A stretch of DNA of 64,000 bases. It comes from Solirubrobacterales bacterium. GTDB lineage: Bacteria; Actinomycetota; Thermoleophilia; Solirubrobacterales; 70-9. Under the pieces are notes generated by a model. That model did not search any database. It saw only the letters and a list, made by a program, of their open reading frames with translations, and had not been told where the DNA came from. Made by a program: the position numbers and the translations under genes. The stretch's first letter is position 1, and each line of letters opens with the position of its first letter. The stretch is taken from contig DATHAL010000041.1 in NCBI GenBank assembly GCA_035296705.1, positions 16,238 to 80,237 on the forward strand, written 5' to 3'. Shown one piece after another: positions 1-64,000 of the stretch.

Positions 1-147
1 GATTCCGACCACGCCCACGATCACCGCCCAGATGAGCTGGAACTCGAACTCGGCGCCGGCCTGAGTCGTGAACACGAGGTCGCCGATGTCGACGAAGCCG
101 CCGATCGCGGCGAGGATCCCGAGCGCGACCTGGACGAGCTTCTTCAC
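1..147 (-). CDS. Nramp-family divalent metal transporter, N-terminal fragment (gene runs off the left edge)
   Basis: Not in ORF track (under 60 aa inside the window). The reverse strand from GTG at 147 reads VKKLVQVALGILAAIGGFVDIGDLVFTTQAGAEFEFQLIWAVIVGVVGI. This resembles (from memory) N-termini of actinobacterial Nramp/MntH-like transporters. GTGA overlap with the stop of the upstream ORF. Confidence 0.5.
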   Translation of the reverse strand, partial: MKKLVQVALGILAAIGGFVDIGDLVFTTQAGAEFEFQLIWAVIVGVVGI

Positions 148-578
148 AGCGACCCCGCGAGCGAATCGGCCTGGTCGGAGAGGTCGCGGAGCCGGGTCGC
201 GATCCCGGCCGCCTGCGTGGCGTCGTCGGGTGCCTGCTCGAGCTCGCCGATCTCGTCGGAGATGCGGCCGGCGAGATCGATCGCCCGCTGCGTCGGCTCG
301 CCGAGCCCGTCAGCCGGATGCGCGTCCGTGAGCCGCTCGGCGCTGTGCTCGGCGGCGTCGGCGAGCTCCCTGCTCTGGACGCGGGCAAAGGTTCGCTTCG
401 TGCTCTGCCGCGCGACCTGGTCGGCCAGAACCGACCCCTCCGCAGAGACGGAGCCGATCGTCTCGACCTCCCGTTGAAGCTCGTCCGGGCCGAGCGGCTC
501 GCAGGCTGAGAGAAGGAGCGCCGCGGCGCAGCCGACGGCGCAGACGAGGCGCCGAGTGGTGAAGGCCAGCTGCGCCAT
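144..578 (-). CDS. putative secreted lipoprotein, unknown function
   Basis: ORF track 144 aa. N-terminal hydrophobic stretch ends in lipobox-like LLLSAC. Normal amino-acid composition, unlike the Arg/Pro-rich shadow ORFs overlapping it. Confidence 0.6.
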   Translation of the reverse strand: MAQLAFTTRRLVCAVGCAAALLLSACEPLGPDELQREVETIGSVSAEGSVLADQVARQSTKRTFARVQSRELADAAEHSAERLTDAHPADGLGEPTQRAIDLAGRISDEIGELEQAPDDATQAAGIATRLRDLSDQADSLAGSL

Positions 579-672
579 GGCGATTAGCTCCGTCTATACC
601 CGGGAAGTCGCATTCGTGCGCGTGAAAGCCGCCCCCGGGCGAACTCCAACCTCATAGACTCAAATGACGTAG

Positions 673-3600
673 ATGGCAGACGGCATCGTCGAAGTTCAGA
701 TGCCCCAGATGGGGGAGTCGGTCACCGAGGGCACAATCCTCGAATGGCACGTCTCCGAGGGCGAGCAGGTCGCCGAGGGCGACACCGTCGTCGAGGTCTC
801 CACCGACAAGATCGACGCCGAGGTGCCCGCTCCGGCGAGCGGCGTGGTCACGAAGCTCCTCGCGAACCCGGACGACACCGTCGAGGTCGGGCAGGCCCTC
901 GCGCAGATCGACCCGAACGGCGCCGCGACCGCGCCGTCGGCCGGTAACGGCGCCTCCGCCGACCCGTCACCGCTCGAGGAGACCAAGGGCGGCCTCGTGA
1001 TGGGCGGCGGCGAGGGCGACGCGGACCTCGGCGATCAGACGGCCGGCTCCGAGGCTCCTCAGCCGGGGGTGATCGAAGAGCCCAGACCCTCGGCCGGCCC
1101 GTCCGCTCCCGAGGGCGAGACGGTCGTTCTGGCGATGCCGGAGATGGGCGAGTCGGTGACCGAGGGCACGGTGCTCGAGTGGCACGTCTCCGAAGGCCAG
1201 CAGGTCGCCGAGGGCGACACGGTGGTCGAGGTCTCGACGGACAAGATCGACGCCGAGGTCCCCGCGCCCGCCTCGGGGACGATCGCGAAGCTGCTCGTCC
1301 AGCCCGACGACACGGTCCAGGTCGGGCAGGCGCTCGCGGAGATCGTCGCCGGCCAGGGAGCCGCACCCGCCACCGACGCCGCTCCCGCTGAATCAGCGGC
1401 TGGCGCCGCTCCAGCTCCGTCTTCGCCCGAGGCCGGCAACGGCGCCGCCGCCTCGCCGATCGCCCGGCGGGTCGCGGCCGCGAAGGGCGTCGACCTCTCG
1501 GGCCTCAGCGGCAGCGGGCTCGGCGGCAAGATCGTGAAGGCGGACGTGCTCGCGGCGGCCGACGGCGAGACGGCGGCCCCCACGGTGGCTGCGGCCGAGG
1601 CCGGCGAGGCGAAGCCGCTTCGCGGGCCGGCCGGAACGCTCGCCCGGCTCATGAACCAGAGCCGCGAGATGCCGACCGCGACCTCCTTCCGGACGCTCCC
1701 GGTCGACACGCTCGACGCGAAGCGAAGGGCGATCAACGCGGAGCTTGAGCAGCGCGGGATGAAGGTCTCCTTCACGCACCTGATCGCGTGGGCGATCGTC
1801 AGGGCGGTCGAGGAGTGGCCGGTGATGGGGCGCACCTACGAGGAGCGCGACGGCAAGGCGTTCGTGGTCGAGCCCGCGCACGTCAACCTCGGGATCGCGG
1901 TCGACGTCCAGCGCAAGGACGGCTCGCGCAGCCTCATGGTGCCGTGCATCAACGCCGCGGAGACGCTCGACTTCGCCTCCTTCCACGCCTACTACGAGGA
2001 CCTGATCACGAAGACGCGCGAGAACGCGCTCTCGGCGGACGACTTCCAGGGCACCAACGTCACGCTCACGAACCCGGGCGGGCTCGGCACCGTCGCCTCC
2101 GTCCCGCGGCTGATGCCCGGGCAGGGCACGATCGTCGCCTGCGGCTCGCTCGCCTACCCCGTCGAGTGGGCGCACACGCCCGCGGACAAGATCAGGGCGC
2201 TGGGGATCTCGAAGGTGATGACGACCACCTCGACGTACGACCACCGGATCATCCAGGGGGCCGAGTCCGGCTCGTTCCTGCGCCGCCTCGACCAGCTCCT
2301 CCAAGGCGAGGACGGCTTCTACGAGTCGGTCGCACAGGCGCTCGGGGTGCCGGAGAGCGTGGTCACGAAGGCCCACCCGGCCTCCGCCTCAGCACCGCCG
2401 CTCGGCGCCGCGCCACGCCCGCAGGCCGCGGTCACCGCCGAGCCCGACCTCGACCTGCTCCAGGCGGTGCAGGCGGCGACCTCGCTGCTCAAGGCATATC
2501 GGACCCACGGGCACCTGGCCGCAAACGTCAACCCGCTGGGCGGCGAGCCGAAGGGCGATCCGGCGCTCGATCCAGAGAACGTGAACCTGACGCCGGAGCT
2601 GATGTCGAAGATCCCGGCCTCGATCCTGCGGATCGGCGTCGAGGGCGAGACCCTGCTCGACGCGCTCCCGCGGATGCGCCAGGCCTACTGCGGGACGATC
2701 GCCTACCAGGTCGAGCACCTCTCCTCCCACCAGCAGCGGGTCTGGCTGCGGGAGATGATCGAGACGGGCTGGCACCGGGCGCCGCTCGCCCCGGACGAAA
2801 AGCAGGCGCTGCTCTCGCGGCTGATCGAGGTCTTTCAGTTCGAGCGCTTCCTGCAGAAGGCCTACCTGGGCCAGAAGATGTTCTCGATCGAGGGGCTCGA
2901 CTCGACCGTGCCGATGCTCGACGAGATCGCGATGCTGGCACGCCAGAACGGCGCCGAGGAGGTCGTGATCGGGATGGCCCATAGGGGCCGACTGGCCGTG
3001 CTTGCGCACAACCTCGGCCGCTCCGTCGAGTCGATCCTCGCCGAGTTCGAGGGCGCGAAGGCGCTCGACCAGGTGAAGGCGATCGCGGCGATCCCGCACT
3101 CGGGCACGGGCGACGTCAAGTACCACCACGGCGCCGAGGGACTCTTCACCACGCGCGACGACGAGCAGGTGAAGATGCGCCTGTATCCGAACCCGAGCCA
3201 CCTCGAGTTCGTCGACCCGGTCGTCACCGGCGGCGCGCGGGCCGCGCAGACCGAGCATTCCGGCCCGCAGCTCCACCACAACCCGCACGTCGCGGTGCCG
3301 GTGCTGCTCCACGGCGACGCCGCCTTCCCCGGCCAGGGGGTCGTCGCCGAGACGCTCAACCTCCAGTCGCTGAAGGGCTACTCGACCGGCGGGACGATCC
3401 ACCTGATCACCGACAACCAGGTCGGGTTCACGACCGATCCGAGCGAGGAGCGCTCGACGCCGTACGCAGGCGACATGGCGAAGGGCTTCAACTGTCCGAT
3501 CATCCACGTGAACGCCGACGACGTCGAGGCATGCATCTCCGCCGTGCGCCTCGCGATGTCCTACCGCGAGCAGTGGGGCCGCGACGTCGTCATCGACCTG

Positions 3601-5058
3601 ATCGGCTACCGCCGCTACGGCCACAACGAGACCGACGAGGCTGCGTACACGCAGCCGCGCATGGCGACGCAGATCAAGGACCACCCGCCGGTGTCGCAGA
3701 TCTACGCGCAGCAGCTAGTCCACGAGGGCGTGATCAGCGCCGAGGAGGTCGAGCAGCAGGGGCGCGGGCGGCTCGAGTGGCTGCAGTCCCAGCTCCACGA
3801 CCTGCGCGCGAAGATGGAGGCGGGCGAGTACGAGGACCCGAGCTCCACGGCGCTCGGAACCGGCGAGCTCGATCGCAGGAAGAGCCCCGAGGTGGAGACC
3901 GCCGTCTCCGAGAAGCGCCTCCGGTCGCTGAACCAGGAGCTCCTGCGCGTTCCCGACAGCTTCACGGTCCACCGCAAGCTCCGCAAGCCGCTGCTCTCTC
4001 GAATCGAAAGGCTCGAGTCGGGCGAGGTGGAGTTCGGCCACGCCGAGGCTCTCGCCTTCGCGTCGCTGCTCACCGAGGGGACCCACATCCGCCTCACCGG
4101 CCAGGACACCGAGCGCGGCACGTTCTCCCATCGCCACCTCGCGCTCCACGACGAGAATACGGGCCTCAGGTACGTCCCGATCCAGAACCTGCCTGGCGCG
4201 CTGGCGCCGATGGAGCTCCACAACAGCCCGCTCTCGGAGGCCGCGTGCCTGGGCTTCGAGTACGGCTACTCGGCGGCCTCGCCCGAGAGCCTGATCCTGT
4301 GGGAGGCGCAGTTCGGCGACTTCGCGAACGCGGCACAGGTGATCATCGACAGCTTCATCGCCTCCGGCGAGTCGAAGTGGGGACAGACGACCCGCCTCAC
4401 CCTGCTCCTCCCCCACGGCTACGAGGGCGGCGGTCCGGAGCACTCGAGCGCCCGCATCGAGCGCTTCATCCAGCTCGGCTCCGAGGGAAACATCCGGCTC
4501 GCGAACCCGACGACGGCGGCGCAGTACTTCCACCTGCTCCGCCGCCAGGCGCGGATCGCGAAACCGCGACCGCTGGTCGTGTTCACGCCGAAGGGGCTCC
4601 TGCGGCTGCGCGCCGCGGCCTCGTCGCTCGAGGACCTGACGACCGGGCAGTTCGGTCTCGTGCTCGACGACCCGCGCGCACAGGGGCGCCACGAGGAGAT
4701 CGACCGACTCGTGCTCTGCAGCGGCAAGGTGTTCTACGACATCGACCAGCACGACCGCCGCGAGCGCGCCAGCTCCGCGTCGGTCGCGCGGGTCGAGCTC
4801 CTCTACCCGTTCGCGCGCAACGAGATCCAGGAGCTGATCGCCTCCTACCCGAACCTGAAGAAGGTCGTCTGGGCTCAGGAGGAGCCGAAGAACATGGGCG
4901 CCTGGAGCGTCATGGCGCGCCGGCTGCCCGCGCTTCTGCCCGACGGCGCCCAGCTGCAGTACGTCGGCCGCCCGCAGCGCTCGAGTCCCAGCGAGGGCTA
5001 CCCGGCCGCGCACCGCCTCGAGCAGGAGCGCATCGTGCTCACCGCGCTGGAGGGGTAG
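673..5058 (+). CDS. kgd: multifunctional 2-oxoglutarate dehydrogenase: E2o part (two lipoyl domains + peripheral-subunit-binding domain + succinyltransferase core) fused to E1o (TPP-dependent) part
   Basis: 1461-aa ORF. Two lipoyl domains with the STDKIDAEV lipoyl-lysine motif. PSBD-like SPIARRVAAAKGVDLSGLSGSGLGGKIVKADV. Acyltransferase core with STYDHRIIQGAESG. Long SucA/Kgd-type E1o region through to the C-terminus (YQVEHL, HGDAAFPGQGVV, GYRRYGHNE, WEAQFGDFANAAQ). Confidence 0.95.
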   Translation: MADGIVEVQMPQMGESVTEGTILEWHVSEGEQVAEGDTVVEVSTDKIDAEVPAPASGVVTKLLANPDDTVEVGQALAQIDPNGAATAPSAGNGASADPSPLEETKGGLVMGGGEGDADLGDQTAGSEAPQPGVIEEPRPSAGPSAPEGETVVLAMPEMGESVTEGTVLEWHVSEGQQVAEGDTVVEVSTDKIDAEVPAPASGTIAKLLVQPDDTVQVGQALAEIVAGQGAAPATDAAPAESAAGAAPAPSSPEAGNGAAASPIARRVAAAKGVDLSGLSGSGLGGKIVKADVLAAADGETAAPTVAAAEAGEAKPLRGPAGTLARLMNQSREMPTATSFRTLPVDTLDAKRRAINAELEQRGMKVSFTHLIAWAIVRAVEEWPVMGRTYEERDGKAFVVEPAHVNLGIAVDVQRKDGSRSLMVPCINAAETLDFASFHAYYEDLITKTRENALSADDFQGTNVTLTNPGGLGTVASVPRLMPGQGTIVACGSLAYPVEWAHTPADKIRALGISKVMTTTSTYDHRIIQGAESGSFLRRLDQLLQGEDGFYESVAQALGVPESVVTKAHPASASAPPLGAAPRPQAAVTAEPDLDLLQAVQAATSLLKAYRTHGHLAANVNPLGGEPKGDPALDPENVNLTPELMSKIPASILRIGVEGETLLDALPRMRQAYCGTIAYQVEHLSSHQQRVWLREMIETGWHRAPLAPDEKQALLSRLIEVFQFERFLQKAYLGQKMFSIEGLDSTVPMLDEIAMLARQNGAEEVVIGMAHRGRLAVLAHNLGRSVESILAEFEGAKALDQVKAIAAIPHSGTGDVKYHHGAEGLFTTRDDEQVKMRLYPNPSHLEFVDPVVTGGARAAQTEHSGPQLHHNPHVAVPVLLHGDAAFPGQGVVAETLNLQSLKGYSTGGTIHLITDNQVGFTTDPSEERSTPYAGDMAKGFNCPIIHVNADDVEACISAVRLAMSYREQWGRDVVIDLIGYRRYGHNETDEAAYTQPRMATQIKDHPPVSQIYAQQLVHEGVISAEEVEQQGRGRLEWLQSQLHDLRAKMEAGEYEDPSSTALGTGELDRRKSPEVETAVSEKRLRSLNQELLRVPDSFTVHRKLRKPLLSRIERLESGEVEFGHAEALAFASLLTEGTHIRLTGQDTERGTFSHRHLALHDENTGLRYVPIQNLPGALAPMELHNSPLSEAACLGFEYGYSAASPESLILWEAQFGDFANAAQVIIDSFIASGESKWGQTTRLTLLLPHGYEGGGPEHSSARIERFIQLGSEGNIRLANPTTAAQYFHLLRRQARIAKPRPLVVFTPKGLLRLRAAASSLEDLTTGQFGLVLDDPRAQGRHEEIDRLVLCSGKVFYDIDQHDRRERASSASVARVELLYPFARNEIQELIASYPNLKKVVWAQEEPKNMGAWSVMARRLPALLPDGAQLQYVGRPQRSSPSEGYPAAHRLEQERIVLTALEG
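694..1344 (+). repeat. intragenic tandem duplication encoding the two lipoyl domains (about 694-909 and 1126-1344)
   Basis: Both copies encode MGESVTEGT(I/V)LEWHVSEG(E/Q)QVAEGDTVVEVSTDKIDAEVPAPASG...GQALA(Q/E)I. The nucleotide sequences are visibly alignable. Confidence 0.85.
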
Positions 5059-5064
5059 CCGGCC

Positions 5065-5089
5065 CGCCCCCGGCCCCTGCGCGGGGGCG
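5065..5089 (+). terminator. GC-rich hairpin just after the kgd stop (terminator-like, no U-tract)
   Basis: CGCCCCC (5065-5071) pairs with GGGGGCG (5083-5089) around an 11-nt loop, 7 nt after the TAG at 5056-5058. Confidence 0.35.
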
Positions 5090-5120
5090 AATCACCGTCG
5101 AGTGCCACATCGACCACCCA

Positions 5121-6052
5121 GTGGGTGGTCAGCGCGTCACTCGACTACGGACCGAGCGGCTTCGGGCAGCCCAAAACACTCGGGCGATCGCTGCGCGCCA
5201 ACACGGCGTAGTGACCCGGCGCCAGTTGCTCGACGCCGGAATGACGGTCCGCGAGATCGAGCGGCGGCTCGAGCGTGGAGAGCTCAGCCGCTTGCACGCC
5301 GGCGTCTACCTCCTCGGGGGATGGGTCACGCAGCACACGCGCGAGGCTGCGGCCGTCCTGGCCTGCGGTCCGGGGACGGCGGTGAGCCACATATCCGCGG
5401 CGTACCTGCGGGCCTTCCTGCCGTACCCAGAGCGAGAGGTCCCAACTCATGTCACCGTTCGTAGCCGGAATTCCGGGCCTCGACGCGGCGCAGTCGTCCA
5501 CCGAACCCGCCGCCTGGAGGCCGACGAAATCGGCCACCGTTTCGGCATCCCGGTCACCTCGCCCGCCCGGACGCTCATCGATCTGGCGTCCTGCGCCTCG
5601 CGAGACGCACTCGAGCGGGCGCTCGCCGAGGCCTTCGCCCTACGACTCACCGATCGCGCTCGGATGCTCGCCGCGCTCGAACGTGCCGGGCGCAAGCGCG
5701 GTACTGCGACGCTCCGGGAGCTGCTCGACGCGCGGCGCGCACCCGCGCGCCTTCGCTCACCGGCCGAGCGCGAATGCTCGAGCTGATCCGGGCGGCTGGG
5801 CTGCCGGAGCCGGAGGTGAATGCGCGGGTTGGCAGGTGGGAGGTGGACTTCTTCTGGCCCCAGCACGGCCTCGTCGTCGAGGTCGACGGCTACGGAGCGC
5901 ACTCCTCACCAACCGCGTTCGAGCGCGACCGGATCAAGGCGGCCGAGCTAGAAGATGCGGGGCTCACGATTCGCCGCGTCAGCGACCGGCAGCTCGGCCG
6001 CGACGCGAGCGCCGTGGCTCGGCGGCTAAGGCGCGACCTGGGGCTCGGCTAG
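5121..6052 (+). pseudogene. DUF559 / AbiEi-N-like endonuclease-fold protein, interrupted by a frameshift near 5770-5776
   Basis: Frame A (GTG 5121 to stop 5786) gives ...HGVVTRRQLLDAGMTVREIERRLERGELSRLHAGVYLLG...TRRLEADEI...PVTSPARTLIDLA...RSPAERE. Frame B (5774-6052) continues MLELIRAAGLPEPEVNARVGRWEVDFFWPQHGLVVEVDGYGAHSS...DRIKAAELEDAGLTIRRV. Joined, the two halves make a typical full-length DUF559 protein. Confidence 0.75.
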
Positions 6053-6096
6053 AAGCCGGCGATCGCGGCGTGCGCGCTTCGCTATCAATCGGTCCG

Positions 6097-6426
6097 ATGA
6101 GCGCCGAGGATTCCGCAGTTCTGAGGGCCCCGGTGCCCGGGCCGATGTTCGTCTGTGTGAAGCGGGCGTCCTACGTCGAGCTCGCGTTGTTCGCGGCCCT
6201 GATCGTCGTCTGGCTCGCGCCCGGCCTCGACGGACCAACGGCCGTGCTCGGGCTCTCGCACGGGATCGGGTTCGTCGCCTTGGCGCTCCTGATCTGGCTC
6301 GCGGTCCTGCGCCACGAGGCTCCGTACACGTTGCTCGCCGCGACGCTCACGCCCGTCGGGCCGGTCGGCAGCGTGATCGCGATCCGTTACATCGAGCGTG
6401 GGGCGCCGATCCCGCCGTCTAAATAG
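6097..6426 (+). CDS. small integral membrane protein (DUF3817-like)
   Basis: ATG at 6097 lies inside the long ORF 5449..6426. MSAEDSAVLRAP...YVELALFAALIVVWLAPGL...GLSHGIGFVALALLIWLAVL...LLAATLTPVGPVGSVIAIRYIER has 3 predicted TM helices. Family assignment is from memory. Confidence 0.7.
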   Translation: MSAEDSAVLRAPVPGPMFVCVKRASYVELALFAALIVVWLAPGLDGPTAVLGLSHGIGFVALALLIWLAVLRHEAPYTLLAATLTPVGPVGSVIAIRYIERGAPIPPSK

Positions 6427-6428
6427 AC

Positions 6429-6465
6429 GGGGCGGGACCGCGAAGGGGGTCACGCGGCCCGCCCC
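6429..6465. repeat. GC-rich hairpin element, copy 1 (also a likely terminator of the DUF3817-like gene)
   Basis: GGGGCGGGaCCGCG-aagggggtca-CGCGGCCCGCCCC, starting 3 nt after the TAG at 6424-6426. Its loop and stem resemble the copy at 6604-6656. Confidence 0.5.
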
Positions 6466-6603
6466 ACGGCGAATTCCCCTTGACTTCTCCCCTTTGGTTT
6501 TGCCCTGTACCCGTTCGAAGGAGCCTGAGTCATTCGATCGTAGGGGGGAAGCAATTTCGTTGCGCCGGCTTGGCACAAGCTTCACCCTCCCGGCGACGTA
6601 ATT

Positions 6604-6656
6604 GGCGGGGCGGGGCCGCGGGAGGCAGGGGGTCCACACGGCCCGCGCCACCGCCA
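6604..6656. repeat. GC-rich hairpin element, copy 2
   Basis: TGGCGGGGCGGGGCCGCGGGAGGCAGGGGGTCCACACGGCCCGCGCCACCGCCA. It aligns with copy 1 (shared GGGGCGGG.CCGCG...GGGGGTC.AC.CGGCCCGC.CCAC), same orientation, about 175 nt downstream. Confidence 0.45.
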
Positions 6657-6668
6657 GCGCGTCGGTAG

Positions 6669-6748
6669 CCAGGGAGGGATGCCGACGCGATCGTCCCCGG
6701 AGGCGGGACTAGCCGGGGACGAGTCTTGAAGATTCTCCCTCCCGCTGG
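6669..6748 (-). terminator. nested stem-loop downstream of acnA (candidate terminator structure)
   Basis: Inner perfect 9-bp stem CGTCCCCGG (6692-6700) / CCGGGGACG (6713-6721). Outer helix CCAGGGAGGGA (6669-6679) / TCCCTCCCGCTGG (6736-6748). Lies about 60 nt past the acnA stop on the minus strand. No U-tract. Confidence 0.3.
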
Positions 6749-6811
6749 GCGAGTCCCATTCTGCCCCATCGCGCAACGCGGTGTCAACCGCGACGCGATG
6801 CCGGATTCCGA

Positions 6812-9613
6812 CTAGGCGTCGCGCAGGTCGCGCAGCACGCGGTGCAGGATGCCGCCGTTCTGGAAATAGCGGACCTCGTTCGGCGTGTCGAGACGCACTC
6901 GTGCCTCGAACTCGACCGGATCTGAGCCGTCGCGCGAAGCCTTCACCGCCACCGTCCGCGCCTCCCTCTGCTCGAGGTCGCCGACGTCGAACGTCTCCTC
7001 GCCGCTCAGCCCGAGCGACGCGGCCGACTCACCCTCCGGGAACTGGAGCGGCACGACGCCCATCCCGATCAGGTTCGAGCGGTGGATGCGCTCGAAGCTC
7101 TCTGCGAGCACCGCGCGCACACCGAGCAGCGCCGTTCCCTTCGCCGCCCAGTCGCGGGAGGAGCCGGAACCGTACTCCTTGCCGGCCAGGACGACGAGTG
7201 GCAGGCCCTCGTCCGCGTAGTTCATCGCCGCCTCGTAGATGGTGGTCTCCTCGCCGTCCGGGAAGTGGCGGGTGAAGCCGCCCTCGCGATCGACCAGCTG
7301 GTTGCGTAGGCGGACGTTGGCGAACGTGCCGCGGATCATCACCTCGTGGTTTCCGCGGCGCGAGCCATAGGAGTTGAAGTCGCGAGGCTCGACCCCATTG
7401 TCGATCAACCACCGGCCGGCGGGGCTGTCCTTCTTGATCGCGCCCGCCGGAGAGATGTGGTCCGTGGTGACGCTGTCGCCGAGCACGGCCAGGACCCGCG
7501 CGCCGGTGATCGGCTCGATCGGCTCCGGCTCGGCGTCCATGCCCTCGAAGAAGCTGGGCTTGCGGACGTATGTGGAGTCGGGCCACGTGTAGCGGTCGCC
7601 CTCGGGTGTGTCGAGCTCGCGCCAGCGGTCGTCGCCGGTGAAGACGTCGGCGTAGGACCTCTCGAACATGTCCTGCCGCACCGCGTCGGCGATCGTCTGC
7701 TTGACCTCCTCCGAGCTCGGCCAGAGGTCGGACAAAAAGACATCGTTGCCGTCTGAGTCGGTGCCGAGCGGCTCGCGCGTCAGGTCGACGTCCATCCGCC
7801 CGGCGAGCGCGTAGGCGACGCACAGCGGCGGCGACGCGAGGTAGTTGTTGCGCACGTCCTGCTGGATCCGGCCCTCGAAGTTTCGGTTGCCCGAGAGCAC
7901 GGAGCAGACGACAAGCTCCTGCGCGTTGACCGCCTCGGAGATCGCCTCCGGCAGCGGCCCCGAGTTGCCGATGCACGTCGTGCAGCCGTACCCGACGAGG
8001 TTGAAGCCGAGTTGATCGAGGGCCTCGTCGAGGCCGGACTGCTTCAGGTAGTCGGTGACGACGGTCGATCCGGGGGCGAGCGAGGTCTTCACCCACGGCT
8101 TCGAGCTCAGCCCGCGCTCGACCGCCTTCTTCGCCAGCAGGCCGGCGCCGATCATGACCGAGGGGTTCGACGTGTTGGTGCAGCTCGTAATCGCGGCGAT
8201 CACGACCCGGCCGTGGTCGAGCTCGACGTCCTCGCCGTCCTCGAGCGTCACCGGCACCGGTTCCGCCTTGCGTTCCTCGACCACCGTGCCGCCCGCGCGG
8301 CGCGGCTTCCCGCGCTCGTCGTTGTGATCCTCGCCGGGCGGGTCGGAGGCGGGGAAGGTGCCGGCGATCGCCTCGTCGTAGCCGTTGCCGAGGCTCTGCG
8401 CGGCCTCCGGGTCAAACTCCTTGAGCGACTCGAGGAAGGCGGCCTTGGCATCCGAGAGCGCGATCCGGTCCTGCGGGCGCTTCGGGCCGGCGATCGACGG
8501 CTGCACGGAGGAGAGGTCGAGCTCGAGCGTCTCGGAGAAGGTGGGGTCCTCGGACTCCGAGTCGTGGAAGGTCCCCTGCTCGCGCGAGTAGGCGTCGACC
8601 AGCTCGATCAGCTCGGTCGGCCTACCCGTGAACTCGAGGTAGCGGAGCGTCTCGCGATCGACCGGAAAGATCGCGCAGGTGCAGCCGAACTCCGGCGACA
8701 TGTTGCCGATCGTCGCCCGGTCGGCGAGTCCGAGCGTGTGCAGGCCAGGGCCGAAGAACTCGACGAACTTGCCGACGACGCCGCGCTCGCGCAGCATCTC
8801 GGTGACGGTGAGGACGAGGTCGGTGGCGGTCGATCCCTCCGGCAGCTCCTCGGAGAGCTTGAAGCCGACCACCTGCGGCAACAGCATCGAGATCGGCTGG
8901 CCGAGCATCGCCGCCTCCGCCTCGATCCCTCCGACGCCCCAGCCGAGGACGCCGAGGCCATTGATCATCGTCGTGTGGGAGTCGGTGCCGACAAGCGTGT
9001 CGGGATAGGCCTGCGTGATGCCGTCGACCTCGCGCCGGAACACCACCTGGCCGAGGTACTCGAGGTTCACCTGGTGGCAGATCCCGGTCGCCGGCGGGAC
9101 GACGCGGAAGTTGTCGAACGCCTGCTGGCCCCAGCGCAAGAACGCGTAGCGCTCGCGGTTGCGCTCGTAGTCACGGTCGGCGTTGATATCGAAGGCGCGC
9201 GGGTTGCCGAACGCGTCGACCTGCACGGAGTGGTCGATGATCAGGTCGACGGGGACGAGCGGGTTGATCTTCGCCGGGTCGGATCCGAGCTCGTCGATCG
9301 CGTCGCGCATCGCGGCCAGGTCGACGATCGCCGGGACGCCGGTGAAGTCCTGCATCAGCACCCGGGCGGGCTGGAACGGGATCTCCTCGGACGGCTCTGC
9401 GCCCGCGTCCCACGACGCAATGGTCTCGACGTCCTGCGCCGTCACCGACTCGCCGTCCTCGAGCCGCAGCGCATTCTCGAGCAGCACCTTGAGCGAGTAG
9501 GGAAGCCTTGCCGTGTCGAATCGCTCCTGCAGGGCGTCGAGGCGGTGGATCTCGTACTCGCGACCCGCGACCTCCAGGGTGCTCTTGGCATTAAAGGAAC
9601 CGCTCATACCCAT
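6812..9613 (-). CDS. acnA: aconitate hydratase A
   Basis: 933-aa ORF. Typical AcnA/IRP-type sequence throughout ([84 protein letters not shown]). Confidence 0.97.
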
Positions 9614-9689
9614 CCAGTATTCCGCACGCGCGCCGCTTTACACCCGAGCACGGGGTTAGCGCGCGGCGTCGCCGGGCACATGCCCGGAA

Positions 9690-10877
9690 ATGGAGCTGAC
9701 CGCCCTGAGAAGATCGACGCCGGTGCCCCCGCCGCTCGCGCTCGAGTCCCTGCTTGGGCAGTACGACCCGGATGTGATCGACCTGCTCGGCCGGCCCGCG
9801 CGGATCCGGCTCGCCGTCGGCGAGCTGGAGTGGGACGCGGTGCTGGCGAACGGTGCGGCGCGGCTGGACCGGCCGCGCGGGCAGCCGGATGCGTCGATCT
9901 CGGCGAGCGAGGAGGTGTGGCGGCGGGTGGCCCTCGACGCGCGCGCCGGGCTCGAGGAGTTCCGGCGCCGGCGCCTCCGGGTGCGGCGAAACCTCCACCT
10001 CAGCATCGGCCTCATCGCCGCGACCAGTGGCGCGCGGGAGCCCGGCCGCTTGCGCTTCGCGTCGCATGAGACACCCGTCGGCCGGCTCTCGACGATGGAG
10101 GCCGGGCATGGCGAGCCGCTCGTCTGCCTGCACGGACTGGGCGGGACGAAGGCCTCGTTTCTGACGACGATCGCCGCCCTTGCGCCCGAGCGCCGGGTGA
10201 TCGCCGTCGACCTGCCGGGCTTCGGCGACTCGGCGAAGCCGCTTGGCGGCCGCTACGACGCACCGTGGTTCGCCGACGCAGTGATCGGGCTGCTCGACCG
10301 CCTCGGCCTCGAGCGCGCCGACCTCGTCGGCAACAGCATGGGCGGGCGCGTCGCGATCGAGGCCGGGCTGTGTGCGCCTGACCGGTTCGGCGGGATCGTC
10401 CTCCTGAGCCCCGCGATGGCGTGGCTTCGCCACGACCGCACCCTCAGCCTGCTCCTCCAGCTCCCGGTCTCGCGGCTCGGGCTGATCCAGCCGGCGCCGC
10501 GCGCGATCGTGGAGCCGGTCGTGCGACGGCTGATCCCGAACGGGGACCGAGGATGGGTCGCGGCCGGGATCGACGAGTTCCTGCGCGCCTTCTGCACCGC
10601 GGGCGGGCGCTTCGCGTTCTACGAGGCCGCGCGGAACATCTACCGCGACGAGCCCCACGGCGAGCGGGGCTTCTGGTCCCGGCTCGAGCGGCTCTCGCCG
10701 CGCACCATGTTCGTCTGGGGCCGCCACGACAGGCTCGTGCCGATGGCGTTCGCCAAGCACGTCCGCCGCGCGCTGCCGGCCGCGGAGCACGTCGTGCTCG
10801 ACTGTGGCCACGTCCCACAGCTCGAGGCGGCGGCGGCGACCCATGCCGCCATCTCCGAGTTCCTCGCCGGCACCTAG
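9690..10877 (+). CDS. alpha/beta-fold hydrolase with N-terminal SCP2-like domain
   Basis: 395-aa ORF. HGLGGTKASF oxyanion region, nucleophile elbow GNSMGG, C-terminal CGHVPQLE. An N-terminal region of about 120 aa looks like an SCP2 sterol-carrier-type domain (weaker call). Confidence 0.85.
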   Translation: MELTALRRSTPVPPPLALESLLGQYDPDVIDLLGRPARIRLAVGELEWDAVLANGAARLDRPRGQPDASISASEEVWRRVALDARAGLEEFRRRRLRVRRNLHLSIGLIAATSGAREPGRLRFASHETPVGRLSTMEAGHGEPLVCLHGLGGTKASFLTTIAALAPERRVIAVDLPGFGDSAKPLGGRYDAPWFADAVIGLLDRLGLERADLVGNSMGGRVAIEAGLCAPDRFGGIVLLSPAMAWLRHDRTLSLLLQLPVSRLGLIQPAPRAIVEPVVRRLIPNGDRGWVAAGIDEFLRAFCTAGGRFAFYEAARNIYRDEPHGERGFWSRLERLSPRTMFVWGRHDRLVPMAFAKHVRRALPAAEHVVLDCGHVPQLEAAAATHAAISEFLAGT

Positions 10878-11671
10878 CGCTTCTCGGTCTGCCCCGCCGC
10901 GATCTCGTCCGCGACCCGGGCCGCGACGTCGCCCGCGACCCTGCCCGAGAGCTCCGGCGCGTTGACCGCGATCCGGGACATCAGCCGCTGGCGAAGCGGC
11001 GCCACGCTGATCTCGCCGCGGTCGCGCTCGATCGCCCGGGCGACAGCCGCGCCGACCTGCTCAGGTCTCGCCGTGCCCAGCAGCGGGTGGCCGGCGGCGC
11101 CCGAGTCCGCGAACATCCCCGCGCCGCGGATCGTCCCCGGGCTGATCACCGACACGCCCACGCCGGTCCGGCGCAGGTCATCGCGAAGACAGAGGGCGAA
11201 GCCGCGGATCCCGAACTTGGTCGCCGCGTAGAGCGAGGCGCGCGGCGTCGCCGCCCTACCGGAGATCGAGGAGAGGAAGACGAGGTGACCGTCGCCCTTC
11301 ACGGTCAGCCGCGGGACGAGCTCGCGTGCCATCCGCACCGGCGCCTCGAGGTTGACCCGAAGGGCGCGCGTGATCTCCTCCTGGCTGAAGCCGTCGAGCC
11401 GACCGGCGGCGGGCAGGCCCGCATTGGCGACGAGCGCGTCGATCTCCCCCGCCGCCTCGAGCAGCCGCAGCCCCTCGCCGTCGACGGCGAGGTCGGCCAC
11501 CACAGCGGCGTGGGTCGAGCCCGGCAGGCTCGCGGCCAGGTCCTCGAGCTCGGCGGATTTGCGCGAGCTGAGGACGAGCGTCGCCCCGCGATCCGCCAAG
11601 GCACTAGCGATCGCCCGCCCGAGTCCCCCCGTGGCCCCGGTGAGCAGGACGCTCTTGCCGGCCAGCTTCAC
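10874..11671 (-). CDS. SDR-family oxidoreductase
   Basis: 265-aa ORF. TGATGGLGRAIA Rossmann motif and YAATKFG (YxxxK) catalytic motif. Confidence 0.9.
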   Translation of the reverse strand: MKLAGKSVLLTGATGGLGRAIASALADRGATLVLSSRKSAELEDLAASLPGSTHAAVVADLAVDGEGLRLLEAAGEIDALVANAGLPAAGRLDGFSQEEITRALRVNLEAPVRMARELVPRLTVKGDGHLVFLSSISGRAATPRASLYAATKFGIRGFALCLRDDLRRTGVGVSVISPGTIRGAGMFADSGAAGHPLLGTARPEQVGAAVARAIERDRGEISVAPLRQRLMSRIAVNAPELSGRVAGDVAARVADEIAAGQTEKR

Positions 11672-11730
11672 GCTCGGGCAAGCTAGCAGCGCCTCGGTCT
11701 CCGGCCGACGGATACAGTCGCGCTCGTGAC

Positions 11731-11931
11731 GTGGGCCACTACCCCGAGCTCGAGAAGGTCCACGGCCTCGGGATCGGGCCGAGCCTCGTGCACGTGATGA
11801 CGCCCGGGCGCAAGCGGGTCGAGGAGCTGACGGGACAGCACGCCGTCCCGGTGCTCGTCACCGACTCGGGAGAGGTGATCCGGGACTCGAGGCGGATCGC
11901 CGGATGGGCGGCGGCGAACCCCGCCCGTTGA
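11731..11931 (+). CDS. glutaredoxin/GST-N-like small protein, apparently N-terminally truncated
   Basis: 66-aa ORF from GTG. The C-terminal part (RKRVEELTGQHAVPVLVTDSGEVIRDSRRIAGWAAANP) matches the thioredoxin-fold small proteins common in actinobacteria. The first 20-25 aa, including the Cys-containing segment, are missing. An in-frame TAG at 11683 blocks any extension. Confidence 0.4.
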   Translation: MGHYPELEKVHGLGIGPSLVHVMTPGRKRVEELTGQHAVPVLVTDSGEVIRDSRRIAGWAAANPAR

Positions 11932-12029
11932 CGAGCATTCCGTTAGCGCGCCTTGTGCAAATTTACACTTTTCTGTGAGCAGGTCTTTGCACTTCGGCGT
12001 CGAACTGTGTAAGCTGCCGCAACTCGATA

Positions 12030-12166
12030 ACCGGTAAAGCCGAATCCCCAGCCAATGTGCCGGGGAACGGGGGAACCAACTTTGGGGCTAACCCACCCGA
12101 TTGGGTGGGGGCGCAGGCTCTTTCAGCGCCAGCCCGTCAGCTAACCCCGTAGGCCGACGAAGGAGA
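12030..12166 (+). promoter_or_regulatory. ydaO/yuaA-type (cyclic-di-AMP) riboswitch
   Basis: AAAGCCGAAUCC...GGGGGAACCAAC...GGGGCUAACCC...CCCGUCAGCUAACCCCGUAGGC...GAAGGAGA matches remembered hallmark blocks of the B. subtilis ydaO element (CGCUUAAUC, GGGGGACCCAAU, GGGGUGAAUCC, CCCGUCAGCUAACCUCGUAAGCG, GAAGGAGA). The SD of the downstream gene directly abuts the aptamer. Confidence 0.8.
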
Positions 12167-12173
12167 CCTGCCG

Positions 12174-12758
12174 TTGACCTATGAAACGAATTCGGGGCCG
12201 AAGGGGAAGCACCGCGTCGCCCTCGGTCTCGCAGTCGCAACAGCCTCCCTGGTCCTCGTACCCGCCACGGCGCTCGGCGCCGACAGCGGCGGAATCGGGA
12301 TGGGCGGCACCGGCGACGATCCGCCGACCACCGGCCAGACCGCGCCCGGCGCGAGCGCGAAGCTCAAGGACGGCTATGCCGTCCCGCCCGCGAGCGCGCC
12401 GCGCAAGGTCGTGCGCGCGATCGAGGCCGCGAACGAGATCGTCAAGGGCAAGCCGTACTGCATGGGCGGCGGTCACGCCCGCCGGCGCGACCGCTGCTAC
12501 GACTGCTCGGGCTCGGTGAGCTATGCACTGACGGGCGCCGGGCTGCTCGACTACGCGATGCCGTCCGGCTCGTTCATGCGCTGGGAAGAGCGCGGCAAGG
12601 GTCGGTGGATCACCACCTACTCGAACGAGGGGCACATCTATGCGGTGATCGCCGGCCTGCGCCTCGACACCTCGATGACCGCCGGCGACGGTCCCGGCTG
12701 GAGCACCCAGATGCGCTCCAGCGGGGGATATGTGGCCCGCCATCCGGCCGGCTTCTAG
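12174..12758 (+). CDS. secreted NlpC/P60 (C40) family peptidoglycan hydrolase
   Basis: 194-aa ORF. TTG start 8 nt after GAAGGAG, signal peptide (ALGLAVATASLVLVPATALGA), C40-type catalytic region KPYCMGGGH...CYDCSGSVSYAL and HIYAVIAGLRLD. Confidence 0.85.
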   Translation: MTYETNSGPKGKHRVALGLAVATASLVLVPATALGADSGGIGMGGTGDDPPTTGQTAPGASAKLKDGYAVPPASAPRKVVRAIEAANEIVKGKPYCMGGGHARRRDRCYDCSGSVSYALTGAGLLDYAMPSGSFMRWEERGKGRWITTYSNEGHIYAVIAGLRLDTSMTAGDGPGWSTQMRSSGGYVARHPAGF

Positions 12759-12813
12759 CGCCTGAAGCAAGTCGAATAGCTCCTCCCTCCACGGCCCGCC
12801 ACAATGGCGGGCC

Positions 12814-13509
12814 GTGTCGTCGGAGGGCCAAGCGGACCCGCGCAGCGGGGAGTTCGAGCGGGGCCTTCGCGTCGGCATCCCGTACTCGTTCGCCGCGCTG
12901 CTGCTCGCGGTCTCCTTCGGTGTCCTCGCGCAGCCGGTGATGGGCAAGGTGGCGCCGATCGTCATGTCGATGACCGTGTTCGCCGGCTCGGCTCAGTTCG
13001 CCGCCGTCGCCGTGCTGAGCGCCGGCGGCGGCGCCGCGGCAGCGGTCGCCGCAGGGATCCTGCTCAACCTTCGCTACGTGCCGATGGGGATCGCGATTGC
13101 GCCCTCCACCCGCGGGGGACCGCTCCGACGTGCGGCGATCGGTCAGGCACTGATCGACTTCTCGTGGGCCGCTGCGAGCCGCGGCGGCGGCCGCTTCTCG
13201 GTGCCGTACATGCTCGGCGTCACCATGCCCTCGTATCCCTGCTGGGTGCTGGGCACGGCGATCGGCGTCTTCGCGGGCGAGGTGATCGCGGACCCGGGCG
13301 ACTTCGGGCTCGACGCGCTGTTCCCGGCGTTCTTCCTCTGTCTGCTGATGGAGGGGGAGCTGCGGTGGGGCCGCCCCGCGCTCGTCGCCGCGATCGGCAG
13401 CCTGATCGCGCTGGTGCTGATCCCGTTCACGCCGGCAGGCATTCCCGTGATCGCGGCCACCGGCGCGGCGCTGATCGGCCTGCTCGACGCGCGCGAGCTG
13501 GCGCAATGA
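12814..13509 (+). CDS. azlC: AzlC-family branched-chain amino acid exporter subunit
   Basis: 231-aa polytopic membrane ORF (GIPYSFAALLLAVSFGVLA, VFAGSAQFAAV, LLNLRYVPMG). Confidence 0.88.
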   Translation: MSSEGQADPRSGEFERGLRVGIPYSFAALLLAVSFGVLAQPVMGKVAPIVMSMTVFAGSAQFAAVAVLSAGGGAAAAVAAGILLNLRYVPMGIAIAPSTRGGPLRRAAIGQALIDFSWAAASRGGGRFSVPYMLGVTMPSYPCWVLGTAIGVFAGEVIADPGDFGLDALFPAFFLCLLMEGELRWGRPALVAAIGSLIALVLIPFTPAGIPVIAATGAALIGLLDARELAQ

Positions 13510-13817
13510 GCGAGGTCTGGGTCACCATCGCGGTGCTCGCGGTGGCCACCGCGGTGATCCGCGCGTCGGGGCCGCTCGCGCTCGGTGGTCGCGACATCCC
13601 CGCGCGCGCCGCGGCCGTGATCGCTTTCATCGCTCCGGCGCTCCTCGCCGCGCTCGTGGTGGTCGAGACCGTTGGGGCGCCCGAGGGCGGGGCGCTCGAG
13701 GTCGACGCGCGGGTCCTCGGGGTCGCCGCGGCGGGCGGCGCGCTCGCGGTGGGGCTCTCGACCCTGCCGGTGGTCGCGCTCGCGGCCGTCGTGACGGCGC
13801 TCGCACGGCTCGTATGA
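13506..13817 (+). CDS. azlD: AzlD-family small membrane subunit
   Basis: ATG at 13506 overlaps the azlC stop (ATGA). The 103-aa hydrophobic protein MSEVWVTIAVLAVATAVIRASGPLALGG... is embedded in the longer shadow-extended ORF 12804..13817. Confidence 0.8.
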   Translation: MSEVWVTIAVLAVATAVIRASGPLALGGRDIPARAAAVIAFIAPALLAALVVVETVGAPEGGALEVDARVLGVAAAGGALAVGLSTLPVVALAAVVTALARLV

Positions 13818-15004
13818 CGGACCGGCCAACGCACCCGGGAGAATTTGTCCAGGCTCCGGGGTGGCAGCAGTCGTACGGTTCGCATAAGGTCGTCACCCGT
13901 GCTACCGCGCCCCAGTTGTACGCAGTGGAGCAACTGAGCTCGACCGCAAGCCCGTCGTCCCCGCCCTCCGCCCCGGAGTCCGAGGCGCAGCTCGACATCC
14001 GGCTGCGCGGGGTGCGGAAGGCCTACGGCGACGTCGTCGCCGTCGACGGCATCGATCTGGACGTGCGGCGCGGCGAGTTCTTCACGATGCTCGGGCCGTC
14101 GGGCTCGGGCAAGACGACGACGCTGCGGATGATCGCCGGGTTCGAGCTCCCGGACGTTGGCACGGTCGAGCTGGCGGGGCGCGATGTGGGGACCACGCCT
14201 CCCTATGACCGCGAGGTAAACACCGTCTTTCAGGACTACGCGCTCTTCCCACACATGAGCGTCGGCGAGAACGTCGAGTACGGCATGCGGGTGAAGCGCG
14301 TCGACAAGGCCGAGCGGGCGCGGCGCCGCGACGAGGCCCTCGAGATGGTCCGGCTCGGCGGCTACGGCGACCGCAAGCCGAGCGAGCTCTCGGGCGGCCA
14401 GCGCCAGCGGGTGGCGCTCGCACGGGCGATCGTCAACAGGCCGCGGGTGCTGCTGCTCGACGAGCCGCTCGGCGCGCTCGACCTGAAGCTGCGCGAGCAG
14501 ATGCAGGTCGAGCTCAAACAGATCCAGGGCGAGGTCGGGATCACGTTCGTCTACGTCACCCACGACCAGGAGGAGGCGCTGACGATGTCCGACCGGATCG
14601 CGGTCTTCAACGAGGGCCGCGTCGAGCAGGTCGGGACTCCCGCCGAGGTCTACGAGGCGCCGACGAACCGGTTCGTCTCCGGCTTCGTCGGGATCTCGAA
14701 CGTGCTCGAGCGCGAGGGCCGGCAGTTCACCGTGCGACCGGAGAAGGTGCGCATGCTGGACCCGGGGCAGCCGACCGACGGGCTGGAGACGGAGCGCGGC
14801 CGCGTCCGCGACGTCGCCTACGCGGGGATGATCACCCGGTACCTGGTCGCACTAGACGCGGGGGGAGAGCTTCAAGTCGTCCGCCAGAACCTCGAGACGT
14901 CGTCTGCACAGGCGCTCGAGCAGGCTGGCCGGGAGGTGGTCGTCGGCTGGCGACCTGAACACACCGTCGCGGTGTCGTCCGCGGCTCAGAGAGGAGAACA
15001 GTGA
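13814..15004 (+). CDS. ABC transporter ATP-binding protein, PotA-like (polyamine-type importer 1)
   Basis: Walker A GPSGSGKTT, signature [14 protein letters not shown], Walker B LLLDEPL, C-terminal TOBE-like region. ATG 13814 overlaps the azlD stop (ATGA). An alternative in-frame GTG at 13925 would remove a low-complexity N-terminal extension of about 37 aa. Confidence 0.9.
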   Translation: MTDRPTHPGEFVQAPGWQQSYGSHKVVTRATAPQLYAVEQLSSTASPSSPPSAPESEAQLDIRLRGVRKAYGDVVAVDGIDLDVRRGEFFTMLGPSGSGKTTTLRMIAGFELPDVGTVELAGRDVGTTPPYDREVNTVFQDYALFPHMSVGENVEYGMRVKRVDKAERARRRDEALEMVRLGGYGDRKPSELSGGQRQRVALARAIVNRPRVLLLDEPLGALDLKLREQMQVELKQIQGEVGITFVYVTHDQEEALTMSDRIAVFNEGRVEQVGTPAEVYEAPTNRFVSGFVGISNVLEREGRQFTVRPEKVRMLDPGQPTDGLETERGRVRDVAYAGMITRYLVALDAGGELQVVRQNLETSSAQALEQAGREVVVGWRPEHTVAVSSAAQRGEQ

Positions 15005-16227
15005 TGCGAAACAAGCGAGGCGACCCGGCAAGGGTTGTCTGGCTCGTGCTCGGGGGGTTGGTGGCGTTCATGCTCGCCTTCGCCGCGGGCTGCGGGTCGG
15101 ACGACGACTCGGACTCCGACGGCGCCGAGGCCCAGACCGAGCTCGGCAAGGGTGAGGGCGAGGTCAACCTGATCGCCTGGGCCGGTTACGTCGAGGACGG
15201 CTCCACCGATCCCAAGGTCGACTGGGTCAGCGATTTCGAGCAGCAGACCGGATGTCAGGTCAACGTCAAGGTCGCCGGCACGTCCGACGAGATGGTCGAC
15301 CTGATGCGGACCGGTCAGTACGACGGCGTCTCTGCCTCGGGCAACGCCTCGCTGCGGCTCGTCGACGGCGGCGACGTCGCACCCATCAACGTCGACCTCG
15401 TCCCCAACTACGCGACGGTGTTCGAGGACCTCAAGAACCAGCCGTACAACACGGTCGACGGCACGAACTACGGAATCCCGCACGCGCGCGGAGCCAACGT
15501 GCTGATGTGGAACACCCAGGAGGCCGCCGACATCGACGGGTCCACCTGGGCACCGCTCCTCGACCCGAACGAGGCGTCGAAGTACGCGGGCAAGATCAGC
15601 GTCTACGACGACCCGATCTACATCGCGGACGCGGCCGTCTATCTCAAGGCCCATCAGCCGGATCTCGGGATCGACAACCCGTACGAGCTCGACGAGGACC
15701 AGTTCAACGCCGCGGTCGACCTGCTCAAGCAGCAGAAGCCGAACGTCGGCGAGTACTGGTCGGACGCGCTCAAGCAGATCTCGGCGTTCGAAAACGGCGA
15801 TGACGTCGTCGCGACCACGTGGCAGTACCAGTACTTCGCGCTCAAGGGCGAGGGCGAGTCGGTGGCGACGAGCGCGGGCGGCACGGGCTTCCTCCCCCAG
15901 GAGGGCGCGACCGGATGGTCCGACACGTGGATGATGAGTTCGGAGGCTGCGCACCCGAACTGCATGTACATGTGGATGGACCACATCATCGACCCGAAGG
16001 TGAACGCCCAGGTCTCGGAGTGGTTCGGCGAGGCGCCCGCCCAGAGCAAGTCGTGTGACTTCACCGCGGATAAGAACTTCTGCGCGAAGTATCACGCCGA
16101 CGATCCGGAGTTCTGGAGCCGCGTCTACTACTGGATCACCCCGGTCGCCGACTGCGGTGATGACCGCGGCTCGGAATGCATGGACTACAACGACTGGGTC
16201 TCCGCCTGGACGGAGATCAAGGGCTGA
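15001..16227 (+). CDS. ABC transporter substrate-binding lipoprotein (PotD/PotF-type family)
   Basis: 408-aa ORF. Signal peptide with lipobox LAFAAGC. Periplasmic-binding-protein-like sequence. Start overlaps the upstream stop. Confidence 0.88.
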   Translation: MMRNKRGDPARVVWLVLGGLVAFMLAFAAGCGSDDDSDSDGAEAQTELGKGEGEVNLIAWAGYVEDGSTDPKVDWVSDFEQQTGCQVNVKVAGTSDEMVDLMRTGQYDGVSASGNASLRLVDGGDVAPINVDLVPNYATVFEDLKNQPYNTVDGTNYGIPHARGANVLMWNTQEAADIDGSTWAPLLDPNEASKYAGKISVYDDPIYIADAAVYLKAHQPDLGIDNPYELDEDQFNAAVDLLKQQKPNVGEYWSDALKQISAFENGDDVVATTWQYQYFALKGEGESVATSAGGTGFLPQEGATGWSDTWMMSSEAAHPNCMYMWMDHIIDPKVNAQVSEWFGEAPAQSKSCDFTADKNFCAKYHADDPEFWSRVYYWITPVADCGDDRGSECMDYNDWVSAWTEIKG

Positions 16228-16237
16228 GTACGAGGCC

Positions 16238-17137
16238 GTGGAAGCTGCTGACCTAGCCGGGTCAGCGCCGCGGAGGTCGGTGGGCCGCAGGCTCGCCGAC
16301 CTCTTCCACGGCCGCCCGCGGCTCCAGATCGGCAGCCTGCTGGCCGGCCCGATCGGCTGGCTGGTGATCGGGTACATCGGCTCGCTGGCGGTACTGCTGG
16401 TCGCCTCGTTCTGGAGCGTCGACGCCCTCAGCGGCGAGACCACGCGCAGCTTCTCGCTCGACAACTTCAAGGAGCTCGGCGAGCAGCCCGTCTACCGCGA
16501 CGTGGCCGGCCGGACGATCGGCATCGCCGCGGCGGCGACGATCACCGACATCCTGCTCGCGGTGCCGATCGCCTTCTACATGGCGAAGGTCGCGAGCCCG
16601 CGCGCCAAGGGCCTGCTCGTCGTCGCGGTGCTGATGCCGCTCTGGTCCTTCTACCTCGTCAAGGTCTACGCGTGGCGGACGATGCTGTCCTCCGGCGGGA
16701 TCGTCAACTGGGCGCTCGACCCGCTCGGGATCTCCGGGCCCGGCTACGGGACGACCGCGGTGTGGCTGGTCGAGAGCTATCTCTGGCTGCCCTACATGAT
16801 CATCCCGATCTATGCCGGGCTCGAGCGGATCCCGAACTCGCTCTTCAACGCGTCCGACGACCTCGGGGCGCGACCGGGGACGACGTTTCGCCGGATCGTC
16901 CTGCCGCTCGCCTTCCCGGCCGTGGTCGCCGGCTCGATCTTCACCTTCTCGCTCACGCTCGGCGACTACATCACTCCGTCGCTGGTCTCCCCGGACACGC
17001 AGTTCATCGGCAACGTCGTCAAGGCCAACATCACCAACAACCTGCCGCTCGCCTCGGCGTTCGCGATGGTGCCGATCGTGGTCATGGTCATCTACCTCCT
17101 GATCGCCCGACGGCTGGGCGCGTTCCAGCATCTATGA
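16238..17137 (+). CDS. ABC transporter permease (PotB-like)
   Basis: In-frame GTG at 16238 just after the SBP stop. The ORF-track start at 16055 overlaps the SBP gene. Six-TM permease with EAA-type loop (LERIPNSLFNASDDLGARPGTTFRRIVLPL). Confidence 0.88.
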   Translation: MEAADLAGSAPRRSVGRRLADLFHGRPRLQIGSLLAGPIGWLVIGYIGSLAVLLVASFWSVDALSGETTRSFSLDNFKELGEQPVYRDVAGRTIGIAAAATITDILLAVPIAFYMAKVASPRAKGLLVVAVLMPLWSFYLVKVYAWRTMLSSGGIVNWALDPLGISGPGYGTTAVWLVESYLWLPYMIIPIYAGLERIPNSLFNASDDLGARPGTTFRRIVLPLAFPAVVAGSIFTFSLTLGDYITPSLVSPDTQFIGNVVKANITNNLPLASAFAMVPIVVMVIYLLIARRLGAFQHL

Positions 17138-17994
17138 GGCTCTCGCGCGGAACACGAATCGCCCTGCGGGTCGGCGTCGCGATCACGCTCGCGTTCGTCT
17201 ACCTGCCGCTGCTCGTGGTCGCGATCTACGCCTTCAACGGCGGCCCGGCCCTCGGCTGGCCGCCCGAGGACCTGACGACGCACTGGTTCGGGGTCGCGAT
17301 CCGCAACGACGGCGCCCGTGACGCCTTCGTCACCTCGCTCGAGGTCGGTGCGGTGGCCACCGGGATCGCGCTCCTGCTCGGAACGCTGGCCGCGTTCGCC
17401 GTCAGCCGCTACCGCTTCTTCGGCCGCGAGACGATCTCGTTCCTGGTCATCCTGCCGATCGCGCTGCCGGGCATCGTCACCGGGATCGCGCTCAGCGACA
17501 CGTTCCGCGAGGTGCTCGGGATCAACCTCGGCTTCTTCACCGTCGTCGTCGGCCACGCGACCTTCTGCATCGTGCTCGTCTACAACAACGTGGTCGCCCG
17601 GCTGCGCCGCGTCTCCGGGAACTTCGAGGAGGCCTCGGCGGACCTCGGCGCCCACACCTGGCAGACGTTCCGCCACATCACGCTGCCGAACATGCAAACG
17701 GCGCTCGTCGCGGGCGCCCTGCTCGCCTTCGCGCTCTCCTTTGACGAGATCATCGTGACGACCTTCACGCTCGGCGCCGGCTCCGAGACGCTGCCGATCT
17801 GGATCTTCTCGAACCTCTTTCGCCCGAACCAGGTGCCGATCGTGAACGTGGTCGCCGTGCTGGTCGTGCTGATCTCGATCATCCCGGTCTACCTCGCGCA
17901 CCGGCTCACGCGCGAGGAGGGCGCCGCGGCTGCACCGGCGGGCGGCGGCGCCGGCGCGGCCGGCGTGGTCGCCGAGACGGCCGCCGCGCCCTAG
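17134..17994 (+). CDS. ABC transporter permease (PotC-like)
   Basis: ATG 17134 overlaps the upstream stop (ATGA). MRLSRGTRIALRVGVAITLAFVYLPLLVVAIYAFN..., EAA loop NFEEASADLGAHTWQTFRHITLP. Confidence 0.88.
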   Translation: MRLSRGTRIALRVGVAITLAFVYLPLLVVAIYAFNGGPALGWPPEDLTTHWFGVAIRNDGARDAFVTSLEVGAVATGIALLLGTLAAFAVSRYRFFGRETISFLVILPIALPGIVTGIALSDTFREVLGINLGFFTVVVGHATFCIVLVYNNVVARLRRVSGNFEEASADLGAHTWQTFRHITLPNMQTALVAGALLAFALSFDEIIVTTFTLGAGSETLPIWIFSNLFRPNQVPIVNVVAVLVVLISIIPVYLAHRLTREEGAAAAPAGGGAGAAGVVAETAAAP

Positions 17995-18066
17995 CTCCGG
18001 ACGCCGGAAGGCGCGGCGACCGTGCGGTGCGATCGCCCGTGTGGTGTTAGCGCCGCTTGGGCGCCG

Positions 18067-18681
18067 TTATACGCGGGACGGCGACAGCAGCTCCACGCCG
18101 ACCGCGGCGCTGGCCGCGGCGAGCAGGATGCGCTCGGCGCGCTGTGCGTCGATCCCGGGATGGCCGAGAACGACCTGCAGCCCGAGGCCGTCCTCGAGCG
18201 CGACGAGGGCCCGGGCGATCGTCACGGGATCGGAGGAGAGCTCGAAGGCCCCGGACTCGGCTCCGCGCTCGATCACGCGCTCATAGAGCATCGTCTGCCG
18301 GTCGAAGAAGCTCACCGACAGCGTCGCGAACAGCCGGCTGGCCCCCGTCATCGCATCGAGCTCATAAAGCAGCCGGCTCTGTTCGTCGTCGGGCCCCGCC
18401 GGCACACCGAGCCGGACCGCCTCCCGAAGCTGCTCGACCGGGTCGCCGATGCCGCGGATCGCGTCCGCCCGGCGCTCGGCGTAGCGGCTCATCGCGTCGG
18501 TCGCGACCTCGAGCAGGAGCTCCTCGAAGTCCGGGTAGTAGTAGAGGGCGGCGCTCGACGAGAGGCCCGCCCGCTCGGCGACATCCTTCACGCGGAGACC
18601 GAGCGCCCCGCGCTCCAGGAGCACGTCGCGGGCTGCGGCGACGAGCTGCGCTCGCCTGCGCGCCTGGTCCTTTCGCCTCAT
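18067..18681 (-). CDS. TetR-family transcriptional regulator
   Basis: HTH region RRAQLVAAARDVLLERGALGLRVKDVAERAGLSSSALYYY. The internal ATG at 18681 (MRRKDQ...) gives a typical TetR N-terminus. The ORF-track start at 18726 would overlap the divergent promoter. Confidence 0.88.
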   Translation of the reverse strand: MRRKDQARRRAQLVAAARDVLLERGALGLRVKDVAERAGLSSSAALYYYPDFEELLLEVATDAMSRYAERRADAIRGIGDPVEQLREAVRLGVPAGPDDEQSRLLYELDAMTGASRLFATLSVSFFDRQTMLYERVIERGAESGAFELSSDPVTIARALVALEDGLGLQVVLGHPGIDAQRAERILLAAASAAVGVELLSPSRV

Positions 18682-18719
18682 ACCTTGAACGGTATCGCGC
18701 GTAACGGCGCAGATTGCCC

Positions 18720-18749
18720 TTGACATTGCCCGATGCGGGCGGTTATTTT
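18720..18749 (+). promoter_or_regulatory. sigma-70-type promoter candidate for the orphan SBP / C-N hydrolase operon
   Basis: TTGACA (18720-18725), 18-nt spacer, TATTTT (18744-18749), in an unusually AT-rich stretch. Confidence 0.45.
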
Positions 18750-18765
18750 TGAAATCTGATTCAAA
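18748..18765. promoter_or_regulatory. inverted repeat, candidate TetR operator
   Basis: TTTGAAAtctgATTCAAA (6/7 matching arms) overlaps the -10 and the predicted transcription start, between the divergent TetR and SBP genes. Confidence 0.4.
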
Positions 18766-18768
18766 GAA

Positions 18769-19913
18769 ATGACATCAGGGCCGCCCTGGCCGCGGCGATC
18801 GCGATCGTCGCGCTGGCGCTCGCATCGTGCGGTGGCGACGGCGGCGGCCTCGACTCGGGCGGGGAGCAGGAGGCGCAGGCGGTGCCCGCCGGCGAGGTCA
18901 CGGATCAGCTCACGATCTCGCAGTGGCCGCTCTACGTCGACCCCGGCAAGGACGGGACGATCGCGGAGTTCGAGGACGAGACCGGAATCGACGTCTCCTA
19001 CATCGAGGACATCAACGACAACTCCGAGTTCTTCGCGAAGCTCCAGCCGCTTCTCGCCAAGGACGAGTCGGGCGGGCGAAGCGTGATCACCGTCAGCGAC
19101 TGGCTGGCCCGCAAGATGTATGACCTCGGCTACCTCTACGAGCTCGACAAGTCGAAGCTCCCGAACGTCGAGGCGAACCTGATCCCGGCGCTCCGCAACC
19201 CGGCGGCGGATCCCGACCGCGATTTCACGGTCCCGTGGCAGAGCGGCATGACGGGGCTGATCGTCCGCACCGACCTCGCGCCCGGCGTCGACTCCATCTG
19301 CGACCTGTTCGACCCGAAGTACGCGGGGAAGGTCTCGATGCTCACCGAGCTTCGCGATTCGCTGCCGATGACGCTCAAGTGCATGGGCATCGACCCGGAC
19401 ACCGCGACCACCGAGCAGTGGCTCAGCGCCGTCGACAAGATCGGCCAGGCGGCGCAGTCGGGGCAGATCCGCCGCTTCACCGGCAACGACTACATCCGCG
19501 ACCTGGCGAGCGGCAACACCGCGATCGCGCTCGGGTGGTCGGGGGACGCCGTCCAGCTCCAGAAGGACAACCCGAACATCGAGTTCGTGATGCCCGTGGA
19601 GGGCTGCATGCTGTGGTCGACGAGCATGGAGATTCCGGTCGGCGCGCCGGACCCTCAGGCGGCGCTCGAGTTCATGAACTTCGTCTACGATCCGAAGGTG
19701 CAGGCCGACATCGCCGAGTGGGTGAACTACGTGACCCCGGTCTCGGGCGTCAAGGAGATCCTCCAAAAGAGAGACCCGGCGCTGGCCCGCAATCCGCTCA
19801 TCTTCCCCAGCAAGAAGTACACCGAGAACTGCACGTTCGAGCCGGTGCTCGGCGGCGAGCAGGGCGACCAGGTCACGAAGGCGTTCGAGCGCGTCCTGTC
19901 CGGCGCGTCGTGA
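18769..19913 (+). CDS. orphan PotD-like substrate-binding lipoprotein (apparent 1-nt frameshift or missing start in the signal-peptide region)
   Basis: The mature part (ORF track 18882..19913) aligns along its full length with the PotD-like protein at 36878..38017 (shared RRFTGNDY, GWSGDAVQLQ, EGCMLW, NYVTPVSG). The same frame upstream encodes RAALAAAIAIVALALASCGG but has no ATG/GTG/TTG. ATG 18769 is in the +1 frame. Confidence 0.8.
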
Positions 19914-20779
19914 GGTCGCTCTCGATCGCCGCGCTGCAGACGGCGCCGGTGCCGGGGGAGCCGGAGGCGACGCTCGCGCGGCTCGATCGCGAGGCACGGG
20001 CGGCGAGCCGGACGGCCGAGCACGCGCAGCTCCTCGTCCTGCCGGAGCTCCACCTCTCCGCGCTCCCAGGGCAGTTCGACGACCACGCCGACCACGCGGC
20101 CCGCGTCGCGGTCGAGATCCCGGGCCCGCTCACCGCGCGCCTCGAGGCGCTCGCAGCCGAGACCGGGCTCTGGCTCGTCCCGGGCTCGGTCTACGAGCGC
20201 GGCGACGACGGCCGCGTCTACAACACCGCGGTCGCGATCTCGCCGGACGACGGGCTGGTCGCGGCATACCGCAAGGCGTTCCCGTGGGAGCCCCACGAGC
20301 GCAGCGCCCCGGGCCACCGCTTCCAGGTCTTCGAGATCCCCGGCATCGGCCGGGCCGGCCTCGCGATCTGCTACGACGGCTTCTTCCCGGAGAGCTTCCG
20401 CCAGCTCGCGTGGCTGGGGGCCGAGGTCGTCATCCACCCCACGCTCACCACGACGAGCGACCGCTCGGCGGAGCTGATCACCGCGCGAGCGAACGCGATC
20501 TTCAACCAGCTCTTCGTCGTCAACCTGAACGCCGCGAGCCCGGCCGGCCTCGGCCGCAGCCTGATCGTCGATCCGGAGGGGCTCGTGCGCGCGGAGGCCG
20601 GCGCCGGCGAGGAGCTCGTCACCGACGTCATCGACCTCGATGCGGTGGCGCGCGTGCGGCGCTTCGGGACCGCGGGAGTCTCGCGGATGTGGGAGCAGCT
20701 CGATCGCGGCGCCGCGGCGGAGCTCGAGCTGCCGATGTACGAACGGGGGCGGATCCAGCCCCGGCCGGACCGCGCCTAG
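19910..20779 (+). CDS. carbon-nitrogen hydrolase (nitrilase-superfamily amidase)
   Basis: GTG 19910 overlaps the SBP stop (GTGA). Glu-Lys-Cys triad contexts LLVLPEL, YRKAFPW, AICYDGFFPE. Confidence 0.87.
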   Translation: MRSLSIAALQTAPVPGEPEATLARLDREARAASRTAEHAQLLVLPELHLSALPGQFDDHADHAARVAVEIPGPLTARLEALAAETGLWLVPGSVYERGDDGRVYNTAVAISPDDGLVAAYRKAFPWEPHERSAPGHRFQVFEIPGIGRAGLAICYDGFFPESFRQLAWLGAEVVIHPTLTTTSDRSAELITARANAIFNQLFVVNLNAASPAGLGRSLIVDPEGLVRAEAGAGEELVTDVIDLDAVARVRRFGTAGVSRMWEQLDRGAAAELELPMYERGRIQPRPDRA

Positions 20780-20828
20780 GTCAGGCCCCGCTCATACACG
20801 TCCTCCGCCGCCGGCCCCGCCCGCGGGA

Positions 20829-21431
20829 CTACGCGGCCAGCGCGGCGGCGCGGACGCCCAACTCCGACGCGAGCTCCGCGGCGACCAGCTCGCGCGCTCG
20901 CTCGAGGTCCATCGCCGGATCGCGGATCAGGGCGCGCAGCCCCGCGCCGTCCAAAAGCGCCATCGCGTGGTCGGCGACGCGCTCGGGGTCGACCGAGTCG
21001 AACTCGCCGCTCTCCACCCCGGTCCGGATCACCGCGGCGAGCCACTCGCGGTAGCGCTCATAGAGCCGAGCCCCAACCGGCCGCAGGGTCGGATCCCGCA
21101 CGGCACGGAGCCAGAGCTCCACCCAGAGCACCCACTCGCGCTCCTGCCTTCCGGGCAGCGGCAGGCACTCGCGGATCGCCCGTGCGAGGCGCTCCGTCGC
21201 GTTCGCGGCCTGGGGCTCGTCGCCGAAGCGCTCCTCCCCGGTCGCCTCGAAGGAGTGGATGAGCGCCTGCTCGAGGAGTTCCTCGCGGGTCGAGAAGTAG
21301 TGGTGGACCAGCGCGGTCGAGACGCCGGCGCGGTTCGCGACGCGAGCGATCCGAACGTCGTCGATCCCATCGCTCGCGATCAGGTCGCACGCCGCCTCGA
21401 GGATCCGCTCCCGCGTGTCCGCCGCCGCCAC
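20829..21431 (-). CDS. TetR-family transcriptional regulator
   Basis: 200-aa ORF. RERILEAACDLIASDGIDDVRIARVANRAGVSTALVHHYFSTREELL. Confidence 0.9.
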   Translation of the reverse strand: MAAADTRERILEAACDLIASDGIDDVRIARVANRAGVSTALVHHYFSTREELLEQALIHSFEATGEERFGDEPQAANATERLARAIRECLPLPGRQEREWVLWVELWLRAVRDPTLRPVGARLYERYREWLAAVIRTGVESGEFDSVDPERVADHAMALLDGAGLRALIRDPAMDLERARELVAAELASELGVRAAALAA

Positions 21432-21473
21432 GGTTCGAGCCTATCCCGGCGCTCGGCCGCCGCCGGCCTTCGC

Positions 21474-23087
21474 TCAGGCCGACGCCGCGACCGCGAGCCC
21501 TGCCCCCTGGTCGGCGAGGACCGCGGCCGCCGCGTTACGCCCGTTGAGAGCGATCACGCTTCCGGCGGGATGGGTGGCGGCGCCGCAGAGGTAGAGGCCG
21601 GTGACCGGTGTGCGGGCGGCGAGCCGCCCCTCCCACATCTGGTCGGGCGTCACCTCGCCCTGGAAGATGTTCCCGCCGGTGAGCCCGATCCGCGACTCGA
21701 TGTCGGGCGGACCGAGCACCTCGTGGTCGATCAGGCAGTGCTCGAAGTCCGGGGCGAAGCGCGAGATCAGGTCGATGAACTGCCGCGCGACGCCGTCGCG
21801 TGCAGCGTCCCAATCCGAGCCCGCGATGTCATATGGCGCGTACTGGCCGAACACGCTCATCAGATGCCGCCCCTCGGGCGCAGGGCTCGGGTCGTGACCG
21901 GTCTGGATGTAGATCTCGCCGAACGCGACCGCCGGCTCACCGCGCTCGCAGGCGTCGAACGCCGCCTGGGCCTCGGCCATCGTCCCCGTCGCGTCGATCG
22001 TCGCCCGCGCCGGCCACGCCTCGCCGGGCGCCGCCGTCCAGGTCGGCAGGCGCTCGAGCGCCGCGTTGAACTTGACCACGGGGCTGCGCACCTTCCAGGC
22101 CTCGAGCCGGTCGCGAAACGCCGCATCGACCTCGGCGCCGTCGAGCATCGCGAGCAGCCGCTTCGGGTCCGCGTTGCAGATCACGGTGGAGGCCCGAAGC
22201 GCCGTCCCGTCCTCGAGCACGACGCCCTCGTCCGGGACGATGCGGGCCACCGGCACGCCGCAGGCGAGCGTCGCGCCGGCCTCGGCGGCGGCGTCCGCGA
22301 TCGCGAACGAGCACATGCCCATTCCGCCCTCGACATAGCCCCACACGGGCCCCTGGCCGTCGAGGTCGCCCTGGTAGTGCATGAGCTTGATCGAGGCGGT
22401 GCCCTTCTCGTACGGCCCGCCCCAGGTGCCGATGATCCCCTGGCCGAAGAGGGCCGTCTTCAGCCGCTCGTCCGTGAGGTGTGCGTCCAGTACCTCCGCG
22501 ATCGAGGCCTCGAAGACGAGGTCGATCATCTCCTCCGAGCCGAGCAGCTCCTCGATCTCCGGGCGGGTCGGCGCGTCTCCGACCCAAGTGTCGCGCTCCC
22601 CTTTGCGCAGCCGCCTGCGGGCCTCGTCGAAGAGCTCCTCGTAGGCCCAGTAGCCCGCGACATCTCTGTCGGAGACGCCGAGCTCCCGCAGGTTGGCCTC
22701 GGTCCTGGCGTCGTCCAGCCACTGCCCGAACGCGGTCCCGTCCTCGAACGGGACCCAGAGGTTCGGGTCGGCGACCCAGTAGCGCAACCCACGCGAGCGC
22801 AGGTCGAGCTCGGAGATCACGAGCTCGTCGAGGAGGCCGACGACGTAGGCGCAGGGACTGACGACGTAGCGTTCGTCGGCGAACGGGCGCTCGAGCGTCG
22901 CGGCGCCGCCGAGCCGCTCGCGCCGCTCGAGCACGAGGACCGAGCGTCCGGCACGCGCCAGATAGGCCGCGGCGGTGAGGCCATTGTGGCCGCCGCCGAC
23001 GATGATCGCGTCCCAGTCGCGCGCCGCGAGCTCTGCGACCGGCGCCGGCAACCCGGCCTCGCCGAGCTGCCGCGCGATGTCGTTCAC
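21474..23087 (-). CDS. FAD-dependent oxidoreductase, PYROXD2-like / phytoene-desaturase superfamily (copy 1)
   Basis: 537-aa ORF. DWDAIIVGGGHNGLTAAAYLARAGRSVLVLERRERLGGAA dinucleotide-binding motif. C-terminal GLYLCGAATHPAGSV. Start overlaps the Rieske gene stop by 4 nt. Confidence 0.88.
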   Translation of the reverse strand: MNDIARQLGEAGLPAPVAELAARDWDAIIVGGGHNGLTAAAYLARAGRSVLVLERRERLGGAATLERPFADERYVVSPCAYVVGLLDELVISELDLRSRGLRYWVADPNLWVPFEDGTAFGQWLDDARTEANLRELGVSDRDVAGYWAYEELFDEARRRLRKGERDTWVGDAPTRPEIEELLGSEEMIDLVFEASIAEVLDAHLTDERLKTALFGQGIIGTWGGPYEKGTASIKLMHYQGDLDGQGPVWGYVEGGMGMCSFAIADAAAEAGATLACGVPVARIVPDEGVVLEDGTALRASTVICNADPKRLLAMLDGAEVDAAFRDRLEAWKVRSPVVKFNAALERLPTWTAAPGEAWPARATIDATGTMAEAQAAFDACERGEPAVAFGEIYIQTGHDPSPAPEGRHLMSVFGQYAPYDIAGSDWDAARDGVARQFIDLISRFAPDFEHCLIDHEVLGPPDIESRIGLTGGNIFQGEVTPDQMWEGRLAARTPVTGLYLCGAATHPAGSVIALNGRNAAAAVLADQGAGLAVAASA

Positions 23088-24277
23088 GCCGGGACCTCGC
23101 TGCCCGCCCGCAGCGCCTCCATGTAGCGGTCGGCGACCATCACGTCGAAGGCGTGGACGTCCACCTCCTCCGCCGAGTACCGGCCGGCCGTGTAGCCGCG
23201 CGTCGCGACTCCCTTCTGCGCCAGCTCACAGACGCGCCAGTCCTGGCGGTTCACCGTGTCCCAGAACCGGACGGCATCGGAGGGATCGAAGTCCGACCGC
23301 GCGATCGTCGCCGGTTCGAAGAACCACTCACAGACCACCTCGGTGCGCCCAGCGGCCCGCGGCCACAGGGTGTGGAGCATCAGATAGTCGGGATGAAGCG
23401 AGACGAGCGCGTTCGGAAAGAGCGCGAAGTAGAGCACCGTCTCGAGGTCGCGGCCCTCGAGCCCCTCGATCGGCGGTCTCCCGGCGGCGGCGCCGTCGCC
23501 GTTCACCGCCATCGTCCGCGTCCCGTCCCTGAGCGTCATCGAGCCGCCGCACCACTCCCCCTCGCCGACGACCGCGTCGCCGCTCATGTAGTCGCTGAGC
23601 GCCTGCAGCTCCGGGTGCACGCCGGGGCAGTGCAGGCACTCGTTGTAGTTCTCGGCGATCCCCTTCCAATTCGCGGCCACGTCGTAGGTGACCGCGTCCG
23701 CGCGCTCCAGGGTCTCGACCCGGTAGCGACGCAGGTGAGAGAGCAGGTCGCCCACGTGCTCGTCGGGCTCCGGCGCCGCGCCCGAGAGGTCGATCAGGAC
23801 GAGCCCGCCGACCACGGCCAGGCGGACCTCGATCAGCCCCCAGCAGGAGAACTCGAAGTCCTCGACGCCGTCCATGTGCGGCGCCGCGCGAAGCTCGCCG
23901 TCGAGCCCGTATGACCACGCGTGATACGGGCAGCGAAGCCGCCGCCGCACCTGGCCCTCGGCCTCGTTGACGATGCGCGCGCCGCGGTGGCGGCATACGT
24001 TGAGGAAGGCCTGCGGCCGCCCGTCCTCCCCGGCGATGACCAGGACGCTGTCCGGCCCGAGCTCGCGGGTGAAGAACTTGCCGGGGGCGTCGACCGCCGA
24101 GACGTGACCCGCGCAGACCCAGCCGGTGAACAGGTTCTCGAGGTCCCAGGCGAAGACGCCCGGATCGCTGAATGCCCGCGGCGGAAGCATCGTCGCGCGC
24201 TCGAGCGGCTTTCGCGTCAGCGCGATGTCTCGGGGGTCGAGCTCGAGGCTGGCGGTCGAGGGCGGATCGGTGCGCAA
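23084..24277 (-). CDS. Rieske [2Fe-2S] non-haem-iron oxygenase, alpha-type subunit (choline monooxygenase/GbcA/CntA-like branch)
   Basis: 397-aa ORF. Rieske motif CRHRGARIV...CPYHAWSY. Mononuclear-iron region ENYNECLHCPGVHPE. Confidence 0.9.
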   Translation of the reverse strand: MRTDPPSTASLELDPRDIALTRKPLERATMLPPRAFSDPGVFAWDLENLFTGWVCAGHVSAVDAPGKFFTRELGPDSVLVIAGEDGRPQAFLNVCRHRGARIVNEAEGQVRRRLRCPYHAWSYGLDGELRAAPHMDGVEDFEFSCWGLIEVRLAVVGGLVLIDLSGAAPEPDEHVGDLLSHLRRYRVETLERADAVTYDVAANWKGIAENYNECLHCPGVHPELQALSDYMSGDAVVGEGEWCGGSMTLRDGTRTMAVNGDGAAAGRPPIEGLEGRDLETVLYFALFPNALVSLHPDYLMLHTLWPRAAGRTEVVCEWFFEPATIARSDFDPSDAVRFWDTVNRQDWRVCELAQKGVATRGYTAGRYSAEEVDVHAFDVMVADRYMEALRAGSEVPA

Positions 24278-24339
24278 GGGTCTGGCCTCCTCAATCGGTT
24301 TTGTGCGCCCGCGCGCGCCGCACTGCGCCTCGGGCTTGT

Positions 24340-24357
24340 GTTGACCTTGTAGTCAAC
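24340..24357. promoter_or_regulatory. palindromic operator candidate, copy 1 (GTTGAC-CTTGTA-GTCAAC)
   Basis: Perfect 6-bp arms in the divergent intergenic region between the Rieske gene and the acyl-CoA dehydrogenase gene. The 19-mer TTGACCTTGTAGTCAACCG recurs identically at 27649-27667. Confidence 0.55.
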
Positions 24358-24360
24358 CGC

Positions 24361-25587
24361 ATGATACGCTGCGCCGAGATGGAGGTCAAGGCGGCTCCTG
24401 CCCGCGAGGCCGTGGCGCCGCGCGCCGACGCGGGTCCGCGCGCGCTTGAGATTCAGGCGCGCGCCCGTCGCTTCGCGGAGGACGTCCTGATGCCGCTCGA
24501 GCAGGAGGCCGAGCGCCGCGGCGGCCGCCTCCAGCGGGAGACGATCGAGACCGTGAGGCGCGAGGCGACCGCGGCGGGCCTTGCCGGTGGGCTGCACGCA
24601 GCCGAGCACGGCGGCCAGGGATGGACGCGGCTTCAGTGGGTGCTGGTCGAGGAGCAGTACGGGCGGACGACGAATGCGATCCACTGGCACGTCCCGAACG
24701 CCTACAACGTCTGGGCGCACGCGTCCGACGCGCAGGTCGACCGCTATCTGCGCCCGGCCCTGCGCGGCGAGCTCAAGGACGCATACGCGGTCACCGAGCG
24801 CGACGCCGGCTCCGACCCGTCGCGGATCGCCGCCACCGCGGAGCGCACCGAGGCCGGCTTCCGGCTCAACGCCGAGAAGTGGTTCGTCACCTCCGGCGAC
24901 CACGCCGAAGTGATCGTGGTGATGGCGAACCTCATCGAGGACGGCGAGCGGCTGCCGACCCTGTTCGTCGTCGACCGCTCCCGCGACGGGATCGAGGTGG
25001 TCGAGGACCCGGACTTCACGCACAGCTACCCCGACGGCCATCCGACGATCCGGTTCAGCGACGTCGAGCTCGGCCCGGAGGACGTGATCGGTGAGATCGG
25101 CGGCGGCGAGGAGCTCCAGCGCTCGTGGTTCACCGAGGAGCGGCTCGCGATCGCGGCCCGCTGCTGCGGCGCGATGTGGCGTCTGCTCGACGAGACGGTG
25201 ACCTGGGCGACCAGCCGCGAGCAGGGCGGCGCGCGGGTGTACGACCACCAGGGCGTCTCGTTTCCGCTCGCCGATTCGGCGGCCGACGCCGCGGCCGGGC
25301 GCGTGATGACGCTCGCCGTCGCCGAGCTCGCCGACGCCGGCGCCGACCCGAAGCTCGTCCACCACAAGGCGTCGATGGCAAAGCTGTTCATGAGCGAGGC
25401 GGCCTGGCGCTGCGCCGATCGCTGCGTGCAGGCGTTCGGCGGGCGCGGATACCTGCGCTCGAACGTCGCCGAGCGACTTCTTCGCGAGCTCCGCGTCGAC
25501 CGGATCTGGGAGGGGACCAGCGAGATCCAGCGGCTGATCGTCGCCCGCGGCCTCGAGAGCCGCGGCGTCGAGGCGATCCTGCACTGA
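24361..25587 (+). CDS. acyl-CoA dehydrogenase family protein
   Basis: ATG at 24361 (or 24379) inside the shadow-extended ORF 24172..25587. ACAD-like throughout (DAYAVTERDAGSDPS, ...IWEGTSEIQRLIVARGL). Confidence 0.9.
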   Translation: MIRCAEMEVKAAPAREAVAPRADAGPRALEIQARARRFAEDVLMPLEQEAERRGGRLQRETIETVRREATAAGLAGGLHAAEHGGQGWTRLQWVLVEEQYGRTTNAIHWHVPNAYNVWAHASDAQVDRYLRPALRGELKDAYAVTERDAGSDPSRIAATAERTEAGFRLNAEKWFVTSGDHAEVIVVMANLIEDGERLPTLFVVDRSRDGIEVVEDPDFTHSYPDGHPTIRFSDVELGPEDVIGEIGGGEELQRSWFTEERLAIAARCCGAMWRLLDETVTWATSREQGGARVYDHQGVSFPLADSAADAAAGRVMTLAVAELADAGADPKLVHHKASMAKLFMSEAAWRCADRCVQAFGGRGYLRSNVAERLLRELRVDRIWEGTSEIQRLIVARGLESRGVEAILH

Positions 25588-25591
25588 CGCC

Positions 25592-27652
25592 TTGGACCTG
25601 ACGCCCCTGCTCGCGCCGCGGTCGATCGCCGTCGTCGGCGCCACCGACCGCCCGGGCTCCTACGGCGGTAACGTCCTCCGCAACCTCGAGCGGGCCCGCT
25701 TCGAGGGCGAGGTCTGGGGTGTGAACCCAAACCGCGACGAGGCGCTCGGCCGGCGCTGCGTGGCCGAGATCTCCGAGCTGCCGAGTCCGGTCGACGCGCT
25801 CGTCGTCGCAATCCCCGCCCCCGGCGTACCGGCGGCCATCCGCGCCGCCGCCGAGCGGGGCTGCGGGGGCGCGATCGTGCTCTCGGCCGGGTTCGCCGAG
25901 ATCGAGTCGGGGCGCCAGCTCGAGGCCGAGCTGCGCGAGGTCGCGCTCGCGAGCGAGCTGCCCGTGTGTGGGCCGAACGGCAACGGGATCGTCTCGGTCG
26001 CCGCGGGCGCCGCGATCTGGGGCGACGGGCTCGGGCCGCTTGCGGCCGGACCCGTCGCGATGGTCACCCAGAGCGGCAATGCGGGCGTCAACGCGCTCGG
26101 CTCGCGGCGCGCGATCGGGTGGCACACCGTCGTCTCGACGGGGAACCAGGCGGTCTGCGACGCGAGCGACTGGCTCGCAGCGCTCGCGGAGCGCGAGGGG
26201 GTGCGCTCGGTGGCGCTCTTCCTCGAGTCCGATGGTGACGGGGCGAAGCTCGCGGAGGCGCTCGCCGCCTGCGCCGAGCGAGGGATCGGCGTCGCGGTGC
26301 TCAAGGTCGGGATCTCGGCGGCCGGAGCCCACGCCGCCGCCGCGCACACCGGCGCGGTTGCCGGCGACCAGCGCGTGTTCCGCGCCCTGGTCGAGGAGGC
26401 GGGCGCCGCCTGGGCCGAGGACTTCCACGACCTGCTCGAGCTGGCAAAGGCGCTGGCCGAGCCACGGGCGCGGCCGAGCGGCCCGGGAGGCCTCGCGGTG
26501 CTCACCTGCTCGGGAGGCGACTCCGGCGTCGCCGGGGACCGGGCGGCGGAGCTCGGCCTGCCGTTGCCCGAGCTCGGCTCCACGACGCGCGCGCGGCTCG
26601 CCGAGCTGCTCCCCGAAGCGGCGACGATCGCGAACCCGCTCGACTACACGGCGATGATCTGGGGCGACGCCGAGCTCCTGAGCGAGATCGTCGCCACGGT
26701 CGGCGACGACGAGGCGGTCGACCAGCTCCTGCTCCTGTACGACCACCCGGCCGACGCGGACGCCTCCTGGGACGGAGTTCGCGCCGGGCTCGTCGCGGGC
26801 GCCGAGCGGACCGGGGCCGCCGCGCTCGTCGCCTCGACGCTCCCGGACCTGCTCGATGAGCGCGCGGCGCGCGAGCTCTCCGCCCGGGGCCTGCCGGCAA
26901 TCGCGGGACTTCGCACCGCGCTCGTCTGCGCGCGGGCGCTGCGCTCGGCGGTCGGCGATCCGGGCCGACTGCGCGCGATCGCCGCCGCAGCGCGGAGCCG
27001 GGCCGCCGGAGGCGACGGCGGCGAGTGGCTCGGCGAGGGGCCAGCGAAGGAGCTCCTCCGCGCGGCGGGGATCGCTGTGGCGGCCGGTACGCAGGTCGAG
27101 GACCTCGAGGCCTGCACGAGGCTCGCCCACGAGCTCGGCTGGCCGGTCGCCCTGAAGCTGAGCGGCCCCGACATCACCCATAAGAGCGACGTCGGCGGGC
27201 TCGTGCTCGGGATCGCCGACGAGCGCGAGCTGAGGCTCGCCTATGAGCGGCTTCGCTCCGGCCCGGCGGGAGCCGGCGCGGCGATCCTGGTCGAGGAGAT
27301 GGTCGCCTCGCAAGCCGAGCTGCTCGTCGCGGCGCGCGGCGACGCGGTCGTCCCCGCGCTCGTCGTCGGCCTCGGGGGCGTCTGGACCGAGGCGCTGGCG
27401 GACGTCGCCGTGATCCCCCTCCCCGCCTCGCCGGCGCGAGTGGAGGCGGGGTTGCGCTCGCTCCGCGGCGCCGCCGTGATCGCCGGCGGGCTCGCCGACG
27501 GTCCCCTCGCGCTTGGGGCCGCGGCCGAGCTCGCCTCGCGGCTAGGCGAGCTCTTGATCGGCGAGCAGCTCGAGCTGATCGAGCTCAACCCGGTCGCGCT
27601 CACCACCGAAGGCGCGGTGGCGCTTGACGCGGTCGCTCGGAGCGCGGCTTGA
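25592..27652 (+). CDS. ADP-forming (NDP-forming) acyl-CoA synthetase family protein (CoA-binding + succinyl-CoA-ligase-like + ATP-grasp domains)
   Basis: 686-aa ORF, TTG start. N-terminal SIAVVGATDRPGSYGGNVLRNL CoA-binding fold. C-terminal ATP-grasp part (GWPVALKLSGPDITHKSDVGGLVLGI). Confidence 0.88.
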   Translation: MDLTPLLAPRSIAVVGATDRPGSYGGNVLRNLERARFEGEVWGVNPNRDEALGRRCVAEISELPSPVDALVVAIPAPGVPAAIRAAAERGCGGAIVLSAGFAEIESGRQLEAELREVALASELPVCGPNGNGIVSVAAGAAIWGDGLGPLAAGPVAMVTQSGNAGVNALGSRRAIGWHTVVSTGNQAVCDASDWLAALAEREGVRSVALFLESDGDGAKLAEALAACAERGIGVAVLKVGISAAGAHAAAAHTGAVAGDQRVFRALVEEAGAAWAEDFHDLLELAKALAEPRARPSGPGGLAVLTCSGGDSGVAGDRAAELGLPLPELGSTTRARLAELLPEAATIANPLDYTAMIWGDAELLSEIVATVGDDEAVDQLLLLYDHPADADASWDGVRAGLVAGAERTGAAALVASTLPDLLDERAARELSARGLPAIAGLRTALVCARALRSAVGDPGRLRAIAAAARSRAAGGDGGEWLGEGPAKELLRAAGIAVAAGTQVEDLEACTRLAHELGWPVALKLSGPDITHKSDVGGLVLGIADERELRLAYERLRSGPAGAGAAILVEEMVASQAELLVAARGDAVVPALVVGLGGVWTEALADVAVIPLPASPARVEAGLRSLRGAAVIAGGLADGPLALGAAAELASRLGELLIGEQLELIELNPVALTTEGAVALDAVARSAA

Positions 27653-29369
27653 CCTTGTAGTCAACCGGACAAGGTGCTACGGTCTGGGCATCGAGCCGGC
27701 GACCAAAGCACCCGGTCCCCCCGAGGCGAGACCGTCGGCGGCGCGGCCGGGAGGCGGCGAGTACGACGCGATCGTGGTCGGCGGCGGCCACAACGGGCTC
27801 ACCGCGACCGCCTACCTCGCCCGCGCGGGGCTGCGGGTGGTCTGCCTGGAACGGCGCGAGGTCCTCGGCGGCGCCTGCGTGACCGAGGAGCTCTGGCCGG
27901 GCGCACGCGTCTCGCGCGCCTCCTACGTGGTCTCGATGCTGCAGCCGAAGGTCGTCCGCGAGCTCGAGCTGGAGCGCTTCGGCTATCGGGCGATCCCGCT
28001 CGACCCCGCATACGTGTCGCTCACCGAGCAGGGGCCGATCTTCTTCTTCAGCGAGGTCGAGCGGACCGCGGCCTCGATCGCGCGGTTCTCGCGCCACGAT
28101 GCCGAGGCCTACCCCGCCTTCGAGGCACTCTTCGACCGGGTGGCGGAATTCGTCAAGCCGATGATGCTCCGGGAGCCGCCCGCGGTCGGCTCGAGGCACG
28201 CGGGAGACGTGGTCGCCCTACTTCGCGAGGCGGCGCGCATGGCCGGCTTCTCCAAGCGCGCGGTCCACGAGCTCGTCCGCGTGTTCACGATGTCGGTCGG
28301 CGACCTGCTCGACGATTACTTCGAGCTCGACGGGCTCAAGGGATCGACCGCGTCGAGCGGAGTGGTCGGTGTGTGGGCGGGGCCGCGGACACCCGGCACC
28401 GCCTACAACCTCCTCCACCACGCGCTGGGCCAGTGCGGCGGGATCGAGGGCGCGTGGGGCCAGGTGATCGGCGGCATGGGCGCGATCAGCCAAGCCCTCG
28501 CGCGCTCGGCGGAGTCGGCGGGAGCCGAGATCCGGACCGGTGCCGAGGTCGCGTCGATCGACGTCAGCGGCGGTCGGACGGTCGGCGTGACGCTCGCCGA
28601 CGGAACCGAGCTGCGAGCGCCGATCGTCGCCTCCGGCGCGCACCCGAAGCGGACCGTCCTCGATCTCGTCGGCGCCGATCACTTCCCGGCGGAGGTCGCC
28701 GCCGAGATCCGCCGCTACCGGACCCGCGGCGGCTCGGTCAAGGTCAACCTGCTCCTCTCCGAGCCGCCTCGCTACACCGGGGTCAGCGAGGAGGAGCAGC
28801 GGCTGATGATGACCGCCGGCGTCAACGTGTGCCCGTCGATCGACTATCTCGAGCGCGCATGGCAGGACGCCACTCTTGGCAGACCCGCGGAGCACCCGTA
28901 CGTCGAGGCGGAGCTGCCGACCGCGGTCGATCGGTCGCTCACCGACGACGGCCGCTGGGTGATGACGATGTTCACGCAGTACGGGCCGCCGGATGAGGCG
29001 GGCTGGCCCGAGGGCGCCCGCGAGCGCTACGCGGACGCCTGCGTCGAACAGCTCGCCCGCTTCGCGCCGAACATCCCGGACGCGGTGCTCGAGCGCGAGG
29101 TGCTCGCGCCACCCGATCTCGAACGGATCTTCGGCCTCGAGGGAGGTTCGATCTTCCAGGGCGAGCAGGGGCTCGACCAGATGGCGTTCATGCGCCCACA
29201 TCCGGAGATGGCGCAGTACGCGACCCCGGTGGCCGGGCTTTATTTGTGTGGCGCCGGCACCCATCCCGGCGGCGGCGTCACCGGCTGCTCCGGGCACAAC
29301 GCGGCCCACCGGATCCTCAGAGACCGCAGGCGCGCGCGACGGCCGTGGCGCCGGCGGGCGACCGCTTAG
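27624..29369 (+). CDS. FAD-dependent oxidoreductase, PYROXD2-like (copy 2)
   Basis: 581-aa ORF. EYDAIVVGGGHNGLTATAYLARAGLRVVCLERREVLGGACVTEELWPGARVSRASYVVSMLQPKVVRELELERFGY closely follows my recollection of the human PYROXD2 N-terminus. Start is uncertain. TTG 27624 overlaps the upstream gene by 29 nt, and no canonical start lies between the operator and the GxGxxG motif. Confidence 0.87.
   Translation: MTRSLGARLDLVVNRTRCYGLGIEPATKAPGPPEARPSAARPGGGEYDAIVVGGGHNGLTATAYLARAGLRVVCLERREVLGGACVTEELWPGARVSRASYVVSMLQPKVVRELELERFGYRAIPLDPAYVSLTEQGPIFFFSEVERTAASIARFSRHDAEAYPAFEALFDRVAEFVKPMMLREPPAVGSRHAGDVVALLREAARMAGFSKRAVHELVRVFTMSVGDLLDDYFELDGLKGSTASSGVVGVWAGPRTPGTAYNLLHHALGQCGGIEGAWGQVIGGMGAISQALARSAESAGAEIRTGAEVASIDVSGGRTVGVTLADGTELRAPIVASGAHPKRTVLDLVGADHFPAEVAAEIRRYRTRGGSVKVNLLLSEPPRYTGVSEEEQRLMMTAGVNVCPSIDYLERAWQDATLGRPAEHPYVEAELPTAVDRSLTDDGRWVMTMFTQYGPPDEAGWPEGARERYADACVEQLARFAPNIPDAVLEREVLAPPDLERIFGLEGGSIFQGEQGLDQMAFMRPHPEMAQYATPVAGLYLCGAGTHPGGGVTGCSGHNAAHRILRDRRRARRPWRRRATA
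27648..27665. promoter_or_regulatory. palindromic operator candidate, copy 2
   Basis: cTTGACCTTGTAGTCAAcc. The TGA stop of the synthetase gene (27650-27652) lies inside the left arm. Confidence 0.5.
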
Positions 29370-29376
29370 GCGGGCG

Positions 29377-29754
29377 TCAGTCCGCCGCCGGAATCGGCTC
29401 GAGCACGATCGCCGAGTGGCCCGCGAGCCCGGCGAGCTCGAAGATCTTCATGATCCGCGGCCGCACCCCGCGGATCTTGAGCGTCCCGCCCTGATCCTTG
29501 AGCTGCCACGCCGCCCAGGCGAGCACGGCGATCCCGGACGAGTCGATGAAGCCGCACGCCCGCAGGTCGATCTCGAGATCCCGCTCGTCGTCGATCGCCG
29601 CGACCAGCACCCCCCGCAGCCTCGGCGCGCTCGCCAGGTCGAGGTCTCCGAACACCGTCACGACGCCCTGCCCGCTCGTCCCGGTGGCAAGGCTCGCCTT
29701 GAATTTCACCCCCGCAGGGGCGCCCGCTGTTGAGTCCTTGGCCTCTCGTCTCAC
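29377..29754 (-). CDS. STAS-domain protein (anti-sigma-factor antagonist family)
   Basis: 125-aa ORF, GTG start with GGAG 9 nt upstream. VVTVFGDLDLASAPRLRGVL...LEIDLRACGFIDSSGIAVLAWAAWQLKDQGGTLKIRGVRPRIMKIFELAGL. Confidence 0.8.
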   Translation of the reverse strand: MRREAKDSTAGAPAGVKFKASLATGTSGQGVVTVFGDLDLASAPRLRGVLVAAIDDERDLEIDLRACGFIDSSGIAVLAWAAWQLKDQGGTLKIRGVRPRIMKIFELAGLAGHSAIVLEPIPAAD

Positions 29755-29770
29755 GCTTGCTCCGCTAGAT

Positions 29771-29805
29771 GGCGCCTTCTTCGTCCGTGAGACGAAGAAG
29801 GCGCC
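29771..29805 (-). terminator. perfect 15-bp stem-loop between patD and the STAS gene
   Basis: GGCGCCTTCTTCGTC-cgtga-GACGAAGAAGGCGCC, 13 nt past the aldehyde dehydrogenase stop. No clear U-tract on either strand. Confidence 0.5.
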
Positions 29806-29817
29806 ACACCAGAAGGC

Positions 29818-31263
29818 CTACGGCTCGATGTTGATCATCACGTGCTTGACCTCGGTGTAGTCCTCGACCGAGTACATCGACATGTCCTTGCCGTAGCCGG
29901 ACTGCTTGTAGCCGCCGTGCGGCATCTCCGACGCCATCGTGATGTGGTTGTTGATCCAGACGGCGCCGAAGCGGATCGCATTGGCGACCCGCAGGGCGCG
30001 GCCGAGGTCGCGGGTCCACACCGAGGCGGCGAGCCCGTAGCGGGTGCCGTTCGCCCACTCGATCGCCTTCTGCTCGTCGTCGAAGCGCTGCACCGTCATC
30101 ACCGGGCCGAAGATCTCGTCCTGGATCATCTCGTCGCCCTGCTCGAGGTTCGCGACCACGGTCGGCTCGTAGTAGAAGCCGGGGAGCTCGGGCTCCTTGC
30201 CGCCGGTGACGACCTCCGCGTGACCGGGCTTGCGCTCGATGAAGCCCTCGATCCGCTCGCGCTGGCGGGCCGAGATCACCGGCCCGAGCGTCGTCTCGGG
30301 ATCGTTGAGGTCCCCCATCTTGTAGCCCCTCGCCTCCTCGGAGAGGGCGTTCACGACGTCGTCGTAGACGTCGCCCGCGGCCAGGATGCGGGTCGAAGCC
30401 GTGCAGTCCTGGCCGGCGTTGAAGAGCCCTGTCGCGGCCACGAATTCGGCGGTCGCCGGGATGTCGGCGTCGTCGAAGATGATCACCGGCGCCTTGCCGC
30501 CGAGCTCGAGGTGGACGCGCTTGAGCGTGTCCGCCGCCGCGCGGGCGATCCACTTGCCGGTCTCGGGCGAGCCGGTGAGCGACACGAAGTCGACGTCCGG
30601 GTGCGTGACGAGCGACGCGCCGGCCGGCTCGCCGTGGCCGCCGATGACGTTGAGAACGCCCGGCGGCAGGATCTCGCCCGCGATCTCGGCAAGCTTGAAG
30701 GTCGAAAGCGGCGTGTTCTCGGCCGGCTTCAGCACCGAGGTGCAGCCGGCCGCGAACGCCGGGCCGATCTTCCACATCGCCATCATCAGCGGGTAGTTCC
30801 ACGGCGTGATCTGCCCGCAGACGCCGATCGGCTCGCGGCGCACGAACGACGTGTGGCCCTCCACGTACTCGTTCGCGGCCTTGCCCTCCATGTTGCGCGC
30901 CGCGCCCGCGAAGAAGCGCAGGTTGTCCGCGCACATCTCGAGCTCCTCGTCGATGAACGCCTGGCGTGGCTTGCCCGCGTCGGCGGACTCGAGGTCGGCG
31001 AACTCGTCGCCGTGTTCGAGGATCGCGTCCGCGAGCTTCAGCAGGCACTCCGAGCGGTAGCGCGGCGTCGTCACCCCCCACGTCTCGAACGCCTTGCGCG
31101 CCGCGGCTACGGCGCGATCCACATCCTGGGCGTTCGAGACCGGTGCCTGGGCGATCGCCTCGCCGGTCGACGGGTTGATGACGTCCTCGGTCTGCCCGTC
31201 GACGGGGTCGACGAACTCGCCGTTGATGAAGTTCTGAAGCTTCGTGCCGGTGACGGTTGCCAT
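29818..31263 (-). CDS. patD: gamma-aminobutyraldehyde dehydrogenase-like NAD-dependent aldehyde dehydrogenase
   Basis: 481-aa ORF. Aligns block by block with my recollection of E. coli PatD/YdcW ([63 protein letters not shown]). Confidence 0.9.
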
Positions 31264-31277
31264 CTTGTTTCTCTCCT

Positions 31278-32480
31278 TCAGTTGCTGGTTCGTCCGTTCG
31301 GGACCGCGTGCGAAGCGGTCGCGCCGGCGCCGTCGGCGCCCGGCGCGCCGATCTCCGGCGCGCCGATGTCGAGCACCTGCTCGGGCGGCACGTACTCCAT
31401 CCCCACCCCCGCGGCGACCGCTCGATGCGTGACCTTGCCGGCGGCGACGTTGATCCCGAGCTTGAGCCCGGGGTCGCGGCGCGCCGCCTCTGTGACACCG
31501 AGATCGGCGAGCGCCAGCACGTAGGGAAGCGTCGCGTTGGTGAGCGCGTAGGTCGAGGTGATCGGGACGGCACCTGGCATGTTGGTCACGCAGTAGTGGA
31601 TGATCCCGTCGACCTCGTAGGTCGGGTCGCCGTGCGTCGTCGGGCGCGAGGTCTCGAAGCAGCCGCCCTGGTCGATCGCGACGTCGACCAGGACCGCCCG
31701 ATCCTTCATCAGCCCGAGCTGCTTGCGGGTGATCACGTGGGGAGCTCGGGCGCCGTGGACGAGCACGGCGCCGATCACGAGGTCCATCTGCGGCAGCCTC
31801 TCCTCGATCGAGAGCCGCGAGCTGAACACGGTGGAGGCACGACCGCCGAAGGCGACATCCAGCTCACGCAGCTTGTCGAGCGAGACGTCGTAGACGAAGA
31901 CGTCCGCCTCCATCCCGATCGCGATGAACGCGGCGTGCATGCCTACGGCGCCGCCGCCGATGATCATCACGTTTGCCGGCGGCACACCCGGGACGCCGCC
32001 GAGCAGGATGCCGCGGCCGCCGAGCGGGCGCTCGAGCATGAAGGCACCGGCCTGCGTGGCGATCTTCCCGGCGACCTCCGACATGGGGGCGAGTAGCGGC
32101 AGCCGTCGCGAGCGGTCCTCGACCGTCTCGTACGCGACGCAGGTGGCGCCGGATTCACAGAGGCCCCGCGTCAGCTCCGGGGCCGGGGCGAGGTGCAGGT
32201 AGGTGAACAGGGTCTGGCCCTCGCGCAGCATCGGGACCTCCTCGCGCTGCGGCTCCTTGACGCCGAGGACCATCTCTGCCTCGGAGAAGACGTCCTCGGG
32301 CGTCGGCACGATCCGCGCGCCCTGGGCCTCGTAGTCGGAATCGGAGATCCCGCTGCCCGCACCCGCGCCCGCCTCGATCAGCACGTCGTGGCCGTGCTCG
32401 GAGAGCTCGCGCACGCCGATCGGGGTGATCGCGACGCGGTACTCGTCGGGCTTGATCTCGGTCGGTACCCCTATCTTCAT
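31278..32480 (-). CDS. ald: alanine dehydrogenase
   Basis: Internal ATG at 32480 of the merged ORF 31278..33302. [40 protein letters not shown]..., NAD motif [18 protein letters not shown] overlap with the PucR stop. Has a C-terminal tail of about 30 aa. Confidence 0.93.
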
Positions 32481-34051
32481 CTCACCAGCTCCCTTGCCCT
32501 CAGCGCGAGCCACAGCTCGATCCGGTCGGTCGCCCGCGACATGTCCCTGCCAGTCAGCTCCTCGATCTTGCGCATCCGGTAGCGCAGCGTGTGGCGGTGG
32601 CAGTAGAGCTGCCGCGCCGCGCGCTCCCAGTTGCCGTTGTTCTCGATGAACGCCTCGAGCGAGCGCAGGAGCTCCCCGCCATACTCGCCCTCGGTGCGCT
32701 CGATCGGCTCCAGGAGCCCCTCGCTGTAGAGCCTCAGGGCGTCGTCGTCCTGAAGCGCGAGCAGCAGGGTGAACGCGCCAAGGTCGCGATGCGAGGCGAC
32801 CTCGGGCGCCCCGCCGTCGCTGAGCGCGGTGGCCTCGAGCGCGCAACGCGCTTCGTGGAACGCTCGCCGCAGCGAGCCCACCGCGGCTGGCCGGCTCGCC
32901 GCCGCCCTGACGCCGGCGCCGTTTCGCCCCGGCCCGCCCGTGAGCGCCTCGCGGGCGCGCCGCGCGGTCCGGATCGGGTCGCCGCTCGCCGCGTCGACCA
33001 CCGCGCACAGAAGCGGCCTCCCCGCGGCCGCGCTGGTGGCCACGAGCGCCGGCACCCCCGCCTGCGTGAGCGCGCCCTCGAGGGTCGCCTCCGCCGCCGG
33101 CGGGTCGTCGAGCTCGAAGATCAGCACGGCCGCCTCCGGGCCGATCCCGAACGGCCGCAGGCGCCCTCGCAGCTCGTCGGGATCCAAGCGCTCGCCCAGC
33201 GCGTCGGCGAGCAGGTCGCCGGCGAGCCTGCGCTCGGTCTCGTGGACGATTCGCTCGCGCATCAGCTCCAGGCCCACGACCATCGCCGCCTGCCGCGCGC
33301 ACAGCCGCTCGAAGTCGCCGAGCGGGTCGGTATCGGCGACCACGACGAGCCAGCCGACGGGCGCGCCGCCCCGTCGTCCCGGGACCGGGATCGCGAGTGC
33401 GCGCCCCGCGAGCTCGGGGTGCTCGGAGGCGTACGGCGCGTGGGCCCCGGCGGGCTGCTCGGCGGCCAGCTCGCTCGCGAGGGCGGCGAGCGCCTCCGGC
33501 TCGGGCTCGCGGCCGCTCGAGCGGCGGCCGAGCTCGCGGCCGGTGGCGTCGAGGACGATCGCGGTGCCGCCGACGGCCGCACCGGTCGAGGCGAGCACCT
33601 CGTCGAGGCCGGCGCCCTCGACCACCAGCCCCTCGAGCCGCTCGTGGACCTGGACGCCGCGTTCCAGTACATCGAACTGCTCGTTCACGAGCCGCGCCGC
33701 GGCCCGCTCGGTGATCGCGATGAACGGCATCTCATACGGGACCTCGAACAGCGGGATGCCGCGCGCGTCGGCCGCCCCGACGATCGCCTTCGGAAGCCGC
33801 TTGTGATCGAAGCCGGTGCCGAAGCCGAGTCCGGCGAGGCCGTGGTCGGCGAGCCGCTCCAGGTAGCGGCGCTGCTTCGCTGCGCTCGGCAGGCTAGGGC
33901 CCGTGGTGAGCAGAAGCTCGCCGCCGCGCAACCACGGGGTAGGGTCCTCGTGCTCGGAGATGTGCACCCAGCGCACGGAGCGATCGGCGCCCACCTCGCC
34001 CGCGGCGAGCTCGAGCCCGCAATCGGAGACGAGGCTGCCTACGGTGAGCAT
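32477..34051 (-). CDS. PucR/CdaR-family transcriptional regulator
   Basis: 524-aa ORF. C-terminal PucR-type HTH ARQLYCHRHTLRYRMRKIEELTGRDM. N-terminal purine-catabolism-regulator-like domain. Confidence 0.9.
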   Translation of the reverse strand: MLTVGSLVSDCGLELAAGEVGADRSVRWVHISEHEDPTPWLRGGELLLTTGPSLPSAAKQRRYLERLADHGLAGLGFGTGFDHKRLPKAIVGAADARGIPLFEVPYEMPFIAITERAAARLVNEQFDVLERGVQVHERLEGLVVEGAGLDEVLASTGAAVGGTAIVLDATGRELGRRSSGREPEPEALAALASELAAEQPAGAHAPYASEHPELAGRALAIPVPGRRGGAPVGWLVVVADTDPLGDFERLCARQAAMVVGLELMRERIVHETERRLAGDLLADALGERLDPDELRGRLRPFGIGPEAAVLIFELDDPPAAEATLEGALTQAGVPALVATSAAAGRPLLCAVVDAASGDPIRTARRAREALTGGPGRNGAGVRAAASRPAAVGSLRRAFHEARCALEATALSDGGAPEVASHRDLGAFTLLLALQDDDALRLYSEGLLEPIERTEGEYGGELLRSLEAFIENNGNWERAARQLYCHRHTLRYRMRKIEELTGRDMSRATDRIELWLALRARELVR

Positions 34052-34070
34052 GCCGGCGCTCGGACTCCCC

Positions 34071-35480
34071 TCAGACGCTCGCGCCGGTGAAGCCGCTCTC
34101 GAGCCGGTCCGACGCCTCGGTGAGCACGTCGCGGAGCACCGTCTCGATCTCCTCGAACTGCTCGGTGTCGCAAATGAGCGGCGGCGCGAGCTGGACGACG
34201 GGGTCGCCGCGGTCGTCGGCGCGGCAGATCAGCCCACGGCGATAGAGCTCGCCGGAGAGAAAGCCGCGCAGCAGGCTCTCCGACTCCTCGTTCGTGAACC
34301 CCTCCTTCGTCTCCTGGTCCTTGACGAGCTCGATCGCGTGGAAGAAACCGTCGCCGCGCACGTCGCCGACGATCGGGATGTCGCGCAGCCCGTCGAGCAG
34401 TCCGCGGAACTCACCCTGCTTGCGCAGCACGTGCCCGCAGAGGTCCTCGCGCTCGAAGACGTCGAGGTTCGCCATCGCGACCGCCGCGGCGACGGGGTGG
34501 CCGCCGAAGGTGAAGCCGTGGATGAACGACTCCTTGCCGCGCGAGAACGGCTCGTAGACGCGATCGGAGGCGATCATCGCGCCCATCGGCGCGTACGCCG
34601 AGGTGAGCGCCTTCGCCGTCGTCATGATGTCCGGCTGAAAGCCGTAGCGGTCACAGCCGAAGTAGTGGCCGAGCCGCCCCCAGGCGCAGATCACCTCGTC
34701 GGAGATCAGCAGCACGTCGTGGCGGTCACAGATCTCCCTGACCCGGTCGAAGTAGCCCTCCTGCGGCGGAATGCAGCCGCCGGCGTTCTGGAGCGGCTCG
34801 AGGATCACGGCGGCCACGGTCTCGGGACCCTCGAACAGGATCTTCTCCTCGATCTGATCGGCCGCCCAGAGCGGATCCCTGTCCTCGGGCCAGTGGTAGC
34901 TGTTCGTGTTCGGCGCCTTGATCCCGCCCGGGACGAGGGGCTCGAAGTCCGTGCGAAGCGCGGGGATCCCGGTGGCCTGAAGGGCGCCGAGCGTGGTGCC
35001 GTGGTAGGCGATCTCACGCGTGAGGAACTTCGTCTTGCGCGGGTTGCCGGTGCGCTGGTGATAAGCGCGGGAGAGCTTGATCGCGGATTCCACCGCCTCC
35101 GAGCCGCCCGATGTGAAGAAGACGCGGTTGAGGTCGCCGGGCGTCATCGAGGCGATCCGCTCGGCGAGCTCGATCGCGCGCGGGTGCCCGTAGCTCCAGA
35201 TGATGTAGAAGTCGAGCTCCTGGATCTGGCGTGCCGCCGCCTCGGCGAGCTCGGCGCGACCGTGGCCGGCGTTCACGCAGAACAGGGCCGAGAGGCCATC
35301 CAGGTAGCGCTTGCCGTGCTCGTCGTACACGTAGGCGCCCTCGCCGCGGCTGATGATCGGCACCTCGTGAGAGTCGTCGAAGGAGCCCATTCGCGTGAAG
35401 TGCATCCAGAGGTGACGCCGCGCCGCCTCTTGAAGGTTCGTGCGGGTGCGGGGCTCGGTCAGGGTGTCTGTCGACGCCAT
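34071..35480 (-). CDS. class-III (omega) aminotransferase, putrescine/GABA/beta-alanine:pyruvate type
   Basis: ATG 35480 is preceded by AGGAGGAGAG. 469 aa. HLWMHFTR..., FFTSGGSEAVESAIKL, class-III fold. The ORF-track start at 35657 is an upstream shadow extension. Confidence 0.92.
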   Translation of the reverse strand: MASTDTLTEPRTRTNLQEAARRHLWMHFTRMGSFDDSHEVPIISRGEGAYVYDEHGKRYLDGLSALFCVNAGHGRAELAEAAARQIQELDFYIIWSYGHPRAIELAERIASMTPGDLNRVFFTSGGSEAVESAIKLSRAYHQRTGNPRKTKFLTREIAYHGTTLGALQATGIPALRTDFEPLVPGGIKAPNTNSYHWPEDRDPLWAADQIEEKILFEGPETVAAVILEPLQNAGGCIPPQEGYFDRVREICDRHDVLLISDEVICAWGRLGHYFGCDRYGFQPDIMTTAKALTSAYAPMGAMIASDRVYEPFSRGKESFIHGFTFGGHPVAAAVAMANLDVFEREDLCGHVLRKQGEFRGLLDGLRDIPIVGDVRGDGFFHAIELVKDQETKEGFTNEESESLLRGFLSGELYRRGLICRADDRGDPVVQLAPPLICDTEQFEEIETVLRDVLTEASDRLESGFTGASV

Positions 35481-35584
35481 CTCTCCTCCTACGACTTCTG
35501 GGCCATATAGTCTCGACGTTCCGTACAACGGTAGCCGCCCGCCGACCCGAACACAACGGGGAGTCGGTTCAATGTGGGCGTAAT

Positions 35585-35598
35585 CTCTTGTACAAGAG
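35585..35598. promoter_or_regulatory. perfect 14-bp palindrome CTCTTGTACAAGAG in divergent promoter region
   Basis: Sits midway in the 209-bp region between the aminotransferase operon (-) and the PotA-like gene (+). Flanked by two direct copies of CCGTACAAC (35521-35529, 35643-35651). Confidence 0.45.
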
Positions 35599-35635
35599 GT
35601 ATAAGCAGGATTGGACGTTTTGGGGCTTTCGCCCC

Positions 35636-35664
35636 TTGCGCGCCGTACAACCGGCACTTAGCCT
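35636..35664 (+). promoter_or_regulatory. promoter candidate for ABC importer 2
   Basis: TTGCGC, 17-nt spacer, TAGCCT (TAnnnT-type -10). One CCGTACAAC motif lies inside the spacer. Confidence 0.3.
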
Positions 35665-35689
35665 GAACGGCGCTCGTGCGCGGAGGTGA

Positions 35690-36877
35690 TTGGCAGTTGA
35701 GGAGAGATCGGGTTTGAGCGAGCCGAGCGTCCGGCTCGAGCGGGTTACGAAGGCCTTCGGCGACCTCGTCGCCGTGCGCGAGATCGACCTCGACCTCGCC
35801 GACGGCGAGTTCTTCACCCTGCTCGGCCCCTCGGGCTGTGGCAAGACGACGACCCTGCGGATGGTCGCCGGCTTCGAGCAGCCGACCGATGGCCGGATCC
35901 TGATCGGCGGCGAGGACGTCGCCGGGCTGCCGGCGCACCGGCGGCCCACCAACACCGTCTTTCAGAGCTACGCGCTGTTCCCCCACCTGAGCGTCGGCGA
36001 GAACGTCGCGTTCGGCCTGCGGCGCAAGAAGGTCTCCACCGAGGAGATCGACCGCCGCGTGAAGGCGGAGCTCGAGCGCGTCGGCCTCGCCGCCGAGATC
36101 AACCGGCGGCCGAACCAGCTCTCCGGGGGTATGCAGCAGCGGGTGGCCCTTGCGCGGGCGCTCGTGAACCTGCCCAAGGTGCTGCTGCTCGACGAGCCGC
36201 TCGGTGCGCTTGACCTGAAGCTGCGCAAGGGACTTCAGATCGAGCTCAAGCGGATCCAGCGCGAGGTCGGGATCACCTTCCTCTACGTCACCCACGACCA
36301 GGAGGAGGCGTTGACGATGTCCGACCGGATCGCCGTAATGAACCGCGGCAGCTTCGAGCAGGTCGACACGCCCGAAGAGGTCTACGAGCGCCCCACGACG
36401 ACCTTCGTCGCCGGCTTCATCGGCGTCTCCAACCTGATGCCGGGCGAGGTCGTGCAGGCCAACGGGCCGACGTCCCGCGTCCGGCTCGACGCTGGCCTCG
36501 AGTTCGAGACCTCCACGAACGGCCGGATCGGCTCCGGGGAGCGCTGCCACGCGGTCGTGCGGCCCGAGAAGCTCAGCATCGAGCCGGCCTCCTCCTCCGC
36601 TTCGCGTCCGGGGGCAGCCGGGTCGTCCGAAGGACGTCCTTTCGTCGAGGGGATCATCGAGAGCTCGGTCTACCTCGGGACCTCGACGCAGATCGTCGTC
36701 AGGCTGCCGGGCGACGTGCCGATCACGGTGCTTGTTCCGAACGCCGACGAGGCTGAGCGGTCGCGACTGCCGGGAGGCGGCGCGACGGTGCGACTCTCGT
36801 GGGCGCCCGAGCACATCCACGTAGTCAAAGACTCGAGCTCGCCGAAGGCGGGGGCGGCTCAGGAAGGCGGGGCGTAA
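35690..36877 (+). CDS. ABC transporter ATP-binding protein, PotA-like (importer 2)
   Basis: Walker [34 protein letters not shown] at 35690 per ORF track. The in-frame TTG at 35714 has a better-placed GAGGAGAG upstream. Confidence 0.9.
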
Positions 36878-38017
36878 ATGACCAAGGGGAAGCTTCTAAT
36901 CGCCGCATTGGCGACGCTCGTCGCGGCGCTGGTGCTTGCGGCCTGCGGCGGGGGCGGCGACGAGATTGGCGGCGGCAGCGAGAGCGAGGCCACGACCGTC
37001 GACGCCTCCGGAGAGCCATCGGGCGATCTCGTGATCTCGAACTGGCCGCTCTACATCGACAAGCAGACCGTCCCCGACTTCGAGAAGGCCTCTGGCGTCT
37101 CGGTCAAGTACATAGAGGACGTCAACGACAACGCCGAGTTCTTCGGCAAGTTGCAGCCCCAGCTCGACCAGGGTGAGTCGGGCGGACGCTCGATCTTCGT
37201 GGTCACCGACTGGATGGCGAAGAAGATGTACGACCTCGGCTACGTCCAGAACCTCGACAAGTCGGCGATCCCGAACGTCGAGGAGAACCTCCTGCCGAGC
37301 CTCCAGCACCCGTCCTTCGACGAGAACCGGGACTTCTCGGTGCCGTGGCAGGGCGGCATGACCGGGGTCATCGTGCGCACCGACCTGGCGCCGGACGTGC
37401 GCTCGATCTGCGACCTCTTCGATCCGAAGTACAAGGGCAAGGTCGAGATGCTCACCGAGATGCGCGACACCGTGCCGCTGGTGATGAAGTGCAACGGCGT
37501 CGACCTGGCCCAGGCGACCGAGCAGGACTGGCTCGACGCGATCGACAAGATCAAGCAGGCGGCCGACGACGGCCAGATCCGCCGCTTCACGGGCAACGAC
37601 TACGCCCGCGACCTGACGAGCGGCGACGCCGCGGCGGTGATCGGGTGGTCGGGCGACGCGGTCCAGCTCCAGGCAGACAACCCGAACATCGAGTGGCGGA
37701 TGCCGACCGAGGGCTGCATGCTCTGGTTCGACAACATGGTCATCCCGGTGGGCGCGCCGAACCCGACCGCGGCCGAGGCGTTCATGGACTACGTCTACGA
37801 CGCAAAGCACCAGGCGCAGATCGAGGAGTACGTGAACTACGTGACGCCGGTCTCGGGAACGAAGGAGATCATGCTCAAGCAGGACCCGGACCTGGCGAAC
37901 AATCAGCTCGTCTTCCCCTCCGACCAGTTCACCTCGAAGTGTGACTTCGCCCCGACGATCACGGGCGAGGAGGAGCAGAAGATCACGCAGGCGTTCGAAG
38001 CGGTGGTGAGCGGGTGA
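36878..38017 (+). CDS. PotD-like substrate-binding lipoprotein (importer 2)
   Basis: 379-aa ORF. Lipobox LVLAAC. Paralogue of the 18769..19913 product. Confidence 0.92.
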   Translation: MTKGKLLIAALATLVAALVLAACGGGGDEIGGGSESEATTVDASGEPSGDLVISNWPLYIDKQTVPDFEKASGVSVKYIEDVNDNAEFFGKLQPQLDQGESGGRSIFVVTDWMAKKMYDLGYVQNLDKSAIPNVEENLLPSLQHPSFDENRDFSVPWQGGMTGVIVRTDLAPDVRSICDLFDPKYKGKVEMLTEMRDTVPLVMKCNGVDLAQATEQDWLDAIDKIKQAADDGQIRRFTGNDYARDLTSGDAAAVIGWSGDAVQLQADNPNIEWRMPTEGCMLWFDNMVIPVGAPNPTAAEAFMDYVYDAKHQAQIEEYVNYVTPVSGTKEIMLKQDPDLANNQLVFPSDQFTSKCDFAPTITGEEEQKITQAFEAVVSG

Positions 38018-38044
38018 ACAACACAACCGTGAGCGCCTAGGAAC

Positions 38045-38920
38045 ATGGCAGGCGGGCGGCGACTGACGCCGTACTTCCTCCTCGGCCCGGGGATCGCCTG
38101 GCTGATCGTGTTCTTCGTCATCCCCATGTACTTCATGGGGAGGCTGTCGCTGTACTCCGGGACGCTCGAGACGGGCTTCTCCTTCGACTGGCACTGGGCC
38201 AACTTCAGCGACAGCCTGACCCTCTACGACGAGCAGTTTCTGCGCTCCTTCATCTACGCGGGCTCGGCGACCGTGCTCTGCCTGCTCATCGGCTACCCGC
38301 TCGCCTACGCGATCGCGTTCAAGGCGGGCAAGTGGCGAAACGCGCTGCTGTTCGTGGTGATCGCGCCGTTCTTCACGACATATCTGATCCGGACGCTCGC
38401 CTGGGAGACGATCCTCTCTGACCAGAGCCCGGTCGTCGACGCCCTCGACACGGTCGGGCTGACGTCGAGCGGGCGCGTCCTCGCCACCGGCCCTGCGGTG
38501 ATCGCCGGCCTCACCTACAACTTCCTGCCGTTCATGGTGCTGCCTCTCTACGCCAGCCTCGAGCGCGTGGACGAGCGGCTGATCGAGGCCGCGACCGACC
38601 TCTACGCCTCGGCGCGGACGGCGTTCCGCAAGTTGACTCTGCCGCTCACCATGCCGGGAATCGTCGCGGGGACCTTGCTGACCTTCATCCCCGCGGTCGG
38701 CGACTACGTCAACGCCTTCTTCCTCGGCGGCCCGAGCAACAAGATGATCGGCAACACGATCCAGTCGCTTTACCTGACCCAGCGCGACTACCCGGCGGCC
38801 GCCGCGCTCTCGTTCGTGCTCATGGCCGGAATCCTGGCGATCGTGTTCATCTACATCCGCTTCGCGGGCTCCGAGGCGCTCATGGGCGAGGAGGCCGAGC
38901 CGGCGGGGGCACGCGCATGA
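38045..38920 (+). CDS. ABC transporter permease (PotB-like)
   Basis: 291-aa ORF. Six-TM permease with EAA loop LERVDERLIEAATDLYASARTAFRKLTLPL. Confidence 0.92.
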   Translation: MAGGRRLTPYFLLGPGIAWLIVFFVIPMYFMGRLSLYSGTLETGFSFDWHWANFSDSLTLYDEQFLRSFIYAGSATVLCLLIGYPLAYAIAFKAGKWRNALLFVVIAPFFTTYLIRTLAWETILSDQSPVVDALDTVGLTSSGRVLATGPAVIAGLTYNFLPFMVLPLYASLERVDERLIEAATDLYASARTAFRKLTLPLTMPGIVAGTLLTFIPAVGDYVNAFFLGGPSNKMIGNTIQSLYLTQRDYPAAAALSFVLMAGILAIVFIYIRFAGSEALMGEEAEPAGARA

Positions 38921-39786
38921 GCTGGCTGCGGCGGAACGGAATCAGCGTCGTTGCCGGGCTGGCGATCGTGTACATGCTGCTGCCGATCGCAGTGATCATC
39001 TGGTTCTCGTTCAACGATCCCGCGGGCAAGTACAACTTCACCTGGGTCGGGTTCACGCTCGAGCACTGGAAGAACGCGTTCTCGATCCCCGAGCTCAACG
39101 ACGCGCTTCTGACCAGCATCGAGCTCGCGGCGCTGGCGACGCTCATCGCGACGGTCCTCGGCACGCTGATCGCAATCGCGCTCGTGCGCCACTCGTTCTT
39201 CGGCAGGCGGACGGCGAACTTCCTGATCGTGATCCCGATGGCGACCCCGGAGATCATCATGGGCGCGTCGCTGCTCTCGTTCTTCCTCATCCTCAACATC
39301 TTCAGCCTCGGGTTTCAGACGCTGCTGATCGCCCACGTCATGTTCTGCATCAGCTTCGTCGTCGTCGTCGTGCGCTCGCGGCTGATCGGCTTCGATCGCA
39401 GCCTCGAGGAGGCAGCCCGCGACCTCGGGGCCGACGCCTTCACCACATTCCGCAAGGTCACCCTGCCGCTGCTGATGCCGGGGATCGTCGGCGCGGCGAT
39501 GCTCTCGTTCGCGCTCTCGGTCGACGACTTCGTGGTCTCGAACTTCAACTCCGGGACCACGGTGACCTTCCCGCTCTACATCTTCGGCGCCGCGCAGCGC
39601 GGCATCCCGGTAGAGGTGAACGTGATCGCCACGATCCTGTTCGCGGTCACGGTCGCGGCGATGGGGTTCACGGTCTGGCAGCAGCGGCGCGCTGAGCAGC
39701 TCGCGGCGGTGCGCCCGGAGCAGGAGACGGAGCCCTTCGCGGGGACGCCGGCCTTCCCGCCTGCACCCGGCACGGCCGGCGGCTGA
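38917..39786 (+). CDS. ABC transporter permease (PotC-like)
   Basis: 289-aa ORF. ATGA overlap with the upstream permease. EAA loop FDRSLEEAARDLGADAFTTFRKVTLPL. Confidence 0.92.
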   Translation: MSWLRRNGISVVAGLAIVYMLLPIAVIIWFSFNDPAGKYNFTWVGFTLEHWKNAFSIPELNDALLTSIELAALATLIATVLGTLIAIALVRHSFFGRRTANFLIVIPMATPEIIMGASLLSFFLILNIFSLGFQTLLIAHVMFCISFVVVVVRSRLIGFDRSLEEAARDLGADAFTTFRKVTLPLLMPGIVGAAMLSFALSVDDFVVSNFNSGTTVTFPLYIFGAAQRGIPVEVNVIATILFAVTVAAMGFTVWQQRRAEQLAAVRPEQETEPFAGTPAFPPAPGTAGG

Positions 39787-39794
39787 GCTCCGCG

Positions 39795-40289
39795 TCAGTC
39801 GCGCTGGCGCAGCTCGCGCACCATCGGAGCCGCGAACCAGAACCAGCCGATGAAGGCGGCGAAGGCACCGACCACGACGGCGGTCAAGGTGGCGTCGTAG
39901 ACGAAGTGCGTGAGCAGCATCAGGACGCCGCATATCGCGCCGCCGAGGAAGATCATCCCGACGATCGCGAGCCGGTTCGCGGTGTAGACGACCCACTTCT
40001 TGTCGAGCTCGCGGAACCGCATCCGGTGCCGGGCGGTCGGCGCGATCAGGCAGGCGGAGGAAGCGGCGGTCAGCAGCAGGGTTACGTAGTAGACGGTCTG
40101 CTCGAAGTCCGTGACCTGTGCCCAGCCCTGCTGGAACGGCACCACCAGCAGGAACGCGAACAGGACCTGGATCCCCGTGAGCACGACACGGAGCTCCTGC
40201 ACCAGCTCGAGCAGATTGCGGTCCAGCCGTTCCTCCTCGGTCTCGTGGCGCCGCCGAGCTTGCTCCGAAGTTGCCTCTTCCTCCGCCAC
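39795..40289 (-). CDS. membrane protein, DUF6328-like
   Basis: 164-aa ORF. Charged N-terminus, then LLELVQELRVVLTGIQVLFAFLLVVPF and further TM helices. Family name is from memory. Confidence 0.7.
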   Translation of the reverse strand: MAEEEATSEQARRRHETEEERLDRNLLELVQELRVVLTGIQVLFAFLLVVPFQQGWAQVTDFEQTVYYVTLLLTAASSACLIAPTARHRMRFRELDKKWVVYTANRLAIVGMIFLGGAICGVLMLLTHFVYDATLTAVVVGAFAAFIGWFWFAAPMVRELRQRD

Positions 40290-40333
40290 CCGCGTGAACC
40301 TACCCGCTGCGCCCGGCCGCTAGCATCGCGCTC

Positions 40334-41836
40334 GTGGCCGACTTCGAGACCCGGCTCGTGATCGGCGGCGAGCGCACGGCGGGCGAGGGCGCCGAGATCG
40401 CGGTCGAGAATCCGTACACGGAGGAGACGATCGCCACGGTCCGGGCACCATCGTCCGAGCAGCTCGACGCGGCCGTCGCTGCGGGGCTCGAGGCGCAGCG
40501 CGCTTGGGAACGCACCCCGGCGGTGGAGCGCGGCGAGATGCTCCACGAGGTCGCCCGCCGGCTGCGCGAGCGCACCGACGAGCTCGCAGAGCTGATGACG
40601 CTCGAGGGCGGAAAGCCGCTGATCGAGAATTCCGACGAGGTGGGCTGGACCGCCGCTGCCTTCGACTACTACGCCGAGATCGGCCGCGACTCCGCGGGCC
40701 GTGTGATTCCCGCGATCGAGGCGACGCAGCTCTCGATGGTGGTGAAGGACCCGATCGGGCTCACCGCCTGCATCGTGCCGTGGAACTACCCGCTGCTCCT
40801 GCTCGCCTGGAAGCTCGCGCCGGCGCTTGCCGCCGGGAACCCGACCGTCTCGAAGCCCTCGGAGCTCACGCCGCTCTCGACGCTCGCCGCGGCCGCCTGC
40901 TTCGATCACCTGCCGGCGGGCGTCGTCAACGTCCTGTGCGGCGCCGGCGAGGTCGGTGCGGCGCTCGTCGCCGACGAGCGTGTCGAGTGCGTCGCCTTCA
41001 CCGGCTCGGTCAAGACCGGCAAGCGCATCGCGGCGTCCTGCGCGGAGCGGATCGCCCGCGTGAACCTCGAGATGGGCGGCAAGGACCCGTTCATCGTCTG
41101 CGCCGATGTCGCCGACCGGCTCGACGTCGCGGCGCGCGGCGGCGCGTGGGCGGCCTTCCTGAACGCCGGCCAGGTCTGCACCTCGGCGGAGCGCTTCTAC
41201 GTCGCGCGTGAGCTCTTCGACGAGTACCTCGGCGCCTTCGCCGACCACACCCGCGGGCTCGTCCTCGGCGACCCGATGGACCCGGCGACGGACGTCGGGC
41301 CTATGGTCTCCGCGGCGCAGCGCGAGAAGGTCGTCGCACAGGTGGCCGCGGCGGTCGACGCCGGCGCCGAAGTGGTGGTCGGCGGCGACGCCGGCGCTCC
41401 CGAGCGCGGCCACTTCTTCGCCCCCGCCGTCGTCACCGGCGCCCCCGCGGAGACCGAGCTCCTCAGCGAGGAGACCTTCGGACCGGTCGCCCCGCTCGTG
41501 CCGGTTCGCTCGCTCGACGAGGCGATCGAGTTCGCGAACTCGACCCGCTTCGGGCTCGGCGCGAACGTCTACACCAGCGACCTGAAGACGATGGTCCGCT
41601 GCATGCGGGAGCTCAAGGCCGGCACGGTGTGGTTCAACGACCCGCTCACCGACAACGACGCCGGCCCGTTCGGCGGCTTCAGGCAATCCGGCCTCGGGCG
41701 CGAGCTCGGGCGCGAGGGGCTCGAGGCGTTCCAGGAGACCAAGCACGTGCACGTCGAGACCGAGATCGCGCCGAAGGAGTGGTGGTACCCCTACGGCCGC
41801 GACGACCAAGCGCCCCGGGAGGGCGCCGGCGCGTGA
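40334..41836 (+). CDS. NAD(P)-dependent aldehyde dehydrogenase family protein
   Basis: 500-aa ORF. PWNYPLLLLAWKLAPALAAGN, LEMGGKDP, catalytic Cys context NAGQVCTSAERFYV, EETFGPV. Confidence 0.92.
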   Translation: MADFETRLVIGGERTAGEGAEIAVENPYTEETIATVRAPSSEQLDAAVAAGLEAQRAWERTPAVERGEMLHEVARRLRERTDELAELMTLEGGKPLIENSDEVGWTAAAFDYYAEIGRDSAGRVIPAIEATQLSMVVKDPIGLTACIVPWNYPLLLLAWKLAPALAAGNPTVSKPSELTPLSTLAAAACFDHLPAGVVNVLCGAGEVGAALVADERVECVAFTGSVKTGKRIAASCAERIARVNLEMGGKDPFIVCADVADRLDVAARGGAWAAFLNAGQVCTSAERFYVARELFDEYLGAFADHTRGLVLGDPMDPATDVGPMVSAAQREKVVAQVAAAVDAGAEVVVGGDAGAPERGHFFAPAVVTGAPAETELLSEETFGPVAPLVPVRSLDEAIEFANSTRFGLGANVYTSDLKTMVRCMRELKAGTVWFNDPLTDNDAGPFGGFRQSGLGRELGREGLEAFQETKHVHVETEIAPKEWWYPYGRDDQAPREGAGA

Positions 41837-42891
41837 CCCTGCGCGAAGCCGAGCAGCCCGCCGGCTCGCCGTGGCAGCGGCCGCTCGCCGGCACGCTCGA
41901 CACGCTCGTGGTCGAGTCGGAGCTCCTTGCCGACAACCCGCTCGGCGACCCCGCGACGCGGCCGCTCTACGTGTATCGCTCGCCGGGCGTCGAGCTCGAT
42001 CACCCGAAGCCGCTGCCGAGCATCTACTTCATCCAGGGCTACACGGGCCAGATCGACATGGTCTCCAACCGCGACGCCTTCGAGCCGACGATCATCGAGC
42101 GGATCGATGCGATGTTCCACGGGACGGAGACCCCCGCGGCGATCGTCGCTTTCGTCGACTGCTGGACGACGTACGGCGGCTCGCAATTCCTCAACTCGAC
42201 CGGCACCGGGCGCTACCAGGACTACCTCTGCGACGAGGTCGTCGCGTTCATCGATGAGCGCTACCCGACAGCCGCCGACCGCGACCACCGGGGCCTGACG
42301 GGGAAGTCGTCCGGCGGCTACGGCGCGATGGTCGTGCCGATGATGCGCCCGGACGTCTTCGGCGCGCTCGGCTCGCACGCTGGCGATGCACTGTTCGAGG
42401 TCTGCTACCTGCCGGAATTCCGCGAGGCCGCGCGCGTGCTCCGCGACGAGTTCGACGGCTCGCTGGACGTGTTCTTCGATCGGCTCGCCGAGGCCGACCA
42501 CTTCGACTTCGACAGGTTCGCGGCCCCGATCGCGGACTACGGGATGGCCGCCGCGTACTCGCCGGATCCGGAGCGGCCCGGGAAGGGCCTGCTCCCGTAC
42601 GAGATCGAGACCGGCCGGCTGATCGACGACATCTGGGAGCGTTGGCTCGAGCTCGACCCGGTGCGGATGGCGCCCCGGCACGCGGAGGCGCTCCGCTCGA
42701 TGCGCCGCATCTACCTCGACGCAGGTAAGTCCGACGAGTACTACCTCGACCTGGGCGCGCAGGCGTTCGGGCACGAGCTCGAAAAGCTCGGCGTCCAGCA
42801 CAGCCTCGAGCTCTTCGACGGAAAGCACGGCGGGATCTCCTGGCGCTACCCGCGCGCGGTCCGCGAGCTCGTCCTCGCGCTCTCGGACTGA
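41833..42891 (+). CDS. esterase-family alpha/beta hydrolase (enterochelin esterase / esterase D-like)
   Basis: GTG 41833 overlaps the aldehyde dehydrogenase stop (GTGA). PLYVYRSPG...LPSIYFIQGYTG..., nucleophile elbow GKSSGGYGA. Confidence 0.82.
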   Translation: MTLREAEQPAGSPWQRPLAGTLDTLVVESELLADNPLGDPATRPLYVYRSPGVELDHPKPLPSIYFIQGYTGQIDMVSNRDAFEPTIIERIDAMFHGTETPAAIVAFVDCWTTYGGSQFLNSTGTGRYQDYLCDEVVAFIDERYPTAADRDHRGLTGKSSGGYGAMVVPMMRPDVFGALGSHAGDALFEVCYLPEFREAARVLRDEFDGSLDVFFDRLAEADHFDFDRFAAPIADYGMAAAYSPDPERPGKGLLPYEIETGRLIDDIWERWLELDPVRMAPRHAEALRSMRRIYLDAGKSDEYYLDLGAQAFGHELEKLGVQHSLELFDGKHGGISWRYPRAVRELVLALSD

Positions 42892-42898
42892 GGCGCGG

Positions 42899-43090
42899 AT
42901 GACCGACGACCTGCGAAAGCGCCGCAACACGATCATCGCCGCCTCGGTCGGCGCATTCCTGCTCCCGCTCGCCGGACTCGTGGGCGCGATGCTCTTTTAC
43001 TCGAGCGAGGACCGCGACGCAGCGAACACCGTGTTCGGTGCCGCCGCCGCGGGCATCGTCTTCTACGCCCTTGTCCTGGTGATGCTCTGA
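42899..43090 (+). CDS. small two-TM membrane protein
   Basis: 63-aa ORF with two hydrophobic helices (IIAASVGAFLLPLAGLVGAMLFY, AAAAGIVFYALVLVML). Confidence 0.45.
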   Translation: MTDDLRKRRNTIIAASVGAFLLPLAGLVGAMLFYSSEDRDAANTVFGAAAAGIVFYALVLVML

Positions 43091-43092
43091 GC

Positions 43093-43272
43093 ATGGACGA
43101 GGAGCGGATCCCGGCCGCCAACGCGCTTCAGGCCTGCCGGCGCAAGCGGCGCTTCGAGACCGAGCGCGAGGCCGACGACGCGGCGTACAGGGCGCGGATG
43201 GAGGGTCGGCGCCTGGCGGTCTACCAGTGCGAGCTCTGCGCCGGCTGGCACCTCACCAGCCGCCGTAGCTAG
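43093..43272 (+). CDS. small basic protein with C-terminal CxxC...WH knuckle (hypothetical)
   Basis: Not in ORF track (59 aa). ATG 43093 to TAG 43270-43272. MDEERIPAANALQACRRKRRFETEREADDAAYRARMEGRRLAVYQCELCAGWHLTSRRS. The motif RxYxCxxCxxWHLTS resembles small conserved actinobacterial/phage proteins (from memory). Confidence 0.4.
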   Translation: MDEERIPAANALQACRRKRRFETEREADDAAYRARMEGRRLAVYQCELCAGWHLTSRRS

Positions 43273-44351
43273 GCCCCGGGCAGGAGCCTCAGCGGCTCGG
43301 GCCCGGCGGCCTCCGCCGGCGCCGGCTCGGCGAAAGAGGCGACCCGGACGCCGAGCAGGCGGACCGGCCGCGGCGGATCGTAGGCGCGCAGGAGCTCGCG
43401 GGCCGTAGTCGAGATCAGCGCCGCGGCGTTGGTGGGCCCGGCGACCGTGTGGGCGCGGGTCACCGTGGTCCAGTCGTCGAGGCGGACCTTGATCGCGATC
43501 GTTCGCCCGGCAAGCCCGCGCTGCCGCAGCCCCGCGGCGAGCCGCTCCGACTGCTCCGCGAGGATCGTCTCGAGCCGCGCGCGGTCGGAGATGTCGTAGT
43601 CGAATGTCGTCTCCACCGACTGCGACTTGACCTCGCCGTCGGCGACCGGCGAGTCGTCGCGGAAGTGGGAGCGATCGTGAAGCGCCTGGCCGTGGCTTGG
43701 CCCGAAGCGGCGGACGAGGTCGTCGACCGGATGGCGCTGCAGCGTCCCTAGTGTCTCGATCCCCATCGTGGCGAGGCGCTGGGCGGTCTTCGGCCCGACG
43801 CCGGGGATGAGGCGCGGCGCCTCGTCGGCGAACCGCAGCGCCGCGCGCTCGCGCGTCAGGACGACGAACCCGCGCGGCTTCTCGGCGTCGGAGGCGACCT
43901 TGGCGACGAGCTTGTTCGGGCCGATCCCGACTGAGGCGTCGAGGCTGAGCCGCTCGCGGATGGCGCGCACGAGCTCGCTCATCCGCGCCACCGGGTCGGC
44001 GAGCGCGGAGAGGTCGAGATAGACCTCGTCGAGCGAGACTCGCTGCGTCGGCACGCCGAGCGCCGCGACGAGTTCCATCACCTCGCCCGAGCGCTCGCGA
44101 TAGTGCGTCATGTCGACCGGCAGGTGGACGAGGTCCGGGCAGCGGCGCCTCGCGTGCGCGACTGGAATCGCCGAGCCCACCCCGAACGGACGCGCCTCAT
44201 ACGACGCGGTGGTCACCACCGCCCGCGGCCCGGTGCCGGCGACGATCACCGGCTTGCCGCGCAGCTCCGGTCGCCGCAGGAGCTCCACTGCGACGTAGAA
44301 CGCGTCCATGTCGAGGTGGGCGATCGAGCGACGCTCGGCCATCGAGAGCAT
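43269..44351 (-). CDS. dinB: DNA polymerase IV
   Basis: 360-aa ORF. IAHLDMDAFYVAVELLRRPELRGKPVIV, SLDEVYLDLS, Y-family polymerase layout. Confidence 0.93.
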   Translation of the reverse strand: MLSMAERRSIAHLDMDAFYVAVELLRRPELRGKPVIVAGTGPRAVVTTASYEARPFGVGSAIPVAHARRRCPDLVHLPVDMTHYRERSGEVMELVAALGVPTQRVSLDEVYLDLSALADPVARMSELVRAIRERLSLDASVGIGPNKLVAKVASDAEKPRGFVVLTRERAALRFADEAPRLIPGVGPKTAQRLATMGIETLGTLQRHPVDDLVRRFGPSHGQALHDRSHFRDDSPVADGEVKSQSVETTFDYDISDRARLETILAEQSERLAAGLRQRGLAGRTIAIKVRLDDWTTVTRAHTVAGPTNAAALISTTARELLRAYDPPRPVRLLGVRVASFAEPAPAEAAGPEPLRLLPGA

Positions 44352-44416
44352 CGTAGGTCGCCACCCGGCGGCGCCCTGGCAGCCGAGTGACGAGTCGCAG
44401 GCGTGGCCTCGGGTTC

Positions 44417-45814
44417 TCAGCGGCTCACGTGAATCCCGATCCGCTCCGGGATCGCGGCGATGGCGCGGATCAGCGCGCCGGGGCGCTCGTCGCGCTCCAG
44501 AGCCTCCTCCTTGCGCATGATCGCGCGGCGGATGATCGAGCCGCCGACGTAGCGAAACGGCTCCGGCGGGACGCGGAGCGGCGGCGGGTCGATGAGCGCA
44601 AGGCGAGTGGGCTCGTCGCGGCGGTCGAGGGCGAGCGAGGCGAGCGAGCGCCCGAGCATCTGCGAGGGGCCGACGCCGTGGCCGGTGTACCCGAAGGCGC
44701 AGTGCACCCCCGGCTCGCGCTCGAGGACGATCGGCAGGTGGCTCGGCGAGACGTCGATCGGGCCGCCCCAGGCGTGCTCGATCCGGCGCCCGGCGAGGTT
44801 CGGGAAGAAGCGCAGGAGGTGGCGCTCCACGGTGGCGATCACGCTCGGGTCAATCTCGGCGCGGCCGTTGGCGCGGGCGCCGAACCCGACCCTGCCCCCG
44901 CCCCAGCCGAAGGCGATGCGCCCGTCGGGGGTGGTGCGGAAGTAGTGGATCATCGCCCGGGAGTCGGTGACGCACTCGCCGCCGGTCCAGCCGATCCCCT
45001 CGAGCACGTCGGGCACCGGCTCGGTGATCACGATGTGGCTGGAGGTCAGCGTGAGCCGCAGGCGCATCCCGCGCATCCGCGCCAGCGCGCCGCCGGTCGC
45101 GACGACCGCCGCCCGCGCCCGCACCAAGCCGTGCTCTGCCTCGGCGACCACGTCCCCGCCGCGGCGCTCGACCCGCCGGATCGGCGTTCCCTCGAACACC
45201 TCGACACCGCGCTCGCGTGCGCGCAGCGCGAGGCCGCGCGCGAGGCGCGCTGGCTGCACCGTCGCCGCGCCCGGGTAAAAGACGCCGCCGCGGAAGATCG
45301 GTGAGGAGCAGCGGGCCGCGACGTCGGCCGGGTCGAGCTCGAGACACGCATCGGGCTCGCCGAGCTCGGCGCACGCCCGCGCAGCGCCCTGCCAGGCGCC
45401 GTCGTACGGTCGCGCGGTCGAAACCTGCATGTAGCCGGCGGGGGTGAACCAGGCTTCGATGGACTCGTCGCGACAGAACGCGCCGATCTCCGCCACCGAG
45501 CGCTGCGCCGCCCGGGCCACGGCGATCGCCTGGGTGTCGCCGAACCGCTCGCGTAGTTTCGGCAGGCTGAACCAGAGGCCGTTCACGAAGCCGCCGTTGC
45601 GCCCGCTGGGCCCGTCGCCGCAGCGCCCGGCTTCGCAGACGACCACCCGCGCCTCGGGCTCGAGGCGCTTCGCATGCCAGGCGGCCCACAGGCCGGTGTA
45701 GCCGCCGCCGACGACGACGACGTCGGCTCGCAGCTCGTCCTCCAGCGGCGGCGCCGGGGTAATCGGCGGCGCCTCCGTGAGCCAGTAGCCGCGGGCGGTG
45801 TGGCGCTCCGCCAT
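44417..45814 (-). CDS. FAD-dependent oxidoreductase (DAO family, gamma-glutamylputrescine-oxidase-like)
   Basis: Internal ATG 45814 of the merged ORF 44417..46681. MAERHTARGYWL...ADVVVVGGGYTGLWAAWHAKRL...GPSGRNGGF resembles PuuB/DAO-type N-termini. Confidence 0.88.
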   Translation of the reverse strand: MAERHTARGYWLTEAPPITPAPPLEDELRADVVVVGGGYTGLWAAWHAKRLEPEARVVVCEAGRCGDGPSGRNGGFVNGLWFSLPKLRERFGDTQAIAVARAAQRSVAEIGAFCRDESIEAWFTPAGYMQVSTARPYDGAWQGAARACAELGEPDACLELDPADVAARCSSPIFRGGVFYPGAATVQPARLARGLALRARERGVEVFEGTPIRRVERRGGDVVAEAEHGLVRARAAVVATGGALARMRGMRLRLTLTSSHIVITEPVPDVLEGIGWTGGECVTDSRAMIHYFRTTPDGRIAFGWGGGRVGFGARANGRAEIDPSVIATVERHLLRFFPNLAGRRIEHAWGGPIDVSPSHLPIVLEREPGVHCAFGYTGHGVGPSQMLGRSLASLALDRRDEPTRLALIDPPPLRVPPEPFRYVGGSIIRRAIMRKEEALERDERPGALIRAIAAIPERIGIHVSR

Positions 45815-45828
45815 CGAACTCGTGGTCG

Positions 45829-48006
45829 CTAGACGAGCGGCTTTTCGACCGCGGCGCCGGAGGCCGCGCGCTCGACGTGGCGCTCGATCAGCTCCCGCTG
45901 GACGTTGCGCGGCTCGCCGTCCGGACGCCGGCGGGTCCACTCGCCGTCGGAGCCGAGATCCCAGGCGTTCGTGTTGTCGGCGAGGGAGCGGTCGAGGACG
46001 TCCACGAGATCGGCGCGAACCTTCGGGTCGGAGATCGGCGTCACCAGCTCGACACGGTTGTAGAGGTTGCGGGGCATGAGGTCGGCGGAGCCGATGTAGA
46101 CGCTCTCGGGCTCGCCGTGGCGCTCGAACGAGTAGATCCGCGAGTGCTCGAGGAAACGGCCGACGATCGAGACGACCCGGATATTCTCCGAGACCCCCGG
46201 CACGCCGGGCCGCAGCGCGCAGATCCCGCGCACGTTGATCTCGATCTTGACGCCGGCCTGCGAGGCGCGGTAAAGGGCCCGGATCGACGGCGCGTCGAGC
46301 AGCGAGTTCATCTTCACGCGGATCCTGCCGGGCGTCTCCGCGGAGTGCGACGCGATCGTGCGGTCGATCTCCTCGAGGATCCCCTTCTGGAGGTTGAACG
46401 GCGCGACCAGCACCTTGCGGTAGCTCCGCGGCCGCGCGTAGCCGGTCAGCGAGTTGAACATCTCTGCGATGTCGGCGCCGATCTCCTGATCGCAGGTGAA
46501 GAGCCCGAGGTCGGTGTAGATGCGGGCCGTCTTCGGGTTGTAGTTGCCGGTGCCGACGTGGACGTAGTGGCGGACGCCGCCGCCCTCCCGCCGGACGACG
46601 AGGACGCACTTCACGTGCGTCTTCAGCGCCGGGATGCCATACACGACGTGGACGCCGGCCTCCTCGAGCTTCTTCGCCCAATGGATGTTGGCGCGCTCGT
46701 CGAACCTCGCCTTGAGCTCAACGAGGCACACCGCCTGCTTGCCCCGCTCGGCGGCCTCGATCAGGCCCGGGACGAGCGGCGAATCGGCGCTCGTCCGGTA
46801 CACGGTCTGCTTGATCGCCAGCACGTCCGGATCGACGACCGCCTGCTTCACGAACCGCTCGACCGAGTTCGTGAACGAGTCGTACGGGTGGTGGAGGAGG
46901 AGGTCGGCCTCGCGGATGACGCCGAACACATTGCCCTCCTTGCCGTCCTCGCCGAAGATCAGGCGCGGTGGGGTGACCGGCGTGAAGGCCGGGTCGCGGA
47001 GCTCCTCGTGGCCGGCCAGCCCGGCGACGTCCCAGAGGTCTCCGAGGTCCAGCACGCCCTCGACGTCGTAGACCTCGTCGCCGGAGACGCCGAGCGCGGT
47101 GACGAGCTGGTCCCGAAGCCGCGGGCTCATGGTCGAATCGACCTCGAGCCGCACGAGCTCGCCGAAGCGACGCCGCCGCAGCTCCTCCTCGACCGCCCGC
47201 AGGACGTCGTCGGCCTCGTCGGAGACGTCGTAGTCCGTGTCGCGGGTGACGCGGAAGAACGAGTGCTCGACCACGTCCATGCCGGGAAACAGCGAGCCGA
47301 GGTGGGAGGCGATCAGCGCGTCGAGCGAGACCAGCGTCGTCCCGCTCTCCTCTCCGACGTCGAGGAAGCGCCCGAGGAGCTCCTTCGGGACCTTGACCCG
47401 CGCGAGGATCTCGTTCTCCTTCTCCGGGTCGTAGAGGACGACGGCGAGCGACAGCGACAGGTTCGAGATGTAGGGGAACGGCCGGCCCCGGCCGATCACG
47501 AGCGGCGTCAGCACCGGGAACACCTGGCGCTCGAAGAGCTGGTCGAGCTCCGCGCGCTCCTCGGCGGACGCCTGCTCGACGGAGATCAGGCGGATCCCGT
47601 GCTCGGCGAGCGTCGGGCGCAGCTCGTGCTCGAAGCATCGCGCCGCGCGGTCGCGCTGCCCGACCACCACCTCGCGGATCGCCCTGAGTTGCTCGGTCGG
47701 AGTCATCCCGTCGGCGCCACGGGCGGGGGTCCCCGCCTCGACCTGGTCCTGGAGGTTGGCGACGCGGACCATGAAGAACTCGTCCAGGTTCGACTCCCAG
47801 ATCGCGGCGAACTTGGCGCGCTCGAGCAGCGGTACTGAGGGATCCTCGGCGAGCTGGAGCACCCGGTCGTTGAACTCCAGCCAGGAGAGCTCGCGGTTGA
47901 AGTAGAGCTCCGAGTCCTCGAGCTCGGACGGGCGGACGGCCGCGGCGGCCGCCGGCGTCTCCTCGACGTCGGTGACCGTCGGCGTCTGGGTCTCGAAGGG
48001 TTCCAC
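45829..48006 (-). CDS. ppk: polyphosphate kinase 1
   Basis: 725-aa ORF. ELYFNRELSWLEFNDRVL, two PLD-like HKD regions (VHVVYG..LKTHVKCVLVVR, HVGTGNYNPKTARIYTDLGLFT, VSIVGRFLEHSRIY). Confidence 0.96.
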   Translation of the reverse strand: MEPFETQTPTVTDVEETPAAAAAVRPSELEDSELYFNRELSWLEFNDRVLQLAEDPSVPLLERAKFAAIWESNLDEFFMVRVANLQDQVEAGTPARGADGMTPTEQLRAIREVVVGQRDRAARCFEHELRPTLAEHGIRLISVEQASAEERAELDQLFERQVFPVLTPLVIGRGRPFPYISNLSLSLAVVLYDPEKENEILARVKVPKELLGRFLDVGEESGTTLVSLDALIASHLGSLFPGMDVVEHSFFRVTRDTDYDVSDEADDVLRAVEEELRRRRFGELVRLEVDSTMSPRLRDQLVTALGVSGDEVYDVEGVLDLGDLWDVAGLAGHEELRDPAFTPVTPPRLIFGEDGKEGNVFGVIREADLLLHHPYDSFTNSVERFVKQAVVDPDVLAIKQTVYRTSADSPLVPGLIEAAERGKQAVCLVELKARFDERANIHWAKKLEEAGVHVVYGIPALKTHVKCVLVVRREGGGVRHYVHVGTGNYNPKTARIYTDLGLFTCDQEIGADIAEMFNSLTGYARPRSYRKVLVAPFNLQKGILEEIDRTIASHSAETPGRIRVKMNSLLDAPSIRALYRASQAGVKIEINVRGICALRPGVPGVSENIRVVSIVGRFLEHSRIYSFERHGEPESVYIGSADLMPRNLYNRVELVTPISDPKVRADLVDVLDRSLADNTNAWDLGSDGEWTRRRPDGEPRNVQRELIERHVERAASGAAVEKPLV

Positions 48007-48206
48007 GGCGGCTGCCCACAGGCTACCGCCGGCCGTAGCTCAGGCGACCTCGCGGAGCGGGCTGGGCTGCGACTTGCTCGCTCCCGCAGCCGACGCGGTC
48101 GTACCCGGCGGTCAGCGCCGTCCGCGCGAACTCTCCCGCGGTGCGCGGTCGGTCAGCCTCCGCACCTGGACATAAGCTCGACGCTGCAACCGAGGAGAGG
48201 AGCGCG

Positions 48207-48617
48207 ATGAGCAACGAGGCCTCAACCGCGACGATCTACGCCGGGCTGCGCTACCGGGACGCGGACGCCGCGATGAAGTGGCTCGAGGAGGTCCTGGGAT
48301 GCGAGCGGAGCGAGGACCACCGCGACGACGACGGGAACGTCGCCCACGCCGAGGTCGTCTTCCGCGGCGCGACCGTGATGCTGAGCACGGCCGGCGTAGG
48401 CCGCGAGCCGTTCCGAAGCCTCCCCGCGGGCGGTCAGCTGATCTATTGCGGCATCGAGGCGGTCGACGAGCTTTACGATCGCGTACGCGAAGCCGGCGGC
48501 GAGATCGCGCTCGAGCTCACCGACACCGACTACGGCTCGCGCGACTTCACCGTCCGCGATCCGGAGGGGAACCTGTCGGCGTTCGGGACGTACCGCCCCC
48601 AGGTTGAAGGGAGCTGA
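48207..48617 (+). CDS. VOC/glyoxalase-bleomycin-resistance family protein
   Basis: ATG 48207 preceded by GAGGAGAGG. 136 aa. ...AMKWLEEVLG..., ...TDYGSRDFTVRDPEGNLSAFGTY. Confidence 0.82.
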   Translation: MSNEASTATIYAGLRYRDADAAMKWLEEVLGCERSEDHRDDDGNVAHAEVVFRGATVMLSTAGVGREPFRSLPAGGQLIYCGIEAVDELYDRVREAGGEIALELTDTDYGSRDFTVRDPEGNLSAFGTYRPQVEGS

Positions 48618-48635
48618 AAGCCGGTCGCGCGTGCA

Positions 48636-50051
48636 TCAGACGGGCTTGCCGGCCTCGATCAGCCACGTCTGAAAGAGCCCGTCGAGGTCCTGGCCCGACT
48701 GCGCCTCGGCCAGCGCAATGAACTCGTCGATTGTCGCGTTGCCGTACGCATGCCCGCCGGCCCAGGCGCGCAGCGTCGCGTAGAAGGCCGCGTCGCCGAT
48801 CCGCTGCCGAAGCGCCTCGAGGGCCATCGCGCCGCGCACGTAGACCGACTCTGAGAAGAGCTTTCCCGGCGACGGGATCACCGCGGGCGGTGGGTTCCAG
48901 ATCCGGTCGCGGCTCGCGGGCTCGTCGGCGAAGTCGCGGAACTGCTCCGCCGTCGTGGCGCCGCCCGTGGCCTCCGTCCAGCGCCACTCAGACCAGGTCG
49001 CAAATCCCTCGTTGAGCCACATCTGCGGCCAGCTCGTGAGGCTGACGCTGTCGCCGAACCACTGGTGCGAGATCTCGTGGGCCAGGGTCACGTCGTCGGT
49101 GGCCGCGTGGAAGCTCGGCCGGGTCTGCGTCTCGAGCGCGTAGCCCACGCTCGGCGCATGATCGACGAGTGCGCCCACGGCGTTGAACGGGTACGGGCCG
49201 TAGAGCGACCTGAACAGGCGCACGATCCGCGGCAGCCTGTCCAGCGCGCTCTTCGAGTCGCGGCGCTCGCGCCTGTCGACCGCGATCACCGACGCGATCC
49301 CGGCCACCCGCCGCCGATCAAGCTTGAAGTTGCCGATGCTCGCGGTCGCGAGGTACGTCGCCATCGGCTGCTCGGCCGCCCAGCTCCAGGTCACGTGCGA
49401 CCCGCGCCGCTTGCGCGAGATGAGCCTGCCGTTCGACACAGCCTCGACGCCGCGCGGGACCTTGACGCTGACGTCGAAGGTCGCCTTGTCGGTCGGGTAG
49501 TCGTTGCACGGGTACCAGGTCGGTGCGCCCTGCGGCTCGCCGACGACGAAGGCGCCGTCGTCGGTCGGGATCCAACCGTCCTTCGAGCCGTCCGGGTCCT
49601 TGACATAGCGCGGCCGGCCCTTATAGGTGACGCGGACCGTGAAGTGCGAGCCGGCCGGGATCCCAGCGCTCGGTGTGATCACGAGCTCCTGGCCGTTGCG
49701 CTCCGCGCCGGCCCGGGCGCCGTTCACCTTCACCGCCGTGAGCTCCGGACCGCGGTAGTCGAGGTCGAACGCGCTCAGGTCCTGAGTCGTGCTGGCCGTG
49801 ATCGTCGCTTTGCCCCGGAGGTGGTTGTCGCGCGGCCGGTACCGGAGCGCCAGGTCGTAATGGTCGACGTCGTAGCCGCCGTTGCCTGCCTTCGGAAAGA
49901 ACGGATCACCGAGGCCGGCCGCGCCGGGCGTGAACTCGGCGCGCGCCTCGGCGGCACCCCCGAGGCAGATCGCGAGCGCGATCGCCAGCACCGCCGCCCG
50001 GCGCAAGTCTCCGCCGCGTGTCCCCGCCACCCGCCGGACTGTACCCCGCAA
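48636..50051 (-). CDS. secreted M1-family zinc metallopeptidase
   Basis: 471-aa ORF. Signal peptide. HEISHQWFGD plus WLNEGFATW (HExxH-18-E). Confidence 0.9.
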   Translation of the reverse strand: MRGTVRRVAGTRGGDLRRAAVLAIALAICLGGAAEARAEFTPGAAGLGDPFFPKAGNGGYDVDHYDLALRYRPRDNHLRGKATITASTTQDLSAFDLDYRGPELTAVKVNGARAGAERNGQELVITPSAGIPAGSHFTVRVTYKGRPRYVKDPDGSKDGWIPTDDGAFVVGEPQGAPTWYPCNDYPTDKATFDVSVKVPRGVEAVSNGRLISRKRRGSHVTWSWAAEQPMATYLATASIGNFKLDRRRVAGIASVIAVDRRERRDSKSALDRLPRIVRLFRSLYGPYPFNAVGALVDHAPSVGYALETQTRPSFHAATDDVTLAHEISHQWFGDSVSLTSWPQMWLNEGFATWSEWRWTEATGGATTAEQFRDFADEPASRDRIWNPPPAVIPSPGKLFSESVYVRGAMALEALRQRIGDAAFYATLRAWAGGHAYGNATIDEFIALAEAQSGQDLDGLFQTWLIEAGKPV

Positions 50052-50060
50052 AGGGGTCCG

Positions 50061-50975
50061 TCAAGCCGCCAGCGCCTGTGGGGCGCCGTTGCTGGCCGTG
50101 AGCAGGTCGAGGATGATGCCCTCGCGCAGGCCGCCCTTGCCGATCTGCAGCGGCCGGCCGAGGAGCTCCGAGAGCTGTTCGAGGATGAGCACCCCGGCGG
50201 GGAGGATCCGCACTCGCCGGGGGTCGAGCTCGAACTGCTTCGCGACCTCGGCGATCGGTGTGCCCGTCAGGACCCGGACCGCGCGCTCCAGCGTCTCGTA
50301 CTCGAGCACCGCGCCCACCAGCGTCCGGAGCGAGGTCGCGCTGCCGCCGACGGCGACCGCCTGATCGGGCTGCCCGACCTCGGTTCCGCCGAAGAAGTCG
50401 TCGATGTAGTCGCGCAGGGCGCGGATCTCCGAGGCGGACGGCGGGTCGTTGGTCAGGAACTCCTCGGCGACGGCGCCGGAGCCGATCTTGAACGAGCGCA
50501 CGCTGCTCACCCCCTCGGCCACCGTACCGAGGACGATCTCACAAGAGCCGCCGCCGACGTCGACGACGCCGATCTCTCCCTCGACGGGGTGGCCGAGCGT
50601 CTTCGTGGCGCCGAGAAACGCCAGCCGGCCCTCCTCCTGCTCGCTCAGGACCTCGACTGGGGCGCCCGCAGCCGCCGAGATCCGGGAGGCGACCTCGCGT
50701 GCGTTCTTCGCCTCGCGGATCGCGGCGGTGGCGACTATCCGGATCGCCTCCGCGCCGAGCTCCTCGGCGAGCCGCACCTGCGTCGCGACAACCTCGCAGA
50801 GCTCCTCCACCTTCTCGTCGACGATACGGTCCTTGCGCTTCGAGGACTTCTCGAACCGGGTGTAGGCACGCTGCTCCATCACCTTGCGGAGCTGGCCGTC
50901 GCTGGGCTCGGCGACCAGGACTCGCGTCGTGTTCGATCCGATGTCGACCGCCGCGCAGAGCACCGCTTCGATCAT
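50061..50975 (-). CDS. ppx: Ppx/GppA-family phosphatase (short exopolyphosphatase type)
   Basis: 304-aa ORF. AAVDIGSNTTRVLVAE, VVDVGGGSCEIV actin-fold motifs. Confidence 0.88.
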   Translation of the reverse strand: MIEAVLCAAVDIGSNTTRVLVAEPSDGQLRKVMEQRAYTRFEKSSKRKDRIVDEKVEELCEVVATQVRLAEELGAEAIRIVATAAIREAKNAREVASRISAAAGAPVEVLSEQEEGRLAFLGATKTLGHPVEGEIGVVDVGGGSCEIVLGTVAEGVSSVRSFKIGSGAVAEEFLTNDPPSASEIRALRDYIDDFFGGTEVGQPDQAVAVGGSATSLRTLVGAVLEYETLERAVRVLTGTPIAEVAKQFELDPRRVRILPAGVLILEQLSELLGRPLQIGKGGLREGIILDLLTASNGAPQALAA

Positions 50976-51026
50976 GGCAGAGGGGGCGGCCGGGAGCCGC
51001 CGTCTGACCGCATGTTTATCGGCGGT

Positions 51027-51365
51027 TCAGTCGTCGCCGACGCCCCCGTCCGCATCCTCGGAGTCGCCCTCGACCGTCACCAGTCCAAAGCTCTCGTCGA
51101 GCCGCACATCGACCGTCTGTCCGTCCGGCCTCGTCACCTCGACCTCCCAGGTCGCGCCGTCCTCGGAGTCGCGCTCGACCGCGTTCGCGGTACCGCCGCC
51201 CGTCACCCGCAGCGCCACGGCGGTCGCGCGGTCGGCGGCCGCCCCGGTCACCGTCGCATCCTCGTCGTCGCCGCCGGTCGCAAGCGCTACCGCCGTGCAG
51301 CCGGCCGAGATCGCGAGCGCGACCGCGCCGAGGATCAAGTACCTGTGCCTCTTCGTCATCGTCAT
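51027..51365 (-). CDS. PepSY-domain lipoprotein
   Basis: 112-aa ORF. Lipobox AISAGC. ...AVERDSEDGATWEVEVTRPDGQTVDVRLDESFGLV. ATGA overlap with the kinase stop. Confidence 0.78.
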   Translation of the reverse strand: MTMTKRHRYLILGAVALAISAGCTAVALATGGDDEDATVTGAAADRATAVALRVTGGGTANAVERDSEDGATWEVEVTRPDGQTVDVRLDESFGLVTVEGDSEDADGGVGDD

Positions 51366-52792
51366 CCTCCTTGCGGGTCGCGAGGGTTCATGGCGGTTGT
51401 ACCCGCGGGTGATGAAACGGGCGTGAAAGGTAGCTCGATCCAGGCGTCGAGCCCGGCTGGCTCGCGCGCGGCGGCGCCGGCCGAGCCGCGGTGCGCCTCC
51501 GCAATCGCCGCGGCGATCGCGAGCCCCAGCCCCGCGCCGCCCCCTCCGCGAGCGCCGTCGCCGCGGCTGAAGCGATCGAAGGCACGCTCGGCGAACCCCG
51601 GCGGGAAGCCGGCGCCCTCATCGGTGACGTGGAGGCGCACGGCGCCGTTTCGGCGCTCCGCCCAGAGGGCCACCGGCCCATCGCCGTGGCGCAGGGCGTT
51701 CTCGACGAGATTGGCCAGCGCCTGCTCGATACGCAGGCGATCGGCCTCGAGATCCGGCGTGTCCACCTCCCCGATCTCGAGCGTGCGGCCGGACTCGGCC
51801 GCACGAGCGGCGAAGCGCTCCCGCACGGCCTCAAGCGTCGCCCGCAGGTCGAGCCGCTCCGGCCTCAACGCGAGGCGGCCCTTGTCGGAGCGGGCAACGA
51901 GGAGCAGGTCCTCGGCGAGCCGAATCAGCCGGTCGACCTCCGCGACCGCCGAGGAGATCGCCGCCCGCAGCTCCTCCGGTTCGTGCGAGTAGCGCAGGGC
52001 GAGCTCGAGCTCGGTCTTGTGCAGCGCGAGCGGCGTGCGCAGTTCGTGGCTCGCGTCATCGACGAACGCCCGCTCGCGCTCGATCGCGGCCTCCAGCCGG
52101 TCGAGCATCGCGTTCAGCGTCTCGCCGAGGCGCCGAAGCTCGTCGTCGGCCGGGGAAACCGGCAGCCGCTCGTCCGGCACGTCGGCGGAGATCGCCGCGG
52201 CGCGGCGGCGCATCGCTTCGACCGGGCGCAGCGCGAGACCGGCTGCCAGGTAGCCGACGAGCGCCGCGACGAGGAGCGCGACCGGGCCGCCGACGAGCAG
52301 AACCGCGCGCAGGTTGTCGAGCGCGTCGGCGCGGTCGTCGAGCGCCGCGCCGACCACCAGGATCGTTTCCCGTCCGCCGATCGAGATCGGCGACGCGAGC
52401 AGCCGCGCCGGCCCGTTGTCGACCGCCGGCTCGAACTCGAGGTCGACGAACACGGCGCCGTCCGACGCGCTCGCGAGCGCCTCGATGGGAAGCACCCTCC
52501 GGTCTGCGAGCTGCGGCGTTGCGTCGATCACCCGGCCGTCGGGCGCGAGCAGCTCGGCGAAGCTGTCGTCGGACTCCGAGAGCGCGGATCCGGCGACGTC
52601 GCGAAGGCCCGAGCCGCCCCGGTCCGCGAGCGCCTCGATCTCCCCGGCTCGCGAGCGCAGGCCCTGGTCAATCGTCTCGTCGAGCTGGGAGGCGAACCGC
52701 AGGTTGACGAAGACGCCGAGGCCGGCCAGCAGCACCGCCATCGCCGCCGTGAAGGCGAGCGTGACCCGCAGCCGGACCGGCAGCCGGCTCAC
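51362..52792 (-). CDS. two-component sensor histidine kinase (2 TM, extracytoplasmic loop, HAMP, HisKA, HATPase)
   Basis: GTG 52792 overlaps the regulator stop (GTGA). FVDDASHELRTPL H-box. N/G boxes NLVENALRHG, DEGAGFP, GLGLAIA. The ORF-track 51362..53650 merges it with upstream shadow sequence. Confidence 0.9.
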   Translation of the reverse strand: MSRLPVRLRVTLAFTAAMAVLLAGLGVFVNLRFASQLDETIDQGLRSRAGEIEALADRGGSGLRDVAGSALSESDDSFAELLAPDGRVIDATPQLADRRVLPIEALASASDGAVFVDLEFEPAVDNGPARLLASPISIGGRETILVVGAALDDRADALDNLRAVLLVGGPVALLVAALVGYLAAGLALRPVEAMRRRAAAISADVPDERLPVSPADDELRRLGETLNAMLDRLEAAIERERAFVDDASHELRTPLALHKTELELALRYSHEPEELRAAISSAVAEVDRLIRLAEDLLLVARSDKGRLALRPERLDLRATLEAVRERFAARAAESGRTLEIGEVDTPDLEADRLRIEQALANLVENALRHGDGPVALWAERRNGAVRLHVTDEGAGFPPGFAERAFDRFSRGDGARGGGGAGLGLAIAAAIAEAHRGSAGAAAREPAGLDAWIELPFTPVSSPAGTTAMNPRDPQGG

Positions 52793-53469
52793 GCGCCGCC
52801 GTCCTCGCGCAGGCGGTATCCGGCGCCGCGCACCGTCTCGATCGAGCGCACACCGAACGGCCGGTCGATCTTCCGGCGCAGGAACCGAACGTAGGAGTCG
52901 ACCACGTTGGACCGGTTCTCGTAGTCGTAGTCCCAGGCGTGCTCCAGGAGCGCGAACCGCGAGAGCACCTCGCCCGGGCGGGTCATGAAGATCTGGAGGA
53001 TCGAGAACTCCTTCGGTGAGAGCTCGACCTCCTCGTCCCCGCGCCATACTCGTCGCCTCGCCGGGTCGAGCCTGAGGCTCCCGACGCAGAGCTCCGCCGG
53101 GCGCTCGACCGGGCCGCGCCTGACAAGCGCCCGGAGACGCGCCAGGAGCTCCGCGTAGGAGAACGGCTTCACGAGGTAGTCGTCGGCCCCGCCGTCCAGC
53201 CCGGCGACCCGGTCGCGGACCGAGTCGCGCGCGGTCAGCATCAGGATCGGCGACCAGACGCCCTCCGCGCGAAGCCGCCGGCAGACCTCGAGGCCGTCGA
53301 TGCCGGGAAGCATCACGTCGAGGACGATCGCGTCGTAGTCGGTTGCCTCGGCCATCCAGAGTGCGTCCTCGCCGCGGATCGCGACGTCGGCGGCAATCCC
53401 CTCGTTGCGCAGTCCACGGCGCACGAGCGACGCCATCTTCACCTCGTCCTCGACGATCAGCACTCTCAT
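52789..53469 (-). CDS. OmpR/PhoB-family response regulator
   Basis: 226-aa ORF. MRVLIVEDE...AIVLDVMLPGIDG...LMLTARD...DDYLVKPF, winged-helix C-terminus (VRGAGYRL). Confidence 0.93.
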   Translation of the reverse strand: MRVLIVEDEVKMASLVRRGLRNEGIAADVAIRGEDALWMAEATDYDAIVLDVMLPGIDGLEVCRRLRAEGVWSPILMLTARDSVRDRVAGLDGGADDYLVKPFSYAELLARLRALVRRGPVERPAELCVGSLRLDPARRRVWRGDEEVELSPKEFSILQIFMTRPGEVLSRFALLEHAWDYDYENRSNVVDSYVRFLRRKIDRPFGVRSIETVRGAGYRLREDGGA

Positions 53470-53502
53470 TGCGCCGGCTCCGGATCAGCGTCGCCGCCTT
53501 GA

Positions 53503-53519
53503 ATGAAAGCGCGATGAAA
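53503..53519 (-). promoter_or_regulatory. 11-bp-phased direct repeat TTTCAT-N5-TTTCAT upstream of the response regulator gene
   Basis: Plus strand reads ATGAAAgcgcgATGAAA, 34-50 nt upstream of the ATG at 53469. AT-rich hexamers in a GC-rich spacer. Confidence 0.35.
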
Positions 53520-53546
53520 GCCGCCATGCCAGGCGGCCTGCGCGAG

Positions 53547-54245
53547 TCAGGTTGGGATCGGCTCGCCCGGGTGCGAGGCGTCCTGGAACTCCCGGAAGAG
53601 CCCGGTGACGATGAAGGCCACCTGCTCGCCGATGTCGACGGTGTTGTCACCGGTCCGCTCGATCGCCCGCGCGACGAGGATCATGGTCATCGCCCACTCA
53701 CGTCGGTCGTGGTCGTCGCCGATCTCGAGCGCGATGCGGAAGATCTCGCGGTTGAGGTTGTCCACCAGGTCGTCCTGGCGCACGAGGTCACGCGCCATCT
53801 CGACGTCGCGCTCGGCGAAAGCGCGCTTCGCCTGGGCGATCTGCGTCTTCACCTGCCTGGCCATCGTCAGGAGGTCCTTGAGGATGCGCTCGTCGGCCGG
53901 CGGCTCGTGACCCGCGATCGGGATCACCTTGGCGATGTTCACGCACTGGTCGCCCATGCGCTCGATCGCCTTCATCAGGTGGAGCAGCGCGGAGATCAGC
54001 CGCAGGTCGGTGGCCACGGGCGCCTGGGTCGCGAGGAGGGTGAGGATCGACTGGTGGATCTCCAGGTACCGGCCGTCGATGACGTCGTCGTTGGCCGTCA
54101 CGAGACTGGCGAGCTCCGTGTCCTGGTGCTCGACCGCCTCGATCGCCTTGTCGAGCTGCGCGCCGACCATGTCGAGGCCCTCGAGCGCGCGCGCCTCGAG
54201 GTTCTGGAGCTCCTCCTGGTAGTGCACTCGAACGCTGTCCGGCAT
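53547..54245 (-). CDS. phoU: phosphate signalling complex protein PhoU
   Basis: 232-aa ORF. Two PhoU repeats (IERMGDQCVNIAK, IERTGDNTVDIGE). Confidence 0.93.
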   Translation of the reverse strand: MPDSVRVHYQEELQNLEARALEGLDMVGAQLDKAIEAVEHQDTELASLVTANDDVIDGRYLEIHQSILTLLATQAPVATDLRLISALLHLMKAIERMGDQCVNIAKVIPIAGHEPPADERILKDLLTMARQVKTQIAQAKRAFAERDVEMARDLVRQDDLVDNLNREIFRIALEIGDDHDRREWAMTMILVARAIERTGDNTVDIGEQVAFIVTGLFREFQDASHPGEPIPT

Positions 54246-54246
54246 C

Positions 54247-55158
54247 TCAGCCGACCTTCCCGGTCACGTAGTCCTCGGTCCGCTGATCCGACGGGTTGGT
54301 GAAGATCGTCTCCGTCGCGTCGTACTCGACGAGCCGTCCCTGCCGATGCCGCTCTTCGGCGTCGAGCTTCACGATCAGAAACGCGGTCAGGTCGGAAACG
54401 CGGGCGGCCTGCTGCATGTTGTGGGTGACGATGACGATCGAGTAGCCCTCCTTCAACTCGAGCATCAGGTCCTCGATCTTCCCGGTGGAGATCGGGTCGA
54501 GCGCCGAGCACGGCTCGTCCATGAGGATCACATCCGGATTCACGGCGAGGGCGCGCGCGATGCAGAGCCGCTGCTGCTGGCCGCCGGACATCCCGAAGGC
54601 GTTCGCGTCGAGCCGATCCTTGACCTCATCCCAGAGCGCGGCCCCATGGAGCGCGTTCTCGACGATCTCGTCCATGTTCCCGTCCATGCCGAGGATCCGC
54701 GGGCCGAACGCGATGTTGTCGTAGATCGACTTCGGGAACGGGTTCGGCTTCTGAAAGACCATTCCGATCCGCTTGCGGACCTCGACGGGATCGACCTGCT
54801 CGTCGTAGATGTCCTGTTCGTGGTAGAGCACCCGGCCGTCGACGGTCGCGGACGGGATCAGGTCGTTCATCCGGTTGAGGCAGCGGATCAGGGTCGACTT
54901 CCCGCACCCGGACGGGCCGATGATCGCCGTGATCGCGTTGCGGTAGATGTCCATCGAGACCTCGGCCACCGCCGGCTTGCCGCCGTAGGAGACGGTGACG
55001 TCCTCGAGCTTGAACACGGCCTCCCGGCTCGTCACCGTCCGGGCGCCGGCGGGGTGCGTCTCCGCGACGGTCTCGCCGAGGTCGATCCCCGGGACCGCGC
55101 GCTCGTGCTCTTGTGCTCTCTCTGGGTCCGTCACCGCTCTGCCATTCAACCTAATCAC
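54247..55158 (-). CDS. pstB: phosphate ABC transporter ATP-binding protein
   Basis: [53 protein letters not shown] 55158 abuts the pstA stop. A shorter start at in-frame GTG 55035 is possible. Confidence 0.93.
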
Positions 55159-56067
55159 CTACCACTTCCTCTCGTATCTGTTGCGGAGCCAGATCGCGAC
55201 CGCGTTCATCGCCAGCAGGATCACCATCAGGACGATGATGCCGGCGGCCGCGAGCGACTTGAACTCGGGCTGCGGATCCGAGATCCAGGAGAAGATCTGG
55301 ATCGGCAGCGCGGTGACGTCGTCGAAGATGCCGGTGGGCGAGGAGGTCGCGAAGGCGGCGGCGCCGATCACGATCAAGGGCGCGGTCTCGCCGATCGCCC
55401 GCGAGAGCGAGAGGATCGCGCCCGTCGCGATCCCCGGCAGCGAGGCCGGCAGCACCTGCTTCCAGACCGTCTGCCACCTGGTCGCCCCGAGCGCCATCGA
55501 GCCCTCTCGTATCGAGGGGGGCACCGCACGGATCGCCTCGCGCCCGGCGACGATCAGCACCGGGAGCACGAGGAGGCCCAGGGTGAGGCCGCCGGCGAGC
55601 AGCACGTGGCCCATCGACAGCGGCCCGCGGACGAGGAAGGCGAGGCCGAGGACGCCGTAGACGATCGACGGCACCGCCGCGAGGTTCTGAATGTTCACCT
55701 CGATCACGCGGTTGAACCAGCGATCGGAGTCCGCGTACTCCTCGAGGTACACCGCGGTCGCGACGCCCACCGGGATGATGAAGACGGTGCAGACGAGCAT
55801 CAGCCAGAGCGTCCCCGTGAGCGCGGGACCGATCCCGGAGCTGGCCGGGTCGATCCGCGAGGGGGTGTCGGTGAGGAAGCCGAGGCTGAGCGAGCCGATG
55901 CCGTCATTCACGATCTGCTCGAGCAGGACGACCAGCACGAGCAGCGAGACGAGGATGCACGAGGCGAGGCAGCCTTTGAAGGCGAGCTCCCAGATACGCG
56001 TCGAACGGCCGGACTCGAAGCTGGTGCGAACTGCGCCGGCAGCGGCCGCCTCGGCGGCGGAGCTCAC
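55159..56067 (-). CDS. pstA: phosphate ABC transporter permease PstA
   Basis: GTG 56067 overlaps the pstC stop (GTGA). 302 aa. PSIREGSMALGATRWQTVWKQVLP. The ORF-track 55159..56793 is a same-frame read-through into pstC shadow. Confidence 0.92.
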   Translation of the reverse strand: MSSAAEAAAAGAVRTSFESGRSTRIWELAFKGCLASCILVSLLVLVVLLEQIVNDGIGSLSLGFLTDTPSRIDPASSGIGPALTGTLWLMLVCTVFIIPVGVATAVYLEEYADSDRWFNRVIEVNIQNLAAVPSIVYGVLGLAFLVRGPLSMGHVLLAGGLTLGLLVLPVLIVAGREAIRAVPPSIREGSMALGATRWQTVWKQVLPASLPGIATGAILSLSRAIGETAPLIVIGAAAFATSSPTGIFDDVTALPIQIFSWISDPQPEFKSLAAAGIIVLMVILLAMNAVAIWLRNRYERKW

Positions 56068-57002
56068 TCGTACACCTGCCTGTACTTGCGGACGAAGCGG
56101 ATCGCGATCATGTTCATCACCAGCGTGAGCACGAAGAGGGTCAGACCGAGCGCGAAGATCGACTGGTAGCCGATCGTCCCCGCCGGGTTGTCGCCCTTCG
56201 CCGTCGCCGCCATGAACCCGGTGATGGTCGCGTGCGGGTCGACCGGGTTGAGGCCGTTGCTCGGCGCAAGGCCGGCGGCGATCAGCACGATCATCGTCTC
56301 GCCGATCCCGCGCGAGATCCCGAGCACGATCGAGGCGACGATCCCCGAAATCGCGGCCGGGAAGACGACGCGGGTCGAGACCTGGCGCCTCGTAGCCCCC
56401 ATCCCGTAGGCGCCCTCCCGAAGGCCCTGTGGCACCGCCGACATCGCGTCCTCGGAGATCGAGGCGATCGTCGGCACGATCATGAATCCCATGATCAGCC
56501 CGGCCGACAGCGCGTTGAAGACCTGGACGTCTAGGTGGAGCAGGTCCTGGAGGATCGTCGGCGTGATGAAGGTGAGCGCGAAGAACCCGAAAACGATCGT
56601 CGGGACCCCGACGAGGACCTCGAGGATCGGCTTCACGATCCGGCGCGTACGCGGGCTCGCGTACTCGGACAGGTAGATCGCCGAGCCGAGCCCGACCGGC
56701 ACGGCGACGAGCACCGCGATCCCGGTGACCAGCAGTGTTCCGATCACGAGGGGCCGGACGCCGAACTCGGGGTCGTTGAAGAGCGGCGACCACTCGTCGC
56801 CGGTGAAGAACGCGCCGCCGACCTCGCGGAAGAACGGCACCGACTCCTTGACCAGCGCGACGACGATCAGGACCGTCGTCAGCACCGAGATCGCCGCGGC
56901 CAGGAGCAGGGCCGCCTTGATCGCGCCCTCGCCCCAGCGACGGCGGCGGGCGCCGAGGACATGCGTCCCCGGCGCCGCTGCCACCTGAGTGCCGGCTTCC
57001 AC
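56064..57002 (-). CDS. pstC: phosphate ABC transporter permease PstC
   Basis: 312-aa ORF. PQGLREGAYGMGATRRQVSTRVVFP. Confidence 0.92.
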   Translation of the reverse strand: MEAGTQVAAAPGTHVLGARRRRWGEGAIKAALLLAAAISVLTTVLIVVALVKESVPFFREVGGAFFTGDEWSPLFNDPEFGVRPLVIGTLLVTGIAVLVAVPVGLGSAIYLSEYASPRTRRIVKPILEVLVGVPTIVFGFFALTFITPTILQDLLHLDVQVFNALSAGLIMGFMIVPTIASISEDAMSAVPQGLREGAYGMGATRRQVSTRVVFPAAISGIVASIVLGISRGIGETMIVLIAAGLAPSNGLNPVDPHATITGFMAATAKGDNPAGTIGYQSIFALGLTLFVLTLVMNMIAIRFVRKYRQVYE

Positions 57003-57043
57003 CGTGTGCTCTGAGTGTCGGCCGGCGGCCCCTCGAGGGGTCT

Positions 57044-58018
57044 TCAGCCGACCGCCTTCCCGACGGCAGCCTGCGCCTCGGAGCCCTGCTGGTCGTCCAT
57101 GGGCACCACGAGCGCGGACTCCGCGATCTGGTCGTAGTTGTCGGCGACGAACTGGACGAAGGCCTTCACCTCGGGCTTCTGGACCGCGTCCTCGGACGGG
57201 TACATGAAGATCGGCCGGGAGAGCGGCGCGTAGGAGCCGTCCTGGATCGTGTCGGCGCTCGGCGCGACGCAGCCCTTGCCGTCATCGACCGAGACCAGGT
57301 TGAGCGCATCCTGGTTCTGCTCGTAGTAGCTAAAGCCGAAGTAGCCGAGCGCGTCCTGGTCGCCCTCGACGCCCTGGACGAGCACGTTGTCGTCCTCCGA
57401 TGGCGTGTAGTCCTTGCGGCTGACGCCCTCCTCGCCGTTGATCACGTCGGTGAAGTAGTCGAACGTGCCGGAGTCGGTCCCCGGGCCGTACAGGCTGACC
57501 GAGGCGTCCGGGAGCGCGTCCCCGGTGTCGGCGTCGGTTCCGAGCTGGCTGTAGCTCGTCACCTTGTCGTCCGCCCACAGCTGCCTGAGCTGATCCGTCG
57601 TCAGGCAGCTGATGTCGAGCGAGGGGTTAGTGACGATGGAGATGCCGTCGTTGGCGACCTGGAAGTCGAAGTAGGAGACCCCACCCTTCTTGCAGGCGTC
57701 GACCTCCTCCGGCTCGATTGGCCGCGAGGCGTCGGAGATGTCCGTCTCGCCGGCGCAGAACTTCTCGAAGCCGCCGCTCGTGCCGGCGGCGCCGACGGTG
57801 ATGTTCACATCGGGGTTGGCATCGTTGAAGAGCTCGGCGGCCGCCTCGGCGAACGGCTGCACCGTGCTCGATCCGTCGATCGTGATCGATCCGGAGAGGC
57901 CCGAGGCGCCGTCGTCGCCACTCGATGCCTCGCTTGAGTCGTCGTCTCCGCATGCCGCGACGCCGAGCGCTAGAACCGCGCCGGCGCAGGCGGCGGACAG
58001 CCACTGCTTAGAGATCAC
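57044..58018 (-). CDS. pstS: phosphate-binding lipoprotein PstS
   Basis: GTG 58018 preceded by GAAGGAG. Signal peptide with lipobox GVAACG. ITIDGSSTVQP, GAAGTSGGFEKFCAGETDISDASR. The ORF-track start at 58069 lacks an SD. Confidence 0.92.
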   Translation of the reverse strand: MISKQWLSAACAGAVLALGVAACGDDDSSEASSGDDGASGLSGSITIDGSSTVQPFAEAAAELFNDANPDVNITVGAAGTSGGFEKFCAGETDISDASRPIEPEEVDACKKGGVSYFDFQVANDGISIVTNPSLDISCLTTDQLRQLWADDKVTSYSQLGTDADTGDALPDASVSLYGPGTDSGTFDYFTDVINGEEGVSRKDYTPSEDDNVLVQGVEGDQDALGYFGFSYYEQNQDALNLVSVDDGKGCVAPSADTIQDGSYAPLSRPIFMYPSEDAVQKPEVKAFVQFVADNYDQIAESALVVPMDDQQGSEAQAAVGKAVG

Positions 58019-58144
58019 TTGCTTTAGGTCTCCTTCTGAGTTCGTAATGAGTGAGGGCGGCAGGCACACGTCGGCCTTCCCTCGGGTGCGAAGAGCAACG
58101 TCGCACTCCTTGGTTCGCAGCTTGCTACTGAGAATGGGCGCCGA

Positions 58145-58171
58145 TGTGAAAAGGCTGTGACCGCAGGTGAG
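58145..58171 (-). promoter_or_regulatory. Pho-box-like phased direct repeats upstream of pstS
   Basis: In gene orientation, CTCACCtgcgGTCACAgccttTTCACA. TCAC cores are spaced 10 and 11 nt apart, and CATTCT follows 9 nt downstream. Confidence 0.4.
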
Positions 58172-58178
58172 CGCGGGC

Positions 58179-59141
58179 TCAGTCGAGCGCCCGAGTGAGG
58201 ATCTGCTCCGCTTGGCTCGCAGTCTCGTCCGAGAGCGGGGCGGTCCCGGAGGCCTCGGCTAGCGGGGCATGCTCGTCGAGTACGAACCGTAGGAACGCCG
58301 CAATCTGCGACCGGCGCAGCGCATCCCGCGACACGTAGACGTAGAGCGAGTGCGTGAGGGTGTACTCGCCGCCCGGGATCGACTCGAGGGTCGGTGCAAC
58401 GCAGCCGTCGCCGTCGTCGATCCGGAGCAGCCGCAGCGACGGATCGATGGCGCGGTAGGCGGAGAACCGCAGGTATCCGAGGCCGGCGGGGTCTGCGGCG
58501 ATCGCATGGACAAGCGCGCGGCCATCGTCGACGACCGTGTAGTCGCTCCGAATGACGTCGAGGTCATCGTCGAACGCCTGCGTGAACTGGTCGTACGCGG
58601 CCGACCCGCGACCCGGTCCGTAGAGTCGCACCGGCTCATCGGGGAGGCGGGCGCCGGTGGCGGGATCGTCACCGAGGTCCCGGTAGCGGCGAGGACCGTC
58701 GCGTGCCCAGAGCTGCGCAAGCTGGTCCGTGGTCAGGCACCTGATCGGCAGGTCCGGATGCGCGAGGATCGCGATCGCGTCCGCGGCGACGGGCAGGTCG
58801 AAGAAGACGACGCCGCGGCGCCGGCACGCCTCGACCTCCCGCTGTCCGATCGGCCTCGAGACGGCAGCGATCCCCACCTCGCCCGCGCAGAGGCGCGCGA
58901 AGGCGCCGTGGGTCGTGCCGCGGCGCACGGCGGCGCGCACCGAGGCATGGCGGCGCTCGAACCGCGCAGCGGCGGCCCCGGCGAACGGCGCGAGCGCCTC
59001 GGACGCGTCGATCGCGATCGGCCCGGAGAGCCGCTCGGGCTCGCCGCCGGAGTCATCGCCGCAGCCAACGGCGCCGAGCAGCATGGCGCCCACGAGGAGC
59101 ACGAGCCAACGCTTTCTCACCGGCATCAACGCCCCCGGCAC
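58179..59141 (-). CDS. PstS-like phosphate-binding-protein paralogue (lipoprotein)
   Basis: 320-aa ORF. Lipobox GAVGCG. PBP type-2 phosphate-binder layout (IAIDASEALAPF, GTTHGAFARLCAGEVGIAAVSR) but clearly diverged from PstS at 57044. Start at GTG 59141 or ATG 59126. Confidence 0.82.
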   Translation of the reverse strand: MPGALMPVRKRWLVLLVGAMLLGAVGCGDDSGGEPERLSGPIAIDASEALAPFAGAAAARFERRHASVRAAVRRGTTHGAFARLCAGEVGIAAVSRPIGQREVEACRRRGVVFFDLPVAADAIAILAHPDLPIRCLTTDQLAQLWARDGPRRYRDLGDDPATGARLPDEPVRLYGPGRGSAAYDQFTQAFDDDLDVIRSDYTVVDDGRALVHAIAADPAGLGYLRFSAYRAIDPSLRLLRIDDGDGCVAPTLESIPGGEYTLTHSLYVYVSRDALRRSQIAAFLRFVLDEHAPLAEASGTAPLSDETASQAEQILTRALD

Positions 59142-59158
59142 GCTAGCCGGGGCCGGGC

Positions 59159-59992
59159 TTACGCGGCCGTCGTCCTCGCGGGCTCCTCCGGCTCGACCCG
59201 CTCGGGTTCGGTCGGGCCCGGGAGGTCACCATCGGCTCCCTCGGGTGCCAACGGCTCGAACCGGTAGCCGACTCCGAAATGGGTGTGGATGTACTCCCAC
59301 TCCGGCGAGAGGCGCTGGAGCTTCGCGCGCAGCTTCCGCACGAAGACGTCCACGGAGCGATCGCCGTGCGCCATCGCGTAGCCCCACACCCGCTGGTAGA
59401 TCTCCTCACGCTCGATCACGCGGCCACTCGCCTCCGCGAGCACTTGCAGGAGCTCGAACTCGCGCCTCGTCAGCTCGAGGCTCTGCCCGGAGACGAAGGC
59501 CTGGAACTGGTCGGCGCGGATCTCGAGCTCGCCGGCGACGACCGGCCCCTCGTCGGCCTTCGGCCGGCTGCGCCGCCGCCGGCGGACGACGGCCTCGATC
59601 CGGGCCATCACCTCCTCGGGATGAGAGGGCTTGACGATCCAGTCGTCAGCCCCGAGCCGGAGCCCGCGCACCCGCTGGGCCACCGTCGAGCCGTGGGTGC
59701 AGACGATCACGCCGAGGTCGGGCAGCATCCCGCAGATCCGCTCCAGGAACTCCCAACCGAGCGGCCCGAGCACCGAGAGGTCGACCAAGAGCGCGTTCAG
59801 CTTCGCGCCGACGAGCTGAGCCTCGGGAACGCTGCTCGAGTGGACGCGATACTCCCACCCGGCGGCCTCGAAGCGTCGCGTGACGACGCGGAGGAAGGCG
59901 GTGTCCGTGTCGATCACGGCTAGACGGACTGTCCCAGGCTTCAAGCTTGATCCATCGTAGTGGCGTCCGCGCCCCGCGCAGCCGTCGTTCAC
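59159..59992 (-). CDS. orphan OmpR/PhoB-family response regulator
   Basis: Receiver (AVIDTDT, ALLVDLSV, VCTHGS, DDWIVKP) plus winged helix (LTRREFELLQVLAE..., FGVGYRF), with an acidic, Pro-rich C-terminal tail. In-frame TTG 59944 (MKPGTVRLAVID...) is a likelier start than GTG 59992, which overlaps the repeat array. Confidence 0.85.
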   Translation of the reverse strand: MNDGCAGRGRHYDGSSLKPGTVRLAVIDTDTAFLRVVTRRFEAAGWEYRVHSSSVPEAQLVGAKLNALLVDLSVLGPLGWEFLERICGMLPDLGVIVCTHGSTVAQRVRGLRLGADDWIVKPSHPEEVMARIEAVVRRRRRSRPKADEGPVVAGELEIRADQFQAFVSGQSLELTRREFELLQVLAEASGRVIEREEIYQRVWGYAMAHGDRSVDVFVRKLRAKLQRLSPEWEYIHTHFGVGYRFEPLAPEGADGDLPGPTEPERVEPEEPARTTAA

Positions 59993-60026
59993 AGGACTTT
60001 CACACGCTATTTCTCGGTTTTTTCAC
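59988..60026. promoter_or_regulatory. array of four about-11-bp-phased TTCAC-type repeats
   Basis: TTCAC at 59988, 59999 and 60022, and TTCTC at 60011 (spacings 11, 12, 11), in the AT-richer spacer between uppP and the orphan regulator gene. Confidence 0.4.
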
Positions 60027-60079
60027 TTCTCGGCGGCATCGAGTGCGGAAACTGAGGCTCACGAGATCCTCTCTCGTGC

Positions 60080-60127
60080 AGCGCGCGGCCCTCACTCCCT
60101 GCCCCGGGGCGCCGCGCGCTTTTTATT
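60080..60127 (+). terminator. canonical intrinsic terminator oriented for the plus strand
   Basis: AGCGCGCGGC (60080-60089) pairs perfectly with GCCGCGCGCT (60111-60120) and is followed by TTTTTATT. A 7-bp hairpin CACGAGA/TCTCGTG lies at 60060-60078. Both flanking genes are on the minus strand. Confidence 0.45.
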
Positions 60128-60137
60128 CCGCCCATGC

Positions 60138-60980
60138 TCAGAAGGTCGCCTCCCGGACGCCGGCGGCGATCACGGCGAGCACGATGACGCCGACGATCAC
60201 GCGGTAGACGACGAAGACGTCGTAGCTGTGCGTGCGGACGAAGCGCAGGAGCCCCCAGATCGCCAGATAGCCGGAGATCGCTGATGCGGCGATTCCCGCG
60301 GCCATCGGCCCGGCGACGCCGTCCGGCAGCCCCTCGCTGACGGCGTCATAGCCCTTGTAGATGACGGCGCCGAGCGTCGCCGGCACCAGCATCAGGAACG
60401 AGATCCGCGCCGCGGCGTCGCGGCTGAAGCCGAGGAAGCGCCCCGCCGTGATCGTGATCCCGGAGCGAGAGGTCCCGGGGGCCAGGGCCAGCGCCTGGGC
60501 GACGCCGATGATCGCTCCGTCGCGCACGGTCACCGCCTCTGTCTCGTGGCGCTGCGGGAGCCGGTCGGCGAGCCAGAGCAGCAGCCCGAAGACGATCAGC
60601 TGGATGCCGATCATCCACGGCTCGCCAAGGTGCTCGTCGATCCAGTCGGCTCCGAGGCCGCCGACGATCACCGCCGGGATGGTGCCGACGATCACCACCC
60701 AGGCGAGGCGGCCGTCGGGGTCGTCGATCGAGCGCGCCGCGACCGTGCGGAGGAACCCGAGGACCATCGCCCAGAGCTCGGCGCGGAAGTAGACGACGAC
60801 GCCGAGCAGCGTCCCGAGGTGGAGCGCGACGTCGAAGGTCTTGTTGAACTGGTCGTGATGCTCGAGGAACGTGTAGTCCTGAAGCCACGGGACGAGGATC
60901 AGGTGCCCGGAGGAGGAGATCGGCAGGAACTCCGTGAGCCCCTGCACGATCCCCAGGAGGATGGCCTCGAGGATCGACAC
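60138..60980 (-). CDS. uppP: undecaprenyl-diphosphate phosphatase
   Basis: 280-aa ORF. MSILEAILLGIVQGLTEFLPISSSGHLIL, ...PGTSRSGITI. Confidence 0.93.
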   Translation of the reverse strand: MSILEAILLGIVQGLTEFLPISSSGHLILVPWLQDYTFLEHHDQFNKTFDVALHLGTLLGVVVYFRAELWAMVLGFLRTVAARSIDDPDGRLAWVVIVGTIPAVIVGGLGADWIDEHLGEPWMIGIQLIVFGLLLWLADRLPQRHETEAVTVRDGAIIGVAQALALAPGTSRSGITITAGRFLGFSRDAAARISFLMLVPATLGAVIYKGYDAVSEGLPDGVAGPMAAGIAASAISGYLAIWGLLRFVRTHSYDVFVVYRVIVGVIVLAVIAAGVREATF

Positions 60981-61044
60981 GGCGGCGCAGCTTACGCGGC
61001 CTCGTTAAGGCCAGAGCCCCGCCCGCGGCGATAGAGTTCGACGC

Positions 61045-61290
61045 GTGAGACGCCTCGTCAGCCTCGTCGGCGCCGCCTTGATCGCGCTGCTCGTGCTCGC
61101 GCCGGGCGCCCTCGCCGCCGACGGCGTCGGCCTCTACGGGCGCACCGACGACAAGGTCGTCACCTACTTCGCGTTCGCCGTCATGGCCTTCTTCGTCGTC
61201 TTCGTGATCACCGCCTCGCTGATCCAGATGCGGCTCGAGAGCCGCAGGGAGCGCGCCGAGGAGGAGCTCGAGCGCCTCCGGCGCCCCTAG
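61045..61290 (+). CDS. small membrane protein (signal/TM + TM + charged tail)
   Basis: 81-aa ORF, GTG start. LVSLVGAALIALLVLAPGALA and YFAFAVMAFFVVFVITASLI helices. Confidence 0.5.
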   Translation: MRRLVSLVGAALIALLVLAPGALAADGVGLYGRTDDKVVTYFAFAVMAFFVVFVITASLIQMRLESRRERAEEELERLRRP

Positions 61291-61307
61291 CCCAACCCGG
61301 GCGCGGG

Positions 61308-62114
61308 ATGCCGAACGTCTCCTACGAGCGCCGCGGCGCAGCGGCGCTGCTCGAGATCACGCGCCGCGAGCGCAGAAACGCGGTCGACGAGCAGACGGCG
61401 GCGGAGCTCCTTGCCGCCTACCGCGAGTTCGAGTCCGACGAGGGGGCGCGGGCGCTCGTCCTCGCCGGCGAGGGTCCGGAGGCCTTCTGCGCCGGGGCGG
61501 ACCTGAAGGCGTTCGCCGAGCGGGCCGCGAGCTTCAGCGGCGACGACCCGGAGGAGGAGATCGGCAGATGGCTCGACGAGCGACCGGACGGGCCGCTCGG
61601 GTTCACCCGGCTTCAGGCCTCGAAGCCGACGATCGCCGCGATCTCGGGCTGGTGCCTCGCGGGCGGGCTCGAGCTCGCGCTCTGGTGCGATCTTCGGATC
61701 GCGACCTCCCACGCCCGCCTCGGCTTCACCGAGCGGCGCTTCGGCGTGCCGCTGATCGACGGCGGCACGCAGCGGCTGCCGCGGATCGTCGGCACCGGCC
61801 GGGCGCTCGAGATGATTCTCACCGGGCGCATCGTCGGGGCGACCGACGCGCTCGCCTGGGGCCTGGTCAACGAGGTCGTCGCCGAGGGCGCCCACGTCGA
61901 GCGCGCGCTCGAGATCGCGGAGGGGTTGGCGGGCTTCCCGCAGCGGACGATGCTCTCGGACCGGCGCGCTGCGCTCGAGGGACTGGGGCGCCCGCTCCCC
62001 GACGGCCTCGAGCTCGAGGCGCGCCTCGGCCGCGCGTCGGCGATCACCGGCGCGGCCGGTGCGGCCCGGTTCGCGGCGGGCGAGGGGCGTGGCGCGGAGG
62101 GCGCCGGCGTCTGA
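61308..62114 (+). CDS. enoyl-CoA hydratase/isomerase (crotonase) family protein
   Basis: 268-aa ORF. RRERRNAVD, FCAGADLK, PTIAAISGWCLAGGLELALWCDLRIA. Confidence 0.9.
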   Translation: MPNVSYERRGAAALLEITRRERRNAVDEQTAAELLAAYREFESDEGARALVLAGEGPEAFCAGADLKAFAERAASFSGDDPEEEIGRWLDERPDGPLGFTRLQASKPTIAAISGWCLAGGLELALWCDLRIATSHARLGFTERRFGVPLIDGGTQRLPRIVGTGRALEMILTGRIVGATDALAWGLVNEVVAEGAHVERALEIAEGLAGFPQRTMLSDRRAALEGLGRPLPDGLELEARLGRASAITGAAGAARFAAGEGRGAEGAGV

Positions 62115-62117
62115 TCC

Positions 62118-62987
62118 TCAGCCGATCCGGAACTCGGTCAGGAGCCGCTTCTCGGACTCGCCTGCGACCGAGGCGACCACCTCGACCTGGCCGTCGAGCG
62201 GCGTCCCGCGAAGCTTCGTCGCGAGAAGGTCGTCGACCTGGAAGATGCCGGCCGAGTTGTTCATCGCGATCTCGATCCGGACCGCTCGCTCCTCGCCCGC
62301 CGAGATCTCGATCCGATCGATAGCGGCGGCGGAGATTGAGTGGATCCCCACCTGTCCCGCCTCGACGGGGATGCGTGAGCGCCCGTGCGCCATGTCGAGG
62401 GCATCCGCGACACGCACGACGCCGGCCTCGACCGTATACGGCTCGCCTCGACGGCGGTGGCCGATGATCGCGTGGAGCGCCTCTGAGATCACCGCCGTGC
62501 GCTCAGCCTGGTCGCGGTAGACGTCGGCGAGCAGCTCGCGGAGCTTGCGCTCGGTGAGGAAGAGGCTGTAGGCCTCGTGATCGACGCGGTGGATCGACAT
62601 GCCGACGTCGTGCAGGAGCGCCCCGGCCGCGACCACGACCTCCGCGTCGCGGTCCCGGAGCCCGTGGTCGGAGACCATCGCGGGGCTGAGGCCGCCCCTG
62701 ACCAGCAGGCGAAGCAGGCGCAGCGCGATGTTGAGGACGACCTGGACGTGGACCCACGAGTGATCGGACATCCCGAGGCGCTCGGATTGCACCTGGGCCA
62801 TGTGCCACCACGTACGCACCTCGGCGTCGGCGTTGATCCCCTCGAGCAGCGCCTCGAGCCTGCGGTTACCGCGGCTCGGGGCGCTCACGTGCGCGGCCTC
62901 GATCGCCTCCGCCGGCCGGCGCCCGATCTCGCCGGGACCCGTGGAGGTCTCGCCTCCGGGCAGCGGCGTTTCGTTCTCCGGCGCCAT
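62118..62987 (-). CDS. HD-domain metal-dependent phosphohydrolase
   Basis: 289-aa ORF. HSWVHVQVV... and GALLHDVGMSIHR (H...HD). Confidence 0.8.
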   Translation of the reverse strand: MAPENETPLPGGETSTGPGEIGRRPAEAIEAAHVSAPSRGNRRLEALLEGINADAEVRTWWHMAQVQSERLGMSDHSWVHVQVVLNIALRLLRLLVRGGLSPAMVSDHGLRDRDAEVVVAAGALLHDVGMSIHRVDHEAYSLFLTERKLRELLADVYRDQAERTAVISEALHAIIGHRRRGEPYTVEAGVVRVADALDMAHGRSRIPVEAGQVGIHSISAAAIDRIEISAGEERAVRIEIAMNNSAGIFQVDDLLATKLRGTPLDGQVEVVASVAGESEKRLLTEFRIG

Positions 62988-63012
62988 CCGGCCGCGACTC
63001 TACCCTGGGCTC

Positions 63013-63198
63013 GTGGCTGGTGAGGGACCGCGCAGCCCCAGGTGTCCGGAGACCGGCGTCGCGATCCCAGAGTGCAGCTGCGAGCGCTGCCTGATCGCGA
63101 TGCTGAGCGAGTTCTCGCCGCACCTTCTCAACGGCGAGATCCGCGTGCGGCGGCTTCGCCCGCGCAGGGGACCGCCGCGCCGGCGCGAGGCGGCCTGA
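63013..63198 (+). CDS. possible small Cys-rich protein (very tentative)
   Basis: In-frame GTG 63013 in ORF 62800..63198. ...PRCPETGVAIPECSCERCLIAMLSEFSPHLLNGEIRVRRL... has four Cys arranged CPx10CxCxxC. No family recognised. Confidence 0.25.
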   Translation: MAGEGPRSPRCPETGVAIPECSCERCLIAMLSEFSPHLLNGEIRVRRLRPRRGPPRRREAA

Positions 63199-63250
63199 GC
63201 GCTTGACCTGAGATTGCGATCGGCGATTGCGGACGTAGAATCGCCGCCTG

Positions 63251-63976
63251 ATGGCCGGCATGCTCTCAATCGACCGGGTCGGGGAGGTTGCGGTGGTGAC
63301 GCTGCGCCGGCCCGACAAGCGAAACGCGCTCTCGATCGAGCTGCGGGTCGAGCTCGCCGATGCGTTCGGCGCCCTGTCGGAGGATCGCGGTGTCGGCTGC
63401 GTCGTCCTCACCGGCGCCGGGAGCGCCTTCTGCTCGGGCATGGACACGAGCCAGTTCGGCGGCGATCGCGCTCATCGCGAGCGGCTCGTGGAGACGAGCA
63501 CGCTCGCGTTCCAGGCGGTCGGCAACTGTCTGCGACCGGTGGTGGCCGCCGTCAACGGCCCCGCGCTCGCCGGCGGCTTTGCGCTCGCGCTCCTCTGCGA
63601 CCTGCGCGTGGCCTCCTCCGACGCCACCTTCGGCTATCCGGAGCTGCCACGCGGAATCCCGCCGAGCTACGCGGCGGCGCGGGCGGTGCTGCCGGCGACC
63701 GTGGCTCAGGAGCTCTGCCTGACCGGGCGGACGGTTTCCGCCACGGAGGCACAGAGGATGGGGATCGTCCGAGAGGTGGTCTCCGGCGAGGTGCTTTCCC
63801 GGGCGCTCGAGCTCGCACAGCGGGTGGCGGCGCTGCCACGCCAGGCGATCCTCGAGACGAAGCGGCGGACGCTGCTCGAGCGCAGCCACCTGTGGGGCTT
63901 TCTCTTCGAGGACGAGGAGCGGGTCTTCCGCCGGGCGCTACTCGGGGACACCGAGGACGAGCGCGGCGCCGCCTGA
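63251..63976 (+). CDS. enoyl-CoA hydratase/isomerase (crotonase) family protein
   Basis: 241-aa ORF. RRPDKRNAL, FCSGMD, VVAAVNGPALAGGFALALLCDLRVA. Confidence 0.9.
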   Translation: MAGMLSIDRVGEVAVVTLRRPDKRNALSIELRVELADAFGALSEDRGVGCVVLTGAGSAFCSGMDTSQFGGDRAHRERLVETSTLAFQAVGNCLRPVVAAVNGPALAGGFALALLCDLRVASSDATFGYPELPRGIPPSYAAARAVLPATVAQELCLTGRTVSATEAQRMGIVREVVSGEVLSRALELAQRVAALPRQAILETKRRTLLERSHLWGFLFEDEERVFRRALLGDTEDERGAA

Positions 63977-64000
63977 CCGCCGGCCTCGGCCGCGAGACCG

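What the first reader, a model, noticed from the sequence alone, without database searches (positions are those of the whole stretch)
20829..29369. Uncharacterised divergent catabolic module: Rieske oxygenase + two PYROXD2-like flavoproteins + acyl-CoA dehydrogenase + ADP-forming acyl-CoA synthetase + TetR
Seen: the minus-strand operon is Rieske, PYROXD2-like 1, TetR. The plus-strand operon is ACAD, NDP-forming acyl-CoA synthetase, PYROXD2-like 2. They diverge from an 83-bp region carrying a perfect palindrome. The Rieske protein has CRHRG...CPYHAW and the NECLHCPGVHPE iron site typical of the choline monooxygenase/GbcA/CntA/Stc2 branch. No ferredoxin or reductase partner is encoded in the window. 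Both flavoproteins track my recollection of the human PYROXD2 N-terminus almost residue for residue. Established: CMO/GbcA/CntA-type oxygenases act on quaternary or N-methylated amines and need an electron-transfer partner. PYROXD2-family proteins have no defined reaction, as far as I know. Inference: this is a candidate new pathway. An amine or betaine-like compound would be oxygenated or demethylated, its carboxylate activated to a CoA thioester without AMP formation, and then dehydrogenated. The PYROXD2-like enzymes might be amine oxidoreductases or might supply electrons to the Rieske centre.
Basis: partly seen in the sequence, partly recalled or inferred. Interest (0 to 1): 0.72.

Follow-up and report, generated by a model that had tools for sequence, protein, structure and literature searches.

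The report
Methylated-amine breakdown genes with PYROXD2-like enzymes
A conserved, repressor-controlled soil-bacterial gene set pairs a quaternary-amine-type Rieske oxygenase with two relatives of the human orphan enzyme PYROXD2, which suggests that this family oxidises methylated amines.

Summary
All six genes are at the stated coordinates. The palindrome is real and occurs twice as an exact 16-mer: between ACAD and Rieske, and upstream of the second flavoprotein. Relatives with only 60-85% identical proteins keep it base for base at the same two positions.

Gene linkage is strongly conserved. The full layout recurs in about 20 Solirubrobacterales genomes. Rieske plus PYROXD2-like genes sit together in mycobacteria, Kineosporia, Acidimicrobiia, Acidobacteriota, Proteobacteria and an archaeon, often with a polyamine-type ABC transporter, a TetR gene, the ADP-forming CoA ligase and a class-III aminotransferase.

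- **Rieske protein:** it carries the group V (quaternary-ammonium) signature, including the CntA-type tyrosine.
- **Flavoproteins:** both align end to end with mammalian PYROXD2 (33-37% identity) and fail every carotenoid-enzyme cutoff.
- **Missing items:** no ferredoxin, reductase or crt gene occurs nearby.

In a separate survey anchored on PYROXD2, the bacterial relatives often lie next to folate-binding GcvT-like genes. Those genes score best to the C-terminal part of the TMAO demethylase model.

Best reading (about 0.45): catabolism of a quaternary or N-methylated aliphatic amine, with the PYROXD2-like enzymes acting as methylamine dehydrogenases. The substrate is unknown. No published characterisation was found.

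The parts
20829..21431 (-). TetR-family repressor (TetR1) with a BetI-type C-terminal domain; last gene of the Rieske-PYX1-TetR operon and the presumed binder of the two operators
   Evidence: Pfam TetR_N plus TetR_C_6 (96 bits). The BetI equivalog scores 84.4, below its 201.3 cutoff. An orthologue follows PYX1 or the Rieske gene in about 20 related loci.
21474..23087 (-). PYX1: a divergent PYROXD2-family FAD oxidoreductase, translationally coupled to the Rieske gene
   Evidence: 33% identity over 548 aa to primate PYROXD2, E=2e-86. CrtI 4dgk scores only 57 bits. CrtO 170.9/1000 and crtI_fam 80/238 are both below cutoff. This clade is limited to Solirubrobacterales plus one Ilumatobacteraceae locus.
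23084..24277 (-). Group V (quaternary-ammonium type) Rieske non-haem iron oxygenase, alpha subunit only
   Evidence: Pfam Rieske plus Ring_hydroxyl_A. The closest solved structures are Stc2 (3vca, 134.7 bits), 3n0q and CntA (6y8j, 110.9 bits). The motif ENYNECLHCPGVHPEL aligns with CntA DNYMECYHCGPAHP. It keeps Tyr203, the bridging Glu205, the Cys206/Cys209 pair and His208. A GAGGAGG ribosome-binding site lies 8 nt before TTG 24277.
24341..24356 (.). Operator O1 (TTGACCTTGTAGTCAA) in the divergent Rieske/ACAD control region; it overlaps a TTGACC -35-like hexamer for the ACAD promoter
   Evidence: An exact 16-mer found twice in the window against 0.02 expected. An identical 16-mer sits at the same intergenic position in L001-L005, L008-L010, L012, L013 and L084.
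24379..25587 (+). Acyl-CoA dehydrogenase; probably near-leaderless, starting at ATG 24379 (the alternative start is ATG 24361)
   Evidence: All three ACAD domains are present. Solved relatives are generic short- and medium-chain ACADs. The best curated model is acryloyl-CoA reductase AcrC (158.5/640), with CaiA at 124. The public gene call is 402 aa. A TACGCT -10-like hexamer ends 8 nt before ATG 24379.
25592..27652 (+). Fused alpha+beta ADP(NDP)-forming acyl-CoA synthetase
   Evidence: Pfam CoA_binding_2, Succ_CoA_lig and ATP-grasp_5. The closest solved enzymes are 3-hydroxypropionate-CoA ligase (223 bits), 4-hydroxybutyrate-CoA ligase (217) and the DMSP lyase DddX (204). The phosphohistidine aligned with DddX His292 is conserved, but DddX Trp391, Glu432 and Phe435 are not.
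27649..27664 (.). Operator O2, an exact second copy; it overlaps the ACS stop codon and lies just upstream of the PYX2 promoter
   Evidence: In relatives the same 16-mer lies in the divergent PYX2/aminotransferase region. There it is followed by an extended -10 (TGnTAnnnT) and a start codon 6 nt later.
27690..29369 (+). PYX2: a core-clade PYROXD2-family FAD oxidoreductase. The start is uncertain. The position where orthologues start reads ATC (27690) in the window; the only canonical in-frame upstream start is TTG 27624. The public call at GTG 27774 would cut off the first Rossmann strand.
   Evidence: 37% identity over 576 aa to primate PYROXD2, E=6e-126. CrtI 4dgk scores 74.7 bits. CrtO 275/1000 and crtI_fam 119.8/238 are below cutoff.
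29818..35657 (-). Adjacent putrescine-type module under a different regulator, with an uncertain link to the regulon: aminobutyraldehyde dehydrogenase (29818-31263), alanine dehydrogenase (31278-32480), PucR regulator (32477-34051) and class-III aminotransferase (34071-35657)
   Evidence: NCBIfam scores above cutoff: 712.6/615, 496.3/391.85 and 724.6/574. Pfam. In most relatives a 46-53% identical aminotransferase sits inside the regulon, divergent from PYX2.
18067..20779 (.). Neighbouring unit: a second BetI-type TetR (18067-18726, -), an AT-rich palindrome TTTGAA-N6-TTCAAA (18748-18765), a PotD/F-like lipoprotein SBP (about 18756-19913, +) and a CN_hydrolase (19910-20779, +)
   Evidence: Relatives carry TetR1-(TetR)-SBP-permease-permease-ATPase at this position. 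Their SBP is only 28% identical to the window's SBPs.

Best explanation
This is a TetR-repressed regulon with two operators. It most likely breaks down a quaternary (trimethylammonio) or otherwise N-methylated aliphatic amine of the polyamine or omega-amino-acid type.

Shown by the analysis:
- the genes and their domains;
- the two identical operators and their conservation;
- the conserved linkage of the genes;
- the family assignments;
- the lack of a linked reductase gene.

Inferred mechanism:
1. With inducer absent, TetR1 sits on O1 and O2 and blocks the Rieske-PYX1-TetR, ACAD-ACS and PYX2 promoters. In relatives O2 also controls an aminotransferase gene.
2. The group V Rieske oxygenase draws electrons from a reductase encoded elsewhere. 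It hydroxylates a carbon next to the charged nitrogen, a reaction a flavoenzyme cannot do on quaternary nitrogen. The CntA-type tyrosine suggests CntA-like binding of the head group. I favour C-N cleavage to an aldehyde plus trimethylamine (about 0.25) slightly over removal of one methyl group (about 0.2).
3. PYX1 and PYX2 are PYROXD2-family FAD enzymes. They dehydrogenate the resulting tertiary and secondary methylamines, either released as TMA and DMA or still attached to the skeleton. This gives formaldehyde equivalents.
4. The carbon skeleton is then processed. A class-III aminotransferase and an aldehyde dehydrogenase give a short omega-substituted or dicarboxylic acid. The ADP-forming ligase makes its CoA ester. 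The ACAD introduces the 2,3 double bond for beta-oxidation.
For: **Regulation**
- The exact 16-mer occurs twice in the window against 0.02 expected.
- It is kept base for base, at both positions, in relatives whose proteins are only 60-85% identical.

**Linkage, Rieske-anchored set of 80 genome loci**
- PYX is present in 42 loci and lies within 400 bp of the Rieske gene in 21.
- ABC ATPase 46, TetR 40, ACS 32, SBP 30, aminotransferase 26, ACAD 19, sarcosine-oxidase-like 10.
- Among the 57 distant loci, PYX is present in 22. Phyla range from Actinomycetota to Proteobacteria and a Thermoplasmata archaeon.

**Rieske protein**
- It has the group V signature as defined in PMC7948474 and PMC10952381.
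- 84 of 85 homologues keep Tyr or Phe at the CntA-Y203 position.

**Flavoproteins**
- Both align end to end with PYROXD2.

**Independent survey anchored on mouse PYROXD2**
- GcvT-family folate-binding genes lie directly next to PYX in 20 of 80 loci, and in 13 of the 38 loci with enough flank.
- Rieske genes are present in 9-10 loci. PurU, a DDAH/ADI-like gene and an N-methyltryptophan-oxidase-like gene also occur.
- These GcvT-like proteins score best to the C-terminal THF-binding part of TMAO demethylase (208-291 bits).

**Human genetics**
- PYROXD2 variants track urinary TMA, plasma DMA and N2-acetyl-N6,N6-dimethyllysine (PMC3169529, PMC13352909).

**CoA ligase and ACAD**
- The nearest solved enzymes to the ligase act on C3-C4 omega-substituted acids, including the sulfonium DMSP.
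- One relative has a 3-hydroxyacyl-CoA dehydrogenase between ACS and PYX2.
Against: - No biochemical or expression data exist, and the substrate is unknown.
- The transporter linked in relatives is PotD-like (147.7 bits to a spermidine/putrescine binding protein). I know of no quaternary-amine-binding member of that family (own knowledge). The window's own flanks are a putrescine-type module.
- The window and its close relatives have no GcvT, PurU or formaldehyde-handling gene.
- The Rieske protein scores higher to the demethylase Stc2 than to CntA, so the Va/Vb call rests on one residue.
- No reductase partner was found.
- The PYX2 start codon in the window is non-canonical, so its expression level here is uncertain.
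- The ACAD and ACS assignments do not narrow the substrate.
Confidence: 0.45

Rival explanations
1. The regulon degrades an unmethylated polyamine such as spermidine, spermine or norspermidine. The Rieske oxygenase and the two PYROXD2-like amine oxidoreductases cleave internal C-N bonds. The aminotransferase and aldehyde dehydrogenase then give beta-alanine or GABA derivatives, and the CoA ligase and ACAD handle a C3-C4 acid.
For: - The cluster-linked binding protein of relatives is most like PotD, with PotA-type ATPases.
- The window flanks hold a putrescine aminotransferase, alanine dehydrogenase and aminobutyraldehyde dehydrogenase module and two more Pot-type transporters.
- A class-III aminotransferase lies inside the regulon in most relatives.
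- A PAO-type amine oxidase fragment occurs in 4 loci.
- Polyamine oxidases share Pfam PF01593 with PYX.
Against: - Characterised members of Rieske group V are reported to act on quaternary ammonium compounds (PMC7948474, PMC10952381).
- Flavin amine oxidases alone suffice for secondary amines, so the conserved Rieske partner would go unexplained (own knowledge).
- Elsewhere PYROXD2-like genes sit with folate-dependent methyl-capture genes closest to TMAO demethylase, not with polyamine genes.
Confidence: 0.25
2. The PYROXD2-like proteins are C-C desaturases or ketolases like their closest characterised relatives (CrtO, CrtI). They act on a lipid, isoprenoid or acyl-CoA skeleton that is also hydroxylated by the Rieske enzyme and beta-oxidised via ACS and ACAD. 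Amines are not involved.
For: - The best curated model for both proteins is the beta-carotene ketolase CrtO (171 and 275 bits).
- The only full-length solved relative is CrtI 4dgk.
- ACS plus ACAD fit acid catabolism in general.
Against: - All carotenoid model scores are far below cutoff.
- No crt or isoprenoid genes recur in the 164 related loci.
- The recurring neighbours are polyamine-type transporters, omega-aminotransferases, GcvT/Tdm-like genes, sarcosine-oxidase-like genes and group V Rieske genes.
- Both proteins are far closer to PYROXD2 (370 and 266 bits) than to CrtI (75 and 57 bits).
Confidence: 0.08
3. The PYROXD2-like flavoproteins are the missing electron donors of the Rieske oxygenase. 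They would couple oxidation of an amine, or of NAD(P)H, directly to reduction of the Rieske cluster.
For: - No ferredoxin or reductase gene occurs in the window.
- None recurs in 84 Rieske-anchored loci.
- Rieske and PYX genes are adjacent in 21 of 80 loci and overlap in the window.
Against: - PYX1 shows no cysteine cluster in its sequence, and neither PYX ORF matched an Fe-S motif.
- Neither has a second nucleotide-binding domain of the kind known Rieske reductases have (own knowledge).
- Most PYROXD2-like genes in the PYROXD2-anchored survey have no Rieske neighbour (70 of 80).
- Many actinobacterial Rieske systems use unlinked reductases (own knowledge).
Confidence: 0.05

Closest known systems
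Carnitine monooxygenase CntA/CntB (Acinetobacter; group Va Rieske)
   Same: - Homotrimer-type alpha subunit with no beta subunit gene.
- Rieske CxH...CxxH motif.
- Bridging Glu, the Cys-x-x-Cys pair, and the tyrosine that stacks on the trimethylammonium group all align.
   Different: - Only 110.9 bits in the sequence search, and the C-terminal half barely aligns.
- There is no adjacent CntB-type reductase.
- The gene partners differ: PYROXD2-like, ACS and ACAD.
Glycine betaine demethylation route GbcAB -> DgcAB -> SoxBDAG (Pseudomonas), and stachydrine demethylase Stc2
   Same: - The logic matches: a Rieske oxygenase for the quaternary nitrogen, followed by flavoenzymes for the tertiary and secondary amines.
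- GbcA is the best curated model and Stc2 the best solved relative.
   Different: - The GbcA model scores 196.6 against a cutoff of 670.
- The window protein has Tyr where Stc2 has Asn and where the paper places an Asn in the demethylating clade Vb as a whole (PMC7948474).
- The downstream flavoenzymes are PYROXD2/CrtI-fold, not DgcA or DAO-fold.
- A CoA ligase and an ACAD are added, and there is no GbcB.
DMSP demethylation pathway DmdA-DmdB-DmdC-DmdD, and the ADP-forming DMSP lyase DddX
   Same: - The sequence demethylase, then CoA ligase, then ACAD on a small onium-propionate has the same overall logic (own knowledge for DmdABCD).
- DddX shows that an ACD-family enzyme can act on an onium carboxylate (PMC8163506), and it is among the three closest solved relatives of the window ACS.
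   Different: - DmdB is AMP-forming (own knowledge).
- The DddX cation-pi and base residues (Trp391, Phe435, Glu432) are not conserved here.
- The organism is a soil actinobacterium and the transporter is polyamine-type.
Mammalian PYROXD2 (mitochondrial orphan flavoprotein)
   Same: - End-to-end homology: 37% and 33% identity, and 53 invariant columns in a 10-sequence alignment spanning mammals, bacteria and an archaeon.
   Different: - No reaction is known for either protein.
- The human protein has a mitochondrial presequence.
- PYX1 belongs to a divergent, lineage-restricted clade.
CrtI/CrtO/CrtD carotenoid desaturases and ketolases
   Same: - Same FAD fold and Pfam family (PF01593).
- CrtO is the best curated model and CrtI the only full-length solved relative.
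   Different: - All scores are far below cutoff.
- No crt genes lie nearby.
- The gene context is hydrophilic amine metabolism.
Methylated-amine oxidation enzymes Tmm/Tdm/DmmDABC of methylotrophs and marine bacteria
   Same: - The proposed PYX reactions (TMA to DMA to MMA) are the ones this route carries out.
- The GcvT-like partners of PYX elsewhere score best to the THF-binding part of Tdm.
   Different: - No Tmm, Tdm or Dmm homologue was seen here.
- The catalytic flavoprotein would be of a different fold.
- The window itself has no GcvT-like gene.

Membership tests
Group V (quaternary-ammonium) Rieske oxygenases | Rieske [2Fe-2S] motif CxH...CxxH together with the Ring_hydroxyl_A catalytic domain | tested here: met
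   CRHRG...CPYHAW is present. Pfam Rieske scores 65.8 bits and Ring_hydroxyl_A 163.7 bits.
Group V (quaternary-ammonium) Rieske oxygenases | Bridging glutamate followed by a Cys-x-x-Cys pair around the first iron-binding histidine (CntA E205, C206, H208, C209) | tested here: met
   ENYNECLHCPGVHPEL aligns with CntA DNYMECYHCGPAHP and Stc2 ENNRECYHCSSNHP. The feature is defined in PMC10952381 and PMC7948474.
Group V (quaternary-ammonium) Rieske oxygenases | Subgroup Va: an aromatic residue at CntA position 203 (Asn in the demethylating subgroup Vb) | tested here: met
   Tyr is present in the window protein. Tyr or Phe is present in 84 of 85 homologues from the related loci. Overall similarity is nevertheless higher to the Vb enzyme Stc2.
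Group V (quaternary-ammonium) Rieske oxygenases | A dedicated reductase partner encoded next to the oxygenase (CntB, GbcB, Stc3/4) | tested here: not met
   None is present in the 64-kb window. No recurrent reductase or ferredoxin family appears in 84 loci. A partner elsewhere in the genome could not be searched for.
Group V (quaternary-ammonium) Rieske oxygenases | Oxidation of a quaternary ammonium substrate | not testable with these tools
   Needs enzyme assays.
GbcA (glycine betaine monooxygenase, NCBIfam NF058607) | Score at or above the curated equivalog cutoff | tested here: not met
   196.6 bits against a cutoff of 670, and the best-scoring stretch covers only the N-terminal half.
PYROXD2 family | Full-length homology to mammalian PYROXD2, clearly stronger than to CrtI-type enzymes | tested here: met
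   PYX2 scores 370 bits (37% identity over 576 aa) and PYX1 266 bits (33% over 548 aa) against a PYROXD2 sequence verified by its source name. The same proteins score 75 and 57 bits to CrtI 4dgk.
PYROXD2 family | Orthology (same clade in a phylogeny) | tested here: inconclusive
   Only score comparisons were made. PYX2 groups with the bacterial proteins closest to mouse PYROXD2, while PYX1 is a separate divergent clade. No tree was built.
Carotenoid desaturase/ketolase families (crtI_fam TIGR02734, CrtO NF045689, CrtD) | Score above the curated cutoff, and crt gene neighbours | tested here: not met
   crtI_fam scores 80 and 119.8 against a cutoff of 238.1. CrtO scores 170.9 and 275.1 against a cutoff of 1000. 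No crt-like family recurs in the 164 loci.
ADP(NDP)-forming acyl-CoA synthetases (ACD superfamily) | CoA-binding, CoA-ligase and ATP-grasp domains, with the swinging-loop phosphohistidine | tested here: met
   Pfam domains. The His in AAHTGAVAGD aligns with DddX His292.
DddX-type onium-propionate lyases | Cation-pi residues Trp391 and Phe435, and the catalytic base Glu432 | tested here: not met
   They align to Thr, a gap and Ser. The alignment is weak in that region.
Acyl-CoA dehydrogenases | The three ACAD domains and a catalytic glutamate near the C terminus | tested here: met
   Pfam N, M and C domains. The 'IWEGTSEIQ' motif is present. Assigning its Glu as the MCAD-type base rests on my own knowledge.
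BetI (choline-responsive TetR repressor, TIGR03384) | Score above the equivalog cutoff | tested here: not met
   84.4 bits against a cutoff of 201.3. Only the BetI-type C-terminal domain family PF13977 is met.

The most novel reading that the evidence does not exclude
The PYROXD2 family, including the human mitochondrial orphan enzyme, consists of FAD-dependent dehydrogenases for tertiary and secondary methylamines such as trimethylamine, dimethylamine or N-methylated lysine-type compounds. In prokaryotes they would work downstream of quaternary-amine Rieske oxygenases, and elsewhere together with a Tdm-like folate-binding protein that captures the methyl carbon. This regulon would then be a previously undescribed bacterial route for quaternary amines. 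It would also explain why human PYROXD2 variants control TMA, DMA and dimethyllysine-derivative levels.
Probability: 0.35. Interest if true: 0.85.

Novelty: new variant of a known kind. Interest (0 to 1): 0.7.

Why it matters
PYROXD2 is a conserved human mitochondrial flavoprotein. It has a disease link and some of the strongest metabolite QTLs known (urinary TMA, plasma DMA, dimethyllysine derivatives). No reaction had been assigned to it as late as July 2026.

The prokaryotic gene contexts found here converge on methylated-amine oxidation. These contexts are quaternary-amine Rieske oxygenases, Tdm-like folate-binding proteins, PurU, a DDAH-like hydrolase and sarcosine-oxidase-like enzymes. 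Together they make the enzyme's function directly testable with a short list of substrates.

For microbiology, the regulon would be an undescribed and widespread soil route for quaternary or N-methylated amines. Its Rieske family had thousands of database relatives. That bears on methylamine and nitrogen cycling. The exactly conserved operator and its TetR also offer a ready-made way to find the inducer.

Tried and rejected
- **GbcA, CntA or Stc2 orthologue:** rejected. The GbcA model is far below cutoff, and the solved relatives score only 111-135 bits.
- **Carotenoid function for the flavoproteins:** rejected on model cutoffs and the lack of crt neighbours.
- **DddX-type lyase activity for the ACS:** the catalytic residues are not conserved.
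- **Linked reductase or ferredoxin:** searched for with Pfam scans of the window, unbiased ORF clustering over 84 loci and an Fe-S motif scan. Nothing was found.
- **Substrate from the binding protein:** relatives' SBP is PotD-like but not specific. The window's own SBPs are different proteins, only 28% identical.
- **Substrate from ACAD and ACS similarity:** only generic short-chain or omega-substituted acid hints emerged.
- **Literature:** searches for a characterised bacterial PYROXD2-like enzyme, or for a Rieske-PYROXD2 or GcvT link, found nothing relevant.
- **Tandem pairs:** PYX1 and PYX2 do not correspond to the two members of the tandem PYX pairs seen elsewhere. The second tandem copies are not PYX1-like.
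- **Failed call:** one alignment call failed on a wrong coordinate and was repeated.
- **Not attempted:** structure prediction, because it would confirm only the shared fold; and a proper phylogeny of Rieske group V, because reference sequences for GbcA, CMO and OxyBAC were not available as files.

Full report
**1. What is in the window**

The window is about 70% G+C. The Rieske protein is encoded identically on three contigs of ENA metagenome assemblies. Its closest genomic relatives are Solirubrobacterales and Conexibacteraceae MAGs.

All six reported ORFs are real and carry the stated domains.
- TetR1: 20829-21431 (-).
- PYX1: 21474-23087 (-).
- Rieske: 23084-24277 (-). It overlaps the PYX1 start by four bases.
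- ACAD: 24379 (or 24361) to 25587 (+).
- ADP-forming acyl-CoA synthetase: 25592-27652 (+).
- PYX2: ends at 29369 (+).

The reported sequence motifs are present. No ferredoxin, ferredoxin reductase or FNR-type protein is encoded anywhere in the 64 kb. This rests on Pfam scans of roughly the first 57 kb. An Fe-S motif scan of every high-GC3 ORF hit only the Rieske protein.

**2. Regulation**

The palindrome in the divergent region is GTTGAC-CTTGTA-GTCAAC. Its core 16-mer, TTGACCTTGTAGTCAA, occurs a second time exactly at 27649-27664. That site spans the ACS stop codon, just upstream of PYX2. Two matches were found against 0.02 expected.

In orthologous loci the proteins are only 60-85% identical, yet the same 16-mer is conserved including its non-palindromic spacer. 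It sits at the ACAD|Rieske divergent region and at the divergent region between PYX2 and a class-III aminotransferase.

In those orthologues the second operator is followed by an extended -10 (TGnTAnnnT) and, six bases later, ATG GAG. That geometry implies a leaderless PYX2 mRNA. The window has lost the aminotransferase at this spot but kept the operator and promoter.

The orthologous start position reads ATC (27690) in the window, in two further assemblies (L081, L082) and in two other lineages (L002, L027). I cannot explain this. The public gene call at GTG 27774 would remove the first Rossmann strand.

For the ACAD, a TTGACC -35 inside the operator and a TACGCT -10 place transcription start at or just before ATG 24379. 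Binding of TetR1 to the element is inferred, not shown.

**3. Conservation**

A scan of one genome per species with the Rieske protein returned 596 relatives, and the best 80 loci were kept. The large protein collection holds thousands of homologues, with top hits at 70-88% identity in soil metagenomes.

tblastn and unbiased ORF clustering show a shared layout in about 20 Solirubrobacterales loci:
- PYX2 <- (aminotransferase ->) <- ACS <- ACAD | Rieske -> PYX1 -> TetR (-> TetR) -> SBP-permease-permease-ATPase.

Over all 80 loci the counts are:

| Family | Loci |
|---|---|
| ABC ATPase | 46 |
| PYX | 42 (within 400 bp of the Rieske gene in 21) |
| TetR | 40 |
| ACS | 32 |
| SBP | 30 |
| Aminotransferase | 26 |
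| ACAD | 19 |
| Sarcosine-oxidase-beta-like | 10 |

In the 57 distant loci (Rieske identity 46% or less) PYX is still present in 22. These include Mycolicibacterium and Mycobacterium, where the order is ACS-PYX-TetR-ATPase-aminotransferase-SBP-permeases-Rieske. They also include Kineosporia, Acidimicrobiia, Acidobacteriota, Hyphomicrobium, Gammaproteobacteria and a Thermoplasmata archaeon.

No reductase, ferredoxin or carotenoid gene family recurs. One relative has a 3-hydroxyacyl-CoA dehydrogenase between ACS and PYX2.

**4. The proteins**

*Rieske protein.* The closest solved relatives are stachydrine demethylase Stc2 (134.7 bits), 3n0q and carnitine monooxygenase CntA (110.9 bits). The best curated model is GbcA, but at 196.6 bits against a cutoff of 670.

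It carries the group V signature described by Quareshy et al.: a bridging Glu, a Cys-x-x-Cys pair and a His (PMC7948474, PMC10952381). At the CntA-Tyr203 position, which stacks on the trimethylammonium group, it has Tyr. That is the Va state found in CntA, choline monooxygenase and OxyBAC. Stc2 has Asn there, and the paper assigns Asn to the demethylating clade Vb as a whole. Of the 85 homologues in the loci, 84 have Tyr or Phe there.

*Flavoproteins.* I used a human PYROXD2 sequence recalled from memory as a query. It matched primate PYROXD2 entries at 98% identity, which gave verified references. The comparisons are:

| Pair | Identity | E-value |
|---|---|---|
| PYX2 vs PYROXD2 | 37% over 576 aa | 6e-126 |
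| PYX1 vs PYROXD2 | 33% over 548 aa | 2e-86 |
| PYX1 vs PYX2 | 36% | 3e-77 |

CrtI 4dgk scores only 75 and 57 bits, and all carotenoid models are far below cutoff. Rieske-linked PYX proteins from six other phylogenetically distant loci align end to end with mouse PYROXD2 at 36-42% identity. The ten-sequence alignment, which also includes PYX1 and PYX2, has 53 invariant columns. PYX2 belongs to the core clade. PYX1 is a divergent, lineage-restricted clade.

*ACS.* It is a fused ACD-type ligase with the phosphohistidine conserved. Its nearest solved relatives act on 3-hydroxypropionate, 4-hydroxybutyrate and DMSP. The lyase residues of DddX are not conserved.

*ACAD.* It is a generic short- or medium-chain type.

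*Flanks.* The flanks are polyamine-like. Three genes score above their curated cutoffs: an aminobutyraldehyde dehydrogenase, an alanine dehydrogenase and a class-III aminotransferase. A PucR regulator accompanies them. There are also three Pot- or YdcS-type transporters and a second BetI-type TetR with its own AT-rich palindrome. The binding protein linked to the regulon in relatives is PotD-like. It is absent from the window, whose SBPs are only 28% identical to it.

**5. An independent look from the PYROXD2 side**

A metagenome scan used an alignment led by mouse PYROXD2. It returned 80 loci with proteins 40-55% identical to the mouse enzyme. Their commonest neighbour is a GcvT-family folate-binding aminomethyltransferase (PF01571 plus PF08669). 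It lies directly adjacent in 20 of 80 loci, and in 13 of the 38 loci with at least 1.3 kb of flank on both sides.

These GcvT-like proteins score best to the C-terminal THF-binding part of TMAO demethylase Tdm (208-291 bits), above GcvT itself.

Other neighbours found:
- tandem PYX pairs: 20 of 80;
- Rieske genes: 9-10 of 80, and six of nine carry the group V motif with Tyr or Phe;
- amino-acid permeases: 10;
- PurU: 3;
- SET-domain genes: 4;
- in two loci, an operon of permease, ArgE/DapE-type deacylase, DDAH/ADI-like hydrolase, GcvT-like, PYX, PYX and Rieske.

GcvT-like genes also adjoin PYX in the Rieske-anchored loci L030 (Kineosporia isolate), L046 and L021, and one occurs in L045. The window itself has none.

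**6. Interpretation**

The shared operators and the conserved linkage show that these genes form one functional unit. Three lines point to oxidation of methylated amines:
- the group V signature of the Rieske protein;
- the folate and Tdm-like, PurU, sarcosine-oxidase-like and DDAH-like company that PYROXD2-like genes keep elsewhere;
- the human genetics. PYROXD2 variants and expression track urinary TMA and plasma DMA (PMC3169529) and N2-acetyl-N6,N6-dimethyllysine (PMC13352909).

My preferred scheme has three parts.
1. The Rieske enzyme attacks the charged head group.
2. The two PYROXD2-like flavoproteins oxidise the tertiary and secondary methylamines that result.
3. The aminotransferase, aldehyde dehydrogenase, CoA ligase and ACAD dispose of the carbon chain.

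The CntA-type tyrosine tips me slightly towards C-N cleavage releasing trimethylamine. That variant would also explain why the Rieske-PYX pair is constant while the skeleton-handling genes vary between lineages. All of these steps are inference.

The main rival is catabolism of an unmethylated polyamine, supported by the PotD-like transporter and the putrescine-type flanks. A role for PYX as the reductase of the Rieske enzyme is not excluded. Its only support is the absence of a linked reductase gene.

**7. Novelty**

Full-text searches found no paper connecting bacterial PYROXD2-like proteins with Rieske or GcvT-type genes. They found no assigned reaction for PYROXD2 up to July 2026.

The regulon is built from known superfamilies and follows the known logic of quaternary-amine catabolism. 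I therefore rate it a new variant of a known kind. Its value is the handle it gives on an orphan human enzyme, and on a widespread soil pathway.

Noticed in passing
window 27690-27692 (also L081, L082, L002, L027): At the position where orthologues have a leaderless ATG start for PYX2, 6 nt after a TGnTAnnnT extended -10, the window and two other lineages have ATC. The only canonical in-frame start upstream is TTG 27624, inside the ACS gene. This is either an unusual start codon or reduced expression.
   Followed up: partly
window 18753-18881, upstream of the SBP ORF 18882-19913: A clear lipoprotein signal peptide (RAALAAAIAIVALALASCGG) lies upstream of the first canonical start codon. The only in-frame candidates after the preceding stop are CTG 18756, ATT 18759 and ATC 18774. 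This is a second possible non-canonical start in the window.
   Followed up: partly
window 18748-18765: An AT-rich palindrome, TTTGAA-ATCTGA-TTCAAA, lies between a second BetI-type TetR gene (18067-18726, -) and the SBP/CN_hydrolase operon. It is probably that repressor's operator. Its arms differ from those of the Rieske/ACAD operator.
   Followed up: no
window 673-5058 (+): A 1461-aa protein fuses two lipoyl domains, an E3-binding domain, an E2 acyltransferase catalytic domain and a complete 2-oxoglutarate dehydrogenase E1 component. This is a full E2o-E1o fusion.
   Followed up: no
window 29818-39786: A putrescine-type catabolic island holds an aminobutyraldehyde dehydrogenase, an alanine dehydrogenase, a PucR regulator and a class-III aminotransferase. 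A Pot-type ABC transporter follows. Its SBP is 62.5% identical to the one at 18882-19913.
   Followed up: partly
L149 1666-10609 and L142 3312-11631: A metagenomic operon encodes an APC amino-acid permease, an ArgE/DapE-type deacylase, a DDAH/arginine-deiminase-like hydrolase, a GcvT/Tdm-like protein, two PYROXD2-like proteins and a group V-type Rieske oxygenase. It hints at release and oxidation of methylamines from methylated arginine- or lysine-type compounds.
   Followed up: partly
L137, L139, L140, L156 (next to the PYROXD2-like gene): Small SET-domain (lysine methyltransferase fold) genes sit directly beside PYROXD2-like genes in four metagenome loci.
   Followed up: no
L109-L161 (20 of 80 PYROXD2-anchored loci); also L021, L067, L003, L005: PYROXD2-like genes often occur as co-oriented tandem pairs, which may mean a heteromer or two consecutive steps. 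The second copies form a subgroup different from PYX1.
   Followed up: partly
L055, L058, L062, L064, L065, L068: Actinomycetota/Nocardioidaceae variant: two group V-type Rieske genes flank an N-methyltryptophan-oxidase-family gene (283 bits against a cutoff of 257) and a TetR gene, beside an Opp/Dpp-type ABC transporter. L055 and L068 also carry a PYROXD2-like gene.
   Followed up: no
window 45829-57000: An ordinary phosphate-metabolism region: polyphosphate kinase (45829-48006), Ppx/GppA (50061-50975), a response regulator, PhoU and Pst-type transporter genes.
   Followed up: no
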